Shown here: in pieces, positions 1 through 60,758 of the stretch
Layout of the letters: each line of letters begins with the position of its first letter
Position numbering within the stretch: the stretch's first letter is position 1
Source: Minisyncoccota bacterium
GTDB taxonomy: Bacteria; Patescibacteriota; Minisyncoccia; Phycocordibacterales; XYD1-FULL-46-19
Assembly (NCBI GenBank): GCA_041649495.1
Contig: JBAZMZ010000004.1
Coordinates: 1-60,758 of the forward strand
Direction of reading: 5' to 3'
Length of the DNA stretch: 60,758 bases
Notes under the pieces: model-generated
The model's database searches: none
What the model saw: the letters and a program-made list of their open reading frames with translations, nothing else
Told to the model about the DNA's origin: nothing
Translations under genes and position numbers: made by a program

Positions 1-1
1 T

Positions 2-112
2 CAAGAAGAATTAGATCAAATCCATGCCTTCTTGAACGACCGACCACGAAAGTGTCTTGGTTATTTTAGCGCCAATGAGTTATTATTAATTAACAGGGGG
101 TGTTCGGCTTGA
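2..112 (+). CDS. IS30-family transposase, C-terminal fragment (ORF enters from beyond the window start)
   Basis: Frame 2 reads QEELDQIHAFLNDRPRKCLGYFSANELLLINRGCSA followed by TGA at 110-112. The LNDRPRK-LG tail is typical of IS30 DDE transposase C-termini. Confidence 0.6.
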   Translation, partial: QEELDQIHAFLNDRPRKCLGYFSANELLLINRGCSA

Positions 113-120
113 GGGGTTAG
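100..120. mobile_element. Putative right terminal inverted repeat of the IS30-like element
   Basis: The reverse complement of GTGTTCGGCTTGAGGGGTTAG matches TTAACCTTTGAAGCCGAACAC at 60640-60660 in about 16 of 20 positions (TAACC....AAGCCGAACAC). Confidence 0.5.
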
Positions 121-250
121 GAGAGGGGTGCCTGCCTGTTTTCAGGTGTAGTATATAAACATTCTTTTGTCAAGCATACGTAATGTTTAAATACCTTTGC
201 AACACCCAGAGGTTCCAACTCACCCTCATGTATGTCCATTTATACTCCAA

Positions 251-277
251 AATAACCTTATATTATAAGGTTATTTT
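251..277. terminator. AT-rich hairpin just 3' of ssrA
   Basis: AATAACCTTATA/TATAAGGTTATT inverted repeat followed by a T run. It lies immediately downstream of the tmRNA CCA end on the minus strand. Confidence 0.6.
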
Positions 278-280
278 GGA

Positions 281-669
281 TGGTGGAGATGCCGGGAATC
301 GAACCCGGGTGCGGATAGGACTCTTTGATCAATCTATATGTTTAGATTATTTCCACCGCCGAAGCGGAATTTAAGTGGCTTAAGTCAGAAATAATCAAGA
401 GCTTAAGTAACCGAGTCTCTAAGTTTCGCCATTAAGCCGAGACGGTCTTAATGACTAACCCAAATGTATTATGCTCGGTTAGATCGTTTAGGTGACAATC
501 TAGCGAACACCAGCTTAAGCTAAAGCGAAGGCTGGAGAGAAATATGGCGAAGCCACGTTTCCCTTGTTAGATGTGTTGGCATTTAACAGTTTCTAGCCAG
601 TTTAAAGAGGAAGCTAGAACTCTACATACAAACCAAAGGGTAGACTACTCGTCGAAGCCAATCACCCCC
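281..669 (-). ncRNA. ssrA: tmRNA (SsrA)
   Basis: Minus-strand 5' end is GGGGGTGATTGGCTTCGACG. The 3' end is a tRNA-like CCGGGTTCGATTCCCGGCATCTCCACCA. An internal tag frame (580 down to 515) reads ANTSNKGNVASPYFSPAFALA then TAA. smpB is adjacent. Confidence 0.9.
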
Positions 670-760
670 ATTTTATTTAGTATTTAGGGCGCAGTATTTA
701 GGGATTAGGGTTAGTTTTTACCCCCCCCACATACTACATACTGATCCCGATATACTAGTT

Positions 761-1207
761 TTACAACGAACTCTTCAAATCGCGCGCGATGTCGCGCCCA
801 GATTCCTTCTTCTTGAGCGCCTCGCGTTTGTCGAATTTCTTCTTGCCCCGCGCGACCGCAATTTTGACCTTCAGGAACCTACTCTTATTATACACCGAAA
901 GCGGGATAATTGTCAATCCTCGTTGTTCACCCCGCGTCGCCAATTCAGCCAACTCCTTTTTCTTAAGCAAAAGTCGCCGAGTGCGATAGGGCTCATAATC
1001 GCCAATGATATTATTGGGTTGATAGGGCGGAATAAAAGCGCCCACGAGATAGGCCTCACCCCCGCGGATAATCACCCGCGCGCCTTCCAGCGACCCCTGC
1101 TTGCCCTTGAGCGATTTGACCTCACCCCCAAGAAGCTCGATCCCCGTCTCGTAGGTCTCCAGCCATTCGTAATTCAACCCCGCTTTTTTGTTTTCGATTA
1201 AATTCAT
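761..1207 (-). CDS. smpB: SsrA-binding protein SmpB
   Basis: MNLIENKKAGLNYEWLETYETGIELLGGEVKSLK... is the SmpB N-terminal signature. The track ORF extends to 1249, but the ATG at 1207 fits family length. Confidence 0.9.
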   Translation of the reverse strand: MNLIENKKAGLNYEWLETYETGIELLGGEVKSLKGKQGSLEGARVIIRGGEAYLVGAFIPPYQPNNIIGDYEPYRTRRLLLKKKELAELATRGEQRGLTIIPLSVYNKSRFLKVKIAVARGKKKFDKREALKKKESGRDIARDLKSSL

Positions 1208-1266
1208 TACCACAATCTTAACAAATCCAAGCTCGCCCGTAAAACTCATGGAGGTTAGACGCGTAT

Positions 1267-1294
1267 TTGACTTCAGGGTCTAGTCGTCTATAAT
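1267..1294 (+). promoter_or_regulatory. Near-consensus sigma70-type promoter
   Basis: TTGACT (1267-1272), 16-nt spacer, TATAAT (1289-1294). It sits about 150 nt upstream of the ATG at 1444. Confidence 0.5.
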
Positions 1295-1443
1295 GCGATT
1301 AGAGAATGGTTGGCTTGTGCCAAGGGGGATAGAATTTCTCCCGTTTCGTCGACAGTATCGGCGAGATTCGTTCGCGCATAGAAATTGCGCACTGTGTACC
1401 TTGTGTCGAATGGTTGGGTCAACAACTCATAGGAGAGAAAAAC

Positions 1444-2553
1444 ATGTATGACCTGGCACAACTCGAACAAGCGGGGTTTAAATTCACCCCGCTGGAAAGA
1501 TTGGTCTTTGAGAATCCAAGTTTCCAGTTCCTCTGCATGAGGGGCTGGCCAATCAAGTGGGGCGAAATCACCACGGGATTGGCTACCAAAGCGGGCAGAG
1601 ATTGCTTTTATCGAAAGGACGTGAGTTTCCAGCCGGCCGAGACAGAAAAGCTTTCGCCCCATGGAGCGGGAATCTGTTTCGACGAGGTCCAGTCTCATCT
1701 CAGAAGTATCATCGTTCTGACAGCCAAGGTGGCACGAGACGCTTCAGCGAATGTTTTTGATCGGATGCTGGTAGAGGATCTCAATCTCTGGCTGAGTGGA
1801 ATGGGCATCGCCCTTTGTGGAGAATTATTCCGTTGGGCGAGGTTTGAACAAGAACACCGGGAGAAACTAGCACGAGAAGCAAGAGTGGCGGAAGTCGCTA
1901 TTCTTTCTCGAGGCTACGCCAATGTCGTAGTTCTACTTCTTGGCAAGCTCGCTCGGGAAGAGAGACAGGCCGTCCGTGAGACCCTAGAAGCCGACTGCCT
2001 AAAACGAGGAGTATTTCGCGAGGGTGACAGGTATGCTCAGTATTACCACTTGCCACGACCAAAATGCATGTGGTGCAACGGAGAGGCAGGAAGATCCGGC
2101 GGTCAGCATTGTGGTAGTTTCGGTTCCGTTGTGACGATCGATTGTGGCGACGTGCAAACGATAATCAGGAGCCTTCCCTCTGATGTCCGGCGAATCGTCA
2201 AACCTGTTCGTTTCCGGGTGCCCAAGAGCACTTTCTCGGATCGGTTTGTACCGTGTGTCGGCAATGGTTTGCTCCCGCAGTTTGCCGTTTTCTCGCTCGC
2301 CAAGCTTTCCAAAGAGGAGCAACAACAGCTCGGAACCGAGCTTGAAGACGGCCTACGAAAGGATCAACGGAGTTTTGGTCCTGGGTATAATGACTGTCGA
2401 GTCATTATACCCCAGGGACGACAGAAACTCAACGCCTTGTTACTCGCCGGGACAATTGCCACCTGGAGCACCTGGAATCACCCCATCAAGGACGAAGGGC
2501 TCTTGTGCAGATTACTTGGGGAGAGGAAGGTATGGGTTGACCTCGTCGAGTAG
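1444..2553 (+). CDS. Hypothetical protein (369 aa), visibly G+C-richer than its neighbours
   Basis: Long ORF. The ATG at 1444 is preceded by AGGAGAG, and a hairpin follows the stop. I recognise no family motif. Confidence 0.6.
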   Translation: MYDLAQLEQAGFKFTPLERLVFENPSFQFLCMRGWPIKWGEITTGLATKAGRDCFYRKDVSFQPAETEKLSPHGAGICFDEVQSHLRSIIVLTAKVARDASANVFDRMLVEDLNLWLSGMGIALCGELFRWARFEQEHREKLAREARVAEVAILSRGYANVVVLLLGKLAREERQAVRETLEADCLKRGVFREGDRYAQYYHLPRPKCMWCNGEAGRSGGQHCGSFGSVVTIDCGDVQTIIRSLPSDVRRIVKPVRFRVPKSTFSDRFVPCVGNGLLPQFAVFSLAKLSKEEQQQLGTELEDGLRKDQRSFGPGYNDCRVIIPQGRQKLNALLLAGTIATWSTWNHPIKDEGLLCRLLGERKVWVDLVE

Positions 2554-2570
2554 TCGACAGTTTTTCATTT

Positions 2571-2601
2571 ACGGGCTCACGGACATTGTTCGTGAGCCCG
2601 T
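2571..2601 (+). terminator. GC-rich hairpin after the 369-aa ORF
   Basis: ACGGGCTCACG gacattgtt CGTGAGCCCGT. Confidence 0.55.
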
Positions 2602-2669
2602 CGTTATTTAGAATAAGATATCGATTTTGGCTTTACTCCTTTCCCTAGGCTTGCTATTATACCCTTATC

Positions 2670-3188
2670 TTGTATCAGCCACCGATTAGAATCAATAATC
2701 AAATTCGCGCCCGAGAACTCCGCGTTATCGACGAGGAAGGTCAGATTCTTGGAGTTTTGTCGTTTGCCGAGGCCATCAATAAAGCGCGCGAATTAGACAC
2801 GGACCTGATTGAAATCTCCCCCAACGCTGTCCCGCCGGTCGCCAAGATTATGGACTTCGGCAAATATCAATATCTAGAACAAAAGAAGCAAAAACAGGCC
2901 AAGGGCACGACGGGGAGTGAAACCAAGATTTTGCAGGTCAAGATTGGTACCGGCGGACACGATTTAGAGCTTAAGGCGAAAAAAGCGTCCGAATTCCTCA
3001 AGGATGGCCATCGGGTCAAAATCGACCTTTTTCTCCCCGGTCGCGCTAAGTATCTCGACCCCAATTTCTTAAAAGAGCGCTTAGACCGAATTTTGGCCTT
3101 AGTCAGTGAAGACTTCCGATTGGCCATCCCAGCCCAAAAGAGCCCCAAGGGCATGACCGTAATTATCGAGCGAGGTGGACAAAAATAG
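2670..3188 (+). CDS. infC: Translation initiation factor IF-3
   Basis: INNQIRARELRVIDEEGQILGV...DLIEISPNAVPPVAKIMDFGKYQY matches IF-3. It has a non-ATG (TTG) start, as is common for infC, and is followed by rpmI-rplT. Confidence 0.95.
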   Translation: MYQPPIRINNQIRARELRVIDEEGQILGVLSFAEAINKARELDTDLIEISPNAVPPVAKIMDFGKYQYLEQKKQKQAKGTTGSETKILQVKIGTGGHDLELKAKKASEFLKDGHRVKIDLFLPGRAKYLDPNFLKERLDRILALVSEDFRLAIPAQKSPKGMTVIIERGGQK

Positions 3189-3217
3189 TCTTTTATAGTA
3201 AGCTAGCTATTACGGGT

Positions 3218-3312
3218 ATGAATCCCGTTAGAGGTCGCGATCGCCCCGGGTAGAGGGTAAATCGTGGCCTAAAGTATTATTGTTTTAATCGCGATCTACC
3301 TCTAACGGGATG
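3218..3312 (+). promoter_or_regulatory. Hairpin leader with 11-codon uORF that occludes the rpmI start codon
   Basis: The uORF at 3218-3253 encodes MNPVRGRDRPG. The arm ATCCCGTTAGAGGT (3222-3235) pairs with ACCTCTAACGGGAT (3298-3311). The rpmI ATG is at 3310. A second copy lies upstream of pilB. Confidence 0.6.
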
Positions 3313-3495
3313 AAAACCAACAAATCTTTAGCCAAAAGAATCAGAATTACCAAAACTGGCAAAATGCTGGTGCGCAGTTCTGGTCAAAATCACTTCAACG
3401 CCAAAGAGAGCCGTTCAACCCAAATGAAGAATAAGCGGGGGCGTTCGATCACTATGTCCAAGAATGAGGTTGGACGCTATTTTGGTGGGAAATAA
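3310..3495 (+). CDS. rpmI: Ribosomal protein bL35
   Basis: MKTNKSLAKRIRITKTGKMLVR...; it sits in the infC-rpmI-rplT context. Confidence 0.95.
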   Translation: MKTNKSLAKRIRITKTGKMLVRSSGQNHFNAKESRSTQMKNKRGRSITMSKNEVGRYFGGK

Positions 3496-3514
3496 AATAA
3501 TAAAATAATTTATC

Positions 3515-3862
3515 ATGAGCCGAATCAAAAGAGGAACAATTTCAATGAAGCGTCGTCGCAACGTCCTGAAGGACACCAAGGGTTATCGTTTTGGTCGTAG
3601 CACCAAAGAGCGTGAGGCCAAAGTGGCCATCACCAAGGCCGGCGTTTACGCCTACACTCACCGACGCGATAAGAAGGCCGTTTTTCGTGGTCTCTGGCAA
3701 ACTCGCCTCTCGGCCGGTCTCGCTCCTTTCGAAATTTCTTATAGCAAATTCATGGGCGCCCTGAAGAAAAAAGGTGTTCTCCTCAACCGCAAAATGCTCG
3801 CCGACCTCGCCGCCACCGAACCTCAAGTTTTCGAAGCGATTGTGAAGTTGGTTAAAGAATAA
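3515..3862 (+). CDS. rplT: Ribosomal protein bL20
   Basis: MSRIKRGTISMKRRRNVLKDTKGYRFGRS... is a canonical L20 N-terminus. Confidence 0.95.
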   Translation: MSRIKRGTISMKRRRNVLKDTKGYRFGRSTKEREAKVAITKAGVYAYTHRRDKKAVFRGLWQTRLSAGLAPFEISYSKFMGALKKKGVLLNRKMLADLAATEPQVFEAIVKLVKE

Positions 3863-3865
3863 CTT

Positions 3866-4132
3866 CTAGTTTTTGTAGACATCGTGATCACCAATCGCCA
3901 AGAGATTAACTTCTTTCTTTTTGTTGCTGTACGAAAAAACAATTCTGAAATTGTAATTCACTGAAAAACTATATCTGCCTTCAAATGGCCCACTCAATTT
4001 ATGAACCCGTAATGTTTTATGATTTGAAACATCCCTGAACATTTCAATCTTCTCCCAAACCTCTTCTTTCAGATTCTCGCCTAACTTTTTAAATTGCCGA
4101 ACAAAAATGGGAGCGTAGACAAATTTTCGCAT
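3866..4132 (-). CDS. RelE/ParE-superfamily toxin
   Basis: 88 aa. The sequence ...HKLSGPFEGRYSFSVNYNFRIVFSYSNKKKEVNLLAIGDHDVY is a RelE/YafQ-like pattern. It lies 3 nt after an RHH partner gene. Confidence 0.75.
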   Translation of the reverse strand: MRKFVYAPIFVRQFKKLGENLKEEVWEKIEMFRDVSNHKTLRVHKLSGPFEGRYSFSVNYNFRIVFSYSNKKKEVNLLAIGDHDVYKN

Positions 4133-4135
4133 AAT

Positions 4136-4357
4136 TTACTTAATCTTTTTAGCTAATTCTCTTAAATCTCCCCGAAGACCCTTCCCTTCCTTTATCTCTC
4201 TTTCAGCCCGCAAAACAGTCTCAACGGCCTCTTCCTCTGACAAGCGAGCAATGGCTCGGCGAATAACGTCAGCTTTATTAGAGCCATAACCAGATTTAAC
4301 TAAATTATTGACGGCCAGCTCCAAATGAGCCGGCAAGGGAACAGAGATAGTAGTCAT
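4136..4357 (-). CDS. Ribbon-helix-helix (CopG/ParD-like) antitoxin
   Basis: 73 aa. MTTISVPLPAHLELAVNNLVKSGYGSNKADVIRRAIARL is an RHH motif. It sits upstream of the toxin. Confidence 0.7.
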   Translation of the reverse strand: MTTISVPLPAHLELAVNNLVKSGYGSNKADVIRRAIARLSEEEAVETVLRAEREIKEGKGLRGDLRELAKKIK

Positions 4358-4431
4358 AGTATTTTGCCTAAACTTCTAATACCTACTACAATATCATATG
4401 ATAATATAATACGCAAGCATTACCCCCCTTC

Positions 4432-5088
4432 CTACCCCCTAATATCATTCCCCGTGCCGGTGTATTTGACCTTAACGGCTTTGAGTAGGCCGTCTTTTTC
4501 GACTTCGGCTTTGTCTTTTTCGACGAGCTCAATAATACGGGCAATGAGATTTTTCGGGTCTTGATCAAAAACAATTTTGGGGTTCGGTCGATGACCGTGT
4601 TCGATGATGCCTTTCAAGGTTTCGTCCATTTCCCAATCACCCTCTAAAATACCGATGGGTTTATTATCTTCAAACGCCACGGTAAATTCATGAATCGTAC
4701 CAATGCGCCCACAACCAAGAACCACCGCGTCCGAAGTGCGGGTCAGCAAAATATCGCGCCCGGGAAAACCCTGACCAGTGTAGATAATAGTATCAAGATA
4801 ATCGAGCGGAAGGCCCCAATCTTCAACATGCTCTTTCTCGGTCGCCGCCGGTGATAAACCAATCGAAGTGCCACCGGCCTCTTTGGCCCCCATGGCCGAC
4901 CATAATGGCCAACCGGTCGTGGCGCCCGTCACAATAATCCCCCCTTGTTTGATAATTTGCCGACCCAATTCTTTAGCAATCTCAAGAGCGTTCTCGCCAC
5001 AATGAGTGGTATCGGCCGCGCCCGAAACGCAAATTTTTACTTTCTGATGCTCGTTGCGCAAAGCGCTTAATTGGTCGTTGTTGTTCAT
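4432..5088 (-). CDS. TIGR00725/LOG-like (SLOG) Rossmann-fold protein
   Basis: ICVSGAADTTHCGENALEIAKELGRQIIKQGGIIVTGATTG...GGTSIGLSP...VVLGCGRIGTIHE. The track start at 5112 is TTG; the ATG at 5088 is more likely. Confidence 0.7.
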   Translation of the reverse strand: MNNNDQLSALRNEHQKVKICVSGAADTTHCGENALEIAKELGRQIIKQGGIIVTGATTGWPLWSAMGAKEAGGTSIGLSPAATEKEHVEDWGLPLDYLDTIIYTGQGFPGRDILLTRTSDAVVLGCGRIGTIHEFTVAFEDNKPIGILEGDWEMDETLKGIIEHGHRPNPKIVFDQDPKNLIARIIELVEKDKAEVEKDGLLKAVKVKYTGTGNDIRG

Positions 5089-5142
5089 GTTTTTTAATAA
5101 TTCAAATTTCAAAGCGCAAACTTCAAAATTTCAATTCAAAAA

Positions 5143-5541
5143 TTAAAACTTCTTACTTTTTAATGTCACCACACTTTTTGCTAACATATTTGATAATTCT
5201 TCAACCTCTTTTAAAAGATCCTCAACCTCTCTTTCACTAGCTAATTTAGCATCTTTGAGTAAACATAGCCAGTACTTACATTCATTAGCACTTTTTAGGG
5301 CAATCTCAAAAAATTTCTTAAATTCTAACCTTGAACTTGACGCTCTGGCCTCAACTTGATTAGCTCCGATTGAAGTGGCAGCTCTTATTAATTGGTTAGC
5401 AATAATTTGAGCACTCTTCTTATTGGGCAGACAATCCATTAAGTTTATAACCCGTAAAGACAATTTATAAGATCGGGCAACCAGTGTTTCACCTTTTAAC
5501 TTTGCGCTGAAATTTTGCATTTTGAAATTTGATCTTTGCAC
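5143..5541 (-). CDS. Four-helix-bundle protein (23S rRNA intervening-sequence protein family)
   Basis: QLIRAATSIGANQVEARASSSRLEFKKFFEIALKSANECKYWL matches the TIGR02436-type pattern. Confidence 0.75.
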   Translation of the reverse strand: MQRSNFKMQNFSAKLKGETLVARSYKLSLRVINLMDCLPNKKSAQIIANQLIRAATSIGANQVEARASSSRLEFKKFFEIALKSANECKYWLCLLKDAKLASEREVEDLLKEVEELSNMLAKSVVTLKSKKF

Positions 5542-5544
5542 TAG

Positions 5545-6921
5545 TTACAATTCAATTTCGGCGACTTCACCAACTTCGGGGAATCTAGCGTTAACCCCCA
5601 AATAATCTCGCAGGCGTTGAGCCAGAAACATCGCCGACTTCGGCTCGCCCATCGCCACAAATACTTCTTGGACTGTGTCTTTGGTGTCATCAACAAATTG
5701 CAAGAGATGGTCAGAATCTTTGTGGGCCGAATAACCGCTAATACTGGCGATCTTCGCCCGAACAGCAATTTCTTCGCCCATGATTTTAACCGTTTTAACA
5801 CCATCTTGGAGCATCCGACCCAAGCTCCCGGCTTGCTGATAGCCAACCAGAAGCAAAGTGCTCTTGGGATCTGACAAATAATTTTTTTCGTGATGGATAA
5901 TTCGTCCACCCGTCGACATCCCCGAGCCAGCGATAATAATCTTTTTAGGATTAGACCGCAGAATCGCCTTGGATTCGTCGGTGCTTAAAGTCTCATGTAA
6001 TTGAGCAAAATGGAAAATTTTGTTATTTGCCTGCTCAATTTCTAATCGCACCGCATCATTAAGATATTTAGCATATTTTTTGTAAACCGCGGTCACGCCA
6101 ATCCCCATCGGTGAGTCAAGAAAAACCGGAACCAGCGGAATGCGTGACTCTTCCATCATATTTTCAATTTCAAATAAAATTTCTTGAGTCCGCTCAATCG
6201 AGAAAGCGGGAATCATTAAGGTTCCGCCTGCCTTAACTGTGTCCTCAATTGCATCCTCAAGCAAATTACGTCGTTGCGAGCGATCTTCATGATTGCGGTC
6301 ACCATAGACACTCTCCATCACTAAGTAATTGGCATCATTGATTTTCTCGGTATCATGGAGCAAGGGCGAAGGCGAATTACCCAAGTCTCCCGTAAAGACC
6401 AACCGACGATCTCCCCGCGCAAATTCATACATCGTCGAACCCAAAATATGGCCCGCATCCTTAAGCGTCACTCTTAAACCTTCCTCCAAATTAACCGTCT
6501 CGTGATATTCGGCCGTTTGCCACATCGCCATCGCTTGATTTAAATCATCTCGACTAAAAAATGGTTCGGCGTTATCGCCATTTTCTTTTTTAAATAAATT
6601 AAGACTATCGGCCAAAGCGATCTCGGCAATTTCTTTGGTCGGTAGTGTCGAATAAATCACCCCCCGAAAACCGTCTCGAACCAATTTGGGGATCCGGCCA
6701 ATATGATCAAGGTGGGCATGAGTGACAAATAAATAATCAATCATCTTGGGGTCATAAGCAAAGTTTTCCGTATTTTTTTCGTCAAAGGCTTTATTGCCTT
6801 GGAAAAGTCCACAATCAACCAAAATCTTTAAGCCCGAGGGCCCGTCAGTTAATAGAAAATTCGCCCCGGTCACCTCGCCGACGCCTCCGTAGAAACTTAT
6901 GGTTGTTTTTTGATTCGCCAT
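5545..6921 (-). CDS. MBL-fold beta-CASP ribonuclease-like hydrolase
   Basis: LVDCGLFQG...YLFVTHAHLDHIGRIP (HxHxDH) plus beta-CASP-type C-terminal motifs (GYSAHKD). Confidence 0.85.
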   Translation of the reverse strand: MANQKTTISFYGGVGEVTGANFLLTDGPSGLKILVDCGLFQGNKAFDEKNTENFAYDPKMIDYLFVTHAHLDHIGRIPKLVRDGFRGVIYSTLPTKEIAEIALADSLNLFKKENGDNAEPFFSRDDLNQAMAMWQTAEYHETVNLEEGLRVTLKDAGHILGSTMYEFARGDRRLVFTGDLGNSPSPLLHDTEKINDANYLVMESVYGDRNHEDRSQRRNLLEDAIEDTVKAGGTLMIPAFSIERTQEILFEIENMMEESRIPLVPVFLDSPMGIGVTAVYKKYAKYLNDAVRLEIEQANNKIFHFAQLHETLSTDESKAILRSNPKKIIIAGSGMSTGGRIIHHEKNYLSDPKSTLLLVGYQQAGSLGRMLQDGVKTVKIMGEEIAVRAKIASISGYSAHKDSDHLLQFVDDTKDTVQEVFVAMGEPKSAMFLAQRLRDYLGVNARFPEVGEVAEIEL

Positions 6922-7340
6922 ATAAATGAAGTTATGAATAAAATTGCTGAAGTTAAGGCCCCAATCAGGTCAAATAATAAATCGTGCAATGAGCCTCGCC
7001 AACCAGTATACAACATATCCAGCGTTTTTAATTCAACTCGCGCCACATAAATCTTATCGGCCGTAAATTCGAAAAATTCCCAAACTAAACCAATGATTAA
7101 AGCTCCCAAAATACTCGTCAAAATAATCTCTTCGCCCCGAACCTCTTTCCAATCCTGATAAAAAAAGAACAGGTAAATTTGGATGGCCACTAAACCAGCC
7201 AAAAGTCCACCCGCAAAATGCATGGGTTGATCAAACCAGCGCCAACGCCAATACCAAAAGTTTTTAAAGGCCAAAAAATCCAGTACCGTCACCAAGACCA
7301 GCAAAATCAAACTAAAACTGAAAAAACCTTTGAACTTCAC
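6897..7340 (-). CDS. Hypothetical polytopic membrane protein
   Basis: 147 aa with about four hydrophobic segments. It has a GTG start preceded by GGGAG and overlaps the downstream gene by 25 nt. Confidence 0.55.
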   Translation of the reverse strand: MKFKGFFSFSLILLVLVTVLDFLAFKNFWYWRWRWFDQPMHFAGGLLAGLVAIQIYLFFFYQDWKEVRGEEIILTSILGALIIGLVWEFFEFTADKIYVARVELKTLDMLYTGWRGSLHDLLFDLIGALTSAILFITSFIWRIKKQP

Positions 7341-7385
7341 AATACTCCCATTTTACCCTATTTCCCCTCCCCCCGCCAGCCAAGC

Positions 7386-7409
7386 AAAAACCGCCCACGA
7401 GGGACGGTT
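7386..7409 (-). terminator. Rho-independent terminator/attenuator hairpin
   Basis: The minus strand reads CCGTCCC tcgt GGGCGG then TTTTTG. The one non-Watson-Crick pair is G-U only on the minus strand. Confidence 0.6.
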
Positions 7410-7591
7410 CTGGCTAGGTCATTTAGAGAAGATATCCCTAGAAAATTCTAGGTGGGTGCTCGCAACGATCCACCACGGCGAATCGCAATTAAAGCTCCCT
7501 GATATATTTTATTAGACTAAGAATATTTCCTAAACAACCTAATTTTATTATATCCTTCGCTCCCAGCAAGTCCACCCTACTAAAAGGTGGA

Positions 7592-8497
7592 TTAATCCAC
7601 GCCACTTGAGCTGGGGAGTTGGTAATAAGCAAAAAGAGCTTTGAGGCCGGCCAAATTTTGCTCCCAATCAGTGCTTTCGTGAGTTTTAAGCTCAACGGTG
7701 ATTGCCGGAATATTGATGGAAGCTAACCAACCTTCAGCATCGCCACTAATCGCGTAGGCCTCAAACGATTTAATCGCTTGATAACCAGACGCTTTGGCGT
7801 AAAGATCGGTTAATTTAAGAGTTTCAGGCAAGATGCCGTTTTCGCATTCAGAGGCATAGACTGAACCAGATTGACTATGCCAAAAAATGACACTAGTTGG
7901 CTGGTATTTTAGGACAAAATCGCGGAGAGCAATGGCTTCTGGTTCCGAAAAAGCTTTGGTCCCAGCACTAACCACCCGCTCTCGCCAAGTACTCTTGGGT
8001 TGCCACTTGCAAGCAAAATTGCGATTGAGGTCAACTTGATGGGCGTTAAAGCGACCAGCCTCAACAATCGCCTGATCGTTAGAAACATCCGCCGAAGTAA
8101 AACGCCCCGCCTTACCCGTCACCTTATAAATTCCGCCGGGATTAGCCGAGGGAACAATGGCGACCGTGAGATTTTTAGAAATAAAATCAGGGTTAGCTTC
8201 TAAATAATCCATAAACTGATAAGCCAAAAGCACGCTATTCCACTCGTAACCGCCATGAATTCCGCCCACAAAGAGCAGGTGGGTCTCGCCTTGGCCATAA
8301 GTATAAGCGGTAATATCCCGACCCTCAACCGATTGGCCAATTATGGACACCCTTGGTTCATGATTGGAAACAACTGGAATCGAAACGGGAAGATTAGAAG
8401 ATTTTTTGATGACACCAATGACACCCAAAATCACAATTACGAGAACAACAAAGACCAAGACCGCTATGAGTTTGTGCTGAGCAAGAAACTCCCCCAT
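7592..8497 (-). CDS. M14-family zinc carboxypeptidase (secreted/anchored)
   Basis: N-terminal TM segment; GQSVEGRDITAY...VGGIHGGYEWNS...VDLNRNF. Confidence 0.8.
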   Translation of the reverse strand: MGEFLAQHKLIAVLVFVVLVIVILGVIGVIKKSSNLPVSIPVVSNHEPRVSIIGQSVEGRDITAYTYGQGETHLLFVGGIHGGYEWNSVLLAYQFMDYLEANPDFISKNLTVAIVPSANPGGIYKVTGKAGRFTSADVSNDQAIVEAGRFNAHQVDLNRNFACKWQPKSTWRERVVSAGTKAFSEPEAIALRDFVLKYQPTSVIFWHSQSGSVYASECENGILPETLKLTDLYAKASGYQAIKSFEAYAISGDAEGWLASINIPAITVELKTHESTDWEQNLAGLKALFAYYQLPSSSGVD

Positions 8498-9403
8498 CTA
8501 TTTAGCATAAGACTTTAAAACCGCTTGAGTCCCCGCGAGATTTTTGCTCCACTCGGTATCATTATGAGTTGAGAGAATCACGCTAATCGCGGGAATATTT
8601 TTCTTGGCGAGCCAATTAACCATATCGCCGGTCGTTTCGTAAAAATCGAAACTATCAGAAGCCGTGTAACCTGAAGCGGTGGCAAAAGTATTCATCAACG
8701 CGCGGGTGCCCGCCAAGATGCCATTATCACATTGAGAAGCGAAGACCCCGCCCGCTGCGCTGTACCAGACAATTGCGGCCACTGGTTTATTGGCTTCCAC
8801 ATAATTTTTAAAAGCTAGACTCTCTGGTTCAGAAAAGGCTTTGCTCCCACCACTCACTTTCGTTTTTTGCCAAACGGCACTGGCTTGCCAATCACAATCA
8901 AAGTTACGATTAAGGTCCACTTGATCAGCGTTAAGACGACCGGCCACCACCGTATTTTGGTTGGTCGAAACATCAGCCACCGTAAAGCGACCCGCCGTGC
9001 CAACCACCTTATTAAGACCGTCTGGGTTTAAGACTGGAATAACCGTAACCTTCAAATTTTGCGGGATAGCACTTGGATTAGCGGTGAGATAATCCATCAA
9101 TTGATAAGCGACCAACGAAGTGTTCCACTCGTAGCCACCGTGAATCCCCCCGATAAACAAAATTTCCGTCGCCCCCGTTCCATAATGATAAGCCGTGATA
9201 TCGCGTTTCTCCACTGATTGACCAATCACCGTTTTAGTTTTGTCTACCGCTTGATTAACCGACTCATCGGTCACTGGAGTCGTGCTAGCGGTCAAATCAT
9301 CAACCAATAAATCGGTTGACGTGGTTGGACGAGTAAAAAAATAAGCCCCAATAAGAATAATAATGACGACAATTGCCACGAGCCAAATGATGCTTTTTTT
9401 CAT
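8498..9403 (-). CDS. M14-family zinc carboxypeptidase, tandem paralogue
   Basis: Same length (301 aa) and same motifs (GQSVEKRDITAY, GGIHGGYEWNT, VDLNRNF). It abuts the previous gene with no gap. Confidence 0.8.
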   Translation of the reverse strand: MKKSIIWLVAIVVIIILIGAYFFTRPTTSTDLLVDDLTASTTPVTDESVNQAVDKTKTVIGQSVEKRDITAYHYGTGATEILFIGGIHGGYEWNTSLVAYQLMDYLTANPSAIPQNLKVTVIPVLNPDGLNKVVGTAGRFTVADVSTNQNTVVAGRLNADQVDLNRNFDCDWQASAVWQKTKVSGGSKAFSEPESLAFKNYVEANKPVAAIVWYSAAGGVFASQCDNGILAGTRALMNTFATASGYTASDSFDFYETTGDMVNWLAKKNIPAISVILSTHNDTEWSKNLAGTQAVLKSYAK

Positions 9404-9423
9404 AATACCCCCAGTCTAGCACA

Positions 9424-10011
9424 TTATTCGTCTACGCCAAAACGCTTGTAGCCACAAATAGCCGAGAGGTCTTCGCCGAACCAATGCTGAATTTCGTGTT
9501 CCGCTTCTTTGGGCGTTTCCGAAGCATGAATCAAGTTCATCACCGCCCGCTTCTCTTTATTAGCCAAAACTGGCGAATCAATCGAAAAATCACCCCGAAT
9601 CGTGCCCATATCAGCCGTCGCCGGAATGGTCGGCCCAACAATTTTGCGCACAACATCAACCGCATGAATACCCTGAATCACCATTTTTACTAATGGCGCC
9701 GAGGTCATATAATCAATTAGCCAACCCCGCACCATTTTCCCAATTTCTAATTCATCGGCTGTCCCTAATTCAACCATTGGATCAAAACCATATTTACTAT
9801 AAGTATTTAAAGTTTTTGTTCCCAAACGCTTAATCCAAGCCTCATCTTTGGGATAATGATTGTCAATCTGATCAACCGTCGGCTGAAACATTTGCAAGGC
9901 CACCACTTTTAAATCTCGTTGCTCAATCCGCTTGATAATCTCGCCAATTAAACCTTTACGGACACCGTCAGGCTTAATCATTAAATAAGTACGTTCTTCT
10001 TTAGGTGACAT
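9424..10011 (-). CDS. ndk: Nucleoside diphosphate kinase (long form)
   Basis: ERTYLMIKPDGVRKGLIGEIIKRIEQRDLKVVAL...IHASE. Confidence 0.85.
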   Translation of the reverse strand: MSPKEERTYLMIKPDGVRKGLIGEIIKRIEQRDLKVVALQMFQPTVDQIDNHYPKDEAWIKRLGTKTLNTYSKYGFDPMVELGTADELEIGKMVRGWLIDYMTSAPLVKMVIQGIHAVDVVRKIVGPTIPATADMGTIRGDFSIDSPVLANKEKRAVMNLIHASETPKEAEHEIQHWFGEDLSAICGYKRFGVDE

Positions 10012-10041
10012 AATTATTTTTAAAAATTAATTAATAATAAA

Positions 10042-10806
10042 TTAAGTGGTGGTTAAAATTTCGTGGCCAGTTTCGGTAATCACAATGGTTTTTTCAGTAT
10101 GTGACGCTAATTTACCATCTTTAGTTAAGAAAGTAAAACCGTCCGAACCCACCTTAATATCGCCCCGACCCGAGGTGGCCATCGGTTCAATCGCAATCAC
10201 CAGACCAGGCAAGAGCTCGTCGCCCATGCCCGCCTTGCCAAAATTGGGCACAAACGGATCCTCGTGAGGTTGATAACCGACCCCATGACCAGCTAATTCT
10301 TTAACGACTTTGAAACCATTTTCTTTAATCACCAACTCGATGGCGTGACCAATATCGCCCATTCGCCGACCCGGTTGAGCCATGGCTAGCCCCGCTTCAA
10401 GCGCCTGCTCGACCGTCGCAAGGAGATTCTCGGCTTCAGGCGAAATCGGCCCAACTGGCACCGTTACCGCCATATCCGTAAACAAACCCTCATGCTTTAA
10501 GCCCAAATCCAGACCAACAATATCGCCCACCTCAAGTATTCGCTCGCTCGGCAAACCATGAACAATCTCCTCATTAACCGACACGCACAAAGCCGCCGGA
10601 TAAGCTCGACGTGAGCCTTGCGGTTTATAGCCCAAGAAAGCCGGTTCGTCGCCGCCCCGTTTAATCAATTCGCGCGCTAGATTTTCTAAGTCAATCGTTT
10701 TCACCCCGGGCGCCACTCGAGCTTTAATCGTCGCCAAAATAACCGCCAACCGTTGCCCGCCTTCACGCAAAATTTCAATTTCTGCTTTGGTTTTTAATTT
10801 AATCAT
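10042..10806 (-). CDS. map: Methionine aminopeptidase type I
   Basis: MIKLKTKAEIEILREGG...GHGVG...; it follows adk as in spc operons. Confidence 0.95.
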   Translation of the reverse strand: MIKLKTKAEIEILREGGQRLAVILATIKARVAPGVKTIDLENLARELIKRGGDEPAFLGYKPQGSRRAYPAALCVSVNEEIVHGLPSERILEVGDIVGLDLGLKHEGLFTDMAVTVPVGPISPEAENLLATVEQALEAGLAMAQPGRRMGDIGHAIELVIKENGFKVVKELAGHGVGYQPHEDPFVPNFGKAGMGDELLPGLVIAIEPMATSGRGDIKVGSDGFTFLTKDGKLASHTEKTIVITETGHEILTTT

Positions 10807-10844
10807 GATAACACAATGCCAATCTACGAATTCAGGCGAATCTC

Positions 10845-11453
10845 CTAATCATTCGCATTGAGTAAGGCGATAATATCGCTATGGATTTTTTCGCGCGATT
10901 GCTCGCCGTCAACTTCCAAGAAGCGATACTTGGGATTATTACGATAATATTCCACCGCCGGCAAAACGTCACGGTCAAACCAATCAAGGCGTCGGTCAAT
11001 ATCGTCTGAAGCGTCATCGGCCCGACCGCGGGCCAATAATCTCTTTTTGGCTTCTTCACGCGAGACATCCACATAAACGACCGTGAGATTAACCCGATTA
11101 TAGAATTTCAAAAGTAAATCTAAAGTTTGCGCCTCAATTAACGAGCGCGGACAGCCATCACAAAAAATATGTTCGACACCCGTAAAATTCTCGATTAGCG
11201 AAGTGGTCCAAGTCCAAATGGCAAAATTATCTGGTAAACGCTCGCCGTTCTCCATCGAGGTCTTGAGCATTTTCGCCGTATAATTATCTTGTTGCGCAAA
11301 ATCTCGAAAACGCGCCCCGGTTTCAATCCGAAGCCAATTATGCTCATCATTAATCACCCCCTTCGTCTTGAGATACTCGGCCAAACGCTCAACCTGCGTC
11401 CCCTTACCGCACCCCGACCGCCCAATAAAAATATAAGTATGTAAATTTTCCAT
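10845..11453 (-). CDS. adk: Adenylate kinase-like nucleoside monophosphate kinase
   Basis: P-loop IFIGRSGCGKGTQ. It sits in the secY-adk-map position. Confidence 0.8.
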   Translation of the reverse strand: MENLHTYIFIGRSGCGKGTQVERLAEYLKTKGVINDEHNWLRIETGARFRDFAQQDNYTAKMLKTSMENGERLPDNFAIWTWTTSLIENFTGVEHIFCDGCPRSLIEAQTLDLLLKFYNRVNLTVVYVDVSREEAKKRLLARGRADDASDDIDRRLDWFDRDVLPAVEYYRNNPKYRFLEVDGEQSREKIHSDIIALLNAND

Positions 11454-11493
11454 ACCTTAAATTTTCGCACAAAATAAGGGAAAAAGCAAAAAT

Positions 11494-14091
11494 CTACCGA
11501 ACAAAACTTTTGAACCAACTAGTGACCGCACTGAAAATATTAGCCAGTTGATTTGCTCCTTTTTGCGAGACAGAGGAAACAACCGTGAAAGTTCGGTCAC
11601 TTTGGGCTTCTATTGATCCATCACCGTAAAGAGTTCCGTTGCCATTAACTAGTTGGATAAGCAGAGTGTAAGGTCCGCCCAGAAACCGAGTACTAGGTTG
11701 AAGTCTGGCTGATTTGTAAGGATAACTAGATTCAATCGAGGCAGGGGTAGTAAAACTAACATCAGGACCGCCATTGACTGGGTGAAAACTGACTTTATAC
11801 TCCAAACCCAAATCAGTTGGGATATTAGCAAAATCCCAATAAACATAATAAGGCTCACCAACCGTCCAAGTATCACCAAGTTTTTTATCAAGACGAACAT
11901 TAGAAATAACCGGGGTCGCCACGGCTTCGAGATCTGGCGGAGTTTCAGGTGTTGGGGCCGGTAGAGTTTCTGGTGCAAGTATCGAAGGAGCTGGGGGTTC
12001 TGGTGCTGGAGCCATCTCGGGTTCTTCCGTCTTCGTGGCTGTAATTGGCGCAAACCCATCACTGGTTGAGCTGTCTACTTTATAACCCCCAGCATTGTAA
12101 AGAGTAGTGACTCGACCTAATTCGGTCGCGCTTATTTTGTAGTCTTTATTGGTGTCGGCCGAGTGATAAACCGTGGTTGAAGGATTAGTAACATGACCCG
12201 GCGCAAACCCATCACTCGTTAACCCGTCAACATGATAACCGCCCGCATTGTAGAAAGAGACAACCCTGCCCAATTCGGTCGCGCTTATTTTGTAATCTCG
12301 GTTAGTATCGGCAGAATGATATAAAACCGGAGCCAAAATTGACGCACAATTCAAGTTATTTTCAGAAATAAATGACCCGAGTTTGTTATCCGCATCATTA
12401 CAATCCTTAATAAATTTCCCTGCGCTTTTTTTACAAGTCGCCGGACAAACCGTCCCCGCCGGCGGTTGTTCCGATATCCCCCAATTGCAATAACTATCGG
12501 CATCTTTATCAACACATTTCACGGTATTATCAAAACCGGCCGGCCAATAGGCGTGATTGGTAGGTGGGGTGAATGGGCCAATAGGTTCAGCCAAACTACT
12601 TAAATTTTCATAAGGGGTAAGAAATTTTAAATATCCTTGTTCTTGTTCTCCCCAATTCGAACCCCAACTATTTTTAAAAATCCAATATTTCTGACCAATC
12701 ATGGGGTCCCCTGCAACTATAGTCACAGGATTATTATAGCTATCAAAATACAAAAAATCTCCTTGTTTTGCTACACCAAAACCACCTAAAACCATTGAGT
12801 GACTCCAAGAACCTATTTCTGCATAGGCTGGCCCATTTGTTATCAACATTTTTTTCATACCAATTTCATTAACATTAGTAGGCAACGGGTTATTTTGGTT
12901 ATCTAAACCTTTATTTACATTAAAATTATTTACTGCCCACAGTCTTCCCTGCCAATCGTTGGCGATATTACTTTCATCACATTTTTTGGTGCCATTGATA
13001 GTACCGATATCTGAATAAGTATCTGCTTGCTCATCAACCGCACCAACTTTCATAAAATAACAAAGCCAAGACTTTGGATATCCATAACTGCTACAAGCAG
13101 CTTCTTTTATCTCATAAATATACCTTTGAATAGTACTTCCAAGAGGTGCTGGCCAGGAACAATCATTAAACATTTGCTCCGACAGATTTAAATTAATATG
13201 TTTATTGTAATAGATATTGATTTTCGATTCTAAAGAACCAATAGCAGCAAATTTTTGGCAAGTTTCTGCACCTCCTTGATTTTTTACTGGTGTCATCCAG
13301 TTTTCGCCGTGGACATTCCGCCAATCGAAAGAGTCGGGCACGATAATGTTTGAGTCATCGGTTTTTGTTGATGTTTTTGGCGCGGTGCTATCTTTGATTT
13401 CAAAAATTCCGCCTTTGTAATATTCGAAGCCTTGCAAGTTGGGCAAAGAATCGGCAGGCTTACCGTCTTTGGTAGAGAATAATTTTTTCTTTTGAGTATA
13501 AGTTAAACCAGAAACCGAAGTAGCGCCGGCGACCCATTTACCACCACCGGCTTTAATTTTTTGATTAAGTTGAGAAATTTTGTAAGCGTCTTGTTGAGAT
13601 TTGAGACTACTGCTTTTAGTCCCGGCGGAAACAGTTTGCCAAGTCAGACTAGTAAGAGCGACACTAGCCTTGTTGATTGAAATTTTTAAATTAGCTGGGA
13701 CAACCCCGTCTAAATAACAAGTTTCGTCACAAAAATTTGTTAGAGAAAATTTGCCTTGACCAGTTAAGTTTGGATAACCCTCGTAAAGCAAATATTCTTC
13801 ATTATTTTTATCAGTCAAAATAACTCGAACTAGACTGTCGGAGCTAGGCAAATTAACTGTCGCCGTAATAGAAACCCCATAAATCGGATCAGTTTGGGTC
13901 AATTTATAAGTCGTATCAGTGGTAAAAGTTTTGTTAATTGGCAAAGCGAGCGGAGCAGATTTGACACCAGCCGTCGGTAAAGCAAAAAGATTACTCGGCC
14001 ACGACAAAACGGTTTGGGCATTAGTGGTTAAAGGCGCTATTCCCAAAAACACCATGAGCGTTAATAACACCGGCAAAAGTTTTTTAATCAT
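11494..14091 (-). CDS. Secreted 865-aa protein with papain-like (C1) cysteine peptidase domain and two dockerin/EF-hand-like repeats
   Basis: Has a signal peptide. FDWRNVHGENWMTPVKNQGGAETCQKFAA resembles the C1 catalytic Cys region. A repeat of about 44 aa, YHSADTN(R/K)DYKISATELGRV..YNAGGY.VD..TSDGFAP, occurs twice, followed by a Pro-rich linker. Confidence 0.65.
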   Translation of the reverse strand: MIKKLLPVLLTLMVFLGIAPLTTNAQTVLSWPSNLFALPTAGVKSAPLALPINKTFTTDTTYKLTQTDPIYGVSITATVNLPSSDSLVRVILTDKNNEEYLLYEGYPNLTGQGKFSLTNFCDETCYLDGVVPANLKISINKASVALTSLTWQTVSAGTKSSSLKSQQDAYKISQLNQKIKAGGGKWVAGATSVSGLTYTQKKKLFSTKDGKPADSLPNLQGFEYYKGGIFEIKDSTAPKTSTKTDDSNIIVPDSFDWRNVHGENWMTPVKNQGGAETCQKFAAIGSLESKINIYYNKHINLNLSEQMFNDCSWPAPLGSTIQRYIYEIKEAACSSYGYPKSWLCYFMKVGAVDEQADTYSDIGTINGTKKCDESNIANDWQGRLWAVNNFNVNKGLDNQNNPLPTNVNEIGMKKMLITNGPAYAEIGSWSHSMVLGGFGVAKQGDFLYFDSYNNPVTIVAGDPMIGQKYWIFKNSWGSNWGEQEQGYLKFLTPYENLSSLAEPIGPFTPPTNHAYWPAGFDNTVKCVDKDADSYCNWGISEQPPAGTVCPATCKKSAGKFIKDCNDADNKLGSFISENNLNCASILAPVLYHSADTNRDYKISATELGRVVSFYNAGGYHVDGLTSDGFAPGHVTNPSTTVYHSADTNKDYKISATELGRVTTLYNAGGYKVDSSTSDGFAPITATKTEEPEMAPAPEPPAPSILAPETLPAPTPETPPDLEAVATPVISNVRLDKKLGDTWTVGEPYYVYWDFANIPTDLGLEYKVSFHPVNGGPDVSFTTPASIESSYPYKSARLQPSTRFLGGPYTLLIQLVNGNGTLYGDGSIEAQSDRTFTVVSSVSQKGANQLANIFSAVTSWFKSFVR

Positions 14092-14115
14092 AAATAAAAA
14101 TTAACTGGTAAAACT

Positions 14116-14538
14116 TTACAAATTTAACGACTTAACGATATTTTTAAGATATTTAGGCACATCGGTAAGACAAGATTCGATTGCGCCAAAAACTTTCTTA
14201 GCGTCAATTTCATCATATTCGTGAGCCAGCCGGTTTCTTAATCCCGCCGAATTAGCCATCGTCTCGGCAAATTTGGTTGGCAGATATTTCTTTTTTCCTA
14301 ATGTGATAAAAGAATTGTAAAAATCGGTCGGAATTTCATTTTCTTTTTCTGACAAAATGTGGTAATTAATATCAATCATTCGACCAATTATTCTTTCCAG
14401 ATATCTTTCCGCTAACGTTTCATATTCCGCTTTGCTCAAATAAGTTTTAAGCGAAAGTTTGCTTAGCGCTTTTAAACTTTTTAAGTCGCCGTTGATGGAG
14501 GTTATTTTCCGACTGATGAGTTCTTTATCAAGAGGCAT
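14116..14538 (-). CDS. hepT: HEPN-domain toxin (HepT/DUF86)
   Basis: RNRLAHEYD matches the Rx4-6H HEPN motif. It overlaps the upstream nucleotidyltransferase gene. Confidence 0.8.
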   Translation of the reverse strand: MPLDKELISRKITSINGDLKSLKALSKLSLKTYLSKAEYETLAERYLERIIGRMIDINYHILSEKENEIPTDFYNSFITLGKKKYLPTKFAETMANSAGLRNRLAHEYDEIDAKKVFGAIESCLTDVPKYLKNIVKSLNL

Positions 14539-14932
14539 AGGTGTTGATTATTTTTTTATTCAAATTATTTTCCATCGCAAAATAGGGCGCGTAGTCATTG
14601 TAAGCGTTAAAAGCGTAAAGCCGGAATTTCAGAAATTCTTCTCGACTGCCATAGAGTAAAATGGGATTTTTGCTAACCTGAAAAGACAGGAGCGGGTTGG
14701 CTCGATTTAAAACCGACAAATCGACATTTTTATTAAAAACCGAAGATAAGTCGTTGGTCAAACTAATTTGCTCGTCAAAAGAGACCCCGCTTGAACCCAA
14801 AACAGCGATGTCCAAATCACTATCTTTTCTTTGTCGTCCATTAGCAAAAGAACCAAAAATAATCAGCAGTTTTAATTGGAATTTTTGGGCAATTTGGGCA
14901 ACTTTCAGTTTGTGATCCTTGGTGATATCCAT
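14528..14932 (-). CDS. mntA: Minimal nucleotidyltransferase antitoxin (MntA)
   Basis: IFGSFANGRQRKDSDLDIAVL is the GSx10DxD motif. The ATG at 14932 (MDITKDHK) is preferred over the track start at 14977. Confidence 0.8.
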   Translation of the reverse strand: MDITKDHKLKVAQIAQKFQLKLLIIFGSFANGRQRKDSDLDIAVLGSSGVSFDEQISLTNDLSSVFNKNVDLSVLNRANPLLSFQVSKNPILLYGSREEFLKFRLYAFNAYNDYAPYFAMENNLNKKIINTYAS

Positions 14933-14976
14933 ACTGCCATTATACAAAGAACGGCAAGTTAAAACAATGATACACA

Positions 14977-15046
14977 CTCGAAGTCCGACTTCGGGCTTAC
15001 TTGAAGTCGGACTTCAAACCGCAAGGTTCAACCTTGCGATAGCAAG
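14977..15046. repeat. Repeat module A, copy 1 (two hairpins)
   Basis: GAAGTCCGACTTC gggcttactt GAAGTCGGACTTC, then CCGCAAGGTT c AACCTTGCG. It is near-identical to 46345-46414. Confidence 0.85.
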
Positions 15047-15060
15047 GGTTTTTTACGGTC

Positions 15061-15093
15061 AAAGATGTTAAACACCCGGTGTTTAACATCTTT
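15061..15093. repeat. Perfect 33-nt palindromic hairpin
   Basis: AAAGATGTTAAACAC c c g GTGTTTAACATCTTT. Confidence 0.7.
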
Positions 15094-15158
15094 CTTTACT
15101 TATCACTTCTAAAATGCTAAGAATTAATTGAACTAGAACCCCCAGAAAGGAGGGATTT

Positions 15159-15422
15159 ATGGCTGGCGGAACACACGATCCAATATCGATTGGGGACAAT
15201 ACAGTTGATTTCCTGCTCCTCAAAATCCTAGCGAAGGATGGCTGGGCTCCAGAGTACTATGATTGGGCGGAGAAAGTGATTATCCTCAGGGCCACCAATA
15301 TGACCAAGTGGCAGAAAGATTTACTCTTTTGCGCAATCAAAGGTTGTGTCGACTTCTTTCACAGATGTGATAATGGTCGGTTCACCCAACTATCCTCCCG
15401 CCTTACGGCAAACCTGCCATGA
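15159..15422 (+). CDS. Hypothetical 87-aa protein (cassette gene inside repeat A/B copy 1)
   Basis: A strong SD (GAAAGGAGGGA) lies 5 nt before the ATG, and an intrinsic terminator overlaps its 3' end and follows the stop. It lies on the opposite strand to all its neighbours. Confidence 0.6.
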   Translation: MAGGTHDPISIGDNTVDFLLLKILAKDGWAPEYYDWAEKVIILRATNMTKWQKDLLFCAIKGCVDFFHRCDNGRFTQLSSRLTANLP

Positions 15423-15438
15423 GGCGGGTTTGTTTTTT
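15409..15438 (+). terminator. Rho-independent terminator of the 87-aa ORF
   Basis: CAAACCTGCC atga GGCGGGTTTG followed by TTTTTT. Its G-U pair is valid only on the plus strand. Confidence 0.75.
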
Positions 15439-15525
15439 GCAGTCAAGCGAGGCTTAGTAATTTTGAAAAGCCCCCTCCTTCGTCCGCCGTGGCGGACTAC
15501 GGACGGGCAAGTCGTGGAGCCTAGC

Positions 15526-15672
15526 AGTTAAGCGAGCCGGACCCGCTTAAAAAGCCTCTCGCAGAACGATTTGGTATGGTCTCCGAGGGTAACGAGGAGC
15601 AAATCGTTCGAGAGGAGCAAAAAATTTTTGCTGGAAAATTTTAAGGCAAGGTTTTTAAGCGGGATCGGCGAG
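15526..15672. repeat. Repeat module B, copy 1 (structured, about 145 nt)
   Basis: Aligns with 46415-46565. It has nested helices, two of which covary between the copies. Confidence 0.8.
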
Positions 15673-15675
15673 CGT

Positions 15676-16950
15676 CTAATACTCCCGCATTGAGATTTGC
15701 GCGTCAATTTGTTTAACGAATTCAATCGCCACCGAGACCACAATCAAGAGACTCGTGCCCCCGATAGCCAGCGAAGCGATGCCAGTCAGATTCTGAACGA
15801 TGATTGGCAAAATCGCCACAATACCTAAAAACAGCGCTCCGATCAGAGTCAAACGCGTTAAGATATTCGCGATATAAACCGAAGTTGAATTGCCGGGTCG
15901 CACACCAGGGATAAAAGCCCCATTTTTTTGTAAATTTTCGGAGATTGCTTGAGGATCGAAAGTAATGGCCGAATAGAAATAGGTAAAGACCACCACCAAG
16001 AAGAAATAGAGAAGGCCGTAAACAAATTGATTAGCGAGAAAATCAGACAAACCAGTCACCACCGCTTGCGTTGCCCCCCCAACGTAATTGGCAAGAAAAC
16101 TTAAAACCATCCGGGGGAAAAGCAGAATTGAAATAGCAAAGATAATAGGCATCACGCCAGCATTATTGACCCGAATCGGCAAATAAGTCGAGGTGCCACC
16201 ATACATCTTAGAGCCTCTTACTCGTTTAGCGTAAGTGACCGGAATTGGTCGCTCCGCTTCAGTGACGAAGACAATCGCGGCCAAGACCACTAGTCCCACC
16301 ACGAAAAAGGCTAGGTACATTGGGATTTGCGAGATGTCATAAGTAACAGCCAATTGCGAAAGGGTTGATGGCAAACGTGAGACAATACCAGCAAAGATCA
16401 GGAGTGAAACACCGTTACCAATACCAAACTCGGTAATTAATTCCCCAATCCACATTAAGAGAATCGAGCCAGCAGTAATAACCACAATATTCGTCAATTG
16501 ATCAAAAAAACTCATTGGTAATAACACGCCCTGCTTCTCCAACAGAATCAACAAACTTAGGCCTTGGACAATACAGAGCGGAACCGTTAACAAACGAGAA
16601 TATTGCGCCACCTTGCGTCGACCCGCTACCCCCTCTTCGTGATAAAGCTGTTTCAGGGCCGGGAAAATGAGAGTGAGAAGTTGAAAAATAATCGAAGAAG
16701 TAATAAACGGTCCAACTCCCAACATCATAATCGAAAGATTCGACAAACCACCACCCGAAAAGATATTGAGTAAACCGAAGAATTGATTATTACTTAAAAA
16801 CTTTTCGAGCTGGAGAATATTGACACCAGGAATCGGGATGGTCGCACCCAGACGAAAAAGCGCCAAGGCTCCCAAAACAAAGAGAATCCGATTGCGTAAG
16901 CCGCGATCTTCGAAGACTAATCTTAATTTATTATTGAACGCTTCTAACAT
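15676..16950 (-). CDS. secY: Preprotein translocase subunit SecY
   Basis: 424 aa, 10 TM segments, canonical SecY motifs. It follows rplO. Confidence 0.95.
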   Translation of the reverse strand: MLEAFNNKLRLVFEDRGLRNRILFVLGALALFRLGATIPIPGVNILQLEKFLSNNQFFGLLNIFSGGGLSNLSIMMLGVGPFITSSIIFQLLTLIFPALKQLYHEEGVAGRRKVAQYSRLLTVPLCIVQGLSLLILLEKQGVLLPMSFFDQLTNIVVITAGSILLMWIGELITEFGIGNGVSLLIFAGIVSRLPSTLSQLAVTYDISQIPMYLAFFVVGLVVLAAIVFVTEAERPIPVTYAKRVRGSKMYGGTSTYLPIRVNNAGVMPIIFAISILLFPRMVLSFLANYVGGATQAVVTGLSDFLANQFVYGLLYFFLVVVFTYFYSAITFDPQAISENLQKNGAFIPGVRPGNSTSVYIANILTRLTLIGALFLGIVAILPIIVQNLTGIASLAIGGTSLLIVVSVAIEFVKQIDAQISMREY

Positions 16951-17036
16951 AATTTTTAAATTACTCTAATTATTCTAATTTCTAATATTGGGAATTGGGA
17001 GTTTATTTAGGTTAATTAAGTTAATTAGAAATTAGG
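16951..17036. repeat. AT-rich spacer element, family 3 (copy 1 of 4)
   Basis: ...CTAATTATTCTAATTTCTAAT...TTATTTAGGTTAATTAAGTTAATTAGAAATTAGGTTAATT fills the whole rplO-secY spacer. Confidence 0.8.
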
Positions 17037-17471
17037 TTAATTTTTTATCATCCCACCGGCTTTTTCGATTTTTACCTTAGCCGAATCAGACACCAAACAA
17101 TTCTCAAACTTTAATTTCTTAGTAAAATCGCCCGTGGCCAAAATCTTTACCGCCGGGATTTGACCTCGTTCGCGCTTAACCAATTTCTTGGCCAATAAAA
17201 CAGTTGGCGTAATAAGCTCACCATCTTTAAAGATTTTCTCTAAAGTCGCCAGATTAACGACGGCTGGCTTAACGCTGACCGTACTAAAACGATAACCGCG
17301 CAATTTAGGCAATTTCTTAATGATATCCCGCATTTCGGGACGACGTTTATTGCCAGCGCGAGCCTTCTGACCCTTAGTGCCCCGACCAGAAGTGGTTCCG
17401 CGTTTACCGCCACGACCAACAATTTTTTTGGCGTGATGGCTAGAATGTTTTTTTAAATTATGTAATTGCAT
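17037..17471 (-). CDS. rplO: Ribosomal protein uL15
   Basis: MQLHNLKK...GRGGKRGTTSGRGTKGQKARAG. Confidence 0.95.
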   Translation of the reverse strand: MQLHNLKKHSSHHAKKIVGRGGKRGTTSGRGTKGQKARAGNKRRPEMRDIIKKLPKLRGYRFSTVSVKPAVVNLATLEKIFKDGELITPTVLLAKKLVKRERGQIPAVKILATGDFTKKLKFENCLVSDSAKVKIEKAGGMIKN

Positions 17472-17509
17472 AAATTTAGTAGGTAGGAATTAGTATATAG
17501 TATATCGGG

Positions 17510-18088
17510 TTAGAATTTAATCTTTGATTTCGACTTTAAACTCTTCAAAGCCAAAACCGTGGCGCGAGCAATATTTAATTTATCTTTACTGCGTGACAAA
17601 ACCTTAGCGTTAACATCATGGGCTCCAACCAAGGTCAAGACGACCCGCAAAGCACTCCCCGCCACTAAGCCGCGTCCTTTGGCGGGACGAAGAGCCACTT
17701 GAGCGGCCTTAAATTTGCCGGTGACTTCGTGAGGAATAGATTTCATCTTCGTTAGAGAAATTTTAACCATTGACTGCTTAGCTTTACTGAAGGCCTTGGC
17801 AATCGCGAGAGAGGTATCACCCGCTTTACCAATCCCTACTCCAACGCGACCATTCTTATCGCCAGCCACCAAAGCCACCGAAAAACTAAAACGACGACCA
17901 CCGGCGACCACGCGCGCCACCCGACGGATATTGATGATTTTTTGATCAAACTCTGGCTTTTCCTTTACAGGACGACGGCCAAACGGTCGACGAGGACGAT
18001 TACCGAAACCACCAGCGGAACGATTACCCCCGGGTCGGACGGGCAGGTTACCGGCTGATTGATTTTTGTTGTTTGTTTTTGTTTCCAT
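17510..18088 (-). CDS. rpsE: Ribosomal protein uS5 (Arg/Gly-rich N-terminal extension)
   Basis: IINIRRVARVVAGGRRFSFSVALVAGDKNGRVGVGIGKA. Confidence 0.95.
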   Translation of the reverse strand: METKTNNKNQSAGNLPVRPGGNRSAGGFGNRPRRPFGRRPVKEKPEFDQKIINIRRVARVVAGGRRFSFSVALVAGDKNGRVGVGIGKAGDTSLAIAKAFSKAKQSMVKISLTKMKSIPHEVTGKFKAAQVALRPAKGRGLVAGSALRVVLTLVGAHDVNAKVLSRSKDKLNIARATVLALKSLKSKSKIKF

Positions 18089-18147
18089 CTTATTTATTTT
18101 TATTTCTTTATTCGTAGCATTCGTATTATTCGTAGATTCGCATCGAT

Positions 18148-18525
18148 TTAAAATTCTAATCCGCCGGCACGCGCGCCATCAGCCACGGCCTTAACCCGAC
18201 CGGTGTAACGATAGCCCCCGCGATCAAAAATGACTTTAACAATTTTCTTGGCCTTAGCCTTCTCGGCCAATAATTGACCAACACCTTCGCTTTGTTTAAT
18301 TTTCACAAAATCGCCCTTCTTGATTTTGACATCCTTCACCTCTTGATCCGCCGCCGCCGCAAGCGTTTGGCCCGCCACATCATCAATCAATTGAGCCACT
18401 AAATGCTTATTAGAACGAAAAACTGACAAGCGCGGGCGAAGAGCGGTCCCCGCTAAACTCGCACGAACTCGAGCATGACGTCGTTCTCGTTTTTCTTTTT
18501 TGGTTTTAAATCGGATAATTCTCAT
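18148..18525 (-). CDS. rplR: Ribosomal protein uL18
   Basis: [35 protein letters not shown]. Confidence 0.95.
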
Positions 18526-18557
18526 ATTTTTATATTACTGATAGTGAACTTGTTGAA

Positions 18558-19100
18558 TTAAGCGGTCGCGCCAGCCTTCTTACCTTGTTTACGACGAACG
18601 ACCTCGTCATGATAACGAATCCCTTTACCCTTATAAGGTTCGGCCTTTTTAAGGGCGCGAATTTGGGCGGAGAATCCACCAACCAATTCTTTATCAATAC
18701 CAGTGATAGTCATTTGGCTTTTTTCCGTCACCACTTTGAGGCCTGTCGGAATCGAAACTTCAACCGGATGAGAAAAGCCAAGATCCAACTTAACTTTATC
18801 GCCATTAATCACGTAGCGATAGCCAACTCCTTCGATCAACAATTTCTTTTCATAACCCTTGGTTACTCCAAGAACCATATTGCGAATATGTGAGGCATAA
18901 GTGCCAGACAAAGCGTTAGCCAAAATCGAACCATGAGCTGGCGCCACGACCACCCCCTCGGGCGTAATCTCAATCTTAACATCAGACCGAAAATCACGAT
19001 CAAGTGAACCCAACGGACCAGTCACCGAAAAATTGCCCGCGGTAAAAGTGGCCGTGACCCCGGCCGGTAAAATAATTGGTTGTTTAGCGATTCGTGACAT
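18558..19100 (-). CDS. rplF: Ribosomal protein uL6
   Basis: MSRIAKQPIILPAGVTATF...GYRY... Confidence 0.95.
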   Translation of the reverse strand: MSRIAKQPIILPAGVTATFTAGNFSVTGPLGSLDRDFRSDVKIEITPEGVVVAPAHGSILANALSGTYASHIRNMVLGVTKGYEKKLLIEGVGYRYVINGDKVKLDLGFSHPVEVSIPTGLKVVTEKSQMTITGIDKELVGGFSAQIRALKKAEPYKGKGIRYHDEVVRRKQGKKAGATA

Positions 19101-19138
19101 GATAATTTAGTATATAGGGATTAGTATGGAGTATATAG

Positions 19139-19531
19139 TTAAAAGATCTCAAATAGTGCTTCGCCCCCCAGCTTAGCCTGACGCGCCTCTTCGCCCGTCA
19201 TAATACCCTTAGAGGTTGAGAGAAAAAGATGGCCGAAACCTTGACGGACAGATTTGACATCACTCGCTTTGAAATAAACTCGGCGGGAGGGATGAGACAA
19301 GCGTTTAACCTGACCAATTTTAGGCTGACCATCAACTGAGATTAATTCACAAGTTAAAAATTTCTTAACTTTTTTCCCTTTGCGCACCACCGACTTAAGA
19401 TAGCCAGCCTTGACCAGGGCCTCGGCGGTCGCCAATTTTAAATTAGAGGCCGGTAAAGTTACGCTCTCGTGCCCGACACGATTACCATTTTTGAGCTGTA
19501 TTAAAAAATCTGAGATTGAGTCGTTTATCAT
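19139..19531 (-). CDS. rpsH: Ribosomal protein uS8
   Basis: MINDSISDFLIQLKNGNRVGH... The track ORF start at 19591 would overlap rpsN, so the ATG at 19531 is preferred. Confidence 0.9.
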   Translation of the reverse strand: MINDSISDFLIQLKNGNRVGHESVTLPASNLKLATAEALVKAGYLKSVVRKGKKVKKFLTCELISVDGQPKIGQVKRLSHPSRRVYFKASDVKSVRQGFGHLFLSTSKGIMTGEEARQAKLGGEALFEIF

Positions 19532-19550
19532 AGATGGTGAGGTAGTCGAA

Positions 19551-19736
19551 CTACCATGATGATTTACGGATGCCAGGGATTTTGCCCTCATTAGCTAATT
19601 CGCGAAAACAAATCCGGCAAAGACCAAAATCACGCATATAGGCTCGTTTGCGACCACAACGGAAGCAACGTCGAACCACCCGAGAGGCAAATTTCGGGGT
19701 CTTTAACGATCGCGCGATGACTGATTTCTTGGCCAT
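19551..19736 (-). CDS. rpsN: Ribosomal protein uS14, short zinc-binding (type Z) form
   Basis: 61 aa with [10 protein letters not shown]...CRICFRE (CxxC...CxxC). Confidence 0.95.
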
Positions 19737-19770
19737 AAAATAATAACACGGCTCTTACGAGCCACCACCT

Positions 19771-19800
19771 ATCCTAACAAGAAAGGGGGACTGATGTCAA
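19771..19800 (-). promoter_or_regulatory. Putative promoter restarting transcription at rpsN
   Basis: The minus strand reads TTGACA (19800-19795), an 18-nt spacer, then TAGGAT (19776-19771). A GGCTC gtaa GAGCC hairpin follows in the leader. Confidence 0.45.
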
Positions 19801-19860
19801 ATGAAAAACGCGATGCCAATCTGCGAATACCTGCGAATCTACAAATAAGAATTAATTGAG

Positions 19861-20460
19861 CTAATACAGTTTTTTGAGCTCCAAGCGACCAGAAGCCGTG
19901 TCTAGAACAGCAAAAGTGGGAGCTGTAAAGACCCCGCCCAAAGTCCCCGGATTGGCTATAACAGTGACTCCCAAGGACTCCCCTTGAGGAGTTCCCAAAG
20001 GGGGGTCCTTGGGAGCCGTCTTCACCCATGGCTGATGGGTGTGCCCATAAAAGACAAAAGAGAACTTCTTGTGGTGAGCTTGTCGAACCAGTCCGTGAGC
20101 AATTTCCTCCACCCGATCCGGTTTATGAACAAAAGCCAAATCAAGGGCGTGCCTTGATTTTTTAGACTCTCTTATTTTCCACTCTCCCCACTTAGCAAAA
20201 ACTTCAAGTTGTGGAAATCTTTTGGTTAAAGAGAAAAATTCTTCTGACCGAATCTCGGCATTCCCGCAAACCAACTTAATTGGTCCAGAAAAATTTTGAG
20301 TGAGATATTCTAAGGTTTCGGGGGTAGTCACGTCCCCACAACAAATAATCCCCTTTGCCTCGCCATAGCCTTCGGCGAAGGCAGGGCCATCAAACACGGC
20401 CAAAAACCTCTCCAAATTAGCGAGATTGTCGTGAATATCCGAAATAATCGCGATTTTCAT
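19861..20460 (-). CDS. Metallophosphoesterase (YfcE/MJ0936-like)
   Basis: MKIAIISDIHDN...GDV...GHTHQPW. The start at 20460 is preferred because the upstream part of the track ORF covers a hairpin. Confidence 0.8.
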   Translation of the reverse strand: MKIAIISDIHDNLANLERFLAVFDGPAFAEGYGEAKGIICCGDVTTPETLEYLTQNFSGPIKLVCGNAEIRSEEFFSLTKRFPQLEVFAKWGEWKIRESKKSRHALDLAFVHKPDRVEEIAHGLVRQAHHKKFSFVFYGHTHQPWVKTAPKDPPLGTPQGESLGVTVIANPGTLGGVFTAPTFAVLDTASGRLELKKLY

Positions 20461-20484
20461 CTGGTTAATCTTACCACACCCGAC

Positions 20485-20519
20485 ACCTAAAAAGGAGGCT
20501 TGAAGCCTCCTTTTTAGGT
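20485..20519 (-). terminator. Hairpin terminator after the PKD-domain gene
   Basis: ACCTAAAAAGGAGGC ttgaa GCCTCCTTTTTAGGT. Confidence 0.6.
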
Positions 20520-20545
20520 TAATTTTGTTCAATTAATTTCTTATA

Positions 20546-22060
20546 TTAACCTCCTACTACCACCGTCCGAGTAGCTTCAACATAACGATTAAAATTATCC
20601 GAGACCGTAAATTTAACCGTATAGGTACCAGCTTGAGAATAAGAATGTCGAAAAGTTTGCGACTGGCCAGTCGAACCTTGGGCACCAATTATCGCTGTTT
20701 CGCTAGCTTGCGTAGGAGACTCCCCCCAATTGATAGAGTAAGTTAAATAAGTTAAGTTAACTCCGGGCGAGGCTGTCGTGTTTATACCCCAAGAACCCCT
20801 TTCGCCCACCTTGAGAGAACCCGGGGCAAAGATGCGCTCAATTATAATACCGGGGGAAGCAACAATATTTATCGTCTTAATACAAATTCCACTTCCCCCC
20901 TCACCGCCAACCAAAAGGGTTACTGACGGGTTTCCAACAACATTCGCCGTGACCCGCTGTAATCCATCCGCGCTAAGTTTGTCCCCAGGCAACAACAAAG
21001 AATCTCTACCAGATGTATCCTGTTGCCAATATGCGTATGTAGCATTTTTGCTTGACCAGAAAAAATTAATGGGATCGCCTAAAGTGTATGATTCTTTATC
21101 AGAAGTAAGAACACAGGATGGTTGACCTAGATTATTTCCAATCGTCATATTAACCACATTGCTTTGCCCAATGGCACTGCTAACAAAAACCGAAAACGAG
21201 CCGGTGGGCCAATCTTTAGACTCTTGAATCACAATTTTAGTATTGGTTTTGGTAACCCAAGGCGACATTTGGGGGAGAACGAATTGTAATGGGCCAATTG
21301 TCCCAGAATTCACCTGACTTAACCTCTCCCCAGTAATAACAACTGTCCGATTACTGCTGTCAAAGGTGGCACCACTAATCCACGGGCCTTTCTCGAAACC
21401 ATTATCCACCACGACAGTCAGAGTAGCTTGAGCGGGAGCATAAGCACCAACACATTTATCAATTTCACCACTACATTTTGATCTATCATAGACAGTGAAT
21501 CTAATTGTATAAGTCCCCGGACGAGAATAAGTATGGGTGAAAGTACTAGTCTGGCTCACTTCGGTTTTTAGTCCGGCCACCACCGGAGTGGCAATGATAT
21601 CACCCCAATCAACTGAATATGTTAAATCGATACCGCTTGGCGCCGTGGCACTAATACTCCAAGTCCCAGTCTGATTAACAGCAAGCAAAGTCGGACCAGA
21701 AACAGAGTTGATGGAAATATTGTTGGTTGACCCACCACAAGGCAGACCTGTCGTTGAACTATAACCAGAAGTTGAAGTGCAACCGGCTGGTAGGATAATT
21801 TCTACTGGGGTTATGGCCGGACCCTGTAAAGCCACAATTTGCGCTTGCAAAGCTGCAATTTGGGCCAACAATTGTTGCATTAAACCCGACTGACAAAACG
21901 CCGGCTGGATAGGTTCTGAACCAACATTACCGTTCAGTTGCCAAACATGGTGCGACAAATCATAAATCTGACATTGTAATTCTTGAACTGTAGCTCCTTG
22001 CCCCACAAACGGCACAACCATTAAAGCGACGAGAAGAAACGAAACAATATATTTTTTCAT
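20546..22060 (-). CDS. Secreted protein with two PKD-like domains
   Basis: Has a signal peptide. It contains TFTHTYSRPGTYTIRFTVYD and QTFRHSYSQAGTYTVKFTVSD. Confidence 0.7.
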   Translation of the reverse strand: MKKYIVSFLLVALMVVPFVGQGATVQELQCQIYDLSHHVWQLNGNVGSEPIQPAFCQSGLMQQLLAQIAALQAQIVALQGPAITPVEIILPAGCTSTSGYSSTTGLPCGGSTNNISINSVSGPTLLAVNQTGTWSISATAPSGIDLTYSVDWGDIIATPVVAGLKTEVSQTSTFTHTYSRPGTYTIRFTVYDRSKCSGEIDKCVGAYAPAQATLTVVVDNGFEKGPWISGATFDSSNRTVVITGERLSQVNSGTIGPLQFVLPQMSPWVTKTNTKIVIQESKDWPTGSFSVFVSSAIGQSNVVNMTIGNNLGQPSCVLTSDKESYTLGDPINFFWSSKNATYAYWQQDTSGRDSLLLPGDKLSADGLQRVTANVVGNPSVTLLVGGEGGSGICIKTINIVASPGIIIERIFAPGSLKVGERGSWGINTTASPGVNLTYLTYSINWGESPTQASETAIIGAQGSTGQSQTFRHSYSQAGTYTVKFTVSDNFNRYVEATRTVVVGG

Positions 22061-22088
22061 TAAATTAAATAATTATTAATAAAACTAA

Positions 22089-22124
22089 GAGGTTAAACCT
22101 CGGGCTCACTAGAGGTTTAACCTC
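22089..22124. repeat. Conserved-loop hairpin family member
   Basis: GAGGTTAAACCTC gggctcacta GAGGTTTAACCTC. The 13-bp stem is perfect. Confidence 0.8.
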
Positions 22125-22213
22125 CAGAAAAGCTCACAATAAGAATACCACTTAAAGCCCCCCGCAAACAGGTTGAGGGGGATAAATAAAAAGGCCCTAA
22201 TCCTAATTCACAG

Positions 22214-22450
22214 CTAATTTATGTGCCAAAGAGATTTGGGTAAACCAGATTGAGCAATAATACTTTTTAGTGTTTTGGGAGCAAAAGATAATTGATTACC
22301 GTGACGAGGAACACAAACTTGCCTTAGTTTGCCGGCAATTCGGCCACAATAGTAGTAATGGCTTCCTCGGATATGATTTACTTGAAAATTATGCTCTTTA
22401 AGCACCGCTTCGACGTCTCGAAATGTCCAATTGTTCAAACCCTTCGGCAT
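22214..22450 (-). CDS. hicA: HicA-family toxin (copy 1)
   Basis: 78 aa with ...HIRGSHYYY...VPRHGNQ...TLKSIIAQSGL. Confidence 0.8.
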   Translation of the reverse strand: MPKGLNNWTFRDVEAVLKEHNFQVNHIRGSHYYYCGRIAGKLRQVCVPRHGNQLSFAPKTLKSIIAQSGLPKSLWHIN

Positions 22451-22452
22451 TT

Positions 22453-22764
22453 TTAAACGGCTATTTTGGTAACGCCGTAATGATAAACCTCATAGGGTGA
22501 GCGTACGGGTCTGGCCGAGTGAAGATTTTGCCACATTTTCTCATATTCAGCTTCGGTTTTTTGATTTAATGAAGAAAAGTCATGAAGCCCCTTTATTTTT
22601 TTAGCAGATTCAACATAACCCTGGATCGCTTCCTGTAAATTTAACATGGCGATAACTGGGTTATCGGCCGATTCGGTGATATTAAACTCTAGGGCCGTCC
22701 CGTACCAAGTTTTACCGTCCCGAAAGACAATACACCGAACTGCACCTTTTTGAGGAGTATTCAT
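22453..22764 (-). CDS. hicB: HicB-like antitoxin (copy 1)
   Basis: 103 aa, lying 2 nt upstream of hicA. CIVFRDGKTWYGTALEFNITESADNPVIAMLNLQEAIQGYVE is a UPF0150-like pattern. Confidence 0.6.
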   Translation of the reverse strand: MNTPQKGAVRCIVFRDGKTWYGTALEFNITESADNPVIAMLNLQEAIQGYVESAKKIKGLHDFSSLNQKTEAEYEKMWQNLHSARPVRSPYEVYHYGVTKIAV

Positions 22765-22809
22765 AGGTTAATTATTACCTAGATGAGAGAAATTTGCAAA
22801 CGAGAGAAC

Positions 22810-23346
22810 TTAACGTTTTTTAAACGGAAAACCAATCGCTTTGAAGAAGGCGAGGGCAGATTTTTTGTCTTTGGCAGTGGTAACAATCGTGATCGCTAGA
22901 CCGAACACATCCCTCAATTCTTCGTCCGCGGTTTGGGGGAAGACAGTGTGCTCTTTAATCGGTAAAGTCAGATTACCCACCTGATCCACAATTTTAGGGT
23001 CATAACCCTTGAAGTCGCGAATACGCGGAATCGCCACGTTGAGCAAGAGATCTAAGAAGCTATACATTCGCGGACCGCGTAAAGTAACGGCATAACCCAC
23101 GACATCCCCCTCACGGACCTTGAAGCTGGCAATCGATTTCTTCGCTCCGCGCGGAGCTGGCTTTTGACCGGTAATTTTGGCTAAACGGCTTTCTACCACC
23201 TCATTACGCTTCTTATCTTTGGCCTTACCGGTACCCGAATTAACCACCACCTTAACCAAACGAGGCAAGGCAATCGCATTCTTCACCCCCAGCTCTTTTT
23301 TAAGCTCGGGCGCAACTTTTTCAATTTTTTCTTTTAGTTTAATCAT
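22810..23346 (-). CDS. rplE: Ribosomal protein uL5
   Basis: 178 aa with uL5-type N- and C-terminal motifs (LPRLVKVVVNSGTGKA..., GLAITIVTTA). Confidence 0.95.
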   Translation of the reverse strand: MIKLKEKIEKVAPELKKELGVKNAIALPRLVKVVVNSGTGKAKDKKRNEVVESRLAKITGQKPAPRGAKKSIASFKVREGDVVGYAVTLRGPRMYSFLDLLLNVAIPRIRDFKGYDPKIVDQVGNLTLPIKEHTVFPQTADEELRDVFGLAITIVTTAKDKKSALAFFKAIGFPFKKR

Positions 23347-23448
23347 GGCGTTAAAAATTATTCTAATTATTTTAATTATTCTAATTTCTAATTGGGAATT
23401 TCGAATTTATTTAGGTTAATTAAGTTAATTAGAAATTAGGTTAATTTT
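23347..23448. repeat. AT-rich spacer element, family 3 (copy 2)
   Basis: Fills the rplX-rplE spacer. It shares the CTAATTTCTAATT ... AATTAGAAATTAG arms. Confidence 0.8.
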
Positions 23449-23754
23449 CTAGATCTCCTTCCCACATTTTTTACAAACTCGCACTTTCTTTTTCGCCGTA
23501 ATTTTCGCGCCAATTCTCACCCCCTGTTTACAACTCGGGCAATAAAGCAAAACATTAGAAAGATGAATTGGATGGGGAACTTCAACCATTTGACCCTTCT
23601 CACCCTGTTTGCGTGGTCGTTGATGTTTCTTTTTGACATTCACCCCCTCCACCAAGACTTTGTCAGATTCACGATAAAGACGCAAAACTTTGCTTTGTTT
23701 CCCTCGGTCCTTCCCGGCAATCACTATTACATTGTCATTCTTTTTGATATTCAT
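23449..23754 (-). CDS. rplX: Ribosomal protein uL24 with C-terminal CxxC...CxxC
   Basis: MNIKKNDNVIVIAGKDRGKQSKV is the KOW motif. The C-terminus reads CPSCKQG...CKKCG. Confidence 0.95.
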   Translation of the reverse strand: MNIKKNDNVIVIAGKDRGKQSKVLRLYRESDKVLVEGVNVKKKHQRPRKQGEKGQMVEVPHPIHLSNVLLYCPSCKQGVRIGAKITAKKKVRVCKKCGKEI

Positions 23755-23857
23755 ATTTCTTAAATTATTCTAATTGCTCTAATTATTCTAATTTCTAACA
23801 TTGGAAATTTGGGGTTTGTTTAGGTTAATTAAGTTAATTAGAAATTAGGTTAATTTT
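23755..23857. repeat. AT-rich spacer element, family 3 (copy 3)
   Basis: Fills the rplN-rplX spacer. Confidence 0.8.
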
Positions 23858-24229
23858 CTATACTATCTCTGGCGCCAACGACGCAATTTTCTGATAACCC
23901 CGCTCGGCAATTTCGCGCGGGATGGGCCCAAAGATCCGACCGCCCCGTGGTTCCAATTTGCCCTTTTCTAAAATCACCACGGCATTCTCGTCAAAACAAA
24001 GATACGAGCCGTCAGCCCGACGAAACGGACTTCGTTGACGAACGACAATCGCCCGCAAAACCTCCTTTTTCTTCGTTGCCTTGCGTGGTTCAGCCACCTG
24101 AACCGACAAAACCACCAAATCACCGATCCGCGCATAACGCTTCTTCGAACCGCCCAACACCTTAAAGACCCGCCCGATCTTGGCCCCGGTGTTATCTGCG
24201 ATTTTTACAATGGTTTGTGGTTGAATCAT
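23858..24229 (-). CDS. rplN: Ribosomal protein uL14
   Basis: MIQPQTIVKIADNTGAK... Confidence 0.95.
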   Translation of the reverse strand: MIQPQTIVKIADNTGAKIGRVFKVLGGSKKRYARIGDLVVLSVQVAEPRKATKKKEVLRAIVVRQRSPFRRADGSYLCFDENAVVILEKGKLEPRGGRIFGPIPREIAERGYQKIASLAPEIV

Positions 24230-24283
24230 ATTTTTAGTATTTAGTATATAGGGATTAGTATCTAGTATTTAGGGTAAATGATA

Positions 24284-24535
24284 TTAAACAACTTCGAAAT
24301 GCTTATCCTTAGATAATGGTCGACACTCGCGGATCGTCACTTCGTCCCCCAATTTAGCCTTACCCATTTCATCATGAGCCTTATACTTTTTCGACAAATT
24401 AAAGTATTTGCCATATTTGGGATGTTTGACAAAACGCTTAACCTCCACCACCACGGTCTTGGCCATTTTGTCGGACACGACCGTCCCCTTCAAAATCTTT
24501 CGACTATTATCTTGTTTGTTATTTTCGTTTTTCAT
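24284..24535 (-). CDS. rpsQ: Ribosomal protein uS17
   Basis: [27 protein letters not shown]. Confidence 0.95.
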
Positions 24536-24550
24536 ATTTTTTTGCCTATT

Positions 24551-24581
24551 GCTTACTTGCTTACTTGCTTACTTGCTTACC
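24551..24581. repeat. Tandem octamer GCTTACTT, about 4 units (family 4)
   Basis: gcttactt gcttactt gcttactt gcttacc. It spans the rpmC stop codon and the spacer. Confidence 0.85.
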
Positions 24582-24758
24582 ATTATTCAAATTTGTCAAA
24601 ATCCGAGCAATGTCTCGACGGGTATTCTTACCCTCTTTCACATTCTTGGTTCGACTGCCCGAAATACCGAACTTGAATTTCGACAAAACCTCCCGCTTTT
24701 CAATTAGCAATTTCTTCAATTCGGCTTCTGATTTAGTTTTTAAATCTAATTTTTTCAT
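24561..24758 (-). CDS. rpmC: Ribosomal protein uL29
   Basis: 65 aa ([22 protein letters not shown]). It sits in the rplP-rpmC-rpsQ order. Confidence 0.9.
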
Positions 24759-24807
24759 ATTGTTGTTTTATTCGTAGATTCGCAGGTATTCGTAGATTAG
24801 TATCGCA

Positions 24808-25224
24808 CTACCGACTAACGATCTTCGTCTTAATGGGCAATTTGGCGCCAGCCTTACGCAAGGCCTCGCGCGCAATCTCATTAGTCAAACCGTCAACCTC
24901 AAAAATCAATCGGCCGGGCCAAACCTGAACCTGATAACCCTGCGGGTCACCCTTACCTTTACCCATGCCCACTTCAGCCGCTTTGGCCGTATAAGGCATA
25001 TCAGGAAAAACGCGAATCCACAACTTACCAGTCTTATGCATTTGGCGAGCAATCGTTTTGCGACCAGCTTCTAATTGATTAGAGCGAATCCGGCCAGCCG
25101 TCTCCGCCTTCAACCCAAAATTACCAAAAGACAAGGTTGTCCCCCGAGTCGCTAATTTGGCCTTTTTCGGATTACTCCGCAAGGTTTGCCATTTTCTGAA
25201 TTTTACTTTTTTCGGGATTAACAT
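24808..25224 (-). CDS. rplP: Ribosomal protein uL16
   Basis: MLIPKKVKFRKWQ... The ATG at 25224 is preferred over the track start at 25308, which overlaps rpsC. Confidence 0.95.
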   Translation of the reverse strand: MLIPKKVKFRKWQTLRSNPKKAKLATRGTTLSFGNFGLKAETAGRIRSNQLEAGRKTIARQMHKTGKLWIRVFPDMPYTAKAAEVGMGKGKGDPQGYQVQVWPGRLIFEVDGLTNEIAREALRKAGAKLPIKTKIVSR

Positions 25225-25234
25225 GGTATTTATT

Positions 25235-25918
25235 TTATAGTGAGCTGGTTGAATTATTCTTATCAGCCTCGAAAATCTCGCCTCGATAAATCCAGACCTT
25301 GATCCCAATCACGCCGTAATACATATAGGCCTTCTCCCGAGCGAAATCAATATCGGCGCGCAAAGTCTGAAGCGGAATTTGCCCTTTCTTGAGCGATTCG
25401 GTTCGGCTCATATCGGCGCCCCCCAAACGACCCGAGAGGGTCACCTTGATCCCCTTCACGTTGCGACTAGCCGAGACCTTCTCAATTGTCTGACGCAAAA
25501 CCCGACGAAAAGCTAAACGCTTTTCCAACCCTTCAGCGATCATGTAAGCCACAATGGCGGCGTGCGATTCGGGATCCTTAACCTCTTCAACGTCAATCGT
25601 GATATTTTTGGGCAACGGCAATTTGGTTCGGCGTAATTCGGTCAAAACCTCCGCCTTCAATTTAGTAATCCCATCTCCCCCCCGGCCAATAATCATGCCC
25701 GGTCGCGATGTTTTGATAACCAACCGATACAGAGCTGAACCACGTTCAATCTCGATACTATCAACATAATGACCGCGCAATCGTTTGGTCAAAAATTCGC
25801 GCAATAAAACATCGGTCTTCAAAAAATCGCGGTAATTTTTACCCAGCCCAAACCAGCGTGATTGCCAATCACGAATAATGGTGAGTCGATGAGCATAAGG
25901 ATGAACGCGGTGGGTCAT
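25235..25918 (-). CDS. rpsC: Ribosomal protein uS3
   Basis: MTHRVHPYAHRLTIIRDWQSRWF..., with a KH domain. Confidence 0.95.
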   Translation of the reverse strand: MTHRVHPYAHRLTIIRDWQSRWFGLGKNYRDFLKTDVLLREFLTKRLRGHYVDSIEIERGSALYRLVIKTSRPGMIIGRGGDGITKLKAEVLTELRRTKLPLPKNITIDVEEVKDPESHAAIVAYMIAEGLEKRLAFRRVLRQTIEKVSASRNVKGIKVTLSGRLGGADMSRTESLKKGQIPLQTLRADIDFAREKAYMYYGVIGIKVWIYRGEIFEADKNNSTSSL

Positions 25919-25929
25919 GATATTAGTAT

Positions 25930-26274
25930 TTAGGGGTTAGTATTTGGGGATTTCGCCTCTAATTCGACCTCAACATTACTCAACCGGTGACGAATCGGAA
26001 AAGCTCGGCCGTGGGAGACTGGCTGGAAACGACGAATCACATTACCTTTATCAACCGTAATATTTTTGATATACAAATCAGCCTCATCTTTTTTGAAATT
26101 GGTTTTAGCATTGGCCACCGCTGAGAGCACCAGTTTCTTGATCGGCGCTGACGCTTTCTTAATTACAAAATCAAGATCGGCCAGAGCTTGGGTCACCGGC
26201 TTACCCTTAATCGCCTCCGTGACTAAACGAGTGCGACGAGGTGATTGATGAAGATTTTTTAGTGAAGCTTTCAT
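25930..26274 (-). CDS. rplV: Ribosomal protein uL22
   Basis: LHQSPRRTRLVTEAIKGKPVTQAL... Confidence 0.95.
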   Translation of the reverse strand: MKASLKNLHQSPRRTRLVTEAIKGKPVTQALADLDFVIKKASAPIKKLVLSAVANAKTNFKKDEADLYIKNITVDKGNVIRRFQPVSHGRAFPIRHRLSNVEVELEAKSPNTNP

Positions 26275-26406
26275 ATCTTGAAAATTGTTCTAATTGATCT
26301 AATTATTCTAATTTCTAAATAATTTCTAATGACATAATTTCTAAATTTGGGATTTGGGATTTATTTAGGTTAATTAGGTTAATTAAAAATTAGGTTAATT
26401 CTACTA
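26275..26406. repeat. AT-rich spacer element, family 3 (copy 4, longest)
   Basis: Fills the rpsS-rplV spacer. Confidence 0.8.
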
Positions 26407-26754
26407 TTATTTCTTAGCCGTATCCGTCGTTGTCGCTTTCGCCGCTTGCGCCGCCGCAATCTCGGATTCCTTCTTCTTGGCCTCAATTTCCTTCTGCATC
26501 TTACCGCCGTGTTTAGTAAACTTACGAGTCGGCGAGAATTCGCCCAAACGATGACCCACCATCTCTTCCATCACCAAAACTTCAACATGACTGCGACCAT
26601 TATGCACACCAAAAGTGAAGCCCACCATCTCGGGGCTAATTTGACTGCGTCGGGCCCAAGTTTTAACCACGTCAGATTCGCTCGGCTTTTTACCAGCGAT
26701 TTTCTTGAGCAATTTGGCGTCCACATAGGGACCTTTAGCTAATGACCTTGACAT
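26407..26754 (-). CDS. rpsS: Ribosomal protein uS19 (Lys/Ala-rich C-terminal tail)
   Basis: [19 protein letters not shown]...[13 protein letters not shown]. Confidence 0.95.
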
Positions 26755-26812
26755 ACACTATTTTAACCGCCCATTGAAGCAGACTCCCTGTCCGCCCTGA
26801 TGAGCTGGAGTT

Positions 26813-26840
26813 ATCATAGCAAAATAAGGGGAGATGTCAA
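26813..26840 (-). promoter_or_regulatory. Near-consensus promoter upstream of rpsS
   Basis: The minus strand reads TTGACA (26840-26835), a 16-nt spacer, then TATGAT (26818-26813). Confidence 0.5.
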
Positions 26841-26883
26841 ACAAAACTAATAACTAATTTTTGGAGTGTCAAACATCCGATGT

Positions 26884-27120
26884 TTAACACTCTCGGCGAA
26901 GTTTATCGTAATCCTCAACCGTTAGGTCGATCTGATTTAAAATTAGCCGAATTAAAGAGGTGTCGAGCGTTTTTCGAGAATGTTTGGGAACAATCGTATT
27001 TTTGCCGGTTTGTCCGCAATGCCAAAAGTAGTGGCTACCTTTGACTCGGATAAGCGAAAAACCCAACCTCTTGAGAATTTTCATCATCTTGGTTGATGAA
27101 ACTGGAACAAGCTTGGGCAT
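26884..27120 (-). CDS. hicA: HicA-family toxin (copy 2)
   Basis: MPKLVPVSSTKMMKILKRLGFSLIRVKGSHYFW...IVPKHSRK. Confidence 0.85.
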   Translation of the reverse strand: MPKLVPVSSTKMMKILKRLGFSLIRVKGSHYFWHCGQTGKNTIVPKHSRKTLDTSLIRLILNQIDLTVEDYDKLRREC

Positions 27121-27137
27121 TTTTAACCTTGTTTACC

Positions 27138-27371
27138 TTATTGGCAGGCTAATTCAAAAGTCTTAACCCGAGCGAGACTTCGAGGCATTACCTTTTGACC
27201 AAGAGATTTCTTTGCCTCCAGATACAAGCCAATCGCTTCCTCTAAATTGCGTTCCAAAACATTTAAACTCTTGGCTTGAGTATGACAACCAGGGAGAGCG
27301 GGAACGCTACCGATATAATAACCGTCTTCCCCTTTCTCAATAATCGCCATAAGTTTAGGATTCTTTTTCAT
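27138..27371 (-). CDS. hicB: HicB-family antitoxin (copy 2)
   Basis: MAIIEKGEDGYYIGSVPALPGCHTQAKSLNVLERNLEEAIGLYLE. The ATG at 27371 is preferred. Confidence 0.8.
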   Translation of the reverse strand: MKKNPKLMAIIEKGEDGYYIGSVPALPGCHTQAKSLNVLERNLEEAIGLYLEAKKSLGQKVMPRSLARVKTFELACQ

Positions 27372-27455
27372 TATCTTAATGGTAACGCAAACATAATCAA
27401 AAATCAAACAGCTAAGCGAGGCCTCGTTCAGTTAAACAACGCAGGCTAAGCGCCT

Positions 27456-28295
27456 TTAGCGCTTTTTGCCCACTTTGCGACGAGAGGCAATAAGGTGATT
27501 GGAATATTTCTTCGGGTGACGAGTTTTGCGACCGCCGGTGACCTTACCCCACTTCGTCTTCGGACGCTTGGTGCCACGACCCTGAACGCCTTCACCACCA
27601 CCGTAGGGGTGATCCACTGGATTCATCGCGGTACCGCGAACAGTTGGTCGGATACCGAGCCAACGCGAGCGACCCGCTTTGCCCAAATTAACCAATTTGT
27701 GTTCGTCATTAGACACTTCACCAATCGAGGCCCAACTCTTGTCGATAATTTTGCGAATTTCACTCGAAGGCATTTTGACCGAGGTGTAACCAGCATCATG
27801 CGAAACCACTTCAGCGTAAGAACCGGCCGAACGCACCAATTTGGCCCCACTCCCCGGCTTCACTTCAAGATTAAAAATGAAGGTGCCCACCGGAATTTTG
27901 AATAACGGCAAACGATTACCCGGTTTAATGCCGGCGGTTTCGGCCGTCAAAATTATCCCACCCACTTTAATCGCCTTAGGTAAAAGATGGTAACGGCGTT
28001 CGCCATCGCGATAGCAAACTAGGGCGATGAAGCCGGAGCGGTTGGGGTCATACTCCACTGTCTCTACCTTAGCGGGAATGTCAATTTTGTTATAAGAAAA
28101 ATCGATCTCGCGATAAAGTCGCTTGTGGCCACCGCCTTTATGACGAACCGTAATTCGCCCGTCGCTATTACGACCGACATGGCGCTTACCGCCCACCGTT
28201 AGAGGTTTATGAGGTTCGCTCGTCGTCAAATGCTTTCGATAATCAATCGAAACTAATTGGCGACGCGATGGGGTTGTTGGTTGGTATTTCTTCAT
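27456..28295 (-). CDS. rplB: Ribosomal protein uL2
   Basis: 279 aa with ...GGGHKRLYR...MNPVDHPYGGGEG. Confidence 0.95.
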   Translation of the reverse strand: MKKYQPTTPSRRQLVSIDYRKHLTTSEPHKPLTVGGKRHVGRNSDGRITVRHKGGGHKRLYREIDFSYNKIDIPAKVETVEYDPNRSGFIALVCYRDGERRYHLLPKAIKVGGIILTAETAGIKPGNRLPLFKIPVGTFIFNLEVKPGSGAKLVRSAGSYAEVVSHDAGYTSVKMPSSEIRKIIDKSWASIGEVSNDEHKLVNLGKAGRSRWLGIRPTVRGTAMNPVDHPYGGGEGVQGRGTKRPKTKWGKVTGGRKTRHPKKYSNHLIASRRKVGKKR

Positions 28296-28347
28296 ATTTT
28301 TATTTTTTTATTCGTAGATTCGCATGTATTCGTAAATTGGCATCGCA

Positions 28348-28644
28348 TTAAACTATTTCTATTTTGTCACCCGCCTTTAAATAAACAACCGCTTTCTTAA
28401 CCCCCGGCCGGCTCCCACGAATCCCGCGTTTGAAAGTTTTTTTCGAGGGCAAATTAACAATATTGATTTTAACCAGCGTCACTTTGTATTTGGCCACAAA
28501 AGACTCCTTAATCGTCCCCTTCGTTGCCCCACCATCGACGACAAAAACATAAGCTCCACGCTCACTAAGGGCCGTCGATTTTTCAGTAATGCGAGGTGAA
28601 CGCAAGACCAAAGTGTTATTTAATTGTTTACCGATTTTTGACAT
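28348..28644 (-). CDS. rplW: Ribosomal protein uL23
   Basis: LRSPRITEKSTALSERGAYVFVVD... Confidence 0.9.
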   Translation of the reverse strand: MSKIGKQLNNTLVLRSPRITEKSTALSERGAYVFVVDGGATKGTIKESFVAKYKVTLVKINIVNLPSKKTFKRGIRGSRPGVKKAVVYLKAGDKIEIV

Positions 28645-28692
28645 GATTATTTATGGTGATTTATACTGAGTTTATCGAAGTAGCGAGTCGAA

Positions 28693-29361
28693 CTATTTTT
28701 CTTGAGCGCGAGATTTCAAAACCGTTAAGCTCTCGCCTGGTTTAGTAATGACCAGATATTTATAATTCAACAAATCTAAAATATTTAAATTGTGGAGATC
28801 CGCGACTTGAGCGCTAGGAATATTACTAAAACTCCGTTTGGCCGACTGATCGTCTTGGGGCCAAGTTACAAGGGCGCGCTTACCCTTCTTGTAATTAATC
28901 TTGGCAAAACCAGCCTTGGCCAAATTATTAAGATAAATTTGGGCCTGCTTAGTTTTAGCTTCGGTCAAGGGTAAATCTTGAACAAAAATTATTTCGCCCT
29001 CTTTGAGCTTGCGAGACAAAACCGTCAAAAAAGCCTTGGCGCGCATTTTCTTATTAACCTTTTGGCTATAATTTTTCTCGGCTCTCGGGCCATGGGTGAC
29101 ACCACCCCCCACCCAAATCGGGGAACGCGAGGAACCATGACGGGCACGACCGGTCCCCTTCTGACGATAAGGTTTCTTGCCACCACCACTCACTTGGGCT
29201 CGATCCTTGGTGTCAGCCGTCACTCGGCGAGCATTCGCTTGGAGCGCTACCGCCACCTGATAGACCAGGTCATCATTCCACTTCACGCCAAAAATCGCTT
29301 CTGGCAAATTAGTCTGGCCGGCTTCTTTCCCCTCTGAATTGTAGATTTTGGCTTCAATCAT
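28693..29361 (-). CDS. rplD: Ribosomal protein uL4
   Basis: ...VSGGGKKPYRQKGTGRARHGSSRSPIWVGGG. Confidence 0.95.
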   Translation of the reverse strand: MIEAKIYNSEGKEAGQTNLPEAIFGVKWNDDLVYQVAVALQANARRVTADTKDRAQVSGGGKKPYRQKGTGRARHGSSRSPIWVGGGVTHGPRAEKNYSQKVNKKMRAKAFLTVLSRKLKEGEIIFVQDLPLTEAKTKQAQIYLNNLAKAGFAKINYKKGKRALVTWPQDDQSAKRSFSNIPSAQVADLHNLNILDLLNYKYLVITKPGESLTVLKSRAQEK

Positions 29362-29379
29362 GTTTTTAAACTTACCTGC

Positions 29380-30015
29380 TTACTTGCTGATTATCTCTAC
29401 TAGCGTTCCTTTGCGACCAGGCACGGCGCCCCGAATAAATAATTGATTATTTTCTTTATCAACTCGGGCCACAACCACATTCTTAATGGTGATTCGCTCG
29501 CCACCCATCCGACCAGCCATTCGCATCCCGGGGAAGACCCGTTGCTTACCACCAGCCCCAATCGAGCCCGGCTCGCGTTCAGAGTGTTTCTGACCGTGAC
29601 TGCGACGACCACCTTTGAAGCCGTGACGCTTAACCACCCCTTGAAAGCCCTTACCCTTAGAAATGGAGCTAACGATAACTTCATCCCCCTCGGCAAAAGT
29701 CGAGACATCAATCATCTCACCCACGCCGGTTTCTGGCAAAGCACTAGTTTTATTATTAAATTCTCGGATGAAAGCGAAGCCCTGCTCGCGCTCAGCCAAA
29801 GCCTTTTTAACTAAACCACGCTGAGGTTTATTTAAATTAGAGAGTCGGCGATTATTATAACCAACCACTAGTGAGTCATACTTACCTTCCTTTCCCGTCT
29901 TCTTCGCCTCAAGCACATAGATTGGCCCAGCCGAAATAACCGTCCCCGGGACAACCTTGCCCGACTCGTCAAAAAGTTGAGTCATTTTCTCCTTTTGGCC
30001 AAGAATAAATTTCAT
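29380..30015 (-). CDS. rplC: Ribosomal protein uL3
   Basis: MKFILGQKEKMTQLFDESG...KGKGFQGVVKRHGF. Confidence 0.95.
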   Translation of the reverse strand: MKFILGQKEKMTQLFDESGKVVPGTVISAGPIYVLEAKKTGKEGKYDSLVVGYNNRRLSNLNKPQRGLVKKALAEREQGFAFIREFNNKTSALPETGVGEMIDVSTFAEGDEVIVSSISKGKGFQGVVKRHGFKGGRRSHGQKHSEREPGSIGAGGKQRVFPGMRMAGRMGGERITIKNVVVARVDKENNQLFIRGAVPGRKGTLVEIISK

Positions 30016-30079
30016 AAAGGTAAAAATAATAGCTCGTTTGAGCTTTGATTTATATTAACAGAATACCGTTTAAAGTCAA

Positions 30080-30268
30080 TTATCTTGGAGTTGAGGACCC
30101 AGTTTGAGCCATCGTCGAGGTGCTAGAAAATTCAGAGCTGACGGCCATGTTAACATTCGCCAGATTCGAGTTCGAGCTATTAAGCCGATTGGGTGATAAT
30201 AAATAAGCCAACCCGCCCACCACGAGAATCAAGACAATCAAGATGGCCGAAGAGAAATCTTTAAACAT
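30080..30268 (-). CDS. Hypothetical 62-aa membrane-anchored protein between rpsJ and rplC
   Basis: Has one TM segment (AILIVLILVVGGLAYLL) and a Ser-rich tail. TATAAT lies 7 nt before the ATG. Confidence 0.4.
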   Translation of the reverse strand: MFKDFSSAILIVLILVVGGLAYLLSPNRLNSSNSNLANVNMAVSSEFSSTSTMAQTGSSTPR

Positions 30269-30300
30269 CCCCCTGATTATACATCTCTAAAGCTCAAACG

Positions 30301-30335
30301 CAAACTCCCGCCGAGCTTAGCTCGGCGGGAGTTTG
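30301..30335 (-). terminator. Strong 16-bp hairpin directly after rpsJ
   Basis: CAAACTCCCGCCGAGC tta GCTCGGCGGGAGTTTG. Confidence 0.6.
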
Positions 30336-30362
30336 CTTCTACTTTTTTGTTGTTTGTTAACT

Positions 30363-30740
30363 CTAAAGCATTTTTACATCGATATTCACCCCACTTGGCA
30401 AATTGATATTCGTGAGGCTCTCAATCAATTTGGGCGAAGGGTTGGAGATATCAATTAGGCGTTTGTGAACACGCATCTCAAATTGCTCTCGCGAATTCTT
30501 ATCGATAAAAGAACTGCGGTTGACCGTATATTTCTTGATTTCGGTCGGCAACGGAATTGGCCCCTCAATCTGACCATCATAACGAGCCGCGGTATCCACA
30601 ATCTGCTTAACGCTGGCATCCAAGACCTTGTGCTCGTAGGCTGAAATGCGAATTCGCAACTTAGCGACTTCTTTCGCCTCCTCCTTCTTAGCTCGAGGTT
30701 TGGTGGTCTTTTTGGGTTTAGCTTTTGTTTCCGTTTCCAT
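30363..30740 (-). CDS. rpsJ: Ribosomal protein uS10 (Lys-rich N-terminal extension)
   Basis: [25 protein letters not shown]... Confidence 0.95.
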
Positions 30741-30779
30741 ATTTTTTTAATGAGCGAATCTGATTTGATTAGCTGAGAC

Positions 30780-31988
30780 TTAGGCCGTGATCTTAGTGAC
30801 CACCCCAGCCCCGACGGTCTTGCCACCCTCGCGGATAGCGAAACGATGCTTTTCTTCCAAAGCGACCGGAGCGATTAATTTGACATTAACATTAACAGTA
30901 TCACCGGGCATCACCATTTTAACATCCTCTGGCAAAATCACCTCACCCGTTACGTCAGTGGTGCGAATATAGAATTGGGGCTTGTAACCAGCAAAGAACG
31001 GGGTATGGCGACCGCCTTCCTCCTTGGTCAAAACATAAACTTCGGCGGTAAATTCGGTATGAGGCGTAATCGAACCTGGTTTGGCCAAAACTTGGCCCCG
31101 AGTCACATCCTCCTTCTTCAAACCGCGCAAGAGAATACCAGCGTTGTCGCCCGCCATCCCCTCATCAAGCTGTTTGTTGAACATCTCGATACCAGTAATG
31201 GTGGTTTTGATCGTCGGTTTAAGGCCAACAATTTCGATTTCTTCACCCACCTTGACTTTACCGCGTTCGATTCGGCCGGTAACGACCGTCCCGCGACCTT
31301 CAATTGAGAAGATGTCTTCGATTGGCATCAAGAATGGCTTTTCTACCTCACGAACTGGATCAGGAATATATTCATCCATAGCCGTCACGAGCTCCATAAT
31401 CTTCTTGGCCCACTCGTCATCAAGCGATTTAGCGTCAAGAGCTTTAAGGGCGGAGCCACGGATAACTGGGGTATTGGCGCCGTCAAAACCTTGTTTGGTC
31501 AAAAGTTCGCGCACTTCTTCCTCAACCATATCAATTAATTCTTTGTCGCTATCAGGAATCATGTCTACCTTATTGATGAAGACGATAATTTTCGGCACAC
31601 CAACTTGGCGAGCCAAAAGAATATGCTCACGCGTTTGAGGCATCAAACCGTCAGTCGCGGCCACCACAATCACGGCCCCGTCCATCTGGGCAGCCCCAGT
31701 AATCATATTTTTGATATAGTCGGCGTGACCGGGCGCATCGATGTGCGCGTAGTGACGCTTTGGGGTGCTATACTCGGAGTGATGAAGGGCAATAGTGATC
31801 CCTCGCGCCTTTTCTTCGGGCGCGTTATCAATTTTATCAACCGCTTCAACCCGCGCGGTATAGCCCTGATCTTTAGCCATATCAAGGGTGTGAGTAATCG
31901 CTGCCGTCAAAGTGGTCTTGCCGTGGTCAACGTGACCAATGGTGCCCACGTTAACGTGTGGCTTGGAACGATCAAATTTATCTGCCAT
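30780..31988 (-). CDS. tuf: Elongation factor Tu
   Basis: [23 protein letters not shown]...DAPGHADY... Confidence 0.97.
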
Positions 31989-32118
31989 AGTTTACTTAAA
32001 AATTAGCTAATTAATAATAATTTAATAACAAAAAGTTTGCGCTAAGACGCAACAATAATCTTACACAAAACCCCGAAATAAGTCAAACCCTTCAGCTTCG
32101 TTCAGGGCAAACAACAAT

Positions 32119-32148
32119 CGGCCGGTTTCGCTTTCGCGAAACCGGCCG
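32119..32148 (-). terminator. GC-rich hairpin after the 166-aa orphan gene
   Basis: CGGCCGGTTTCGC tttc GCGAAACCGGCCG. Confidence 0.55.
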
Positions 32149-32169
32149 GTACGAACTTATGACACCCCT

Positions 32170-32670
32170 CTACTCCCCCACCAAAGCCAACGGCCGGCTC
32201 GGCGAGGGTTTGAGCCCTAAACACCGGAGCACCCACCTCAACTTCGTGGGGTTATCGTCCCCCGCGTCACTTAATAGGACAATGATCGCCCCTTCGGCGA
32301 GTCGGGAACGCGTCCAGTCACAGACGAGACACTCCTCCTGGTCGACGCTAGCCACCGACCGTGGCTGGACAAACACCAACGCGTCGAAACCCGTCCGGCG
32401 ACCAAGACAATCTCTCGACCAGCCCGGGTCCCAATCAGCGATCGTCTTCACCGTCGGATTGGATTCCCCTGGCTCCCATTGGCTGACCTCCAGTTGGCCG
32501 TCGCAATGAAGCCCGGTCAGCCAGGTGTTAAAAAGATCCTGGACTAACCCTTTATCCCCCCTCACAATCGCCCAGACCGCGCGATGCTGTCCAAGCAATT
32601 CCGCCACGATCAACTGCCCCAAGGGCAACTCCGCCCCGAACACAATCAAGGAAACCACGGGGTAATTCAT
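32170..32670 (-). CDS. Hypothetical 166-aa protein, G+C-rich, between fusA and tuf
   Basis: The ATG at 32670 is preceded by GAAAGGAAGGAGAAGG. The opposite-strand ORF is Ser/Pro/Arg-rich low complexity. Confidence 0.55.
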   Translation of the reverse strand: MNYPVVSLIVFGAELPLGQLIVAELLGQHRAVWAIVRGDKGLVQDLFNTWLTGLHCDGQLEVSQWEPGESNPTVKTIADWDPGWSRDCLGRRTGFDALVFVQPRSVASVDQEECLVCDWTRSRLAEGAIIVLLSDAGDDNPTKLRWVLRCLGLKPSPSRPLALVGE

Positions 32671-32808
32671 TATCCTTCTCCTTCCTTTCAGACCATCACC
32701 CGATGGTCGGCCAAACACCCTCTTTCGACAATTCAAACAACACCTTTTTACTCCTTTTTGGTTATAGTACAGCTTTAATTATTTGTCACTCTCGCCCACA
32801 ATTCGACG

Positions 32809-34950
32809 TTATTTCCTTGATTCGATAATCGTCTGGGCCACACTGGTGGGGATGATGGCGTATTCGAGAAATTCCATCGTGAAGTTAGCCCGACCTTCGG
32901 TCATCGAGCGGAGGGTGGTCATATAACCAAACATTTCAGAGAGCGGAACTTTGGCGGTAATCACCTTGATTTCATTGCGATCAACCATTGATTCGATTTG
33001 GCCACGTTTGGACGACAGGTGGCCGGTGACATCGCCCATAAATTTCTCAGGCGTAGTCACTTCGACTTTCATAATCGGTTCGAGCAAAACAGGCTTGGCG
33101 CGTCGAGTCGCATCTTGAATGGCCATCGAGCCAGCCATTTTGAAGGCCATTTCCGACGAGTCCACTTCGTGATAAGAACCATCATAAAGCTCCACCGACA
33201 CATCCACCATTTCGAAGCCAGCCAAAACACCGCGCGATAAACCTTCGCGCACCCCTTTCTCAATCGCCGGAATATATTCCGCCGGCACAACTCCCCCCTT
33301 AATGTTATTGATAAATTCGAAATTCGCTTCGCGTTTGATATTCTTAGCAATTTTTTTATCCGTCTCCACCTCTTTCGGCAAAGGCTTAATGCGCAAACGA
33401 ACATGGCCATATTGACCACGACCACCGGATTGCTTAATGTATTTGCCCTCCGCTTCCGCTTCGCCCGTAATCGTCTCTTTATAAGCCACTTGCGGTTTGC
33501 CAGTATTCGCCTCCACGTTGAATTCGCGCTTCATTCGTTCCACCAACACCTCCAAGTGCAACTCGCCCATGCCCGCAATAATCGTCTCCATGGTTTCGGG
33601 ATCAGTTTTGATCCGGAAGGTGGGGTCTTCGTCTGACAATTTCTTCATGGCAAGGCCCATCTTCTCTTGGTCGGCTTTGGTCTTAGGTTCAATCCGCATT
33701 TCGATAACCGGTTCCGGCGAAATAATCCCTTCCAAAATAATCGGCTTATTCTCATCACACAAGGTATGACCAGTCTTCGTATTTTTCAAACCGACAATCG
33801 CGGCAATTTCCCCCGCGTAAACCTCTTCCACCTCTTCGCGATGGTTAGCGTGCAAACGAACAATTCGACCCACGCGTTCCCTTTCTTCATTGATCGGGTT
33901 ATAAACATAAGAACCAGACTTGAGCATGCCAGAGTAAACTCGGAAGAAGGTTAATTGACCCACAAACGGATCGGCTTGGAGTTTGAAGGCTAGCGCCGAG
34001 AAGGCTTCGTCGTCAGACGTCTGGCGAGTCTCCTCATCGCCTGTCGTGGGATTCGTGCCTTTAATCCCCGGCATATCCAAGGGGCTAGGCAAATAATCAA
34101 CCACGGCATCAAGCATTAATTGCACCCCTTTGTTCTTCAGGGCTGAACCACACAAAACTGGGAAAATTTCATTGGCAATCGTGGCTTTCCTCAAGACCCT
34201 CTTCAAATCCTCAATCGAAATTTCTTTGCCCTCTAAGAAATCCGTCGTTAATTGTTCATCGTGCTCAGCAATTCTCTCCACCAATTCAGCGCGAGCACTT
34301 TTGGCATCCTCAAGATATTTCTCAGGAATTTCAATTTCTTTAAGATCCTTGCCCTTGTCTCCCTCGAAGAGGTAGCCCTTCATTTTGAGCAAATCAATCA
34401 CCCCTTCGTGTTCCGAATCAACGCCGATGGGCAATTGAATTCGCACCGCCTTCTTCGACAAACGATCCAAAATAGTTTTAAAAGAATGGTCAAACGAGGC
34501 CCCCATCCGGTCAAGTTTATTAACAAAGCAAAGACGGGGCACCTTGGCCTCATCGGCATAACGCCAATTGGTCTCGGATTGCGGTTCTACCCCCGCCACC
34601 CCATCAAAAATAACGACCGCACCATCGAGCACGCGCAAAGAACGCTTAACCTCAACGGTAAAGTCGATGTGCCCCGGGGTATCAATAATATTCAAACGAT
34701 GTTTACGATCGGCCTGGCCAACGTCGCAAGTTGGCGTCCAAAAAGCGGTGGTCGCCGCCGAACAAATCGTAATCCCGCGCTCGCGCTCTTGATCCATCCA
34801 GTCCATTGTCGCTTCGCCCTCATGGACCTCCCCGATTTTGTGGGAAATACCGGTATAAAAAAGAACCCGCTCCGAGACCGTCGTTTTGCCGGCATCGATG
34901 TGAGCGATAATTCCAATATTACGAACCTTTTCTAATGGATAATCCCGCAT
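32809..34950 (-). CDS. fusA: Elongation factor G
   Basis: [25 protein letters not shown]...DTPGHIDF... Confidence 0.97.
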
Positions 34951-34961
34951 AAACTCTTAAA

Positions 34962-35441
34962 TTATTTTTTTCGCTTTAAAGCAAAATGAGCAAAAGCGCG
35001 GTTGGCTTCGGCCATTTTGTGAACATTCTCGCGCTTCTTAACAGCCTCGCCCTCGTTCTTAGCCGCCGCCATAATTTCATCGGCCAATTTATCAGCCATC
35101 CCCTTACCTTTTTTACTCTTGGCCGCCTCGATAATCCAACGAAAGGTTAAGGCCTGCTTACGTTCCGGTCGGACCTCGTGAGGCACTTGATAATTGGCCC
35201 CACCAACGCGACGAGAACGAACTTCGACTTGAGGCGCGACATTACGAATCGCCGTTTCGAAAACTTCTAACGGCTCTTCTTTGGTCTTCTCCTTGATTTT
35301 GGCAAACGCACCGTAGACCAAAGCGCGCGCGACATTCTTCTTGCCTCGCTCCATCACATAATTGATCAATTTTTCAACCTTAAGCGACTGATACTCATGA
35401 TCAGGGCTTAAGCGTTCGGTTTTTTTAGTTGGTCGTCGCAT
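34962..35441 (-). CDS. rpsG: Ribosomal protein uS7
   Basis: ...RSRRVGGANYQVPHEVRPERKQALTFRWI. Confidence 0.95.
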   Translation of the reverse strand: MRRPTKKTERLSPDHEYQSLKVEKLINYVMERGKKNVARALVYGAFAKIKEKTKEEPLEVFETAIRNVAPQVEVRSRRVGGANYQVPHEVRPERKQALTFRWIIEAAKSKKGKGMADKLADEIMAAAKNEGEAVKKRENVHKMAEANRAFAHFALKRKK

Positions 35442-35484
35442 ATTTTTGTTTATTCCCTATATACTACATACTAATCCCTAAATA

Positions 35485-35898
35485 CTACTTCTTGGGTTTC
35501 TTGTTACCGTAAAGACTGCGACCTTGTCGACGTTTCTCCACTCCGGCCGTATCTAAGACACCGCGGACAATATGGTAACGAACACCCGGCAAGTCCTTAA
35601 CCCGACCACCCCGAATCACCACCACGCTGTGCTCTTGCAAATTGTGACCCATACCCGGGATATAAGCCGTCACTTCCATCCCATTGGTCAAACGCACCCG
35701 GGCAATCTTACGCAAAGCGGAGTTTGGCTTTTTCGGGGTAGTAGTTTTGACCTGCAAACAGACGCCCCGTTTAAAAGGTGAGGGGTAAAAAATCGGTCGA
35801 TTCTTCAAAGTATTGAAACCGCGCGCCAAAGCCACCGTGGTCGCCTTACGCTTAACACTTTTTCTTGGCTTGCGAATTAATTGATTGATTGTTGGCAT
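35485..35898 (-). CDS. rpsL: Ribosomal protein uS12
   Basis: [13 protein letters not shown]...[10 protein letters not shown]... The ATG at 35898 is preferred. Confidence 0.95.
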
Positions 35899-35966
35899 AA
35901 AATAAACCCAACCCGTAAACAAGCGGGACAAGCACTACTTTAATATAAATGGTTTAAAAAAGCAAC

Positions 35967-36212
35967 CTATTTGGTATAAAAATGCTTATCTAATTCTTCC
36001 TCAGGAATATAATTCGAAGCTTGCTCGTAAATTGCCTTGATTGTACCCTTGGTCAATTCTTTATGCGCCGGAACGGTTAAAACTTGATGATGGCCATTTA
36101 TTGTCCTTCTTAACTTAATATGGCTACCTCTTTGCGAGTAAAAGTTGAAACTAAAAACAGCGAGAATTTTAACAATATCCTTGTTTGATAAAACCCTTAG
36201 CTTATTAGGCAT
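35967..36212 (-). CDS. hicA: HicA-family toxin (copy 3)
   Basis: MPNKLRVLSNKDIVKILAVFSFNFYSQRGSHIKL...TVPAHKEL. Confidence 0.75.
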   Translation of the reverse strand: MPNKLRVLSNKDIVKILAVFSFNFYSQRGSHIKLRRTINGHHQVLTVPAHKELTKGTIKAIYEQASNYIPEEELDKHFYTK

Positions 36213-36432
36213 GACAAACCGTCGGTAATTCAAAACTCATTAAGAGCGAGGGCTGACGGGCAAAACCAAAATCAGCGAGATCTTCTCCCTCGAGAGTCAG
36301 GTCAACCGCCTCCTTAATATTTGTCATCAATTCGTCCCAATTTTTAGCTTGCGTTACAATCGGCAAATCCATACCTTTGGCCGTATAATAACCGTCTTCT
36401 TGGATAATTCTAAATTGAGCAATATTTTTCAT
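36205..36432 (-). CDS. hicB: HicB/UPF0150-like antitoxin (copy 3)
   Basis: FRIIQEDGYYTAKGMDLPIVTQAKNWDELMTNIKEAVDL. It overlaps hicA by 8 nt. Confidence 0.7.
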   Translation of the reverse strand: MKNIAQFRIIQEDGYYTAKGMDLPIVTQAKNWDELMTNIKEAVDLTLEGEDLADFGFARQPSLLMSFELPTVCHA

Positions 36433-36440
36433 ACTTTTGT

Positions 36441-36470
36441 ATTATACCACTTTCCTATAGATTTTATCAA
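36441..36470 (-). promoter_or_regulatory. Promoter of hicBA-rpsL-rpsG-fusA
   Basis: The minus strand reads TTGATA (36470-36465), an 18-nt spacer, then TATAAT (36446-36441). The ATG lies 8 nt downstream, so the mRNA is almost leaderless. Confidence 0.5.
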
Positions 36471-36478
36471 GAAAAATT

Positions 36479-37096
36479 TTAGAGCCCGGTCAAAAGGTGA
36501 AAAATAACCGTCAGGAGGCCATTAATAATAAAACCGGCGCCGAAGATGATGGCCAGAATAATGACGAATTGATAACGAGCAAAAATCTCAATAAATTTGG
36601 AACGAGGCGGGAAAAAGGAAAATAGGATAGTTGAGCCATCAAGGGGCGGGATGGGGATGAGGTTAAACAAGCCCAACATAATGTTGATTAAAACAATGGT
36701 CGAAAGAATGGGCAAAGCTGGCGCGCCCAGTAAACTCACGCCCAAGCCTGAACGAATAAGTAGGCTAAAAATAATGGCGATAATGAAGTTGGAGGCCGGC
36801 CCGGCCAGCGCCACATAGGCCGGGCCGTTTTTAACCTTCAAATTATAAGGGTTATAAGGTACCGGCTTGGCCCAACCGAAGACAATCCCCCCGGGTAGAA
36901 GTGACAAAACCAACGGCACTATAATTGACCCAATTGGATCGATATGGGGAATCGGATTAAGCGTCAGGCGACCGGCTAATTTGGCCGTCGGATCGCCCAA
37001 AATATAAGCCAGCCAGCCGTGAGCAAGCTCGTGAACCATGACCGAGACAACCAAAATGGCCAAGGAGAAAATAAAACTAATTGAGGTAATAGTCAT
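36479..37096 (-). CDS. Site-2 protease family (M50) membrane metalloprotease
   Basis: Has HELAHG and a polytopic LNPIPHIDPIGS motif. Confidence 0.85.
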   Translation of the reverse strand: MTITSISFIFSLAILVVSVMVHELAHGWLAYILGDPTAKLAGRLTLNPIPHIDPIGSIIVPLVLSLLPGGIVFGWAKPVPYNPYNLKVKNGPAYVALAGPASNFIIAIIFSLLIRSGLGVSLLGAPALPILSTIVLINIMLGLFNLIPIPPLDGSTILFSFFPPRSKFIEIFARYQFVIILAIIFGAGFIINGLLTVIFHLLTGL

Positions 37097-37189
37097 AAGA
37101 ACTATAGTATAGCGTATTTAGCATCTTGGATCTAGGGTAAACCACCGATTAGCTTGCGAAAAAATGAGTTTATGTTAGTATCAAGGGTA

Positions 37190-37393
37190 ATGAAAACTTG
37201 CCCAATTTGCAACAAAGGCTCAATCATGGTTGGCGGTTACTCCAATCGGGTTCGCGCCACCAAATATAATCGCATTCCTGTTCAACGCAAACAGCCGAAT
37301 TTGCAATGGGCCAAAACTGCCGACGGCACCCGGATCAAAATTTGCACTCAATGCCTCAAAGGTGGCAAAAATCTATTAGTTAAAACGAAATAA
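37190..37393 (+). CDS. rpmB: Ribosomal protein bL28 (Cys-containing form)
   Basis: MKTCPICNKGSIMVGGYSNRVRATKYNRIPVQRKQPNLQ...CTQC. The ATG at 37190 is preferred. Confidence 0.7.
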   Translation: MKTCPICNKGSIMVGGYSNRVRATKYNRIPVQRKQPNLQWAKTADGTRIKICTQCLKGGKNLLVKTK

Positions 37394-37403
37394 AACAAAT
37401 CTA

Positions 37404-37433
37404 GTCCCGCGAGGCGCACGTGCCTCGCGGGAC
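37404..37433. terminator. Bidirectional GC-rich terminator hairpin
   Basis: GTCCCGCGAGGC gcacgt GCCTCGCGGGAC, lying between convergent genes. Confidence 0.65.
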
Positions 37434-37441
37434 TTCGGGAC

Positions 37442-37747
37442 TCAAAAAGAGGTGTCGTCCACAACCGGAGCTTGAGCCAGCAAGTCCTCAACTTGCTGGA
37501 AAAACCGCTCTTTGGCTCGCACTTTCCACACGGAATCAGTGAGAGCCCCTGTGTCTCCCCGCACCCGGACCCTGCGAGCTTTCCTCCCATCGGGGTCAAA
37601 GGCCAACGGGCTAATCTCCTCCGACACCACGGGGTCAGCAGGGTGGCCAGCCATACTCTTGTTGGCCTCCTCCTGAAACCCAAGGATGGCAACCAGAAGG
37701 CTCTTAGCCTGAGGCCCTGACAATTCCGTAACATCCGCAATCTTCAC
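37442..37747 (-). CDS. Hypothetical protein of about 101 aa, G+C-rich
   Basis: A GGGAGGGAGG SD lies upstream of GTG starts at 37756 and 37747. I recognise no motif. Confidence 0.45.
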   Translation of the reverse strand: MKIADVTELSGPQAKSLLVAILGFQEEANKSMAGHPADPVVSEEISPLAFDPDGRKARRVRVRGDTGALTDSVWKVRAKERFFQQVEDLLAQAPVVDDTSF

Positions 37748-37884
37748 GCAAAACACCTCCCTCCCGTTCCATAAGTTGCACTCACCAAGAACTCTATTTT
37801 AATTACTAGCACTAAATTTACATAAAAACAATGGCTTGAATAAGTTGTGTCTCCTATTTTTAGATTATCACAAATCTTGAGTGT

Positions 37885-38769
37885 TTAAAATCCCACCGTT
37901 TGCCCGTCGGATTTTAGGGTAATGGTGCCGAGGTCTTTGGTTTGAAGAATTTCGGCACCGACCGTTTCGAGCCAAGCCAAAGTTTCGACGCTGGGGTGAC
38001 CATAACGATTATCGACGCCAACCGAAATAACGGCGTATTCTGGCTTAACCGTTTTCAAAAACAAAAATGAATTAGAAGATTTAGCGCCATGGTGACTTAC
38101 TTTTAAAACATCCGCTTTAATTTTGCTCGCTTGAGCCCAAGCGAGCTGATCGCTAGCCTTAGTTGGCAGATCACCTGTGAAAAGAAAGGTGGTTGAAGCA
38201 TAAGTGAGTCGAGCGACGATGGAACTATTGTTTGTGTCTGGCTGTCCCCCTCGCGGTCCTAATTGCCAGGGTTTAGCCGAGAGAATTTCTAAAGAAACAT
38301 CACGACCCAAAATTATTTTTGTGCCGACTTGAGCAATTAAGTGGGTCGACTCTTCTTCTTTAATTTTTTCTTGTAAATTTTGGTAAACGCTAGTTTTGGC
38401 TGGAAATTTGGGCTCAATGAAACCGGCAACTTGATAACGATTGAAAACTTCGGGCAAACCGCCAATATGGTCTTGGTCGGGGTGCGACGCCATTACCAAA
38501 TCAATCGAGTGATCAAAAAATGGCATCACCTGACCCAGCTCGCGAACGACCGTTTGGTTCGGCCCACCATCAATCAAAACCTGTTTGCGATTGGGCGCAG
38601 TAATTAAAATCGCGTCGCCCTGCCCGACATCAAGAAAATTAACCGTGAGATATTGACTCGGCGTTTCCCACCAAATCGCCAACCACACAGTTGTCGTAAA
38701 AATCAAAAGTAAAAAAATAAAAAACCAACGATATTTCATTTCAACGATTATACCAAACCAGCGAACCAA
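37885..38769 (-). CDS. comEC: ComEC C-terminal MBL-fold (beta-lactamase-like) module as a separate ORF
   Basis: Has a TM helix, then VNFLDVGQGDAILI...MASHPDQDHIGG...VSHHG. Confidence 0.8.
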   Translation of the reverse strand: MVRWFGIIVEMKYRWFFIFLLLIFTTTVWLAIWWETPSQYLTVNFLDVGQGDAILITAPNRKQVLIDGGPNQTVVRELGQVMPFFDHSIDLVMASHPDQDHIGGLPEVFNRYQVAGFIEPKFPAKTSVYQNLQEKIKEEESTHLIAQVGTKIILGRDVSLEILSAKPWQLGPRGGQPDTNNSSIVARLTYASTTFLFTGDLPTKASDQLAWAQASKIKADVLKVSHHGAKSSNSFLFLKTVKPEYAVISVGVDNRYGHPSVETLAWLETVGAEILQTKDLGTITLKSDGQTVGF

Positions 38770-40163
38770 TGGGCGATTTGGAGGATATACTCGAGTAAGA
38801 AATAAGTGGGATAGCTAACGAGAAGCGAGAGGAAATGAGAGGTGAAACCGGTGATGCCAGTGACAAAACTGGCAAACATCGCGAAGGGCACCGCGGGTAA
38901 GGCGAAGATATTAGAAATGAAACCAACCAACGAAGCGTTGCCGGCCCGCCACAAGAGCCATGGGTAGACAGCAATTTGCGCGCCGGTAGTGGTGGCGATG
39001 ATCTCCTTCAGCCATTTTAATTTTGTATCAAGGGTTCCCCTTGATATTTTATCAATTCCCTTTTCAACAATTGGCGATAAATAAATTAGCCCCAAGGTGG
39101 CCAAAAACGAAAGTTGGAAACCGAGATCAAACGCCAGCAAACGCGGGTTCCACAAAACCATTAAGAAACCGGCCAACACCAGCGCCACCCCTGCTTCATA
39201 AGTCCGACCGAACCGTCGAGCGATTAGCGCTAAGCCCGCCATCACCGCCGAGCGCACGGCCGCGGCCTCGCCTCCCGTCATCCACACAAACAAAAAAATT
39301 GAACCAAGACCAAGCAACCACGACCAAAAGGGTGAAAACCAAGAAAAAAGTTTCAAAACATTTTCGGCCACAATGATAATGTTGTAGCCTGACAAAACAA
39401 TAATATGCGACATCCCCGCCTGACGAAATTCCTCCTCGGTTTTTGGACCCAAACCGCCCTTGTCGCCCAAAATTAACCCGCCTGCCAGAGTAGAGGCTGG
39501 TTCGGGCAAAACTTGGCGAAGATTAGTGAGAAATCTATTTTTCAGTTTAAACAAACCTGCTTTGAGCGCGCTCCCCTCACCACGTGCTAGGATTTTTATT
39601 TTAGGATAATAACTGATTTCACCAATGCCTCGAACCAGCAAATAATTTCGATAGTCAAAAACTATTGGTCGGCTTTGCCTCGCTGAAGTCTGGGACGAAG
39701 GCTGGGTCAAAAAATTTTCGGGTGGTTGCAATTTGCCCGTTAGTTCGATTTGATCGCCATAATGGTAATCGATAAAGTTGTCAGTCACCACAAGAACCCT
39801 TGTGGTGACCCTGAGCGTAGTCGAAGGGTTAAGCTCAACAATAAGTCTGGTGCTTTTGTCTCGTCGATCAGGATCGGCCACAATTAAACCAACCACGGTC
39901 TGTTTGGTTGAGCTAAAATTATCAATTCCGCCGACAGAAAAAAGTGAGTATCGAAATAAACCCAAAGTCACCCCGAGAAAAATTAAAACCAGAACGCCAA
40001 AAATTCGGCTTCGTTGATAAAGAAAAAACAAAAGGCCAAAAGCTAAAGCTAAAACTAAAAACAAAACCCGAACCGCCCCACCCAAATCATCCAGCCCCGC
40101 CAGAAAAATCCCCAACAAAAAACCGACAATTAATAATATTATAATTTTTCTTAATCTTCGCAT
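38748..40163 (-). CDS. comEC: ComEC/Rec2 N-terminal OB plus competence (channel) domain
   Basis: Polytopic with ...GMSHIIVLSGYNI... It overlaps the MBL ORF by 22 nt in another frame. Confidence 0.8.
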   Translation of the reverse strand: MRRLRKIIILLIVGFLLGIFLAGLDDLGGAVRVLFLVLALAFGLLFFLYQRSRIFGVLVLIFLGVTLGLFRYSLFSVGGIDNFSSTKQTVVGLIVADPDRRDKSTRLIVELNPSTTLRVTTRVLVVTDNFIDYHYGDQIELTGKLQPPENFLTQPSSQTSARQSRPIVFDYRNYLLVRGIGEISYYPKIKILARGEGSALKAGLFKLKNRFLTNLRQVLPEPASTLAGGLILGDKGGLGPKTEEEFRQAGMSHIIVLSGYNIIIVAENVLKLFSWFSPFWSWLLGLGSIFLFVWMTGGEAAAVRSAVMAGLALIARRFGRTYEAGVALVLAGFLMVLWNPRLLAFDLGFQLSFLATLGLIYLSPIVEKGIDKISRGTLDTKLKWLKEIIATTTGAQIAVYPWLLWRAGNASLVGFISNIFALPAVPFAMFASFVTGITGFTSHFLSLLVSYPTYFLLEYILQIAHWFAGLV

Positions 40164-40190
40164 TGACCAAAAATGTTTTTACGCTATACT

Positions 40191-40293
40191 AAAAAAAATT
40201 CCCGTGGACAAGTCCTGATAAACAGGGGGTGGTGACAAACCGAAAGACCCATGGCTGGTTTAGCCGCAAGGGCAGTCACCCCGAAACGGGAAT
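40191..40293 (-). ncRNA. Candidate structured RNA or complex terminator between rnhA and comEC
   Basis: On the minus strand, ATTCCCGT ... ACGGGAAT closes a GC-rich multi-helix core of about 85 nt (GGGGTGAC...GTCACCACCCC) and is followed by T8. Confidence 0.35.
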
Positions 40294-40339
40294 CTTAGGG
40301 CGATGGTATCTCGAACGAGAACTCGCTCCTTTTCTTGTT

Positions 40340-40786
40340 TTAAAACAACCCTTTCTGCTCGCGCTCGCCTTCGTCCATCGCTTGATTAGCCAATTGATCA
40401 GCTTCAGTATTTTTTTCGCGCGGGATAAAGGTGATAGAAATATGGGGAAAATCGGCCACGCGCAAATTGTGGATTTTCATAAATAACGGCACCATTTTCG
40501 CCTCTTTAACTTGATACTCATGACGTAATTGTTTACCAACCAATTCACTATCCATTCTTATTTCAACATCCAGATTGCGAGTCTTGTCTTTGCCAAAAAC
40601 TTTTTTCAAAGTATCCAAACCCAATAACACCGCTTGATACTCAGCCTCATTATTCGTCATCTGACCCAAGAAGAGATGGGCTTTGCGAATAATTTCGCCC
40701 TTATCGTTATAAATAAACACCCCCGCCCCCGCCGGCCCGGGATTCCCCCGCGCGCCCCCGTCGGTATACATTATGACTTTTTCCAT
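40340..40786 (-). CDS. rnhA: Ribonuclease HI
   Basis: MYTDGGARGNPGPAGAGV...NNEAEYQAVLLGL... Confidence 0.9.
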   Translation of the reverse strand: MEKVIMYTDGGARGNPGPAGAGVFIYNDKGEIIRKAHLFLGQMTNNEAEYQAVLLGLDTLKKVFGKDKTRNLDVEIRMDSELVGKQLRHEYQVKEAKMVPLFMKIHNLRVADFPHISITFIPREKNTEADQLANQAMDEGEREQKGLF

Positions 40787-40807
40787 AGGTTTATTATAAC
40801 TCGCGTT

Positions 40808-42571
40808 TTAAATTACGCTAGTCGGTTTTAAATCTACAATCCGCAAGCGGAGTTCGGGGTAATTTTTGAACATTGATTTTTCGAGAGTGGCTAAGAGATC
40901 AAGACGCTCCCTTTTCGCTAGTTTGAGATCGCCAAAAATATGGGTAGGGTCATCGGGCACTGGCGAGGCAAAAAAACCGATGGCCGGGATCCGTTTGCCG
41001 TCAGGTTTTTTGAAAGTTAATTCTAAATGTAAACCCCCATTGCCAAAATATTTTACTTCGTCAACCTCAAGATCTTTTAACCAAAAAACTGGTTTGGGAT
41101 TATCCACCCCGAACGGTGCCAGCGGTTCAATCAATTGGTAAGTGTCCCAAGTTAATTGATCAAGAGTTAATTCCTCATCAACCAATAATTCCGTTTCAAC
41201 CGCTTCTTTCTTGGTTTTTTTGTAAGCCGAGATTAAACGCGGGGCCAATTCTGAAACTTTTTCGGGCGCCAGCGAAAAGCCGGCCGCCATGGCATGACCA
41301 CCCAAATCTAAAAAGAATTTACTCCCAGGCACGCTATCGTCCGCCCAACGCATTACTTCCACCAAATTTATCGAGCCATCCGAGCGACCCGAGCCCTTAA
41401 TCACGCTGTTAGCATTCTGACTCCAAAGCCAAACGGGTCGGCCATATTTCTCTACCAAGCGCGAACTAGTAAGACCCAACATCCCCAGACCCCAATCGGG
41501 CGAACCAGCCACAACAATTGGAGGTAATTCTTCAATTGGTAAATCACCAATTTGTTCCGCCACCCCCTTAATCACTACCTCCACCGCTTCCCGGCGGGCT
41601 TTATTTTTATCTTCTAAATGTTTCGCAATCGTCACCGCTTCCACTTCATCATAAGTGGTGAGTAAATAATAGGCTTGGGACGCGTGCGACATTCGACTGG
41701 CCGAGTTAATCCGCGGACCAAGCATAAAACTAATATCGTCTTCGGTGACATTGGCCGGTCTCGTTTTGATAATGTTTAAGAGCGCCAGCAAACCCAAACG
41801 CTTGGTTTGGCGCAAAACTTTGAGACCATAATAAGCGAGTAAGCGATTCTCGCCCGTCAGGGGCACCATATCGCTGACCGTAGCAATTACCACTAAATCA
41901 AGTAACCACTTCTCCCAACCGGTCGGGATATTAAAACGATTTTTCAATAACAACGCACAGATAAATTTATACATCACCCCCGAACCCGCTAACATTTTTT
42001 CAGGATAATGATCGTCAAGCTGTTTGGCATCAACAATCGCGTAAGCCGACGGGAGTTCGGCCGGTGCCAAATGATGATCAGTGATAACAACATCAATCCC
42101 CTTTTTGTTGGCTAATTTTACTTCGGTCACATCGGTAATGCCACAATCGATCGTAATAATTAACTTGACCCCTTGCTTGGTAAAATCCTCAATCTTCTCC
42201 GGACTCAAACCGTAGGCCTCGTTATTTCGATCAGGAATAAAAACTTCGAAATTATGATAGCCAATTTTATGAAAAAAGAGCGCCAACATCGCCGAACCGG
42301 GTACCCCATCAGCGTCATAGTCACCAAAAATAATTATTTTCTCCTTTCGTTCTAGGGCTAAGAACAAACGATCCACCGCCTTGGCCATATCCTTCATTAA
42401 AAAGGGATCAAGTAAATCGCGCTCGTAATCAGGCTGAAGATATTTTTCGGCTTCGGCTTTAGTTTTAATCCCACGATAAAAAAGCAATTTCCGAACTAAT
42501 TCGGGATAATCACTTAATTCAGCTTCGGCTTTTTTACTAATCGCCTTTCGTAATTTCCAGTTTTTCACCAT
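40808..42571 (-). CDS. recJ: Single-stranded-DNA-specific exonuclease RecJ
   Basis: Has DHH (ITDHH) and DHHA1 motifs. The ATG at 42571 avoids overlap with the divergent HIT gene. Confidence 0.9.
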   Translation of the reverse strand: MVKNWKLRKAISKKAEAELSDYPELVRKLLFYRGIKTKAEAEKYLQPDYERDLLDPFLMKDMAKAVDRLFLALERKEKIIIFGDYDADGVPGSAMLALFFHKIGYHNFEVFIPDRNNEAYGLSPEKIEDFTKQGVKLIITIDCGITDVTEVKLANKKGIDVVITDHHLAPAELPSAYAIVDAKQLDDHYPEKMLAGSGVMYKFICALLLKNRFNIPTGWEKWLLDLVVIATVSDMVPLTGENRLLAYYGLKVLRQTKRLGLLALLNIIKTRPANVTEDDISFMLGPRINSASRMSHASQAYYLLTTYDEVEAVTIAKHLEDKNKARREAVEVVIKGVAEQIGDLPIEELPPIVVAGSPDWGLGMLGLTSSRLVEKYGRPVWLWSQNANSVIKGSGRSDGSINLVEVMRWADDSVPGSKFFLDLGGHAMAAGFSLAPEKVSELAPRLISAYKKTKKEAVETELLVDEELTLDQLTWDTYQLIEPLAPFGVDNPKPVFWLKDLEVDEVKYFGNGGLHLELTFKKPDGKRIPAIGFFASPVPDDPTHIFGDLKLAKRERLDLLATLEKSMFKNYPELRLRIVDLKPTSVI

Positions 42572-42596
42572 ATACGCTATACTATCATACAAACCG

Positions 42597-43016
42597 ATGG
42601 ACCCAAATTGTTTATTTTGCAAAATTGTCGCTGGCGAGATTCCGGCTTACCAAATTTACGAGGATGACGACTTCCTCGCTTTTCTTGATATCAACCCGAT
42701 TAATTTGGGTCACACTCTTTTGATTCCCAAAATTCACGCGCACAATCTTTTCGATCTCCCAACGGAGACCTTAACCAAACTTGGCCCCGTCTTGCAAAAA
42801 GTCGGCCAAGCGGTCAAGGCTGGCATCAAAGCTGATGGTTTAAATCTGGGGATGAATAACGAGGCCCAAGCTGGTCAACTCATCTTCCACGCCCATTTTC
42901 ACCTCATTCCCCGCTTCGAAAACGATGGTTTCAAACATTGGCAAGGCCAAGGCAGTGAAACCAAAACGGATTTCGAAAAAACTCAAACTGCAATCAAAAA
43001 AGAGCTGGCTAGTTGA
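42597..43016 (+). CDS. HIT-family (histidine triad) protein
   Basis: CLFCKIVAGEIP...HAHFHLIPR. Confidence 0.9.
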   Translation: MDPNCLFCKIVAGEIPAYQIYEDDDFLAFLDINPINLGHTLLIPKIHAHNLFDLPTETLTKLGPVLQKVGQAVKAGIKADGLNLGMNNEAQAGQLIFHAHFHLIPRFENDGFKHWQGQGSETKTDFEKTQTAIKKELAS

Positions 43017-43048
43017 CAATTTTTCTAAAATAAATTAAGCTTATTATT

Positions 43049-43288
43049 GGACAAGCTGGTTTTTCTGTCTAACGCCGAGCCGAGTGAGAGACTCGGTCGG
43101 CCTCGGAGGTTTAGTCCGTGGAACTTGACGGAGCCCCAGCTTATCGAGGGTAGATCTCAAGAAAACTCCCAACCCGAGAGAAAACCAACCCCGGATTAGG
43201 GGGCCCCACGGCGGGGAATGGGAGATCTGCCCAGGCTCAAATGGCCACCAAGCGAGGATAAATTCGCAAGGTGGCCATTATTATTTTT
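43049..43288 (+). ncRNA. Candidate GC-rich structured RNA (about 240 nt) ending in an intrinsic terminator
   Basis: Nested helices are AAGCTGG/CCAGCTT, GCCGAGCCGAGT/ACTCGGTCGGC and GGGTAGATCTC/GAGATCTGCCC. The terminator is ATGGCCACC...GGTGGCCAT plus a T run. There is no ORF. Confidence 0.4.
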
Positions 43289-43295
43289 GCTAATC

Positions 43296-44312
43296 TTATT
43301 TCAACGCCTTAATCCCAGGCAAAGTGCCCGTCGCCAAGAAATCAAGCATGGCACCACCAGCCGTCGAGACAAAAGTAAAATTTTTCAGTAATTTTAATTC
43401 TTCAATCGCCGAAAGAGTATCGCCACCACCGACAATTGATTTCCCTTTCGCCCGAGCGATAATTCTGGCCGTTTCGAGCGTTCCTTTTTTTGCTCCTGTT
43501 TCAAACCAACCCATGGGACCATTCCAAACAATGAGTTTCGCGCCCTTTATCATTTGTTCAATTTGTTTAAGCGCTTCTGGGCCGATGTCGACGATTTGAT
43601 TTTTTTGGTTTTTGATCACGTCAACTGGTAATAAGATTTTTTTATTTTTCAAAAACGGTTTAATATAATCGACGTCTCCGTCAGCAATTGAAGCGCCGAT
43701 ATCGCAACCCAGTGCCTTCATAAACGAATTGGCCAAAGCCCCGCCGATAAAAATCTGATCCGCCGTTTTTAAGAATTTTTTAATCAAAGGAATTTTGGTT
43801 TGGAATTTCAATCCACCCAAAATAACTACCATTTTGCCCTTAGGCTTAAGCGCTAAACTCAAATTTTGAAATTCTTTAGCAAATAACAGGCCGATATAAC
43901 TAGGCAAGTATTTTGGCACCCCAACCACTGAAGCGTGCGCCCGATGCGAAACCGAGAAGGCGTCATTAACATAGAGGTCGGCGCGACTGGCTAATTGTTT
44001 GGCAAATTCCGAATCATTTTCTTGTTCACCAAGATCGCTCCGCAAATTCCCCAGCAACTCAACCGATTGAGCGAGATTTTTTTTAAGATAACGAGCAACC
44101 GGCGTTAAACTAGCCGAACCATCGCTCCCCAAATGGCTCATCAAAATCACCTTAGCCCCATTTTTGAGCAGGTATTTAATCGTCGGTAAACTTTGCTGGA
44201 TCCGAAAATCATCTATAATCCGACCATTTTTAATCGGCACATTAAAATCGACACGCACTAGCACTTTTTTGCCTAATAAATCTTTCTTTTTGAGTTCCGT
44301 GATTATTTTCAT
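43296..44312 (-). CDS. pgk: Phosphoglycerate kinase (short, 338 aa)
   Basis: LLGKKVLVRVDFNVPIKNGRIIDDFRIQQSLPTIKYL. Confidence 0.9.
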   Translation of the reverse strand: MKIITELKKKDLLGKKVLVRVDFNVPIKNGRIIDDFRIQQSLPTIKYLLKNGAKVILMSHLGSDGSASLTPVARYLKKNLAQSVELLGNLRSDLGEQENDSEFAKQLASRADLYVNDAFSVSHRAHASVVGVPKYLPSYIGLLFAKEFQNLSLALKPKGKMVVILGGLKFQTKIPLIKKFLKTADQIFIGGALANSFMKALGCDIGASIADGDVDYIKPFLKNKKILLPVDVIKNQKNQIVDIGPEALKQIEQMIKGAKLIVWNGPMGWFETGAKKGTLETARIIARAKGKSIVGGGDTLSAIEELKLLKNFTFVSTAGGAMLDFLATGTLPGIKALK

Positions 44313-44317
44313 CGCGA

Positions 44318-45088
44318 TTATTTGGCTTTTTCGGCAATTTTGATAATTTCGGCAAAGTTTTTCGGGTTAAGCGAATCACGACCCACCAACAAGCCGTCGG
44401 CTTGACCGGCGACCAGAAAATCGCCAGCGTTGAGTGCGCTCGCCGAACCACCATAAAGCACCGGTAAGGCCAAGGCCTTTTTCTTGCCAATAATTCGACT
44501 AGCAATTTTACGGATAAAAATTTTGTTATGCAAAAAGCCTTCGGGCGTTTCCACCCCGGTCGCCTTCTTACCAATCGCCCAAACCGGTTCGTAAGCAATC
44601 ATCAGTTTGTCGGCTTGACGCGTCGGAAAATCAGCCAAGTCTTTTTCGAGTTGAGTCTGCAAAACAGCCAAATACTCGCCATGATGGTCGCGCACCGCTT
44701 CGCCAATACACAAAATCACCCGTAAGCCGGCCGTTAGTGCCGTCTTAATTTTTTGGCTGATAATCTCGTCCGTATCGCCACTTGCCCGCCGTTCCGAATG
44801 ACCAATAATCGTGGTTTTAATGCCCAAATCACGAATCATATAAGCCGAAGTCCCGCCCGTTTGCGCGCCTTGATCTTGAAAATGACAATCTTGCGCGCCT
44901 AATTCGAGCTTATTGCTCCCCAAGGTTAATTTTTTGAGTTCTGATAAATAAATCGCTGGCGCGCAAATTAAGACTTTCGTCCGACGGGCTCGGCCCACAA
45001 TCTTTTTAATCGCCCCAAAAGTCTGCTTTGTCTCCTTCAGGGTCACTGGGTTCATCTTCCAATTCCCCACAATTATTTTATTAGCCAT
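44318..45088 (-). CDS. tpiA: Triosephosphate isomerase
   Basis: KIIVGNWKMN...IIGHSERR... Confidence 0.95.
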   Translation of the reverse strand: MANKIIVGNWKMNPVTLKETKQTFGAIKKIVGRARRTKVLICAPAIYLSELKKLTLGSNKLELGAQDCHFQDQGAQTGGTSAYMIRDLGIKTTIIGHSERRASGDTDEIISQKIKTALTAGLRVILCIGEAVRDHHGEYLAVLQTQLEKDLADFPTRQADKLMIAYEPVWAIGKKATGVETPEGFLHNKIFIRKIASRIIGKKKALALPVLYGGSASALNAGDFLVAGQADGLLVGRDSLNPKNFAEIIKIAEKAK

Positions 45089-45130
45089 ATTTGGGTATTA
45101 TAAACCAAAAACAAAAGAAACAGAAAACTT

Positions 45131-45164
45131 GTTAACATTTCTCCCAATTGGAAATTATGTTAAC
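45131..45164. promoter_or_regulatory. 34-nt palindrome upstream of the PaaX-like gene (operator candidate)
   Basis: GTTAACATTTCTCCCAATTGGAAATTATGTTAAC. It is related to 45800-45833. Confidence 0.5.
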
Positions 45165-45184
45165 ATGGAGAGGTAAATATAAAT

Positions 45185-45703
45185 ATGAGCCTTGGCGACG
45201 AAATCATCTTTTTTCTCTCTAACCATCCTGGAAATTATCGAGATCTTAGATCGCGGATGTTGGGGGATCTCTTCCTTGAAGATAAACTCCAGGCCAAGAT
45301 AGCTGAGAGAAAGAAAATGGCAAACCAAGAAAGAGTCTTGCGCGTCACCTTGTCTAGATTGAAGAAAAACGGCTTAATTATAAATAATGAAGAGAGTTTG
45401 TGGAAACTAACAATTGAAGGGGTTAAAAAATTAAGAGATTATCACTGGCGAAAACATAGCCACCCAGCCCAAATTCCCAAGTCTAAAAGAAAAATGATTA
45501 TCGCCTTTGATATCCCTAAAAACAAGGAAAGGGCTCGACACTGGTTGAGAACAGAGTTAGTTGGTTTAGGTTTTAAATTAATGCAAAAAAGTGTCTGGTT
45601 GGGGCCGGCACCGCTACCGAAAGAATTTATTGATCAAACTAAGACCTTGGATATCTTGCCCCACTTAAAATTTTTTGAAGTCAAAGAAACTGACATTATT
45701 TAA
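45185..45703 (+). CDS. PaaX-like regulator: winged-HTH N-terminus plus Cas2-like ferredoxin-fold C-terminus
   Basis: RVTLSRLKKNGLI (wHTH) and MIIAFDIPKNKERARHWLRTELVGLGFKLMQKSVWLGP (PaaX/Cas2-like). A GGAGAGG SD is present. Confidence 0.6.
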   Translation: MSLGDEIIFFLSNHPGNYRDLRSRMLGDLFLEDKLQAKIAERKKMANQERVLRVTLSRLKKNGLIINNEESLWKLTIEGVKKLRDYHWRKHSHPAQIPKSKRKMIIAFDIPKNKERARHWLRTELVGLGFKLMQKSVWLGPAPLPKEFIDQTKTLDILPHLKFFEVKETDII

Positions 45704-45799
45704 TTGAGCAAACAGAGTAACCTGTTCTTACTTTTTCCCCACCTCATACCTTTTCCCCATCTTTTCTCTCTTACTTTTTCTTAAATCCTAACTCCGGTC

Positions 45800-45833
45800 G
45801 TTAACAAAATTTCCAATTGGAAATTTTGTTAAC
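45800..45833. repeat. Perfect 34-nt palindrome downstream of the PaaX-like gene
   Basis: GTTAACAAAATTTCCAATTGGAAATTTTGTTAAC. It is flanked by a pyrimidine tract on the left and a purine tract on the right. Confidence 0.7.
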
Positions 45834-45922
45834 AACAAGAAAGGAAGAAAAAGGGGGGATAGGTAATGTCAGTTTTAATTAATATTTTTTGAAAATCAAA
45901 AGACCGCCCTAACCCGGATAGG

Positions 45923-46258
45923 TCAGAGCGGTCGGCCATTCTCGTCACGGGGCCAATTGGGGCAGTCTTCCTTCGCGAGAGCGCAATTCAACTTATTGGC
46001 GTGTTGCCAGAATGTAGACCAACATAGTGGGCAATTAAGCATCATGATCCCAATAATATCCTTGCGGGTACTTGAGCGGGGAATAACCGAGGAGAACCCG
46101 ACCAGATAATGACACCAAGAAAGGCCGTCACTTCTGGCCTTCTCCAAAAGGTGACAATCGCATCTGGGGCAAGTTTTGTAACCATTATAAGGAAGTTGAG
46201 GATCCCACTTGACCCCCCATTCGGGAGGCATCACAAATTCTTCTTCTGGCTCGAGCAT
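45923..46258 (-). CDS. Hypothetical Cys-rich 111-aa protein (CPRC...CPLC), G+C-rich
   Basis: An AAGGAGGC SD lies 5 nt before the ATG. It has two CxxC pairs. Confidence 0.55.
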   Translation of the reverse strand: MLEPEEEFVMPPEWGVKWDPQLPYNGYKTCPRCDCHLLEKARSDGLSWCHYLVGFSSVIPRSSTRKDIIGIMMLNCPLCWSTFWQHANKLNCALAKEDCPNWPRDENGRPL

Positions 46259-46344
46259 TTCTGCCTCCTTTCGAGGTTAAAGTTAGTGTTCAGTTTCCAA
46301 AATTAAGTTAGCAAAAAGGTGAGAAAAAACAAGGAAAACTTCGG

Positions 46345-46414
46345 CTCGAAGTCCAACTTCGGGCTCACTTGAAGTTGGACTTCAAACCGCAAGGTTCAAC
46401 CTTGCGGTAGCAAC
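46345..46414. repeat. Repeat module A, copy 2
   Basis: GAAGTCCAACTTC gggctcactt GAAGTTGGACTTC, then CCGCAAGGTT c AACCTTGCGG. Confidence 0.85.
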
Positions 46415-46565
46415 CAAGCGAGACTTGTTTCGTTTAAAAAGCCTCTCGCAGACCGAGTTGGCACGGTCTCCGAGCACAGCGAGGAGCAACTCGGTCGAGA
46501 GGAGCAAAAAATTTTCGCTGGAAAATTTTAAGGCGAGGTTTTTAAAACGAAATCAAGTCGAGCGA
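46415..46565. repeat. Repeat module B, copy 2
   Basis: Aligns with 15526-15672. Here it directly abuts module A. Confidence 0.8.
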
Positions 46566-47990
46566 TTATTTTTCCCGCCAAGAGATAATTTGATATTGAT
46601 CAGAAGTAAGGGGAAAAGATGGAGGCGGGCCGTAAAGTAAGCCACCATCATAGGTCAAATTACGCAATTCATAGCCCGTGTCATCAACATAAGCAAAACC
46701 ATAACGTTGGTTTGTCGCAATCATGCCGAACAAGGTTAAAGAATGACGTTTATACTCATCGCCACAATCTTTCCCATAGTAAAAACGTCCCACCCGACCA
46801 TTTTTCGCCACCAAAGCCGCGTCAATTTGTAAATCGTCCTCACTGTCTAACCCAACATTAAAATTATTTTGAGCAATCAAACCAATCACATCCTGACCGT
46901 CATAATTGGTATATTTCAAATCATTATTCACCGTAATACTAGTATTGGTATTAGTACTCTCCGGGAAACGGCCTGAAGCAATTGTTAGGCGCGCCGTATT
47001 AATTTGCCCCGAAACCCAAACATTGTCCTCGACAAAAATAATACCATTAACGGGGAAAGGATAATTGGCAATAAAAGATTCTTTTTTGATGCTCCAAGTT
47101 CCCCAATTAGTTTGACTACTAGAACAACCGCGAGGCGGAGAAGAGACGGAGGTGACTTTATACAAATCGAAAGTATCATTAGTTTTGAGAATCAGATGAT
47201 AACCTTGATCGCCAGAATTAGAAAGATAGCGACCATCAGCGGTATTGGCCTCGGTCTTGAGATTAGCTAAATCAGCCGTGAGGCCGGTAAAATCAACGGC
47301 GGGCACCGGGAATTGTCGCCCAGCCATAAAAACATCCGAGCAACTAGGTGGAGCGATTGGCGGGAACGGATCAGTTGGCGAGTCGTGAGTGTGCACACCA
47401 TACTCGAGATAATGGTCATCGTAGTCAGGATCATCATAACTGGCCTGCGCGCTCGTGATTAAATTATGGGCCACACCGTCAAACCGAACACCATCGTTGG
47501 AGTGAATCGGACCAAAAACTTCGGTTCCTTCACCAAACCGCATCTTAGCATTAGCCCCTACCGCGTATTTAGCCAGCGACGGAATGGCGAGTTTTGATTC
47601 CACTATTCGCTTAGCGTTCGAACCATCAAAAACTTCACCGGTCGAAGTGATGGCCACCAGAGTCGAACCAATCAAGGGCTCCGCGATAACCAAAGAATAT
47701 TGACCAAGAGTATTCCCATCTTTATCTTGATAAGGATGAACATAGGGTCCGGTCGAACTCGAACCTTGGCCATCATGAAAATCCGTTGGCGCATGGGCTA
47801 AATGCCAACGATAATACTCCACTCCCGCTTCGGCAATTTGAAAAGCTTGCTCGCGCGAAGCCAAATAACGCGATAATTTTAAACTTGTTCCGGCCCAACC
47901 AATCAAACCACCAATAATAATAACACCGGCCGCGCTAAAGACCAAAACTTGAACGAGTAAGTACCCACCATTTTTGTTTTTTTCTGTCAT
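46566..47990 (-). CDS. PilX-N-like pilus-associated protein (474 aa)
   Basis: Has an N-terminal TM segment, then SREQAFQIAEAGVEYYRWHL (PilX N-terminal pattern). It sits in the pilus cluster. Confidence 0.6.
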   Translation of the reverse strand: MTEKNKNGGYLLVQVLVFSAAGVIIIGGLIGWAGTSLKLSRYLASREQAFQIAEAGVEYYRWHLAHAPTDFHDGQGSSSTGPYVHPYQDKDGNTLGQYSLVIAEPLIGSTLVAITSTGEVFDGSNAKRIVESKLAIPSLAKYAVGANAKMRFGEGTEVFGPIHSNDGVRFDGVAHNLITSAQASYDDPDYDDHYLEYGVHTHDSPTDPFPPIAPPSCSDVFMAGRQFPVPAVDFTGLTADLANLKTEANTADGRYLSNSGDQGYHLILKTNDTFDLYKVTSVSSPPRGCSSSQTNWGTWSIKKESFIANYPFPVNGIIFVEDNVWVSGQINTARLTIASGRFPESTNTNTSITVNNDLKYTNYDGQDVIGLIAQNNFNVGLDSEDDLQIDAALVAKNGRVGRFYYGKDCGDEYKRHSLTLFGMIATNQRYGFAYVDDTGYELRNLTYDGGLLYGPPPSFPLTSDQYQIISWREK

Positions 47991-48014
47991 TTTTTACTTA
48001 TTTGCTTATTTACA

Positions 48015-48067
48015 CCCCCCTCACCCGCCAGACCTTGGGCTCACTTAAGGTCTGGCGGGGACGGGGG
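48015..48067. repeat. Conserved-loop hairpin family member (extended stem)
   Basis: CCGCCAGACCTT gggctcactt AAGGTCTGGCGG, with outer CCCCC/GGGGG pairing. It starts right after the pilin stop codon. Confidence 0.85.
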
Positions 48068-48715
48068 TCATAAATTATCTTTTAAATTTCTCATCATCAC
48101 TTGGCTCGACAAATAAATCGGCACGGGCGCTTGAGCCGAATTGGCATCAATCAAGAATTCAACTTTAACCAAGCGAATATTTTTGATTTCAATCGGCTCA
48201 ACCAGGGGAGAACTCGACGCCGTCCCATCATAATCACGGTCATAATAACTAAAGATCAGGTTGTTAGGGTTAACCATATCATTAACCAGTGTCGAAACAT
48301 CTTCCGCATTAAGATCGTAAACATAGGGTTGGCCCGAGGGGGCAATTTCCCCCCGCTTAAAAGTTTGGCCATCGAGGAAATAACGCAAGCGTTCACGTTT
48401 GCCATCATTATTAATATCGCTATAAAAAATAAAATTACTTTTATCCGCCAATTCGATCGGGTAAGTGCCAGTATTAGACGGTTCAGCGGTGCGAATTTCC
48501 GCCATCAAACGACGCATGGCAATTTTGGCCTCGCTCTCGGCCACCAATTCGCGCGACCAAACTAAATTTTGGTAAAAAATATCCCGACCAAAATTAGCAA
48601 TCGCCAAGCCAACGAGAACCACCAGGCCGACAACCACCAGCATTTCTACTAGCGTGAAACCCGCCTGATTCGTCAGATTCGCCTGAACTCGTAGATTCGT
48701 ATCGTGTATTTTCAT
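48068..48715 (-). CDS. Prepilin-type protein (PulJ/PilW-like), 19-aa leader
   Basis: ...TNQAG FTLVEMLVVVGLVVL is the class III signal/N-methylation motif. Confidence 0.85.
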   Translation of the reverse strand: MKIHDTNLRVQANLTNQAGFTLVEMLVVVGLVVLVGLAIANFGRDIFYQNLVWSRELVAESEAKIAMRRLMAEIRTAEPSNTGTYPIELADKSNFIFYSDINNDGKRERLRYFLDGQTFKRGEIAPSGQPYVYDLNAEDVSTLVNDMVNPNNLIFSYYDRDYDGTASSSPLVEPIEIKNIRLVKVEFLIDANSAQAPVPIYLSSQVMMRNLKDNL

Positions 48716-50493
48716 TGTGGATTTAAAGTAATTTCTAAAATTTGCCAGTCTTGATTAACCGCGACCGGAGCCGATGATTCTTGGTAACCTGTCTTATTCG
48801 CGCTCACCAAATAATCACCCGTCGTGAGACCATCAAAATAAATTTGGCCAAAAGGCAAACAGGCCGAACTATAAGTCACCGAAATGTCAGATAGATTGGG
48901 CGTCACGAGCGGATCGGCCGTCGATAAGAAAACTCGATAGCGCAAATAACGCGCGGGTGAATTGACCGAGCTAATCGTCGCACCAGAGGTTGAATAATAA
49001 CTCGCGCTCGTACCATCAGGGCCCAACCACGCCCAAGTCGTGGTCGCCGGATCATTACCGGTCGCTAATTGGAAACGAATACTCGTCTCCCCCGTCGAAC
49101 TAGCTTGATCAACCGGTCGCCAATTAAGATTATAAAAAGTGGTGGTGGTCGCGCCCGAATCAAAAACGCCGGAGACCAAATAGCCGGCCGGCTGATAATT
49201 ACCTAAAACCTCAACCAATTTAAGTTCCCCGATCGGCGCATGAGTTTCAATGTTGCCATCAGTTTCTAAACCGCCCGCCGACCAATCCGTTTGGGTAAAA
49301 TAGCCCCGATTCGTTACTAAGGTTTGGTCAACACCATTGCCCGATAAATTGACTTCAACATTAGACAAAGGCAAACCCGAAGCCCCATCCTTAACCGCCA
49401 CCAATAAACCCTTACCCGATTTGGGTTTAAGCACCAACTTAACAGTACTGTCGGCCCCGGGTGGCACCAGCACTGATTGAAGAGGAAAAGAGCCAGCGAT
49501 CGCCCAAACCGAATCGTCAGCGATTAATTGATAAGTGTCCCAATCTAAATTAGGAAGCCATAAATCGCCACTCGCGGAGATAGTCTGGCTTTCGTCATAG
49601 CGCAAAATTTCTGGATCCGCACTTAATAATCTTTCGCCTTGGAGTTGGAGAGTAAAAGGTCCAGCCGGTTGGCAATAATTATCAACTGCCTCTAGTGCCA
49701 AATTACTCAAACGATCAATGATTAAACTTAGGGAGGTTAATTGACCCGCCAAAACCGTGGCATCGGGGCTAGTGGGGTTGGTGAGACCAGCTTCACCAAG
49801 AGCATAAGTGCGAGCCGATGAATAGCCGGCCTTACTAACCTCGACCCGATAAGCAAATTCGCCCGGTGGCGTATCGACCAATTGAAAAATCTCCTCATTA
49901 TTAGTGGTATCTTGAACCACCATCGTCGTTGTCGCTTTAATATTTGTGACCTTAACATTGGCATCAGGTACCGCTTGGCCATTAGCATCAAAAACTTTGA
50001 CAAAGAGCGCGCCGTTGCCCGAACTGTTTTCTAAATTTTTCGGACTAATCATGGCGATTAAGGTTAAGGGTTGAAAATAGCGACAAACCCTACTCCCACA
50101 CGAAACAGTCACTTCAACTAATTTATAATCAGCCGGCGTTAAATCGTTGGGCTCCCCACTGATCGTCCCATCAAACGAATCGTCAAGATTGCGCACTGTC
50201 GTCGTAATCTTAAAAACCATCCCCGAAGTAGTGGCCAAGCGTTCATAGGGCAAAGATCCCGCTGGCCAGCCACCCAAAATACCAACGCTCGAATAAGGTA
50301 AATTGCGCGCAATCTCGATTTGCTCATTGGCCAAACTAATCGCCCCCGCCTTGGCCTTAGCACTAAGAGTAAGACTGCTCACCCCCAAAAACGCTTGATA
50401 AATACCGAGAGCCAAAACGGCAAAAATCGCCGAGGCCACCAAAACCTCAACCAAAGTAAAACCATTAGTCTTAGTCGTTATATTCGTAGGCAT
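48712..50493 (-). CDS. Giant prepilin-type protein (593 aa)
   Basis: MPTNITTKTNG FTLVEVLVASAIFAVL, followed by a large beta-rich extracellular region. Confidence 0.85.
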   Translation of the reverse strand: MPTNITTKTNGFTLVEVLVASAIFAVLALGIYQAFLGVSSLTLSAKAKAGAISLANEQIEIARNLPYSSVGILGGWPAGSLPYERLATTSGMVFKITTTVRNLDDSFDGTISGEPNDLTPADYKLVEVTVSCGSRVCRYFQPLTLIAMISPKNLENSSGNGALFVKVFDANGQAVPDANVKVTNIKATTTMVVQDTTNNEEIFQLVDTPPGEFAYRVEVSKAGYSSARTYALGEAGLTNPTSPDATVLAGQLTSLSLIIDRLSNLALEAVDNYCQPAGPFTLQLQGERLLSADPEILRYDESQTISASGDLWLPNLDWDTYQLIADDSVWAIAGSFPLQSVLVPPGADSTVKLVLKPKSGKGLLVAVKDGASGLPLSNVEVNLSGNGVDQTLVTNRGYFTQTDWSAGGLETDGNIETHAPIGELKLVEVLGNYQPAGYLVSGVFDSGATTTTFYNLNWRPVDQASSTGETSIRFQLATGNDPATTTWAWLGPDGTSASYYSTSGATISSVNSPARYLRYRVFLSTADPLVTPNLSDISVTYSSACLPFGQIYFDGLTTGDYLVSANKTGYQESSAPVAVNQDWQILEITLNPQ

Positions 50494-50511
50494 TCGTAAA
50501 TTAGCATGGCA

Positions 50512-51749
50512 TCACTTGATCGCATTAGAGAGCGAATACATTGGACCAATCATCGACACCGCAAATAAGCCGACGGCCAAGCCAATAATAATCATCAAGA
50601 CGGGTTCAATCACCGTCGACAAATTTTTGGTCACCTGATCAACTTCATCTTCAAAAAAAACTGCGCCTTTGAGCAAGAGTTCCGGCAATTTACCTGTCTC
50701 TTCGCCAACTGACGACATCTCACTAGCAAAAATCGGGAAAAGATTTTGATGAGCCGAGAAGATAACTGACAAAGAAATACCTTTTTGGACCTTATCGAGA
50801 GCTTCAATCATTACTTGTTGATAATAATAATTTTGCACCACCTTCTTGGTGATGGCCATCGTCTTGGTCAGACTAACGCCCGCCGAGACAGAGAGAAAGT
50901 GGTTCGCATAATCACGGCCGAATTGACCTGACGCGTTAATTTATTAACAAAAGGAATATGCAAAAGCAACCAAGGCATCATCTTCTTACCCCGCCCCGTT
51001 TTCGGCCACCAAAGCAAAAAGATAATAAGTAAAACAAGGCCAGCCAAAACGACGAAGATATTATTAACTAAGAAATCAGACAAACCAATCACCAAACGCG
51101 TCGACAATGGCAAGGGCACATTAAGTTCGCGAAAAGTGGCCGACAAGGTCGAGATCAGAAAAATCATCATCAAAATACCGATCGCGACGATGGCCACGAC
51201 AATCACCGAGGGATAAATCAGAGCGCCAATAATTTTGCGACGCAAGGCATAACTTTTTTCTAATTGCTCACCGATTAATTTGAGGGCTTCGGGCAATTTA
51301 CCCGTCTCTTCGGCCGCGGCGACCATCGCCGTAAAAACCTCGGGGAAAATTTTTGGCCACTTAGCCAAAGCGCCACTCAAACTCTCACCCTTGGCAATGA
51401 GAGCCTCTACTTCGGTTAAAACTTTTTTGAAATATTTATGGCTCGTTTGCCGCGCCATCACCGACAAGGCTCGCGACAAGGGTAAACCAGCGCTAATCAT
51501 CGCGCTCAAATTATTAGCAAAAATAATTTTGTCTTTCATCTTTACCCTGTGGAGTATAATTCGCCAAGAGCGAATTACCGCAAAGCGGTACTCCACAGGG
51601 TGAACCCTATTATTTTTTACTTCTTCCACTACTAAAGCAATCAAACCTTCGGCACGCAATTCGCGGGCCAAACTAAAACGGTCAACGGATTCTCGAGTCC
51701 CCGAAATTTCTTCGCCATTAGCCCTTTTCGCCCTAAAATTGAAAATCAT
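50512..51749 (-). pseudogene. pilC: PilC/GspF-family platform protein split by a frame shift (ORFs 50868-51749 and 50512-50859)
   Basis: The first GspF domain (FANNLSAMISAGLPLSRAL...AAEETGKLPEAL) is in one frame. The second (FLSVSAGVSLTKTMAI...VGEETGKLPELL) is in the adjacent frame, which is open from about 50935. Confidence 0.75.
51545..51600. repeat. 56-nt nested palindrome lying in-frame inside pilC
   Basis: CCCTGTGGAGTA ... TACTCCACAGGG, with inner AATTCGC/GCGAATT and ACCGC/GCGGT stems. Confidence 0.8.
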
Positions 51750-51767
51750 TTTTTAATTTTTATTTTG

Positions 51768-51803
51768 CCCGCCAGACCTTGGGCTCACTTAAGGTCTGGC
51801 GGG
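51768..51803. repeat. Conserved-loop hairpin family member
   Basis: CCCGCCAGACCTT gggctcactt AAGGTCTGGCGGG, lying between pilB and pilC. Confidence 0.85.
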
Positions 51804-51814
51804 AAAGTGAGGGG

Positions 51815-53584
51815 TCATTCCGTCACCGCTCGAAGCACTTCCTCGATCGTTGTCACGCCTTGAACCGCTTTGAAAATGCCGTCTTCAAGCATCGTTAACA
51901 TCCCCTCGCTTCGGGCTTGCTCGGCCAAATCTTCGGCCGAGGCCCCCTTAATAATCAAATCGCGCAAGGTCCGGCTCACACCCAAAACTTCGCTAATACT
52001 CACTCGGCCGGCATAACCGTCAGAACAAGTTGTCGCTCCACTCGCCACTTTGGGATGATAAAAAGAAATCGTGCTCCAAGTATCAGTGGGTTTGATAATT
52101 TTTTCTTTCTTCAAACAATCTAACACGCGCTCAAGATTAGCCTTGGTGGCCAAACTTTTGATTTCAGCCTCGGTAGGATGATAAGCCTCGCGCTCGGGAC
52201 AAAGTCGGCGAACGAGGCGCTGGGCCACAATCACCTCCAAAGTAGAGACCAAGAGAAAAGGTTCGGCCCCCAAATCAAGCAAACGCGGAATCGTGCCGGC
52301 CGCTGAATTAGTGTGGAGCGTCGAGAGAACCAAGTGGCCAGTGAGTGAAGCATTGATCGCCAAACCCGAAGTTTCGCGATCACGAATTTCGCCCACCATA
52401 ATAATGTCCGGGTCCTGGCGAACGAGCGTTCGCAAACCAGTCGCAAAAGTCAAACCAATATCGGGTCGAACTTGGGTTTGATTAATGCGTGAAATTTGAT
52501 ACTCAATCGGGTCTTCAATCGTCGAGATATTAACATCCGGTGTATTTAAAATATCGAGCAAAGCGTAAAGCGTCGTCGACTTACCCGAGCCGGTTGGGCC
52601 GGTCACTAAAACTAAGCCCATAGTTCGCTTCACCGCTTGCTGAATTTTTTCTAAACCTTCGCCGTGAAAACCGACCGACTCAAGCGTGTAACCATGGACC
52701 GAATCAGGTAAGAGACGCATCACGACCTTCTCGCCAAATTGCGTCGGTAAAGTCGAAACCCGAAACGAAACATTTTGGCCATGCGTTTCAATCTTGAAGC
52801 GACCATCTTGAGGTAAACGCTTTTCGTCTAATCGCAAATTCGACAATACCTTAATGCGGGCCGTAATCCCGGGCGCCGTTTTTTTGGGTAAAATCATCGC
52901 GTCATGCAAAATCCCGTCCAAGCGATAGCGAATAACCAACTCATTTTCAAACGGCTCAATATGAATATCCGACGCCTTTTGCAAAATCGCGTGGGCCAAA
53001 AGCGAATCCACCATCCGCACGACCGGCAAATCTTCGGCGATTTTCGCCAAATCGTCACTTTTTGACTCACCCCCCAAATCACCCTCGGCCAAATCAGCTA
53101 AAGGGTTCGGCAAATTATTTGATTCTTTCTGGATAATATCACCAAAATCAGCTTTGAGACTTTTCTGATATTGCACCAGCGCATTCTTCATCGATTCTGT
53201 ATCAGTCAAACGCGGTAAAATTTTCAGCGAACTCCCCTTCTTGATAAAATCAATGGCCTCTAAATCAAGCGGATCAAGCATCGCGATCTCCAATGTCTCG
53301 CCCGTCTTTTTATAGGCCACCAAATTATGTTTACGCGCCAACGGTTCGGGAATCAAGGCCAAAATATCTTTCGGAATTCGTTCCTTTTTCAAATCCACAA
53401 ACGGAATCCCCAAAACATACGACTTAGCCCGCCGTAAATCATCCTCGATCAGGAAACCTTTGCCAATCAGCAAATCTTCAATTCGCGCGCCAGAACTTTC
53501 TGCCTCCGCCTCAACCACCGCAAAATCTTTCGCTGTCACCAAACGCGAATCAATCAAAAAATTTTTTAATGGTTCAATTTCCAT
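51815..53584 (-). CDS. pilB: Type IV pilus assembly ATPase PilB (GspE family)
   Basis: Has a T2SSE N-domain, Walker A (GPTGSGKST), and Asp and His boxes. Confidence 0.95.
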   Translation of the reverse strand: MEIEPLKNFLIDSRLVTAKDFAVVEAEAESSGARIEDLLIGKGFLIEDDLRRAKSYVLGIPFVDLKKERIPKDILALIPEPLARKHNLVAYKKTGETLEIAMLDPLDLEAIDFIKKGSSLKILPRLTDTESMKNALVQYQKSLKADFGDIIQKESNNLPNPLADLAEGDLGGESKSDDLAKIAEDLPVVRMVDSLLAHAILQKASDIHIEPFENELVIRYRLDGILHDAMILPKKTAPGITARIKVLSNLRLDEKRLPQDGRFKIETHGQNVSFRVSTLPTQFGEKVVMRLLPDSVHGYTLESVGFHGEGLEKIQQAVKRTMGLVLVTGPTGSGKSTTLYALLDILNTPDVNISTIEDPIEYQISRINQTQVRPDIGLTFATGLRTLVRQDPDIIMVGEIRDRETSGLAINASLTGHLVLSTLHTNSAAGTIPRLLDLGAEPFLLVSTLEVIVAQRLVRRLCPEREAYHPTEAEIKSLATKANLERVLDCLKKEKIIKPTDTWSTISFYHPKVASGATTCSDGYAGRVSISEVLGVSRTLRDLIIKGASAEDLAEQARSEGMLTMLEDGIFKAVQGVTTIEEVLRAVTE

Positions 53585-53704
53585 CCCGTTAGAGGCAGAT
53601 TACGATCGATAAATCGTCATCTAACATTATTTTGTCTTCTAATAATATTTTAAACATATTTTTTAAAAAGCTTAATGGTGATCGTGGCCTCTAACGGGAT
53701 CCAT
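53583..53704 (-). promoter_or_regulatory. Second copy of the uORF-hairpin leader, occluding the pilB start codon
   Basis: The uORF at 53704-53672 encodes MDPVRGHDHH. The arms are 53687-53700 and 53583-53596 (GCCTCTAACGGGAT/ATCCCGTTAGAGGC). The pilB ATG is at 53584. Confidence 0.6.
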
Positions 53705-53766
53705 AAACTAAAATAGAAAGGCTTTGACTCCCTTCTATTTTAGCAAAGAAATTAGAAACAATCTAA

Positions 53767-56148
53767 CTACTTTTTATAACAGGCATAATTCCTGGCAAAA
53801 AATTTCAAAGCTTCCATTGGTGAACCAGAAGGAGTGTAGCCAGAAGAATTCAATAATTCTGTCTCTCCGGTGAGAACTAATTCGTAATCGGTTGGACATT
53901 TAACTGTCGTTCGCGTCTCTGTCTCGACCGGGGACATCACCACGGCACGTTTATACATATCAACGCGAAACCTTACTTCTCCAGTCGTTGAGTTCCTTTC
54001 AGAAATCCAATATTCAGTGCCATAACCATATAGTCCACTAGAGACATAATTACTGGTTCCCCCAATAGAAACATCGCAAACAACCGTTCCATTCTCGTTT
54101 ATCTTTCGGATTGACGAGCCCACCGCGCAATCGCCAGTAATTCTCTTTTGGACATTGGCAGTGTTTACACTAAAAACATTAGTATTTGAGAGACTAAGGG
54201 TGCTATTATCTGCTGTATAAGTATTAGTTGTCCCCCCCGTGCCAGTATTATCCGTCCCGGGTGCCCAGCCCATTGCCGTCCATTTGAGAACTTGGCCAGG
54301 GGTTGCCCCCATTTGATTTAATTTGCTGGCCGTAACAGCGCTATTGGCCAATTTGGCTGTCGAAACCCCAAGATCTTTAATTGAGAAAGTGTCTCCGGTC
54401 AACAATAAACTACTATTATCCGCCTTATAAATTGTCCCACCACCAATTGTTGTTGGGCTACACGAACCCGAAGCGGTGCAGGTATAGTAATGTTGAGCAT
54501 ACAGATTCGTCGTCGTGGCGTTGGTCGCAACAAGATTCACTGTAGTTAAAGTATCCCCAACCTTCACATCATCCCACAATCGAATTAAGCGATTTTGAGC
54601 ATTTTTGTCAGCCGTAGTCCCAGCGCCAGTAATATCCAAACCAACCGTGCCATAATTAAACTTACCATAAGCAATTTTGCCAGAATCAAGATCTTTGTTG
54701 GGATATTGGTAACCAACTTCCAACCCATTGGTCACATTGGAACCCTGATAGCTGGAATTGATGATCCTCAATCCCGTTCCACCCAAAATTCCTGAGGAAC
54801 CAATGTCGCCCGTCGCCCGAACATTCCCATTTACCTCAAGTTTGGCCCCTGGGGTCACCGTCCCAATCCCCACATCCCCTGCACCAGTAATAGTCATATC
54901 AATTACTGAATCGGCCGCTGAACCTTGGCCATTAGTGATGAAATGAATTGGATTGTTGCCGTTATTATAAATCATTGCTGAACCGGGTTGCCAACTAGCA
55001 CTAGCACCCCTTTTAACCAAAGAGACATAGCCACCGGCGGAGCTATTTATTGCCGAGAGATTAGACCAGCCAGAAGCATTAGTATTCATCAATTGTAATT
55101 TAGCTGGACCGGCCACACTATCAACCACTGTCAATTTCCCACCCGGACTAACTGTCCCAATCCCCACGTTGGTGCCATTGTTATAGATATTAGAATTAGC
55201 CGCCCATTTGGTGCCATCATAACGCAAAGTTTGACCAGAAGTTCCAGGATCAATCGTCGCGCCACTACTCCCGCCAACGGTATAACTAGTTGGACCAATT
55301 TTCACCGAGGTTAAAGCGGTTGTCCCGTTGCCCGGATTGGCCACTACTGTTGTACCACCGGTCCCTCCACCAGTACTCAAGCACTTTTCACTACCAGTAA
55401 CCGTGGTACAAATATCGCCTGTGGAGGTAACTTTATCTTGAAAAGCTGTTTTTCCGTTGACACGAAGATCGGTCGCGATTGAAACGAGCGTTCCGGCGTT
55501 GAGGATAGAGCTACTTGACATCCAACTTGTGCCATTGTAACGTAGAGTTTGGCTATTTGATCCTGCTGGCAAAGAAGTACCACTTCCTCCGCCAGTACTT
55601 AGACAAATCGGATTGGCAATACTTCCTGGAGTCACTGTGGTACAGATATCACCCGAAGCAACAATTTCTCCGCGAACATCTAAGGTTTTTTGTGGCAATC
55701 GGCTGGCAGGAGTTCCTCCCGACAGAGGTAAATTGATCCCAACTTTTGCGTCAGATTTATTGTTCCCACTCACCCCAACCAAACTCAAAACAGCATTCCC
55801 ACCCTTATAAAATCTCATCAATCCATTATAAACATCCTGAACCCACTTTTTTGAGTCAACCCTACTGTCGTCCTCAAAAATGGCTTGCCCACCTTCTCCA
55901 CCGGTTGCTCCTAAAAACAAATTTCCGAAGACCGCAACACCGCTCGCACCAAAACCGCCACTTTTTATCTGATTAGAATTCCCACTATTTATCGGCGGGT
56001 TACAACCTTCTCGACCAGTACAATCCGGAGGAGTTACTCCCTCGGGTGGTCCTTCCCATGCCCAAACAGAACCAGCGGGAACAAGAATGGTCAGAGTTAA
56101 AATTATGACAGCTAGTCGACCCAAGAAAAATGAGATTTTGTTAAACAT
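53767..56148 (-). CDS. Secreted 793-aa Gly/Thr/Ser-rich surface protein (tail-fibre/adhesin-like)
   Basis: Has a signal peptide. Repeats are GDICTTVT...CLSTGGG and GQTLRY(N/D)GT(S/K)W. I recognise no catalytic motif. Confidence 0.6.
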   Translation of the reverse strand: MFNKISFFLGRLAVIILTLTILVPAGSVWAWEGPPEGVTPPDCTGREGCNPPINSGNSNQIKSGGFGASGVAVFGNLFLGATGGEGGQAIFEDDSRVDSKKWVQDVYNGLMRFYKGGNAVLSLVGVSGNNKSDAKVGINLPLSGGTPASRLPQKTLDVRGEIVASGDICTTVTPGSIANPICLSTGGGSGTSLPAGSNSQTLRYNGTSWMSSSSILNAGTLVSIATDLRVNGKTAFQDKVTSTGDICTTVTGSEKCLSTGGGTGGTTVVANPGNGTTALTSVKIGPTSYTVGGSSGATIDPGTSGQTLRYDGTKWAANSNIYNNGTNVGIGTVSPGGKLTVVDSVAGPAKLQLMNTNASGWSNLSAINSSAGGYVSLVKRGASASWQPGSAMIYNNGNNPIHFITNGQGSAADSVIDMTITGAGDVGIGTVTPGAKLEVNGNVRATGDIGSSGILGGTGLRIINSSYQGSNVTNGLEVGYQYPNKDLDSGKIAYGKFNYGTVGLDITGAGTTADKNAQNRLIRLWDDVKVGDTLTTVNLVATNATTTNLYAQHYYTCTASGSCSPTTIGGGTIYKADNSSLLLTGDTFSIKDLGVSTAKLANSAVTASKLNQMGATPGQVLKWTAMGWAPGTDNTGTGGTTNTYTADNSTLSLSNTNVFSVNTANVQKRITGDCAVGSSIRKINENGTVVCDVSIGGTSNYVSSGLYGYGTEYWISERNSTTGEVRFRVDMYKRAVVMSPVETETRTTVKCPTDYELVLTGETELLNSSGYTPSGSPMEALKFFARNYACYKK

Positions 56149-56182
56149 AGAAATTAAAATTATTTAATAAAAATTGATAAAA

Positions 56183-56560
56183 TTAGCTATTTTGTAAAGC
56201 TTTCAGAATATCTTGCTTCTCTTGATCGGTCATGGGTGGAGTTTGAGCCACTTCTTGTTGAAGAGCGTTAAGAATATCAGATTTCTCCGTTTCGGTTAGA
56301 GCCTCGGTTTGGGTTGATTCTTGTTGCAATGATTCTAAAATTTGGGTCTTCTCTTTTTCCGTCAAAGGGACGGTGGCTGAAGTTGGCTCGCCAGAATTAG
56401 AAGCCGTTGAGAGTGAAAGATTTTTAGTTAAAACAATCGCAATGATAATGACCACTAAAATAACGACAATCGCGACTAAAATACTGATTAATTTTTTCTT
56501 ACCGCCAACGGGGCGATTGACGGGAGCGGGAGTGGGCGAAGGTGCTTGATAAGTTTCCAT
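56183..56560 (-). CDS. Membrane-anchored 125-aa protein with three T-(E/D)-x-E-K-x-x-I-L-x-x-L-Q repeats
   Basis: Has a TM segment (LISILVAIVVILVVIIIAIVL). Repeats are TEKEKTQILESLQQ, TETEKSDILNALQQ and TDQEKQDILKALQN. Confidence 0.55.
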   Translation of the reverse strand: METYQAPSPTPAPVNRPVGGKKKLISILVAIVVILVVIIIAIVLTKNLSLSTASNSGEPTSATVPLTEKEKTQILESLQQESTQTEALTETEKSDILNALQQEVAQTPPMTDQEKQDILKALQNS

Positions 56561-56689
56561 ATTTTATTGATTGATTAAGTTATTAATGGCTAACACTAAA
56601 CATAGAGTCAGCTTTGAGCTATTGTTTCTATTATAGTAAAAGATGCAATAAGAAACAATACTAATTGGGAAGAAAAAGTTGATAACAGG

Positions 56690-56717
56690 TTGACACCAAT
56701 TTTCTATCTGATATTAT
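56690..56717 (+). promoter_or_regulatory. Near-consensus promoter upstream of nusA
   Basis: TTGACA (56690-56695), 16-nt spacer, TATTAT (56712-56717). Confidence 0.45.
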
Positions 56718-56882
56718 TAAATTAGTAGTCTGTTGTGTCCCAACGGGCTTTTTTTAAAAGCTAACAAATTAAGCCGATGCGAATTTACGAATAATACGAA
56801 TGCTACGAATAGGGAAGAAACATTTTTGAACCCATTTGTATCATTCGCATGAAGATTCGTATCATTGGTATCGCACCTAATT

Positions 56883-58079
56883 ATGATTGATTTAAAAGCA
56901 CTTAAGGCTGGGCTCGAACAAATGGAAGAAGAGCGTCATATTCCTAAAGAAAAGGTCCTGTTAGCGATCGAAGACGCGTTAGTCGCTGCTTACAAGAAGG
57001 ATTATGGCAAAAAAGGCCAGATTATTCGGGCAAAATTTGATTTGGATTCCGGCAAGATCGACTTTTTTCAGGTTAAAATCGTAGCTGATGAAACAACGAC
57101 TCGTTTAGAAGACGAAGATGCTTCCCGAGGAGAGACCTCGGGCTCCCCACTACGCCAAGGCTTCGAGGGGCAAGCGCTTGAGGACTCACCTCTGAAAGCT
57201 GAAGATGAGCGACCAAAATTTAATCCCGAACATCATATCACGGTCGAAGATGCCCGCCGGATCAAGAAAGATGCCCAGGTTAATGATGAGCTAATTTTCC
57301 CACTAGAAACTCAAGATGATTATGGCCGAATTGCCGCCCAAACCGCTAAACAGGTCATTATCCAGCGCCTGCGCGAAGCCGAAAAAGAATCCACTCTAAG
57401 CGAATATCAAGAACGCGAAGACCAAGTTTTGAGTGGTGTCGTGCAAAAGGTTGACCGAGGCAATGTCTTTATTGACTTGGGCCGAGCGGTCGGCGTTTTG
57501 TTGCGCGACGATCAAATCCCCGGCGAGTTCTATCGCCCGGGTGAACGAATTCGAACCTACCTTTACCAAGTGGAAGAAACACCAAGAGGCATTAATTTGC
57601 GCCTATCTCGCTCACACCCAAAATTTGTCGAGAAATTATTTGAAACGGAAGCCCCTGAAATTGGTTCGGGCGTTGTCGAAATCAAAGCCGTCGCTCGCGA
57701 AGCCGGTTCGCGTTCAAAAGTAGCGGTCGCCTCCAGTGCCCCCAATATCGATCCGGTTGGTTCTTGTGTTGGTCAAAAAGGTTCTCGCGTCTCGGCCGTC
57801 ATTAACGAGTTAAGCGGTGAAAAAATTGATATTATCGAATGGTCAGACGACCCAAAGGAATTTATCGCCAATGCGCTATCGCCAGCTAAGGTTAACAGCC
57901 TTGAGCTAGATGAGGAGAATAAAGAGGCCCAAATCGAAGTTGACGCCGACCAATTTTCGCTCGCTGTTGGCAAGGGTGGACAAAATGCTCGTCTGGCCGC
58001 CAAATTAACCGGCTGGAAAATCGACATCAGCTCCCCTGATAGCGATGGGGAAGTAACGACCCCTTCTCCCGATCAATAA
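56883..58079 (+). CDS. nusA: Transcription termination/antitermination factor NusA
   Basis: MIDLKALKAGLEQMEEERHIPKEKVLLAIEDALVAAYKK, with S1 and two KH domains. The ATG at 56883 is preferred. Confidence 0.93.
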   Translation: MIDLKALKAGLEQMEEERHIPKEKVLLAIEDALVAAYKKDYGKKGQIIRAKFDLDSGKIDFFQVKIVADETTTRLEDEDASRGETSGSPLRQGFEGQALEDSPLKAEDERPKFNPEHHITVEDARRIKKDAQVNDELIFPLETQDDYGRIAAQTAKQVIIQRLREAEKESTLSEYQEREDQVLSGVVQKVDRGNVFIDLGRAVGVLLRDDQIPGEFYRPGERIRTYLYQVEETPRGINLRLSRSHPKFVEKLFETEAPEIGSGVVEIKAVAREAGSRSKVAVASSAPNIDPVGSCVGQKGSRVSAVINELSGEKIDIIEWSDDPKEFIANALSPAKVNSLELDEENKEAQIEVDADQFSLAVGKGGQNARLAAKLTGWKIDISSPDSDGEVTTPSPDQ

Positions 58080-58116
58080 AATTTTTATTAATTATTAATT
58101 TAAAATAAATATCAAT

Positions 58117-58263
58117 ATGGAACAAGAAAATCAGACCGGGATCGCTATCGCCGTCGCCATTATCGTCATAATTTTATTTTTTGGCGGTTGGTATCTCTTT
58201 TTTGGCCAAACTCTCACCCAGCCAGCCAACTTGGAACCCGTTACGGCTCCAGTCGCGATTTAA
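58117..58263 (+). CDS. Possible 48-aa single-TM protein (below the ORF-track cutoff)
   Basis: MEQENQTGIAIAVAIIVIILFFGGWYLFFGQTLTQPANLEPVTAPVAI. It fills the nusA-tig gap exactly. Confidence 0.35.
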   Translation: MEQENQTGIAIAVAIIVIILFFGGWYLFFGQTLTQPANLEPVTAPVAI

Positions 58264-58266
58264 ATT

Positions 58267-59373
58267 ATGGTCAAATTACCCAAAATTGATATCCAGCCGA
58301 CCGGCGAAGGCGAAATTGAGCTTTCGGCCGAGTTAGAAGTCGAGATTTTTAATGGTTATCGCGACCAAGCTCTCAAGGCGCTCGGCGCTGATGCCAAAAT
58401 CGATGGCTTTCGTCCTGGCCATATCCCCGAAAAGGTCCTGATTGAACAATTGGGTGAAGAAAAGGTGTTGTGGGAAATGGCGCAACAAGCCATCGCCGAT
58501 TATTATCCGGCTATTTTACAAGAACATAAGATTCCGGCCATTGGTCAACCGCAAGTGACAATTACCAAAATTGCCAAGGATAATCCGCTCGGTTTCAAAA
58601 TCAAAACCGCCGTGATGCCCGAGATCAAAATTGGCGATTATAAAAAGATCGCCCAAAAAGCCAATGAACTTGGAGGCGAAACCTCGAAATCCCCAGAGGT
58701 TTCACCTCCAAGTCTGACTGCCAGCGACGAGGAAATCAACAAGGTTATTGAAGAATTACGTCGCAGTCGCGCCACGGTTGACCATTCTGAGCACGAACAT
58801 AAAGAAGATGAGAAGTGCGATCACTCTACACCAGAACTACCAAAAGAAGCTGAATTGCCCGAGCTCACCGACGAATTTGCCCAAAGCTTGGGTCAATTTA
58901 AAACTGTTGACGAACTCAAAGCCAAGATCAAAGAAAATCTCGAATTAGAAAAAAAGAATAAAGCCAAAGACAAAAAACGAGTCGAAATTGTTGAAGAAAT
59001 AATCAAAGCTTCCGAGATAAAAATTGCCAATCTTTTGGTTGACAGCGAAAAAGAAAAAATGCTGGCCGAGATGGAATCACAGATTGGTTATATGGGCCTC
59101 AAGTTTGACGATTATCTCGCCCATCTGAAAAAAACTCGCGACGAATTAAAGAGTGGCTGGGACAAAGAGGCTCGCCAACGCGTTGCTTTTGGTCTCGTCC
59201 TCGCCGAGATTGCCAAATTAGAAAAGATTGAAGCCCCCGAAGAAGAGCTCAAACGCGAAATTGACTACCTCAAGAACCAGTACAAAGATGTCCCCGAAGA
59301 TCGCCTCCGCGCCTACGCCTCTAGCCTCCTCATCAACGAAAAAGTGTTCGAGTTTTTGGAAAATCAAAAATAA
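58267..59373 (+). CDS. tig: Trigger factor lacking the FKBP/PPIase domain
   Basis: The N-domain has DGFRPGHIP. A C-terminal arm domain is present. The middle PPIase segment is replaced by a short acidic/His linker. Confidence 0.8.
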   Translation: MVKLPKIDIQPTGEGEIELSAELEVEIFNGYRDQALKALGADAKIDGFRPGHIPEKVLIEQLGEEKVLWEMAQQAIADYYPAILQEHKIPAIGQPQVTITKIAKDNPLGFKIKTAVMPEIKIGDYKKIAQKANELGGETSKSPEVSPPSLTASDEEINKVIEELRRSRATVDHSEHEHKEDEKCDHSTPELPKEAELPELTDEFAQSLGQFKTVDELKAKIKENLELEKKNKAKDKKRVEIVEEIIKASEIKIANLLVDSEKEKMLAEMESQIGYMGLKFDDYLAHLKKTRDELKSGWDKEARQRVAFGLVLAEIAKLEKIEAPEEELKREIDYLKNQYKDVPEDRLRAYASSLLINEKVFEFLENQK

Positions 59374-59412
59374 TCAAGGGCAGGCCTTGATTATTGATTA
59401 TCATAAATGGTA

Positions 59413-59439
59413 AAGGCCGAGGAGATAATCCTCGGCCTT
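59413..59439. terminator. Bidirectional terminator hairpin
   Basis: AAGGCCGAGG agataat CCTCGGCCTT, lying between convergent genes. Confidence 0.65.
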
Positions 59440-59465
59440 ATGGGTCCGTTTTCTTAGGCGGGCGA

Positions 59466-60563
59466 CTACTCGTCGCCGTTAACGTCGTTGGCGGGGAGGT
59501 CCGCTCCGCCGGGTCGCGGGCGCAACCGTTTGGTCCGCTTGCCCGAGTTGACCTGGTCGCGCATCAGCGCATACAGAATCTTGCGCGCCGCGCCACCAGC
59601 CGAGGCCAGATTGGCCACCGACGGATCGGTGATCGGGAAAAGGGACAACTTACGGAGCAAGTCCGCGTCCACAAACAACTTCGTGTCGCCCTTTCCGCGC
59701 CAAAAATCGTGGTGGCACGAGAAGAGAAGGGCCAGGCAGGACAGGAAGGTTGCCCGCAAATAGGTCGCCCCCTCTTTGAATGTCACCCGCCGGATCCCCC
59801 AGGCTTGCTCGACAAAATTCCAAAAACCAACGATGTTGTCGCGCAAGGCGATCGGCCCGATCTTGTCGTGGATCTTTTGGAGGCCCTGAGCCAGTTCGAG
59901 GTAATTCGAAGCCCGCCCCGGTCCAAGGTGCGAGTGCAAGGCGCCGGCCGTACGCAGAAAAGTGATTGCCGTGACGAGCTCCTCTCGCTTCATCCGCTGG
60001 TTCCAGCTCACCCGACCATTCATCACGAAATCGGGAGAGTTGGCGGTGAGCTCATACAAAAGCTCGACCGCCGGCAATTCCGTCCGCAAATTACGGAGCA
60101 GAATGTTCGAGGACAACTTGGTTCGCTCGGCGTTCAGAATGCGGAAGCGATTCCGCTCCCAATTCTCGTCGGTGCCGAAGTGAACCGTCGCCCCCAAATG
60201 AGGAGGCTTGTCCCCGCCCTCTTGAAGCAACTGAATCGCTGCCGTCACCCGCTGTTGCCCGTCGACGACGAACACTGGATCCTGCAGGTAAAAACACCCC
60301 TGCCGATCCATGAACCGTTCCCCCCTCATCCCAAGGTCGATGTCAGGAACGGCCGACCCCGCCTTAAACGCCCCGACCAATTCCTTGATCTTGGCGAAAG
60401 GCAGAACCTCCCGCTGATAGAGACCAACCCGGAGTCGCTTCAGCGACTCGGGATCAATCACTCCTCGCAAGATGATTTCGCCTTCGCGAGTCTCATCCAA
60501 CGCGCCGCTACAAACCTTAACACTCCCGGCCACAACTTCTTTTCCTAACTGTTGCGCAACCAT
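59466..60563 (-). CDS. DGQQR-motif ParB/Srx-fold protein (DndB / DUF262-like), G+C-rich
   Basis: LYQREVLPF ... VFVVDGQQRVTAAIQLL. The size (about 365 aa) is typical of DndB-like proteins. The ATG at 60563 is preceded by GAAAGGG. Confidence 0.55.
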   Translation of the reverse strand: MVAQQLGKEVVAGSVKVCSGALDETREGEIILRGVIDPESLKRLRVGLYQREVLPFAKIKELVGAFKAGSAVPDIDLGMRGERFMDRQGCFYLQDPVFVVDGQQRVTAAIQLLQEGGDKPPHLGATVHFGTDENWERNRFRILNAERTKLSSNILLRNLRTELPAVELLYELTANSPDFVMNGRVSWNQRMKREELVTAITFLRTAGALHSHLGPGRASNYLELAQGLQKIHDKIGPIALRDNIVGFWNFVEQAWGIRRVTFKEGATYLRATFLSCLALLFSCHHDFWRGKGDTKLFVDADLLRKLSLFPITDPSVANLASAGGAARKILYALMRDQVNSGKRTKRLRPRPGGADLPANDVNGDE

Positions 60564-60639
60564 TGTCAAACCCTTTCTGTTTTGGCTCTAGTTCCCCGCA
60601 GGGATAACGAGCCGTCAAACAACAAAGAACCCACTTTAG

Positions 60640-60660
60640 TTAACCTTTGAAGCCGAACAC
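60640..60660. mobile_element. Putative left terminal inverted repeat of an IS30-like element
   Basis: TTAACCTTTGAAGCCGAACAC lies 17 nt before the transposase ATG and is the inverse of 100-120. Confidence 0.5.
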
Positions 60661-60676
60661 TTAGTAAAATAGTGTT

Positions 60677-60758
60677 ATGGCAAATCAATATCATCATTTG
60701 TCTTTGGCTGAGCGTTACGTCATCGACAAATTGTTTAGTCGGCAAACCTCAATCAGAG
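60677..60758 (+). CDS. IS30-family transposase, N-terminal fragment (runs off the window end)
   Basis: MANQYHHLSLAERYVIDKLFSRQTSIR is the LS-ER--I HTH start typical of IS30 transposases. Confidence 0.55.
   Translation, partial: MANQYHHLSLAERYVIDKLFSRQTSIR

Follow-up and report, generated by a model that had tools for sequence, protein, structure and literature searches.

Hairpins at the rpmI and pilB start codons of a Minisyncoccota contig as probable short copies of a hairpin-bounded mobile family in Patescibacteria

The Correia elements of Neisseria are short, non-coding, multi-copy MITEs that have terminal inverted repeats (TIRs), duplicate their target and undergo RNase III processing, and the Rickettsia palindromic elements (RPE) are palindromes that reduced genomes tolerate within coding sequence or at its margins. 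IS200/IS605, PATEs and REP/RAYT depend on HUH tyrosine transposases; their left and right hairpins are distinct, and they leave no target duplication. Free-standing GIY-YIG homing endonucleases (T4 seg genes, I-TevI) carry a DNA-binding domain, act at one cognate site and have neither inverted repeats nor duplications. The closest known system to the locus described here is Ssn/NTS: Ssn proteins consist of a single GIY-YIG domain of 94 aa, and their genes lie between NTS/SRM hairpin repeats, hundreds of which also stand solo (Chenal et al., Nat Commun 2025, PMC11893778). Binding by SsnA requires that the hairpin be in single-stranded DNA (ssDNA) and is confined to one strand; the cut falls a few nucleotides 5′ of the hairpin (PMC11893778). 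The authors note that NTS-ssnA-NTS resembles an insertion sequence and suggest a domesticated mobile element, compare Ssn with IS200/IS605, PATEs and REP/RAYT, and count Rickettsia among the SRM-rich genomes; Patescibacteria, start codons and duplications go unmentioned there (PMC11893778).

The stretch of DNA analyzed here (60,758 nt of a Minisyncoccota contig, "the window") carries a palindrome in the 121-nt infC-rpmI spacer and a second one in front of pilB (Table 1). A first-pass annotation had read the rpmI copy as a conserved hairpin leader with a regulatory mini-ORF and had offered a MITE-like insertion as an alternative. Its anatomy was accurate: positions 3222-3235 (ATCCCGTTAGAGGT) are the exact reverse complement of 3298-3311, the resulting 14-bp perfect helix is closed by the A and T of the rpmI ATG (3310-3312), and the second helix, the ATCT bulge and the 11-codon upstream ORF (uORF) are all present. 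The minus-strand twin before pilB likewise has its own uORF, a C-G arm pair for the T-A of copy 1, a different inner helix sequence and a longer loop, and direct repeats flank both copies (ATGAA at rpmI, ATGGA at pilB). We divide the helix differently, into a 13-bp perfect arm pair and one base pair from the target duplication (TSD), and the AYCT bulge gives the element a polarity. Comparison with relatives and with other genomes indicates that the feature is very probably a non-autonomous, MITE-like copy of a hairpin-bounded mobile family widespread in the Patescibacteria (CPR).

Table 1. Coordinates of the two palindromic copies, their parts and the neighboring genes in the window.
Feature	Position	Strand	Remarks
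infC	2670-3188	+	Upstream neighbor of rpmI in the window
Copy 1, relic uORF MNPVRGRDRPG (ATG...TAG, 11 codons)	3218..3253	+	Duplicated start codon plus arm-encoded stump
Copy 1, left TSD copy TGAA (4 bp)	3219..3222	+	With A3218, the original rpmI start codon (ATG1)
Element copy 1 (88 bp), T-CCCGTTAGAGG...CCTCTAACGGG-A	3223..3310	+	Non-autonomous palindrome between infC and rpmI
Copy 1, left arm (TIR) TCCCGTTAGAGGT	3223..3235	+	Same sequence ends elements at ~60 other loci
Copy 1, helix 2, 5′ half CGCGAT	3236..3241	+	Pairs with 3288-3293
Copy 1, helix 2, 3′ half ATCGCG (3288-3293) and AYCT bulge ATCT (3294-3297)	3288..3297	+	
Copy 1, right arm ACCTCTAACGGGA	3298..3310	+	Final A is base 1 of the rpmI start codon
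Copy 1, right TSD copy TGAA	3311..3314	+	TG with terminal A3310 of the element gives the working rpmI ATG
rpmI (ribosomal protein L35, 61 aa)	3310..3495	+	Host gene, hit at its start codon; Pfam Ribosomal_L35p
rplT	3515-3862		Downstream of rpmI
PilB-like ATPase gene	51815-53584	-	Host gene of copy 2
Copy 2 with flanks	53580-53704	-	
Copy 2, right (gene-side) TSD copy TGGA	53580..53583	-	Working pilB ATG at 53582-53584
Element copy 2 (116 bp)	53584..53699	-	Same polarity relative to its gene as copy 1
Copy 2, relic uORF MDPVRGHDHH	53672-53704	-	
Copy 2, left (upstream) TSD copy TGGA	53700..53703	-	ATG1 at 53702-53704

Orthologous loci without the element, which the first-pass annotation had proposed to look for, exist for both genes (rpmI relatives at 86 to 95% and pilB relatives at 83 to 92% protein identity). 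The pilB locus of L129 (protein 92% identical) is unoccupied and reads ...TTTTAGTTTATGGAAATTGAACC, the site being given as AGTTTATGGAAATTGAACC / ...TTTATGGAAATTG; the filled site in the window reads ...TTTTAGTTTATGGA[T-CCCG...CGGG]ATGGAAATTGAACC. This exact pairing of empty and filled sites implies that the insertion duplicated TGGA. The pilB loci of L130 (89%) and L131 (83%) likewise lack the element, as do the rpmI leaders of L128 (InfC 95% identical), L126 and L127 (both 86%), in which a conserved TTTTATAGTAAGCTAGCTA block is followed by a small GC hairpin, a U-rich stretch and ATGAA(A/G)AC. At rpmI the right junction of copy 1, ATGAAAACCAAC, is identical to the rpmI start of L128, but the left flank is not that of a clean filled site: TTACGGGT stands in place of the 38-nt hairpin leader of L128, so that of the two TSD flanks only the right one matches the relatives, the left being rearranged. 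Five further contigs of the same species have a spacer identical to that of the window, making six contigs with the insertion. Because the relatives are unoccupied, both window copies are, on this comparative reading, lineage-specific insertions that duplicated a few target bases, and both are recent. The alternative of a MITE-like insertion flanked by a start-codon direct repeat is thus borne out by the pilB empty site, its TSD and the relatives that lack the element. As expected of MITEs, the window copies are 88 and 116 bp long, contain no mobility gene, end in 13-bp TIRs, show a TSD against an empty site (pilB) and have a longer relative with the same ends.

A covariance model trained on 20 copies, the two in the window included, recovered exactly two copies in the window and none in 75 kb of DNA from the relatives; family copies occur in other Patescibacteria, and an independent one (L135, 263-395) scored E=2.5e-9. 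Scanning one genome per species for ATCCCGTTAGAGGYC gave at least 120 matches. Among the matches listed, at least ∼60 loci have a partner arm 30 to 275 nt away, nearly all of them in Patescibacteria, with paired arms in Saccharibacteria, Paceibacteria and Yanofsky-, Giovannoni-, Lloyd-, Kaiser-, Uhr-, Doudna- and Buchananbacteria; non-CPR genomes gave single-arm matches at the level expected by chance. At no fewer than 35 of the paired-arm loci listed, the base after the right arm opens an ATG and an ORF of at least 60 codons. The genes so fronted are mutually unrelated (among them gyrA, prfA, infB, the genes for L17, L23 and L25, an aminoacyl-tRNA synthetase, ddl, mnmA, rpiB, pgi, a DsbA-like protein and a glycosyltransferase).

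These short copies sit nearly always on ATGRA start codons, and always the same way round where this can be told: 32 are forward, none reverse and 3 unclear, the distal arm reading GAGG-Y-C... and the gene-proximal arm ...CT-R-CCTC in all 32 orientable copies. Start codons make up about 6% of the ATGRA sites in these loci and about 28% of those at which an insertion would leave genes intact. No longer motif in the target DNA explains the start preference of the short copies, as 61 reconstructed sites differed only weakly from 114 control ATGRA starts. The duplication is 4 to 5 bp and usually TGAA, with TTAA, TAAA, CTGG, TAGAA and TTGTA at sites other than ATG; these non-ATG duplications, together with the pilB empty site, define the element proper as T-CCCG...CGGG-A. 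Elements with C...G termini have hosts that start with GTG (L170, L192), from which it follows that base 1 of the rebuilt start codon comes from the element. A few copies have flanks that do not match (ATGAA versus ATGGA or ATGAT; L029, L082, L093). Many copies have a TAnnnT box 5 to 9 nt upstream of ATG1, and the genome of the window has no Shine-Dalgarno sequences. Targeting of leaderless genes or transcription starts was considered and rejected as a general rule, since rpmI and pilB of the relatives have conserved -10 boxes (TATAGT, TAAAAT) and leaders of 35 to 45 nt. A search for outward-facing promoters and terminators within the element found none in copy 1, and the matches in the AT-rich loop of copy 2 do not exceed chance. 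Phage carriage was considered as well, but no relative turned up in a collection of viral contigs.

Even between very divergent CPR classes the arms do not vary in sequence, and that sequence is retained in old, orthologously kept insertions (L014/L119, L041/L090, L008/L113) in which the interiors and the flanking coding sequence have diverged. Such constancy could mean that the host has exapted or domesticated the repeat and keeps the hairpins as sites to be bound or cleaved by an Ssn-like nuclease or another protein, marking gene starts for recombination, transformation or co-regulation; in Neisseria, NTS repeats and SsnA do modulate transformation (PMC11893778). We regard this as unlikely, although it survives better than the other alternatives weighed below: the two window insertions are lineage-specific and recent, the host genes have no common function, and a nuclease still acting on the ends predicts arm conservation equally well.

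Intact members of the family measure about 277 bp and hold a single gene between the same arms, for a 94- to 95-aa single-domain GIY-YIG nuclease. One 275-nt copy (L100) carries the GIY-YIG ORF between its arms (Pfam PF01541, E=1.3e-16), and a full-length copy with the ORF (L070) and a short copy of 117 nt (L069) are found at one orthologous gene start, each flanked by the repeat ATGCAAT. More than 3000 homologues came out of a search at the protein level, the majority 94 to 95 aa long, starting MNPVRD and ending NRLKRFLSLTG; it is the arms (CCCGTTAGAGA and TCTCTAACGGG) that encode the two termini. The parent ORF opens at the host ATG left behind upstream and ends ...RFLSLTG-TGA in a 4-nt overlap with the ATG of the next gene (AUGA); in some homologue contigs ATG1 itself overlaps the stop codon of the preceding gene. 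In the predicted structure, which is confident (pLDDT 86), a GIY-YIG core is preceded by the disordered peptide that the arm encodes and followed by a long C-terminal helix; among solved structures it comes closest to UPF0213 proteins (1zg2, E=7e-9; BH0048 and EF2693) and to the branched-DNA nuclease Slx1.

In a metagenome scan that yielded 80 loci, both arms lie 273 to 338 nt apart in 74, mostly at 275 to 278 nt, with the nuclease ORF exactly between them in 74 of the 80. After removal of duplicates, 47 of 71 full-length loci adjoin a host start codon and ORF, none of them in reverse orientation, and 45 of these 47 have a nuclease frame that stays open over 80 codons or more and closes with xTGA on the host ATG; 28 of the 71 open from ATG1, and several full-length copies lack the left ATGAA. 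Genes occupied by the family include murG and a methyltransferase gene, as well as gyrA and prfA. At an ATGGA site (L218), where the TGA would be missing, the right arm has changed from CGGG to CGTG, which creates TGATG, and the left arm from CCCG to CACG, so that the arms remain complementary. A contig from the same sample as the window (L135) has two copies, one of full length ahead of murG and a short one ahead of ftsW; the latter still holds the nuclease codons NLRKR and KRFL, which makes it an internal-deletion derivative, and a decay series runs from full-length elements down to hairpins of 30 to 120 nt. The 60-kb window contains no nuclease gene with these arms, and thus no visible source for mobilization in trans. 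Insertions other than introns in CPR rRNA genes have been noted to contain GIY-YIG ORFs (Tsurumaki et al. 2024, PMC11270868); an Rfam search of 10 full-length loci off start codons gave no match and so no rRNA-gene location.

The parent bears on a further possibility, that the window copies are ordinary MITEs moved by an unsampled conventional (DDE) transposase, with the GIY-YIG ORF a passenger or a secondary insertion. TIRs with a 4- to 5-bp duplication are the classic cut-and-paste signature, and to our knowledge no strand-transfer chemistry has been described for GIY-YIG enzymes. Set against this, the at least 120 loci listed show no partner arm at 400 to 3000 bp, that is, no IS-like spacing; the nuclease ORF fits precisely between the arms with arm-encoded termini; the compensatory arm changes in L218 preserve its stop; and strict polarity would be unusual for DDE elements. 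A conventional transposase therefore appears improbable, somewhat more so than exaptation.

The mini-ORF can be understood from the same parent. It exists because the duplication contains an ATG and the arm has no stop in that frame, and from the sequence comparison MNPVRG is the vestigial N-terminus of the parent GIY-YIG ORF. Conservation of the uORF is confined to the part encoded by the inverted repeat. Across 34 copies its length ranges from 4 to 75 codons and the distance from ATG1 to ATG2 is spread over the three frames (13/12/9, modulo 3), so that the reading frame, whose loss in homologous copies the first-pass annotation had named as evidence against its own reading, is not maintained; in three copies an additional base in the flank makes the uORF M(K/Q/E)SR-stop, and three short copies open into the host protein, at the N-terminus of L23 (L017) and inside rsmA (L008, L113).

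Copies 1 and 2 have predicted RNA folding energies of -40.7 and -42.5 kcal/mol (z-scores of -3.5 and -6.6), and none of 200 shuffles was as stable. Among 20 short copies from the subfamily to which the window copies belong, 95% of helix cells are paired, pair 14 of the arms has switched from C-G to U-A in 7, and helix 2 has changes on both sides at 4 of 8 pairs with complementarity kept. Mismatches are as often A.C (12) as G.U (11), an equality that leaves nothing to single out the sense-strand RNA; the constraint on the palindrome looks DNA-level, be it on a hairpin or cruciform or on two matching ends.

These data also weigh on the original reading, in which a conserved leader peptide controls a start-codon-masking hairpin of rpmI and pilB as an evolved translational switch. 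The reading draws on real features, namely a helix that takes in the A and U of the AUG, a uORF that covers the 5′ arm, and the pairing of the arms across copies. Yet the orthologous leaders of close relatives lack the element, dozens of unrelated genes are fronted by it, the uORF keeps neither frame nor length, which a leader-peptide attenuator would preserve together with its position, G.U and A.C mismatches are equally common, and an Rfam search of the window at gathering thresholds returned a tmRNA only. We consider a dedicated cis-regulatory leader very unlikely. An L20 (rplT) autoregulatory operator, suggested by the position upstream of rpmI-rplT and already doubted in the first-pass annotation, is scarcely credible, given no match to the Rfam L20_leader, rpmI leaders in relatives that lack the element, a twin at pilB and copies at many unrelated genes.

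A hairpin-bounded mobile family, the reading we prefer, can be set beside the known systems. Like Ssn, it has a single-domain GIY-YIG protein of about 94 aa (in the parent element, not in the window copies), an inverted repeat that brackets the gene, many solo copies and a repeat with polarity, and the foot of the stem is TCCCG...CGGGA against ATTCCCGCG...CGCGGGAAT in Neisseria. The fixed polarity and the missing RNA-strand signature would be compatible with Ssn-type, strand-specific cleavage of ssDNA. Unlike Ssn, whose gene lies between two complete hairpins, the CPR gene lies inside one hairpin whose arms overlap its first and last codons; by inspection the CPR repeat departs from the SRM consensus HGTCWY-N(0-2)-YYVSBRH..., ATGAATCCCGTTAGAGG having no GTC block; and CPR copies stand on start codons, with a 4- to 5-bp duplication, a rebuilt ATG and empty sites that show insertion.

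The other systems are further off. CPR copies resemble Correia elements in being gene-adjacent, co-transcribed and possibly able to form a long RNA hairpin, but their target is an (A)TGAA start codon rather than TA, their polarity is fixed, and the parent encodes a GIY-YIG nuclease rather than a known transposase. As with RPE, relatives of the window copies run in frame and stop-free through coding sequence (the rsmA and L23 cases above), whereas the window uORFs stop after 10 to 11 codons, no sequence similarity exists, and the start-codon position is specific to the CPR family. With IS200/IS605, PATEs and REP/RAYT the family would share hairpin-dependent, strand-specific recognition, small non-autonomous derivatives and oriented insertion at a short target, while its duplication, single hairpin and GIY-YIG gene place it outside IS200/IS605 and REP/RAYT. 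Homing endonuclease genes offer the parallel of a selfish GIY-YIG gene wedged between host genes, but the CPR family occupies dozens of unrelated genes and does not belong with them.

On the preferred reading, the sequences show that the element went into the TGAA that overlaps the rpmI start codon, duplicating those 4 bp; the terminal A of the element and the duplicated TG rebuild the rpmI ATG, with the original ATG remaining upstream. The nuclease ORF has been lost from the window copies, and the 11-codon "uORF" is its stump. An intact element would borrow the host translation start for its nuclease and return the ribosomes to the host gene by stop-start coupling. With the arms of copy 1 only 62 nt apart, the shortened element may instead form an RNA hairpin of about -40 kcal/mol that masks the rpmI AUG. 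We nevertheless take rpmI to be translated past the hairpin, because the gene is presumably essential and the insertion is fixed in six contigs. Ribosomes loading co-transcriptionally at ATG1 would presumably cover the left arm, so that the right arm and AUG2 stay single-stranded; alternatively, the hairpin may be processed. Melting of the helix by ribosomes from the upstream ATG, which the first-pass annotation had offered as one possible mechanism, may follow mechanically from the insertion and is not the trait under selection; in the intact parent, the ORF that begins at this ATG does extend through the right arm to the stop-start overlap.

As to mobility, the nuclease may, by analogy with Ssn, recognize the paired arms as an ssDNA hairpin and make a strand-specific nick slightly 5′ of the foot, at a distance of a few nucleotides; strand-specific recognition would account for the fixed polarity, that is, for oriented integration. 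We tentatively propose, as a reading about as apt to fail as to hold and perhaps slightly more so, that the family may be a new class of autonomous element, whose sole gene, for a ∼95-aa Ssn-like GIY-YIG ssDNA nuclease, lies inside its own recognition hairpin, which would integrate in one orientation at (A)TGAA starts, have its nuclease translated from the host start and return to the host a start codon made with its own terminal base, to be read by AUGA coupling.

Start-codon targeting, the rebuilding of the ATG and the empty-site evidence of mobility look new, and none of the papers searched contained the arm sequence or described GIY-YIG elements at start codons. For the window, an attractive reading is corrected, the rpmI hairpin being no ribosomal-protein riboregulator; gene callers and searches for RNA motifs will keep mistaking such copies for leaders, uORFs and N-terminal extensions. 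Empty sites, duplications and a decay series together give the first comparative evidence of insertion for a GIY-YIG/hairpin element, which had only been hypothesized (PMC11893778). Ssn-type enzymes are under development as ssDNA tools, for which a large set of new enzyme/hairpin pairs, each with its cut context defined, may be useful. In the Patescibacteria, many gene starts, those of essential genes included (among them rpmI, gyrA, prfA, infB and murG), are occupied by one selfish hairpin family, a parasite of unusual economy that borrows its start codon, rebuilds the ATG and lets its stop overlap it. If the proposal is true, the family would be without precedent as a DNA transposon driven by a GIY-YIG nuclease, and no other would be known to target translation starts; the two copies in the window would be its non-autonomous relics.

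In four loci from elsewhere, short element copies form part of the host reading frame: copies of 27 to 69 nt, stop-free and in frame, lie inside rsmA/ksgA (L008 and L113) and at the start of the L23 gene (L017 and L117), so that the host protein gains 11 to 25 residues (MNPVRG...SNG-M...). Rickettsia palindromic elements likewise add residues to host proteins. Both arms of the L218 copy, inserted at an ATGGA site, are altered in compensatory fashion (CCCG to CACG and CGGG to CGTG), creating a TGA stop that overlaps the host ATG, and in L170 and L192 the element termini are C...G and the host genes start with GTG.

The rpmI leaders of relatives lacking the element there (L126, L127, and L128, the closest) also carry hairpins. 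The small one in L126 (TCCCGTCAGACGGGA) agrees with the element arm at 10 of 12 positions and has the same TCCCG/CGGGA foot, a likeness that could be due to chance or mark a collapsed relic of the element. The hairpin at the matching position in L127 and L128 differs from it (TCCGCC...GGCGGA), and a U-rich run comes next, immediately upstream of the rpmI ATG. Where L128 has a 38-nt leader, the window has TTACGGGT, which resembles the right end of the element (TAACGGG) and precedes ATG1, the original host start codon. A clear tandem case is provided by L119, another locus with element copies, in which a degenerate right end, CTATTTCTAACGGG, lies immediately upstream of the ATGAAT of the second copy.

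In the L037 locus, a short copy of 46 nt occupies the rpiB start codon; 81 nt upstream of it lies an intact GIY-YIG gene of the element's family, which has no recognizable arms and could represent an arm-less or domesticated form of the element. A passage in the Slx1 cluster section of Dunin-Horkawicz et al. 2006 (PMC1564403) could point to remnants of comparable mobile GIY-YIG cassettes in organisms other than CPR.

Coordinates of elements, repeats, and genes in the window and in other loci
Feature	Location	Detail
Extra gene near infC operon (vs L126/L127)	window 1414-2553 (+)	
Extra gene near infC operon (vs L126/L127)	window 3866-4357 (-)	
Extra gene near infC operon (vs L126/L127)	window 5143-5541 (-)	
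Possible element right end	window 3210-3217	TTACGGGT, between conserved AGCTAGCTA block and ATG1
Second inverted-repeat family, copy 1	window 16968-17042	AATTATTCTAATTTCTAAT...ATTAGAAATTAGGTTAATT
Second inverted-repeat family, copy 2	window 23374-23446	AATTATTCTAATTTCTAAT...ATTAGAAATTAGGTTAATT
Second inverted-repeat family, copy 3	window 23781-23855	AATTATTCTAATTTCTAAT...ATTAGAAATTAGGTTAATT
GC-rich hairpin, pilus cluster	window 48008-48075	CCCGCCAGACCTT/AAGGTCTGGCGGG
GC-rich hairpin, pilus cluster	window 51765-51806	CCCGCCAGACCTT/AAGGTCTGGCGGG
rpmI-leader hairpin	L126 10557-10571	TCCCGTCAGACGGGA
Element with altered arms	L218 598-876	
Intact GIY-YIG gene	L037 2228-2491 (reverse-complement coordinates)	C-terminus ...KCWLKIGV

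Among the additional genes around the infC operon, one encodes a RelE/HigB/ParE-like toxin, whose Pfam matches are weak and fall short of the curated threshold, and is accompanied by a gene for a 73-aa partner. Another encodes a four-helix 23S_rRNA_IVP protein (E=1e-23); a Pfam search with the 379-aa ORF between smpB and infC gave no match.

The window holds other repeats. A second inverted-repeat family, unrelated to the rpmI/pilB element, has three copies within the ribosomal-protein gene region, with arms of 18 to 20 nt and loops of 33 to 39 nt, and similar AT-rich motifs (ttagaaattagaataatt; ctaaatactaa/tatactaat) recur directly upstream of many genes at ∼15 to 36 kb. Two GC-rich hairpins downstream of pilus-cluster genes are possibly a common terminator-like repeat.

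Shine-Dalgarno sequences are nearly absent upstream of most of the 61 long ORFs in the window, A/T-rich runs precede the start codons, and a TAnnnT box lies just 5 to 9 nt from the ATG of many first genes, which together suggests that initiation in this Paceibacteria lineage is non-Shine-Dalgarno and partly leaderless.

Follow-up and report, generated by a model that had tools for sequence, protein, structure and literature searches.

A stop-codon-abutting family of structured extragenic repeats in Paceibacteria

The window analysed here, a 60,758-nt segment of a Paceibacteria (Candidate Phyla Radiation) chromosome, carries two copies of a repeated element of about 150 nt, module B, each placed directly behind the stop codon of a minus-strand gene. 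Module B is a new family, absent from Rfam 15, whose broad class is that of structured extragenic repeats; within this class it is unusual in being a three-way junction with an invariant core, in its few copies, its single orientation and its fusion to TAR stops. The reading that we favour, although only tentatively, is of an ERIC-, SPRITE- or REPIN-like extragenic repeat that is co-transcribed as a 3′ UTR, and whose A5-hairpin-U5 core may act as a terminator or stabiliser.

Genomic setting and distribution of module B

Bacteria of the Candidate Phyla Radiation have very small, tightly packed genomes, and their non-coding elements are almost uncharacterised. Nearly all genes of the window lie on the minus strand, and they include tmRNA, smpB, the S10-spc ribosomal protein operon with secY, adk, map, comEC and recJ, as well as a type IV pilus cluster. 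The closest SecY proteins (84–89% identity) come from Paceibacterota MAGs, and landfill and groundwater metagenomes contain the same stretch. Several other families of intergenic repeats and toxin-antitoxin cassettes are found at gene boundaries of this genome, and no transposase or recombinase was found among the scanned ORFs of the 60-kb window.

The original prediction that module B is present twice was confirmed, the two window copies being 89% identical (15544-15658 and 46431-46545). Exact-word scans located the element in two Paceibacterota MAGs (3 copies each), one Vogelbacteria MAG (1 copy) and 15 JGI metagenome contigs, giving 17 distinct copies from Paceibacterota/Vogelbacteria MAGs and metagenomes after removal of duplicates. 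Further near-identical cores were seen in lake, groundwater, landfill, sludge and wastewater runs, and the 5′ and 3′ core blocks are essentially invariant also in eight further metagenome or metatranscriptome runs. By exact-word scans the copy number is low, at 2–3 per genome (3, 3 and 1 in the MAGs and 2 in the 60-kb window). A covariance model and nhmmer retrieved no further or more divergent module B from the whole window and 208 kb of related loci, and a scan of IMG/VR viral contigs found no copy. The tmRNA (281-669) is the sole match to Rfam 15 in the window at gathering thresholds; module B had no match at these thresholds and none overlapping it at E ≤ 10, where chance-level miRNA matches fell on the module A hairpins and other weak matches on the flanks. 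No described Patescibacteria or Parcubacteria repeat or RNA motif of this kind was found in the literature searched.

Anatomy of the unit

Read on the plus strand, the unit runs CARYY-AAGCGAG / P1 5′ arm (about 11 nt) / TTAAAAA-G-CCTCTCG-CAG / P4, and continues after P4 with CGAGAGG-AGC-AAAAAATTTTYGCTGGAAAATTTT-AAGGCRAGG-TTTTTAA / P1 3′ arm / CGAGCG-N(1-3)-YTA. Read in the sense of the upstream gene, it consists of the stop codon (typically TAG-G), CGCUCG, an 11-bp closing helix P1, the three-way junction and CUCGCUU-RR-YUG; within the junction lie an A5 tract and two hairpins, P5 (AU, weak) and P3-P4 (long, G+C-based), the latter followed by C-U5. The outer flanks AAGCGAG...CGAGCG and the stop codon are thus conserved parts of the unit, a point missed in the original prediction. 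Coordinates are collected in Table 1.

Table 1. Coordinates of module B, module A and related features in the window
Feature	Position	Strand	Remarks
Module B copy 2, full unit	46412..46568	-	match of covariance model R1; in gene sense begins with the pilus-associated gene's stop TAA (46566-46568) and has CTCGCTTGGTTG at its end
Module B copy 1, full unit	15526..15678	-	in gene sense begins with the secY stop TAG (15676-15678)
Conserved left flank AAGCGAG	46416..46422		copy 1: 15530-15536
CGAGCG	46559-46564		closes P1 with AAGCGAG; copy 1: 15669-15674
P1 5′ arm ACTTGTTTCGT	46423..46433		partner 46546-46558; copy 1: 15537-15546 with 15659-15668
5′ core block TTAAAAAGCCTCTCGCAGA	46434..46452		19 nt, nearly invariant
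P4 long hairpin	46452..46495		covarying lower stem, ACCGAGTT/AACTCGGT in copy 2; four other types elsewhere
3′ core block	46496..46545		about 50-51 nt; invariant in 17/17 except two positions, in copy 1 only
Module A copy 2	46345..46413	-	two hairpins, directly downstream (gene sense) of module B
Module A copy 2, H1	46348-46383		13-bp stem, loop GGGCTCACTT
Module A copy 2, H2	46385-46409
Module A copy 1	14977..15045	-	94% identity to copy 2; abuts start of MNT/HepT pair
Mini element	27409..27455	-	directly after L2 stop codon
Solitary flank-like motif CAGTCAAGCGAGG	15440..15452	+	75 nt from module B copy 1; read from sequence

The 5′ core block contains the P2 5′ arm (an A-tract), a bulged G, the P3 5′ arm CCTCTCG and a CAG joiner. 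It is identical in 12 of the 17 copies, the exceptions being single changes or insertions in L002, L010, L012 and L022 and an A/C change at the last-but-one base of the w1 type. The order within the 3′ core block is the P3 3′ arm CGAGAGG, AGC, the P5 hairpin (arms AAAAUUUU/AAAAUUUU, loop CGCUGG), AAGGCGAGG and the P2 3′ arm TTTTTAA (a U-tract). Between the two blocks, P4 carries a conserved 7-nt bulge, RGYAYGG, an apical stem CUCC-GA-G/C-GA-GGAG and a variable loop that accepts hairpin insertions of 16–42 nt (L008, L013); in two other copies (L012, L014) the 20-nt palindrome CCTGCCTGYCGGCAGRCAGG is inserted at the junction, on either side. P1 is hypervariable in sequence, with at least five unrelated sequence types, and its pairing is retained. 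On the plus strand it is closed by G-C and C-G pairs around a tandem G.A/A.G. In L009 this basal tandem is swapped for Watson–Crick pairs, and in L005 the closing pair changes from G-C to A-U, indicating that the basal tandem G.A positions behave as paired.

Fold and covariation

Both window copies fold far more stably than shuffled sequence on either strand, with z-scores of −4.6 to −6.4. The four helices quoted in the original prediction were all found in the sequence as written: CCTCTCG/CGAGAGG and TTAAAAA(G)CC/GGTTTTTAA are identical in both copies, whereas AACGATTT/AAATCGTT of copy 1 and ACCGAGTT/AACTCGGT of copy 2 differ in sequence and keep their pairing, as does the outer helix (CCGGACCCGC/GCGGGATCGG in copy 1 versus ACTTGTTTCGT/ACGAAATCAAGT in copy 2). 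With 17 distinct copies the compensatory changes were upheld statistically. The consensus fold is a three-way junction of 53 pairs, 18 of which show changes on both sides, and 97.2% of the cells are paired. None of 500 shuffles came up to the real alignment in pairing or covariation, and a control in which partners were shifted by 1–3 columns left only 33–58% paired. This pattern points to a fold selected in a single strand, be it RNA or ssDNA, and the original argument to that effect, drawn from structure being kept while sequence changes, is strengthened by the larger sample. The covariation support comes entirely from P1 and P4; P2, P3 and P5 never vary, so covariation neither backs nor tests them. 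About 70 nt of the core are invariant in the 17 copies, an invariance that is partly built in, since the scans demanded 20–26 exact bases of the 3′ block.

Position against stop codons

In every intact copy a gene-sense ORF ends 1–3 nt before CGCTCG, and the orientation is always the same. The two window copies lie 1 nt from the secY TAG and the pilus-gene TAA, in agreement with the original statement that both adjoin a stop codon. Ten unrelated upstream families of housekeeping genes are represented, encoding or comprising secY, a pilus-associated protein, ftsW/rodA, rpsR (S18), rpoD, rplL (L7/L12), efp (EF-P), smc, an M23/LysM peptidase and RNase R, and at five of the ten loci the element was seen in more than one species (two to four). 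The abutting stops are 11 TAG, 4 TAA and 0 TGA, against a background of 59–69% TAA, 19–28% TAG and 12–13% TGA among the genes of the window and related loci; in a sixteenth copy (L010) the ORF runs into the element and stops at an internal TAA. The commonest unit end, CGAGCGCCTA (TAGGCGCTCG in gene sense), recurs together with the stop behind at least five different genes, so that the stop codon looks like part of the unit.

The proteins themselves are not altered by this arrangement at secY. SecY is 423–424 aa long in 120 of 120 homologues among the matches listed, and its C-terminus reads ISMREY immediately before the stop both with and without the element; thus, the element lies exactly at the native stop and the protein is not truncated. 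An element-encoded C-terminal tail (SMREY before the stop in SecY, SWREK in the pilus protein) was rejected for the same reason, and the other eight upstream gene families have no common C-terminus. In-frame read-through as a conserved feature was ruled out as well, since the offset between stop and element varies by 1–3 nt and no reading frame is conserved. No covariation was found between the stop codon and the right flank.

Spacer always follows on the far side of the element. In many cases the next gene is convergent and ends 16–30 nt away; co-directional next genes lie 27 to several hundred nt from the element. The closest is tpiA in L005, which starts 27 nt beyond the element, and the gap holds TTGATT-16 nt-TATAAT, a match to the sigma-70 consensus judged by eye and unscored. 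The right flank CTTGAYTG as a general −35 box was rejected, a good −10 at the right spacing being seen (by eye) only in L005.

The close attachment to stops raises a further reading, that of a stop-codon-anchored class under purifying selection across Paceibacteria, being either a termination-coupled cis-regulatory RNA or a mobile element that homes to TAR stops; we consider it rather improbable. Its termination-coupled version would have the terminating ribosome open the closing helix of the unit (consensus TAG-G-CGCUCG). In its mobile version the element would home to the TAR stops of essential genes, regenerate the stop and supply a terminator. If the link to the stop were mechanistic, it would amount to a new principle, either in the targeting of mobile DNA or in the coupling of translation termination to mRNA 3′-end formation.

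Conservation and turnover at secY

Orthologous copies of module B are 79–92% identical, with indels and variable helices counted. By comparison, the last 300 nt of the upstream gene are 63–78% identical, and the downstream DNA is unalignable at about 45%; over the whole secY gene, the window and L009 share 77% DNA identity. At secY, module B occurs only in the window, L009 and L024. It is absent from four genomes (L026-L028, L030) whose SecY is 76–88% identical, and in three of these four the gap between secY and adk is 38–43 nt. The L025 locus retains a decayed trace only. In the closest relative (L029, SecY 89%) only the flanks are left, as TAA-T-CGCTCG-GCCA-TTCGCTTGACTG; a search for other flank-only sites gave mostly noise, and L029 alone was convincing. 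Elsewhere, L015 is a 5′-truncated copy and L022 a decayed one.

A rival reading is that of a dedicated functional RNA, acting in cis in the 3′ UTR or released from it, with the invariant junction, bulge and P5 loop binding a specific protein or RNA. As is typical of structured RNAs, the roughly 70 invariant nucleotides lie in joiners, bulge and loop, helices vary by compensation and loops tolerate insertions. Conservation of orthologous copies exceeds that of the coding DNA beside them. Orientation and distance from the stop are constant across 10 gene families, CGAG recurs at equivalent positions of the structure, six times in all, and a ribosome at the stop codon would need to open the base of P1. 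However, no Rfam family, known ribozymes included, matched even at E ≤ 10, equally close relatives do without the element at secY, and truncated and decayed copies occur. P2, P3 and P5 lack covariation support because they never vary, and the upstream genes have no common pathway. We therefore hold a dedicated RNA to be possible but unlikely. Candidates of this kind would be a regulator coupled to the ribosome, to an RNase or to termination, or else a small ribozyme by which the mRNA end is defined, with termination not the main role.

The same turnover can be read in the opposite sense, as the trace of a purely selfish miniature mobile element (MITE/REPIN/PATE-like) that has no host function. 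The uniform core would then come from recent spread, re-insertion at TAR stops and gene conversion, and the compensatory changes from palindrome correction or from selection that keeps an ssDNA hairpin competent for transposition. The mixture of presence, absence and a flank-only allele that secY shows in genomes with 86–89% identical SecY agrees with this, as do the nested insertions, truncation and decay, the unit end CGAGCGCCTA that includes the stop, the TAG-biased and TGA-free stops against a TAA-rich background, and the other intergenic repeats and toxin-antitoxin cassettes at gene boundaries of the same genome. All three copies of LW4_71 share the same P4 type and loop, which suggests gene conversion among copies within one genome, and the same compensatory pattern is found in REPINs (PMC3116915).

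The ends of the element do not look like those of a MITE. There are no terminal inverted repeats, since AAGCGAG...CGAGCG is not an inverted repeat and P1, which lies inside it, is the least conserved part. No matching target-site duplication was found either: the left side is TAR (the stop) and the right side TRR (TAA/TAG/TGA/TGG), and the two agree in 5 of 13 copies. The inner core begins and ends with TTAA, which is equally part of P2. Among the features of IS200/IS605-type PATEs, single orientation and lack of duplication would fit, but there are no separate end hairpins and no constant 4–5-nt target beyond TAR. A variable P1 around an invariant core is hard to square with the entire unit having moved recently. 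Five loci hold the element in two to four species each, all 10 loci have it in one orientation, the copy number is low and no transposase was seen among the scanned ORFs of the window. A selfish element without host function is therefore unlikely in our view. Taken together, the turnover, nested insertions, truncations, stop-inclusive end and neighbouring repeats nevertheless point to spread at the DNA level, and in the reading that we favour the family would have spread and been lost as DNA in the manner of ERIC, SPRITE, Correia or REPIN elements. The low copy number, unlike that of most REP and MITE families, speaks against the repeat reading.

Neighbouring cargo and the attC comparison

Lineage-specific DNA adjoins both window copies: the secY copy is followed by MNT/HepT and a C1 peptidase, and at the pilus locus a 111-aa ORF and a PaaX/Cas2-like gene precede tpiA. 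Module B might be a folded ssDNA recombination site, attC-like in principle as in the original prediction, or a landing pad at which accessory cassettes, often toxin-antitoxin pairs, are inserted behind housekeeping genes. Cargo lies between secY and adk in all four genomes with module B or remnant flanks (MNT/HepT and a C1 peptidase in the window, MazF-like in L024, other genes in L025 and L029), and secY is adjacent to adk in three of the four genomes without any trace. Moreover, the mini element borders a HicB/HicA insertion after L2, and the tandem G.A motifs on the plus strand are compatible with DNA. Against these stand several loci at which module B has no cargo (the pilus gene of L005, and ftsW/rodA in three genomes), the variation of the cargo with no second element copy at its far end, and L026, which has cargo and no trace of the element. 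The attC parallel itself fails. A both-strand pattern search of the 17 copies showed that R″/R′ boxes (RYYYAAC ... GTTRRRY) are missing from most copies and never correctly placed, and this, together with the scan of window ORFs, agrees with the earlier remark that no integrase was seen and the R-box was unconvincing. Copies are single and dispersed behind core housekeeping genes, with no cassette array. In our reading, operon ends that are permissive accumulate both cargo and element; a recombination site we consider very unlikely.

Strand, transcription and terminator-like layout

Since nothing stands between the stop codon and module B, the gene-sense strand must be transcribed with the gene as its 3′ UTR. 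In wastewater metatranscriptome contigs the core is joined to gene 3′ ends, although these contigs are undirected and DNA carry-over is possible; with the same proviso of DNA carry-over, some contigs from RNA runs extend 50–90 nt beyond both ends of the element.

The strand on which the fold works is less clear-cut, and an alternative to weigh is a small RNA gene on the plus strand with transcription of its own, which would converge with the upstream gene and be antisense to its end. The plus strand folds 3–11 kcal/mol better in 17 of 17 copies. It alone has a conserved tandem G.A motif, [CGAG]2, in two places (basal in P1 and apical in P4), which turns into U.C mismatches in gene sense, as well as the common P1 U.G, and GGA/GAGG motifs are present on it. 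No conserved sequence was found among the copies upstream on the plus strand, however, which makes a dedicated promoter there unlikely. Leaving aside one inherited U.G, the G.U and A.C mismatches in P1 are balanced at 8 versus 8, as would be expected under a DNA-level or two-strand constraint. The only plus-strand ORF (MVSEQSEEQIVREEQKIFAGKF) is broken in half of the copies, coding for 8 aa in ACCAAATT-type copies and having no ATG in copy 2. A plus-strand small RNA gene is thus highly improbable. A coding function was rejected in general, as none is conserved and the ORFs over the two window copies lie on different strands; in gene sense, the AUG in the bulge is changed to AUA in two copies.

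Returning to the co-transcribed repeat that we favour, the gene-sense sequence of its inner part is UUAAAAA-CCUCGCCUU-[AU hairpin]-GCU-[CCUCUCG...long hairpin...CGAGAGG]-C-UUUUU-AA. This A-tract/hairpin/U-tract layout, like that of a bidirectional terminator, had escaped the original prediction. It is observed at the ends of transcription units, often before convergent genes. We infer that the inner A5-hairpin-U5 part may act as a factor-independent terminator, which the symmetric A and U tracts would make usable from both directions. The 3′ end would then fall in the U5 tract near 46434-46440 and 15547-15553, with gene-sense RNA ending in GAGAGGCUUUUU. On read-through transcripts the closed P1 and three-way junction could serve as a block to 3′ exonucleases or as a processing platform. 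A simple consensus terminator scanner did not call module B, because its stem and loop exceed the limits of that scanner.

Several features speak against termination as the function. The U5 following C is a modest U-tract, and P1, the best-supported helix, lies outside the terminator, so that its 3′ arm would be missing from an RNA ending at U5. The 70 invariant nucleotides, with a weak AU hairpin and joiners, are far above the need of a terminator, and RNA contigs that run past both ends do not fit efficient termination. For these reasons, namely the modest U-tract, the selection on P1, the 70 invariant nucleotides and the contigs past the ends, termination cannot be the whole story. The [CGAG]2 tandem G.A motifs and the better fold favour the antisense strand over a gene-sense reading. 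A terminator function alone also leaves the abutment at 1–3 nt and the TAG bias unexplained.

Comparison with known elements

Many bacterial intergenic repeats at gene 3′ ends are co-transcribed and influence mRNA stability (PMC3184786), and SPRITE is a terminator-like repeat among them (PMC3184786). The dispersed intergenic repeat of 100–150 bp described there resembles module B in that its predicted fold is like a terminator and it is transcribed with its neighbours (PMC3184786). Module B differs from it in its three-way junction, its extra closing helix, its few copies per genome, its abutment to stops at 1–3 nt, its fixed orientation and its occurrence in a different phylum, and there is no sequence similarity between the two. 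ERIC/IRU (127 bp) and Correia/CREE of Neisseria are likewise co-transcribed at the 3′ ends of genes, as long imperfect palindromes, and ERICs influence mRNA stability (PMC3184786).

In contrast to module B, which has a single orientation, no terminal inverted repeats at its ends and no demonstrable duplication, ERIC and Correia elements bear terminal inverted repeats, duplicate a TA target and lie in either orientation. Their sequence is highly conserved from species to species, and internal insertions or deletions are present in some copies. REP/BIME sequences and REPINs (RAYT transposase) are extragenic palindromes as well, forming hairpins in ssDNA or mRNA. REPINs have conserved ends with a GTAG/CGTC tag, a variable middle and tens to hundreds of copies, whereas module B has an invariant middle, a variable outer helix and a low copy number; inverted conserved ends around a variable spacer were accordingly not found, the pattern being the opposite. 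According to a 2015 report by Liang, Rudd and Deutscher, E. coli REPs within about 15 nt of the stop reportedly stall ribosomes and lower expression. Compensatory changes are common in REPIN hairpins, and REPINs are vertically persistent (PMC3116915).

Integron attC sites (for example, the VCR of Vibrio) are imperfect palindromes of about 120–150 nt that, like module B, follow a stop codon directly and conserve structure over sequence in part. An attC acts as folded ssDNA; module B differs by having no R″/R′ boxes, no array and no integrase nearby. With bidirectional intrinsic terminators the inner part of module B shares the A-tract, G+C hairpin and U-tract. Compared with plain terminators, it has three additions (conserved joiners, an AU hairpin that is invariant and, past the U-tract, an outer helix that covaries), and it is a repeated unit with a conserved sequence.

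Module B thus survives in small genomes, outconserves its essential neighbours, covaries and is fused to stops, which makes it a candidate structured-RNA or repeat family. It offers a handle on how transcripts are ended and separated in invaded housekeeping operons, and it causes assembly breaks in Paceibacteria MAGs. Even if it should be a repeated terminator only, its annotation would be useful, marking operon ends and insertion hot spots in such MAGs.

Module A and the mini element

The original prediction had described a composite of modules A and B found twice, both directly 3′ of a minus-strand gene. The two are contiguous at 46345-46565, but at the other locus 480 nt separate them, and module A is found next to the start of MNT/HepT and not 3′ of secY. 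Of the two perfect hairpins attributed to module A, the second is perfect only in copy 2 and has one mismatch in copy 1. H1 of module A represents a separate family, with covarying 13-bp stems, the conserved loop GGGCTCACTN and five members in the window, and this family also stands alone in lake metagenomes. Modules A and B are independent repeat families.

The mini element has flanks like those of module B (TAA-A-GGCGCT... ...CCTCGCTTAGCTG) around a small core, TTGTTTAACTGAAC. At the same position 3′ of L2, two relatives have ordinary A-tract/hairpin/U-tract terminators instead. The mini core TTGTTTAACTGAAC also adjoins module B itself in three copies (L002, L006 and L024).

Cargo at the junctions of housekeeping operons

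Housekeeping operons of the window are interrupted by toxin-antitoxin cassettes, and at the L2|S19 and secY|adk junctions the cargo found in relatives differs from that of the window. In all secY|adk cases, the insertion point lies between the secY stop codon and a conserved leader (TTTTTGC...TTATTTTGTGCGAAAATT...ATG), which also precedes adk in the related genomes L024 and L026-L030. This leader is present in duplicate in L024, flanking a MazF-like gene on both sides. The C1 protease encoded here, for which EF-hand matches are weak, is lineage-specific cargo. The 87-aa ORF is without a Pfam match; its ribosome-binding site is good and its terminator canonical.

At the pilus|tpiA junction, an inverted repeat (GTTAACA...TTCCAATTGGAA...TGTTAAC) flanks the PaaX/Cas2-like gene region, and neither this gene nor the 111-aa ORF is found at the orthologous junction of the related locus L005.

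Cargo, hairpins and repeats in the window and related loci
Feature	Position	Strand	Location
HicB/HicA	26755-27370		after L2
HicA, lone	22215-22450		before gene at 20546-22060
HicB-like/HicA pair	35960-36430		between M50 peptidase gene and rpsL
MNT/HepT	14116-14977		after secY
adk leader, 40 nt	11454-11493
Papain-family (C1) cysteine protease, 865 aa	11494-14091		between secY and adk
87-aa ORF	15159-15440	+	convergent with secY
Terminator of 87-aa ORF	15397-15440	+
PaaX-middle/Cas2-like plus Mrr_N protein	45185-45703	+	between module A and tpiA
111-aa ORF, unannotatable	45923-46258	-	between module A and tpiA
Inverted repeat	45129-45164, 45800-45835
Hairpin family	14980-15015, 22089-22124, 46348-46383, 48024-48059, 51768-51803	as genes
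Hairpin family, outside window	L004:259-294
Module B with palindrome	L012:2821-2994, L014:3010-3185
AT-rich repeat, first family	16951-17036, 23347-23448, 23755-23857, 26275-26406
Second family	18089-18147, 24760-24807, 28296-28347, 50464-50514
Second family, inverted	10811-10849, 19807-19851, 56769-56816
Third family	17472-17509, 19101-19138, 35442-35484

Hairpins and palindromes

The first hairpin of module A belongs to a family with a stem of exactly 13 bp, whose sequence varies among members while the pairing is kept; the 10-nt loop is conserved (GGGCTCACTN; in gene sense, AGUGAGCCC). Every member is intergenic and oriented as the genes, with a stop codon 8-11 nt before the hairpin in two of them. 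The 46348 version also occurs in lake and wastewater runs with different flanks, its stem being identical in two run contigs and carrying 2-4 differences in four others.

Two copies of module B, the structured repeat abutting stop codons, contain an inserted 20-nt perfect palindrome, CCTGCCTGYCGGCAGRCAGG, at mirror-image positions of the module's junction in L012 versus L014. It seems to be a mini-palindrome that inserts into other palindromes.

Repeats filling intercistronic spacers

Three AT-rich repeat families occupy entire spacers, from stop codon to start codon, in ribosomal-protein operons, and a Shine-Dalgarno motif is absent from these repeat-filled spacers of the window. The same junctions measure merely 3-30 nt in the related genomes L025-L030.

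Follow-up and report, generated by a model that had tools for sequence, protein, structure and literature searches.

The hairpins described here probably constitute a lineage-specific, non-autonomous palindromic repeat that acts at the level of DNA as selfish or mobile DNA and whose tip is recognised by the machinery that copies it, a reading to which we assign a probability of roughly 60%. They were noticed in a stretch of 60,758 nucleotides, referred to here as the window, which is a metagenome contig (ENA ERZ27247363). The proteins nearest to its trigger factor and PilB are labelled Candidatus Vogelbacteria or Paceibacterota. The window is carried by DNA metagenomes from landfill and groundwater and by no RNA run. 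A sequence-only reading of the window had described five hairpins with one invariant 10-nt loop on unrelated, perfectly paired stems and had proposed that the loop is recognised by a protein or an RNA. The sequence-specific constraint on the hairpin tip that it argued for was borne out, while other parts of that reading had to be modified or given up.

The motif GGGCTYACTW occurs at exactly five places in the window (14993, 22102, 46361, 48037, and 51781), all of them on the + strand, against an expectation of 0.37, which is the mean of dinucleotide shuffles, and none of 100 shuffles reached five. Each of the five matches is the exact 10-nt gap between perfectly complementary arms of 13 nt. 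The five hairpins are a true family, and the loop is enriched in hairpins over chance as had been supposed. On RNA folding the window hairpins gave -21 to -46 kcal/mol with z values of -4.2 to -8.9. The loop is identical in three of the five copies and is GGGCTTACTT at 14993 and GGGCTCACTA at 22102. The perfect pairing of the stems was described correctly; that they are unrelated was not, because the five loop-proximal pairs are ACYTY/RARGT in all window copies, which makes the conserved core 20 nt long, and because the outer stems belong to recurrent classes.

A covariance model was built from the hairpin family and then run on the window, where it found exactly these five copies at 53 to 61 bits and a sixth, diverged copy at 58668-58713. 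The first copy (14975..15020, + strand, 54.6 bits) has a GAAGTCC-type stem with the arms GAAGTCCGACTTC and GAAGTCGGACTTC (14980-15015) around the loop at 14993-15002, and lies between secY (15676-16950, - strand) and an MNT/HEPN toxin-antitoxin pair. The second (22084..22129, + strand, 53.4 bits), with the arms GAGGTTAAACCTC and GAGGTTTAACCTC (22089-22124) and its loop at 22102-22111, is upstream of a PKD-domain gene at 20546-22060 on the - strand and is followed on that strand by UUAGUUUUAUUA. The third (46343..46388, + strand, 54.8 bits) again has a GAAGTCC-type stem, with the arms GAAGTCCAACTTC and GAAGTTGGACTTC (46348-46383) and the loop GGGCTCACTT (46361-46370); the single compensated change that had been reported between its stem and that of the first copy was found. 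Both of these copies sit in a longer 69-nt repeat (family D12), at 14977-15045 and 46345-46413, and the third is also within a structured repeat of about 230 nt. A second hairpin, ACCGCAAGGT-TCA-ACCTTGCGGT (46386..46408, + strand), stands 2-3 nt from the third copy and recurs at 15019-15045 in the 69-nt unit. The kind of tip that this second hairpin has (RAGGT-YGA-ACCTY) was also seen in hairpins that flank a Y1 transposase gene in one genome locus (L078).

The remaining two canonical copies have CCCGCC-type stems and are found among pilus genes. The focal member (48008..48075, + strand, 60.2 bits) has the arms CCCGCCAGACCTT (48024-48036) and AAGGTCTGGCGGG (48047-48059) and the loop GGGCTCACTT (48037-48046), and its helix extends imperfectly to 48008-48075, enclosing the TGA stop of the pilin-like gene 48068-48715. 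This gene, which ends at 48068, has a pilin N-methylation motif. The fifth copy (51763..51808, + strand, 61.1 bits) has the same arms as that at 48024 (51768-51780 and 51791-51803) and its loop at 51781-51790, and it lies between the stop of pilB (51815), which codes for a PilB-type ATPase, and the start of pilC (51749). The stems end 8-11 nt from the stops of the pilin-like gene and pilB, in line with the position after these stop codons that had been pointed out earlier. That the copies lie between co-directional genes also checks out, except that a + strand ORF (15159-15422) separates the 14993 site from secY. The sixth, diverged copy (58668..58713, - strand, 23.2 bits) is inside the trigger-factor gene and has the arms GAGGCGAAACCTC and GAGGTTTCACCTC and, on the + strand, the loop GAAATCCCCA.

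Copies in other genomes were found by searching for the loop, hence the loop is "invariant" in those loci by construction. An unbiased test of the loop was obtained by scanning metagenomes for the stem of the class CCCGCCAGACCTY around a middle of any sequence (CCGCCAGACC-N8-20-GGTCTGGCGG). About 28 of the 32 matches with a 14-nt middle have a loop like GGGCTCACTT, 10 of them exactly, and the variants include GGGCTCCCTT, GGGCTCACCA, GGGAACACTT, and GGGCACCCTT among others. Loop positions G1-3, C6, and C8 are nearly fixed and positions 4, 5, 7, 9, and 10 are variable. Thus, the loop is strongly conserved and not invariant, as it had been called: it is exact in only three window copies, and variants appear once copies are found by their stem. 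The outer stems form a few recurrent classes common to several genomes: the class CCCGCCAGACCTY often has a C-C mismatch at stem position 6, the class GAAGTCCAACTTC also occurs with its arms swapped, and the class TGTGCGAAAAACGACTTC / GAAGTCGCATTTCTCACA makes an imperfect stem of 18 bp. Among 44 diverse copies, 16 of 18 stem pairs have changes on both sides and 85% of the cells are paired versus 63% in shuffles, and even at the four outermost positions, which are specific to each copy, 55-68% of copies are paired. Mismatches in the stem cluster at positions 6, 8, and 9, and G-T and A-C mismatches are equally frequent (8 versus 8), so that neither strand is marked as the folded one.

The wider search for inverted repeats around the loop that had been suggested was done with the 20-nt core in one genome per bacterial and archaeal species. 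It gave 64 strict matches in nine Paceibacterota/Vogelbacteria MAGs, 21 of them in one MAG of 20 contigs, and in all other species genomes 11 singletons without a stem, which is chance level. A scan of viral contigs gave 0 matches to the core, so there is no link to phage. In contigs of the window-bearing metagenomes the depth was about 10-fold higher at three hairpin bins, and further contigs agree with the window only over 48023-48060 and 51769-51803 and part from it beyond these limits (at 48022/23, 48061, 51768, and 51804). This divergence at the hairpin edges means that the repeat unit is the hairpin alone, in unrelated flanks. The copies thus do not derive from one MITE that spread with identical flanks, the case that the sequence-only reading had set against its own proposal, and unlike a MITE, which has terminal inverted repeats and a target-site duplication, the unit consists of one hairpin. 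It is about 36-46 bp long and made up of the 20-nt tip, ACYTY-GGGCTCACTT-RARGT, and a stem with a variable outer part. A sequencing or assembly artefact was ruled out because orthologous in-frame copies recur in independent ENA, JGI, NCBI, and Logan assemblies. Full-text searches of the literature found neither the loop sequence in a relevant context nor a description of palindromic repeats of this kind in CPR bacteria.

These data also bear on the proposal that the 10-mer or the 20-nt core is a word in double-stranded DNA that is recognised by a host protein, for example, an uptake sequence for competence and type IV pili or a site for chromosome organisation. The lineage does encode ComEC and type IV pili, and the family resembles the DNA uptake sequences of Neisseria (DUS) and the Pasteurellaceae (USS) in being a short conserved word with lineage variants (loop 'dialects' are found in related metagenomic lineages), in occurring in both orientations in genes and spacers, in being tolerated in variable parts of proteins, and in often being at terminator hairpins. 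However, the uptake sequences of Neisseria (DUS) and Haemophilus occur about once per kb and are 10-30 times denser than this family, which has about one site per 10-30 kb (five to six copies in the 60.8 kb of the window). Whereas in DUS/USS pairs the word is the stem, here it is the loop, and it is nearly never free of a hairpin, since of about 70 exact 10-mers all but 1 are part of one. Moreover, the copies are whole-hairpin insertions and not matches that arose by point mutation, and the stem pairing covaries, which a word in double-stranded DNA does not need. We therefore consider a double-stranded word very improbable.

A large part of the family is found inside genes. Of 75 hairpin-validated copies from the genome loci and the window, 28 (37%) are well inside ORFs of at least 100 aa, and these always keep the reading frame and would be read through as 12-15 extra residues. 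The hosts confirmed by Pfam are ComEC, DHODH, PolA, class-V aminotransferase, Dus, PfkB, enolase, CysRS, and trigger factor, and three copies are present in one comEC gene and three in dihydroorotate dehydrogenase. The encoded peptides are stereotyped, namely, (V/G)R(N/S)(A/P)TSSEPEV(V/G)(F/L)R(T/K), EVQLQVSPKLDF, ..TSGSLE.., and ..RAHL... In the trigger-factor gene of the window (58267-59373, + strand), GAGGCGAAACCTC-GAAATCCCCA-GAGGTTTCACCTC is in frame and gives the peptide GETSKSPEVSP, and at these codons one ortholog (L024) carries GETSSEPEVSP, with the canonical loop. Between the Dus orthologs the only difference is a compensatory G-C/A-T pair, and it alters two residues (N/S and F/L). 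Where orthologous copies differ, the pairing is kept and not the peptide.

The family also turns over between relatives. In aminotransferase orthologs (77-78% amino-acid identity) and in ComEC (65%), the same sites carry the element in the opposite orientation, carry it with a decayed loop, or are empty, and the opposite orientation is an inversion of the whole element, which gives SSEP in one direction and SGSL in the other. When 120 trigger-factor homologues were aligned blind to the element, its peptides were found only among the closest 40 or so and there patchily, the closest homologues having the SSEP form in six cases, the SGSL form in four, and several decayed forms, with many close relatives empty. 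The DNA of four of these homologues confirmed inversion of the whole element in place, and the site is a variable linker. In Dus and PolA orthologs the element is 93-96% identical compared to 69-71% for the flanks, and in ComEC and PfkB orthologs different stem classes occupy one site with an identical tip of 20-22 nt. At pilB|pilC, only the closest relative (L168, PilB 88.6% identical) also has the hairpin; five relatives in which PilB is 75-83% identical lack it and have spacers of 1-28 nt. The hairpin between the pilin-like gene and pilX is common to the window and one relative (L152). It is missing from another (L064), where the stop codon overlaps the start codon, and from a related strain of one metagenome (run X3). 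In a further relative (L027) the region after secY differs. Thus, over the divergence time of related species the family is gained, lost, inverted whole, decayed, or replaced by another stem class.

No direct repeat consistent between filled and empty sites was found among the sites compared, and no clean empty site was recovered among these relatives; both count against reading the family as mobile DNA. An ATGA...ATGA at the pilin-like|pilX junction was considered as a target-site duplication and was rejected as it is unsupported by the comparison of pilB|pilC with the five empty relatives. The reuse of codon positions in several genes fits overwriting in place or selection on tolerated sites and fits transposition equally well. 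Accounts without any dedicated enzyme have to be weighed here, in which general replication and recombination at palindromes, by template switching and ectopic gene conversion, make the copies and the loop is kept by descent and homogenisation. Perfect stems that reach into copy-specific flanks (paired in 55-68% at the outer pairs), the inversion of whole elements in place, and the presence of different stem classes with an identical tip at one site would all be expected from such processes, as would the lack of a linked transposase or target-site duplication in our searches. What they leave unexplained is how the element arrives at new sites such as pilB|pilC and why conservation is highest in the unpaired loop, which is beyond the reach of stem templating, and for this reason we regard an enzyme-free origin as quite unlikely.

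Among known repeats the family behaves most like the Rickettsia palindromic elements (RPE), which are palindromic, have no transposase of their own, and are present in spacers and, to an unusual extent, in frame inside unrelated housekeeping genes, to which they add a conserved peptide, and which are shared and decay among related species (PMC10969869). In-frame copies in housekeeping genes, the absence of an own transposase, and decay among species are the points of likeness. The RPE are about 100-150 bp long and belong to an alphaproteobacterial genus whereas the hairpins are 36-46 bp and belong to Paceibacterota, so that length and host set the two apart. In addition, compared to the RPE, it is the tip (the loop and 5 bp) that is conserved here and the base of the stem that varies, and inversion in place and replacement of the stem class are frequent. 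Organelle genomes also have coding palindromes and hairpin elements, in mitochondrial genes of Nematomorpha (PMC6649704) and among the palindromic repeats of Volvox (PMC2670323); these are perfect inverted repeats in protein-coding genes, with both arms translated, and are regarded as selfish elements kept up at the level of DNA. These organellar palindromes are longer and, unlike the present family, do not have a loop common to different stems.

The orientation of the copies was examined because the loop had been proposed to be read as AAGUGAGCCC on sense transcripts, where a protein or complementary RNA would bind it and so affect mRNA stability, processing, or the coupling of adjacent genes. 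All five canonical copies of the window have AAGTGAGCCC on the coding strand, so the single orientation that had been reported is right for them; it does not hold for the family, in which the bias is 37 versus 20 relative to genes and 44 versus 26 relative to local GC skew. The orientation of the family is therefore only a tendency, with no strict rule set by genes or by GC skew. Inside ORFs, the sense strand reads AAGTGAGCCC in 23 copies and GGGCTCACTT in 5, and this bias leaves room for an effect at the level of RNA or of the replication strand. Whatever their orientation, intergenic copies tend to begin some 8-13 nt past a stop codon. An RNA signal would be consistent with this same-direction bias, with the many intergenic copies just past stop codons, and with a conserved tip on a stem whose pairing is maintained. 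However, about one-third of the copies are reversed, in which case the loop in the RNA is a different sequence; several terminator-like copies read GGGCUCACUU; about one-third are in frame in ORFs of unrelated housekeeping genes; and close relatives differ in which copies they have gained, lost, inverted, or overwritten, some having empty sites. G-U and A-C mismatches in the stem show no asymmetry (8 versus 8), and there is no Rfam match to the family, since Rfam gave only tmRNA in the window at the gathering threshold and only chance-level matches around the hairpin sites at E<=10. Recognition of AAGUGAGCCC on sense transcripts is thus poorly supported, and we rate an RNA signal as unlikely.

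Another possibility is that the hairpins are terminators or stabilisers of 3' ends and that one successful terminator was copied around, as with the SPRITE of pneumococcus, which like intrinsic terminators are GC-rich hairpins just past stops. In other genomes, at least eight copies with the CCCGCC stem combine a GC-rich stem with an A-tract and a tract of T4-6, and so have A- and T-tracts on both sides and the look of bidirectional intrinsic terminators; where the flanking genes are co-directional, such copies are 25-28 nt past the stop (for example, L018, L021, L023, L037, L044, and L065). It also favours this possibility that ordinary terminators are no more frequent in the window than in shuffles (14 versus 14.8). 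Unlike SPRITE and terminators, the copies in the window lack a U-tract on the sense strand, with a partial exception at 22102, and many copies of the family are in ORFs or at operon-internal junctions. Copies in frame inside genes cannot terminate, and pilB|pilC and pilin-like|pilX are such internal junctions, with spacers of 1-28 nt or overlapping genes in relatives. None of the family members in the window was called by the terminator scan, and only that at 22102 has a U-rich tail, which agrees with the sequence-only reading that these are not generic terminators. Spread of a terminator therefore appears distinctly unlikely as the origin of the family, although hairpins at transcript ends may have been recruited from the copies just past stop codons, above all from copies that have A/T tracts.

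To look for a partner enzyme, E. coli RayT was used as the query in tblastn. Genes for Y1 (IS200-like) transposases were found in five hairpin-bearing loci (L078, L028, L026, L014, and L080). Pfam assigns them to Y1_Tnp, and in NCBIfam they come closest, below its cut-off, to 'REP-associated tyrosine transposase'. Each locus has a single Y1 gene, and its neighbourhood, either beside the aminotransferase gene or between fusA and tuf, is found again in other genomes. The gene family is widespread in Parcubacteria and broader than the hairpin family. Another family of perfect palindromes, ..AACAYC-N-GRTGTT.., flanks the Y1 genes, and the covariance model found no member of the hairpin family beside them in the loci examined. 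We do not claim a Y1/RAYT enzyme as the partner of the hairpins, as the flanks carry other palindromes and the gene family is far broader. A search for a transposase between paired hairpin copies found only unrelated genes there, and in 1.2 Mb of loci there was no candidate for a parental insertion sequence whose ends match. The Y1 genes show that hairpin-processing HUH enzymes exist in the lineage, which speaks for the mobile-DNA reading, with none of them assignable to the hairpin family. That no transposase or other enzyme was linked to the family in the loci searched counts against the mobile-DNA reading.

The hairpins resemble REP and REPIN sequences in that both are imperfect palindromes of 20-40 nt, present in many copies per genome, lineage-specific, and near the 3' ends of genes, with recurring mismatches in the stem (at positions 6, 8, and 9 in the hairpin family) and with RAYT-like Y1 genes in the same genomes. 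REPs lie outside genes and are tagged by GTAG or CGTC (PMC3733652). Unlike REPs, 37% of the hairpins are intragenic, and a search for the tag in 93 distinct 46-mers of the hairpins found GTAG in 0, CTAC in 2, CGTC in 1, and GACG in 2. It is also unlike the REP/RAYT system that the Y1 genes here are flanked by the AACAYC/GRTGTT palindromes and not by hairpins of the family in the loci examined. Furthermore, with a conserved tip and a variable base, the layout is the opposite of that of MITEs and REPs.

The conserved tip would be the determinant for an enzyme that copies or refreshes the element, most plausibly one whose substrates are hairpins of single-stranded DNA. The stems, which are perfect but variable and reach into the flanks, could be kept by templating of one arm against the other, that is, correction of the palindrome by template switching, or by selection for pairing. 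Rolling-circle origin hairpins, recognised by HUH Rep enzymes on single-stranded DNA, likewise have a conserved loop on variable stems. These origins are found once per replicon beside the rep gene, whereas the hairpins are present in tens per chromosome and have 0 matches in viral contigs. The conservation of the tip across species could also reflect a host function beyond its recognition for mobility. Going further, the family may be a minimal form of mobile DNA, a hairpin of about 36 nt that has its identity in the tip (the 10-nt loop and the five closing pairs) and not in its ends, that is acted on by a putative loop-specific enzyme of single-stranded DNA, that rebuilds its own stem from the insertion site, and that routinely colonises coding sequences in frame. 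A stem rebuilt from the insertion site would explain why the copy-specific bases of the stem are inverted complements. We put this extension forward tentatively and consider it possible though doubtful.

As selfish DNA, the hairpins would be a second, independent case of such DNA inside protein-coding genes, after Rickettsia. Genomes of the Candidate Phyla Radiation (CPR) are tiny and thought to be nearly repeat-free. In practical terms, the hairpins break short-read assemblies at their loops and add insertions that look spurious to protein alignments. The family can serve as a marker for genome dynamics at the level of strains and species in uncultured lineages, and its 20-nt tip is a concrete substrate with which to find the enzyme that recognises it. 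If the more specific proposal is true, the minimal mobile hairpin would be a previously undescribed kind of element, one that donates linker peptides to essential proteins of a lineage with reduced genomes.

The hairpins with the GGGCTYACTW loop were found to cluster and nest, as in three loci from related genomes, namely, L012 at 5290-5400, L034 at 7370-7770, and L061 around amino acids 295-330 of the gene at 2029-3291. Two neighbouring elements in opposite orientation are present in ComEC, three lie inside 400 nt in DHODH, and intact copies have decayed copies beside them. This suggests either that new copies insert preferentially within or beside those already present, or that only a few sites tolerate insertion.

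A highly structured repeat of about 230 nt (z -9.6, + strand) that has no Rfam match occurs twice in the window. One copy is at 46340-46560 and the other is split into 14977-15045 and 15544-15658 by about 480 nt containing an ORF at 15159-15422 (+ strand). In the 115-nt part of the repeat, the two copies differ by compensatory changes (GAACGATTTG/CAAATCGTTC in one, GACCGAGTTG/CAACTCGGTC in the other), and related copies are found in the related loci L049 and L052.

Two family hairpins are directly adjoined by toxin-antitoxin-like pairs, at 14116-14932 and about 22215-22764 (- strand). One pair combines an MNT nucleotidyltransferase and a HepT-like protein of the HEPN type, and the other is a small ORF, HicA-like as judged from its translation, with a neighbouring 103-aa ORF that matches nothing in Pfam. 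The two regions have the look of variable inserts, and the one after secY is absent from the related locus L027. Separately, pilC (50512-51749, - strand) is frameshifted into ORFs of 293 and 115 aa whose frames overlap near 50860-50930; in relatives it is a single gene of 406-412 aa, and the identical split is present in contigs of four samples.

Other repeats were also observed. The spacers between ribosomal-protein genes carry recurring AT-rich repeats, ATTCTAATT units and TTAGGTTAATTAAGTTAATTAGAAATTAGGTTAATTTT (16937-17048, 23343-23452, 23732-23861, and 26270-26406). Further palindromes, perfect over 15-18 bp around a 1-nt centre, lie at 246-280, directly adjoining the tmRNA gene (281-669), at 20485-20519, at 30300-30336, and at 2571-2601. 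In the last of these, GGGCTCAC is part of the stem rather than of a loop. The gene at 45185-45703 (+), whose product is PaaX/Cas2-like with an Mrr_N domain, is flanked by two related 17-20 bp palindromes (45130-45165 and 45797-45836) of the form GTTAACA..TTCCAA|TTGGAA..TGTTAAC that look like operator sites.

A second palindrome family, distinct from the loop hairpins, has the form ..AACAYC-N-GRTGTT.. with a 1-nt centre. The window has one, AAAGATGTTAAACACC-C-GGTGTTTAACATCTTT at 15061-15093, 45 nt away from a family hairpin, but contains no IS200-like (Y1) transposase gene. Among related loci, such palindromes are found in L028 (2277-2315, 2510-2532, 3056-3086, 4531-4553, and 4567-4589), L026 (5765-5793 and 6315-6343), and L200 (4554-4604). 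In several Paceibacterota genomes they border single-copy Y1 genes resembling REP-associated tyrosine transposases (RAYT), and together the palindromes and these genes look like a REP/RAYT-type pair in bacteria of the Candidate Phyla Radiation.

Follow-up and report, generated by a model that had tools for sequence, protein, structure and literature searches.

The closest described systems are the bacterial MITEs and, among them, the Correia elements (CREE/NEMIS) of Neisseria. These are sequences of about 100-150 bp that carry terminal inverted repeats, encode no transposase, duplicate a short target site and occur in many copies; they are also co-transcribed with neighbouring genes, and their long RNA hairpins can alter expression. 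The element described here, found on the start codon of the pilus ATPase gene pilB, agrees with them in all these respects. It is nevertheless not a Correia element, since it duplicates TNNA, usually TGAA or TGGA, where Correia elements duplicate TA, its end sequences differ, and its hosts are Patescibacteria without Shine-Dalgarno signals. It further departs from the Correia pattern in that at least two thirds of its copies lie precisely on start codons, in one orientation, with the last base of the element rebuilding the start and an ORF that stops 4 nt before it. REPINs, the REP doublets moved by RAYT, also resemble it: two conserved blocks of about 25 nt, inverted relative to each other, flank a variable spacer and give a total length near 100 nt, and the hairpins are asymmetric and bulged, with compensatory changes between subfamilies. 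REPINs, however, are extragenic, carry a GTAG motif and make no duplication, whereas our element overlaps start codons and shows a duplication against three empty sites; it is therefore not assigned to the REPIN/REP-RAYT group, and a non-exhaustive search saw no RAYT gene. A different precedent is translational coupling through leader cistrons (overlapping stop-start pairs), where a small ORF upstream terminates on or beside the start of the gene, as here, and translating ribosomes unfold the structure around the start codon and reinitiate. A synthetic 'bicistronic design', credited to Mutalik et al. in 2013, reportedly makes use of such coupling. Sequence statistics suggest the same function for the leader cistron of the element, which, unlike those of known coupling systems, is borne by a mobile sequence and free of Shine-Dalgarno signals.

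In the window, by which we mean the whole 60,758-nucleotide stretch of DNA analysed, the minus strand from 53704 to 53582 reads ATGGA-T-CCCGTTAGAGGC...GCCTCTAACGGG-ATGGAA(pilB). The features of this copy, and of its sister copy at rpmI, are collected in Table 1. The start codon that took the insertion is that of pilB; the present ATG occupies 53584..53582, and A53584 is both the final base of the element and the first base of that codon. The segment AUCCCGUUAGAGGC (53700..53687) is complementary throughout to GCCUCUAACGGGAU (53596..53583). These 14-nt arms are spaced 90 nt apart, and the second helix, preceded by a C.A mismatch, adds 6 bp. The resulting RNA stem of 14 + 6 bp takes the pilB AUG into pairing. 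It folds with -42.5 kcal/mol (z = -4.35; equally stable shuffles, 0/200), and the AUG is predicted to be unpaired with p = 0.21 in the presence of the element, against 0.64-0.70 at empty sites. The first small ORF reads ATG GAT CCC GTT AGA GGC CAC GAT CAC CAT TAA (53704..53672), and the AUG of the second lies within the AT-rich loop, 14 nt past the uORF1 stop. The UAA within the 3' arm, at 53591..53589, is 4 nt upstream of the pilB AUG. The initial annotation had reported a 10-codon uORF upstream of pilB, a 5' arm pairing with a segment that ends in the pilB AUG, an AT-rich loop of about 90 nt and another copy of the unit at rpmI with an unrelated loop, and each of these observations holds.

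Table 1. Features of the pilB and rpmI copies, in window coordinates.
Feature	Position	Strand	Detail
pilB, type IV pilus assembly ATPase	51815..53584	minus	Pfam T2SSE 8e-123 + MshEN
Inserted element, 116 nt	53584..53699	minus	T-CCCGTTAGAGG ... CCTCTAACGGG-A
Upstream ATGGA, original pilB start codon + 2 nt	53700..53704	minus	from empty sites
Left target-site duplication, TGGA	53703..53700	minus	from empty sites
Right target-site duplication, TGGA	53580..53583	minus	TG completes pilB start codon (53584..53582)
5' arm, left terminal inverted repeat	53687..53699	minus	U CCCGUUAGAGG C
3' arm, right terminal inverted repeat	53584..53596	minus	G CCUCUAACGGG A
Second helix, 5' strand	53680..53685	minus	ACGAUC
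Second helix, 3' strand	53602..53607	minus	GAUCGU
AUCU (ATCT) bulge, 3' side only	53597..53600	minus	shows element orientation
uORF1, MDPVRGHDHH-stop	53672..53704	minus	begins on duplicated original start codon
sORF2, MFKILLEDKIMLDDDLSIVICL-stop	53589..53657	minus	stop = 3'-arm UAA
rpmI sister copy, on start codon	3218..3314	plus	ATGAA-T-CCCGTTAGAGGT...ACCTCTAACGGG-ATGAA
rpmI-copy element, 88 nt	3223..3310	plus	duplication TGAA
rpmI-copy uORF1, MNPVRGRDRPG-stop	3218..3253	plus	

The rpmI and pilB copies have the arm, the ATCT bulge and the second helix in common, their loops being unrelated. The base pair at the foot of the arm differs by a compensatory change, U-A at rpmI and C-G at pilB. The rpmI copy folds with z = -2.96, and a search of it for an internal ATG-ORF found none. 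The exact 13-mer of the arm occurs four times in the window, confined to these two copies. With up to two mismatches allowed, 0.97 arm matches are expected and none of 100 shuffles reached five; the repetition of the arms at two sites of the window exceeds chance. A profile search of the window recovered only the same two copies. Arm-like matches at 28195, inside a coding region, and at 19203, with two mismatches, were set aside as chance.

Comparison with relatives shows what the element replaced. PilB orthologues 92% and 89% identical (L166, L167) have element-free starts that read TTTAGTTT/ATGGAAATTGAA (also written TTTAGTTT/ATGGAAATT). The target is therefore read as A/TGGA/A, its TGGA overlapping the start codon, and the insertion duplicated TGGA. 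For RNase J the empty site is ATGAACGAAGAG (L174) and the filled site ATGAA-C[element]G-TGAACGAAGAA (L154), the start having changed from ATG to GTG with the insertion. The infC-rpmI spacer lacks the element in four relatives whose IF3 is 95-80% identical (L170-L173), a comparison that includes an extra rearrangement. Target-site duplication is thus seen against empty sites in three cases: pilB, RNase J and rpmI. An IS200/IS605-type mechanism, in which insertion occurs beside the target without duplication, was rejected because the two flanking repeats covary and a true duplication is evident at the empty sites. Four metagenome runs, searched through their DNA contigs, gave no empty-site joint for the present locus but do hold other copies of the element.

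The window copies belong to a large family. Both arms are present in 35 of 43 genome matches, from MAGs of Saccharibacteria, Paceibacterota, Giovannoni-, Vogel-, Terry-, Lipton- and Harrisonbacteria. A metagenome scan whose pattern consisted of the two 11-nt arms only, leaving ATG and bulge unspecified, returned at least 150 non-redundant copies. In all, more than 150 further copies have identical ends, every one from Patescibacteria MAGs or from groundwater or sediment metagenomes. Among the matches listed, at least 100 of 150 lie exactly on the start codons of unrelated genes, a copy being counted as start-site when an ORF of 60 or more codons begins there; these copy counts are partly non-independent through shared ancestry. 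The 96 genes downstream represent 124 Pfam families. At least four copies occur in a single MAG (DASZYS01), and one MAG has near-identical composite copies at two different genes. Otherwise the interiors of copies are mostly less than 85% alike, and the loop sequence is not conserved. Elements range from 77 to 218 nt, the ORFs inside them do not exceed 41 codons, and no transposase gene is carried. The terminal inverted repeats, (T/C)CCCGTTAGAGG(Y) and (R)CCTCTAACGGG(A/G), are perfect over 12-14 bp, and next to them comes a second conserved block about 7 bp long. The bulge is gene-proximal in 81 copies and gene-distal in six. Most family copies, then, occupy start codons of unrelated genes, mainly in one orientation. 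Small, transposase-free, bounded by terminal inverted repeats and target-site duplications and present at many unrelated sites, the element has the properties of a MITE.

Of the 100 start-site copies listed, 84 are closed by a terminal T..A pair and 16 by C..G, the C..G copies having a GTG gene start; the last base of the element, A or G, joins the duplicated TG to rebuild the start codon. In 67 of the 100 the flanks repeat 4 nt directly and without mismatch, most often TGAA (45), followed by TGGA (14) and TGAG (6). The repeat is 3 nt long in 11 copies and 5 nt long in two, and the flanks are imperfect in 20; such variation in duplication length (3, 4 or 5 nt) counts against the mobile-element reading. 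Searches for the source of mobility were negative within their scope. No convincing arm pair enclosing a gene, as expected of an autonomous element, was present in 175 loci (up to two mismatches, 300-3500 nt apart), neither those loci nor the window yielded a transposase with such ends, and no transposase domains occur in neighbouring window genes. A scan of viral contigs for the element gave no matches. Rfam, applied to the whole window at the gathering threshold and to the region at E <= 10, returned only tmRNA and chance miRNA matches. The literature on CPR MITEs, start-codon insertions and the arm sequence yielded no description of the element.

Every copy has the arrangement UAA-CGGG-AUG, in which the UAA belongs to the arm. 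The upstream stop therefore lies a few nucleotides before the downstream start, as termination-reinitiation demands. In 51 of 100 start-site copies among the matches listed, this UAA terminates an ATG-initiated ORF of 10 codons or more, against an expectation of 16.3±3.5 and a maximum of 28 in 500 shuffles. Broken down by strand and site, the coupling ORF is found in 48/100 on the sense strand, 10/100 on the antisense strand and 8/78 in non-start copies (Fisher p = 3e-9). Ahead of the arm UAA the frame stays open for a median of 23.5 codons, versus 11-12.5 in other frames, and the uORF reads through the whole element in 16/41 copies in the right frame versus 1/43 in other frames. In 24/29 copies the sORF2 AUG falls between -14 and +18 nt of the uORF1 stop. 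Translation across the element accordingly looks to be under selection. Roughly half of the start-site copies, that at rpmI included, have no ATG-ORF reaching the arm UAA, and coupling is therefore not the sole expression route.

The peptide itself fared differently. The initial annotation had stressed a shared M-(N/D)-P-V-R-G, which is present in both window copies but is not conserved in the family. Other copies have the uORF in a different frame (the ATGAT class, MIPLE...), intact arms stand without an upstream ATG in L005, L011, L035, L041 and L066 (ACG, ATA, CTT and others in its place), and the upstream ATG is kept visibly no better than the adjoining duplicated bases. Because such frame-shifted and ATG-less copies exist, the peptide is explained as translation of the duplicated ATGRA and the invariant arm, and its conservation was rejected. 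What is conserved besides the arms is an open frame to the 3'-arm UAA, not a peptide. Copies with a disrupted uORF and intact arms had been named beforehand as a sign of a pure RNA or MITE element that would refute the initial reading, and such copies exist. The alternative raised there, that only the RNA pairing is conserved, gains no support either: the second helix shows no G.U excess on the mRNA strand, where A.C mismatches (48) outnumber G.U pairs (27), so selection for RNA pairing beyond that of a DNA inverted repeat is unsupported.

Taken as a whole, the pilB locus probably carries a non-autonomous MITE-type insertion on the gene's start codon, combined with a termination-reinitiation relay. 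The insertion, whose terminal inverted repeats are perfect over 12 nt, entered the start-overlapping TGGA and duplicated it; the old ATG now opens a uORF of 10 codons that extends into the element, and the present start is a chimera of the element-terminal A and the duplicated TG. The mover was presumably a transposase making staggered cuts of 3-5 nt (TNA/TNNA). Expression of pilB may be kept up by the relay: ribosomes would enter at the native leader or at the loop, both AU-rich, translation of uORF1 and then sORF2 would melt the stem, and ribosomes halting 4 nt short of the pilB AUG would restart on it. An element bringing its own translational-coupling cistron in this manner would account for its tolerance on essential genes. 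That ORF-mediated coupling is in fact the route of pilB expression we regard as an evenly balanced proposition. More tentatively, and with rather more doubt than belief, the family may be specialised for start codons, actively targeting A/TGRA at the starts of genes in Patescibacteria without Shine-Dalgarno signals, rebuilding the start and supplying a UAA-N4-AUG relay cistron with which essential genes survive. If that were true, the element would amount to a transposable bicistronic expression cassette of natural origin, one that hosts may have come to use for setting translation levels.

The initial annotation had proposed a uORF-hairpin leader shared by a ribosomal-protein operon and pilB. 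On that reading it would be a dedicated cis-regulatory device, a uORF with a hairpin attenuator, evolved to co-regulate the rpmI-rplT operon and pilB, and the peptide or the hairpin would act as signal sensor. A repeated unit with a uORF and an AUG-pairing hairpin is genuine at both genes, its two copies are distinguished by a compensatory change, and its small ORFs bear signs of selection; this part of the proposal stands. The empty orthologous sites of close relatives nevertheless refute a dedicated conserved leader, and the duplications on the flanks, the 124 downstream Pfam families (some 100 unrelated genes) with no shared theme, the unconserved loop, the differing peptide frames and the want of an Rfam match all speak against it. 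We consider such a leader very improbable, exclude the element from riboswitches, attenuators and ribosomal-protein leaders (e.g. the L20 leader) on the grounds that relatives are element-free, genes unrelated and Rfam matches absent, and are highly confident that the feature is a mobile insertion.

Once mobility is accepted, the ORFs could still be accidents of a purely selfish MITE whose hairpin is removed, for instance by RNase III, or avoided, for instance through a promoter in the loop, the mRNA keeping only the 3' arm. Neisseria Correia elements do carry promoters and RNase III sites, half of the copies here lack an ATG-ORF to the UAA, the mRNA strand has no G.U excess over A.C, the upstream ATG enjoys no special conservation, and the pilB loop contains a weak promoter-like match (TTTAAA-17-AATAAT, 9/12). 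Yet an ORF to the arm UAA is three times commoner than in shuffles, an excess specific to start-site copies and, within them, to the sense strand. The internal promoter idea was dropped, the pilB match being single and weak, the rpmI copy having none when searched, and -10-like hexamers being equally frequent on both strands and not fixed in position. A wholly selfish element is, in our judgement, rather unlikely. Translational bypass, in which a ribosome from the upstream AUG slides over the hairpin and lands with its initiator tRNA on the identical AUG-GA at the 3' foot, has a precedent in T4 gene 60 and mitochondrial 'byp', where a hairpin-forming insert lies between identical codons, as here; yeast mitochondrial 'byp' elements are moreover mobile, like ours, though hopping is not indicated for the latter. 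The duplicated target supplies identical take-off and landing sites (ATGGA...ATGGA) at the feet of a stable stem. Against bypass, there is neither a nascent-peptide signal nor a stop codon after the take-off codon, known bypassed gaps are less than half the element's length of about 116 nt, the C..G copies would land on GTG and not ATG, and the enrichment of UAA-ending ORFs points to ordinary translation. It is an exceedingly improbable account.

With a mobile insertion, the presence of one "leader" at two unrelated operons is accounted for. The same would hold for similar hairpins in Patescibacteria genomes, which number in the hundreds and which annotation pipelines either pass over or mistake for gene starts. 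The safe landing place of this transposable element is a start codon, which the target duplication preserves, and its own sequence appears to restore translation. Shine-Dalgarno signals are absent both from the window (6.8% vs 6.9% random) and across the family (7% vs 11%), and part of the Parcubacteria have lost the anti-SD (PMC9297842). The element offers a handle on translation start and restart in bacteria lacking the Shine-Dalgarno mechanism, within uncultivated CPR lineages, and its 25-nt ends, being conserved, could serve to search for the transposase and to follow gene flow between CPR classes.

Insertions inside genes have a parallel in the Rickettsia palindromic elements (RPE), palindromic mobile repeats that are tolerated within coding regions. 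RPE are translated within the host protein, whereas most copies of the present element precede the CDS with a stop codon between. Related family copies, in a type IV pilin gene, lie in frame at the G/FT codons, the frame being open throughout (L141).

The minus strand at 53704..53582 reads ATG GAT CCC GTT AGA GGC CAC GAT CAC CAT TAA, a 10-codon uORF just as the initial annotation gave it. The 5' arm AUCCCGUUAGAGGC (53700..53687, minus) is fully complementary to GCCUCUAACGGGAU (53596..53583), which ends in the first two letters, A and U, of the pilB start codon AUG (53584..53582). The 14-nt arms are separated by 90 nt, with an ATCT bulge on the 3' side followed by a 6-bp second helix, and the copy folds with z = -4.35. 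infC, rpmI, and rplT were confirmed around the sister copy on the rpmI start. Arm, bulge, and second helix are common to both copies and the loops are unrelated, as had been described from the sequence; the rpmI copy has a U-A pair at the position of a C-G pair in the pilB copy. Within the window the arms are confined to these two copies, well above chance. No Rfam family matches the element, and no description of its family was found in Rfam or the searchable literature.

A scan for exact matches to the 3' arm, bulge, and ATG, with each species represented by one genome, found 43 loci, 35 of them with a correctly spaced 5' arm. One of the 35 is a short contig binned as Gammaproteobacteria; the rest come from Patescibacteria MAGs of several classes. 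The eight loci without a 5' arm, mostly from other phyla, look like chance matches. Combined with a metagenome scan whose query was the two 11-nt arms only, this gave at least 150 non-redundant copies; the viral contigs scanned held no copy. Copy interiors are AT-rich and mostly unalignable, the conserved part being about 25 nt at each end, and subfamilies are separated by matched second-helix changes (CGCGATC/GATCGCG+ATCT, CGCGGTC/GACCGCG+ACCT, and others). The element belongs to a previously undescribed MITE-like Patescibacteria family sitting on start codons.

All well-preserved copies fit the pattern x1-[x2..x5]-n-CCCGTTAGAGG...CCTCTAACGGG-n'-[x2..x5], where x2..x5 is a target-site duplication, a direct repeat particular to each copy (TGAA in 45 copies, TGGA in 14, and TGAG in 6), and the terminal pair n..n' is T..A in 84 copies and C..G in 16. 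In copies with G as n', GTG is the gene's start codon and the upstream duplicate is still ATG; the downstream start codon is therefore a chimera, its first base being the last of the element and its TG coming from the duplication. The mobile nature of the element, its duplication, and this chimeric start codon are established.

Sequence comparison at three empty sites, the same gene starts in relatives lacking the element (pilB, RNase J, and rpmI), proves insertion. In two pilB orthologues (92% and 89% identity), ...TTTTAGTTT is followed directly by ATGGAAATTGAA..., with nothing inserted and an upstream leader otherwise alignable with the window. The 93% identical RNase J orthologue reads ATGAACGAAGAG, where locus L154 has ATGAA-C[element]G-TGAACGAAGAA. 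At rpmI, four relatives with 95-80% IF3 identity lack the element; compared with them, the rpmI leader also no longer has a small native hairpin at the insertion site. Loci L171-L173 carry such a hairpin (GTCCCGTC..GACGGGAT or GTCCGCC..GGCGGAT) about 10 nt upstream of the rpmI AUG; its foot, TCCCG..CGGGA, is similar to the element ends, and L173 also has CCCGTTAGGGG there, a likeness that is possibly a coincidence.

One MAG carries a 217-nt composite copy at two different genes (L014 2638-2855, L025 6642-6858; 90% identity), to which it has moved as one piece. In this composite, a member of a second element family (ends CCCGTTTAGAAAT) sits inside the 3' portion of the first, accompanied by a TCTG duplication. 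At L023 4885-5150, the first 17 codons of the downstream YmdB-like gene are repeated in diverged form directly upstream of the element, and the differences, mostly at third positions, suggest recombination between alleles at the element.

Among the non-redundant copies listed, at least 100 of 150 coincide exactly with the start of an ORF of 60 codons or more, against an expected start-codon share of about 18% were all intergenic TGRR sites of the window hit equally. The bulge-bearing end is gene-proximal in 81 copies and gene-distal in 6. This start-codon bias may come either from targeting or from survival of harmless insertions. In five loci (L057, L144, L147, L150, L165), the flanks read GTTGAC...GTTGACA; the insertion falls within a -35-like TTGACA, a hexamer that the duplication restores on the downstream side. 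Related elements that share the 11-nt ends lie in frame at G|FT codons of type IV pilin genes (L141, 5400-5900 and 1150-2400), where TTCA is duplicated. No stop interrupts the frame across two tandem copies, so that the extra residues would fall in the leader removed by prepilin peptidase.

The genes under the copies are unrelated (96 genes, 124 Pfam families) and include those for tRNA synthetases, topoisomerase, L4, L7/L12, IF3, NusB, FtsH, and SHMT. The repeat described in the initial annotation is real; given the empty sites and these unrelated genes, it is a copy of a MITE-like family on start codons and not one leader shared by the rpmI and pilB operons. The initial annotation had also raised the question of whether the peptide or only the RNA pairing is conserved in further copies. 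The motif M-(N/D/S)-P-V-R-G is simply translated ATG-RR-T plus the invariant arm. Some copies have lost the upstream ATG (ACG, ATA, CTT, and so on), others have a 3-nt repeat and hence a shifted uORF frame (MIPLE...), and the ATG is kept no visibly better than the adjacent duplicated bases. On the mRNA strand of the second helix, A.C mismatches outnumber G.U. Selection is therefore visible on neither the peptide nor RNA-specific pairing.

What the copies do show, judged from ORF statistics, is apparent selection on translation across the element. The 3' arm carries a UAA 4 nt upstream of the gene's AUG (CUC UAA CGGG AUG). In start-site copies read in the sense direction, the median open run in the UAA frame is 23.5 codons, versus 11-12.5 in the other two frames and 15.5 on the antisense strand. 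An ATG-initiated ORF of at least 10 codons ends at this UAA in 51 of 100 start-site copies; 500 interior shuffles gave a mean of 16.3±3.5 and a maximum of 28. With the element alone scored, the counts were 48/100 sense, 10/100 antisense, and 8/78 for copies off start codons (p = 3e-9). In 16 copies this ORF starts at the duplicated ATG, the uORF running on through the entire element (16 of 41 uORFs in the right frame versus 1 of 43 in other frames), and in 36 it begins at an AUG in the AT-rich loop. Where both ORFs are present, the internal AUG lies at -14..+18 nt from the stop of the first (uORF1) in 24 of 29 copies. The pilB copy has both uORF1 and the loop-initiated sORF2; the rpmI copy has uORF1 only.

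SD-like motifs lie upstream of 6.8% of the window's 74 genes versus 6.9% in random 15-mers, which is no Shine-Dalgarno signal; start contexts of these genes are AU-rich. At element-hit sites across the family the figures are 7% versus 11%, and a published survey (PMC9297842) reports that some of the Parcubacteria have lost the anti-SD motif. Such a host would be expected to make poor use of an AUG enclosed in a GC-rich stem; for the pilB AUG, the predicted probability of being unpaired is 0.21, versus 0.64-0.70 at empty sites. A plausible remedy would be a cistron with its start in an AU-rich stretch and its end beside the buried AUG, and from the statistics we infer that such a relay of small ORFs may be how a hit gene stays expressed.

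Coordinates of the element copies, their ORFs, and other repeats in the window
Feature	Position	Strand	Remarks
pilB	51815..53584	minus	Pfam T2SSE 8e-123 + MshEN
uORF1 of pilB copy	53704..53672	minus	
sORF2 of pilB copy	53657..53589	minus	
rpmI copy	3218..3312		
Second hairpin family	14980-15015, 22089-22124, 46348-46383, 48012-48059, 51768-51815, 58673-58708		
Direct repeats, group 1	18100, 24760, 28300, 50464, 10811, 19807(-), 56769(-)		
Direct repeats, group 2	675, 17474, 19105, 24239, 25923, 35455(-)		
Direct repeats, group 3	16959, 23363, 23772, 26317		

The window holds other repeats. A second hairpin family has a near-constant loop (GGGCTCACT) and stems that vary between copies yet remain complementary; the gap separating the pilB stop from the pilC start holds one of its copies. 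Candidate functions are a type of terminator and an RNA bound by a protein. Direct repeats of 30-90 nt form three further families (TTATTCGTAGATTCGCA.., TAGTATATAGGGATTAGTAT.., and AATTATTCTAATTTCTAA..TTAGGTTAATTAAG..), which lie directly upstream of genes in the ribosomal-protein cluster and look like shared promoter or leader modules. pilC (T2SSF, 50512-51749, minus) is broken by a frameshift near 50860, leaving two ORFs of 293 and 115 codons, and its orthologues are single proteins of 409-412 aa. The break may mark a pseudogene, or it may come from an assembly error or from programmed frameshifting.
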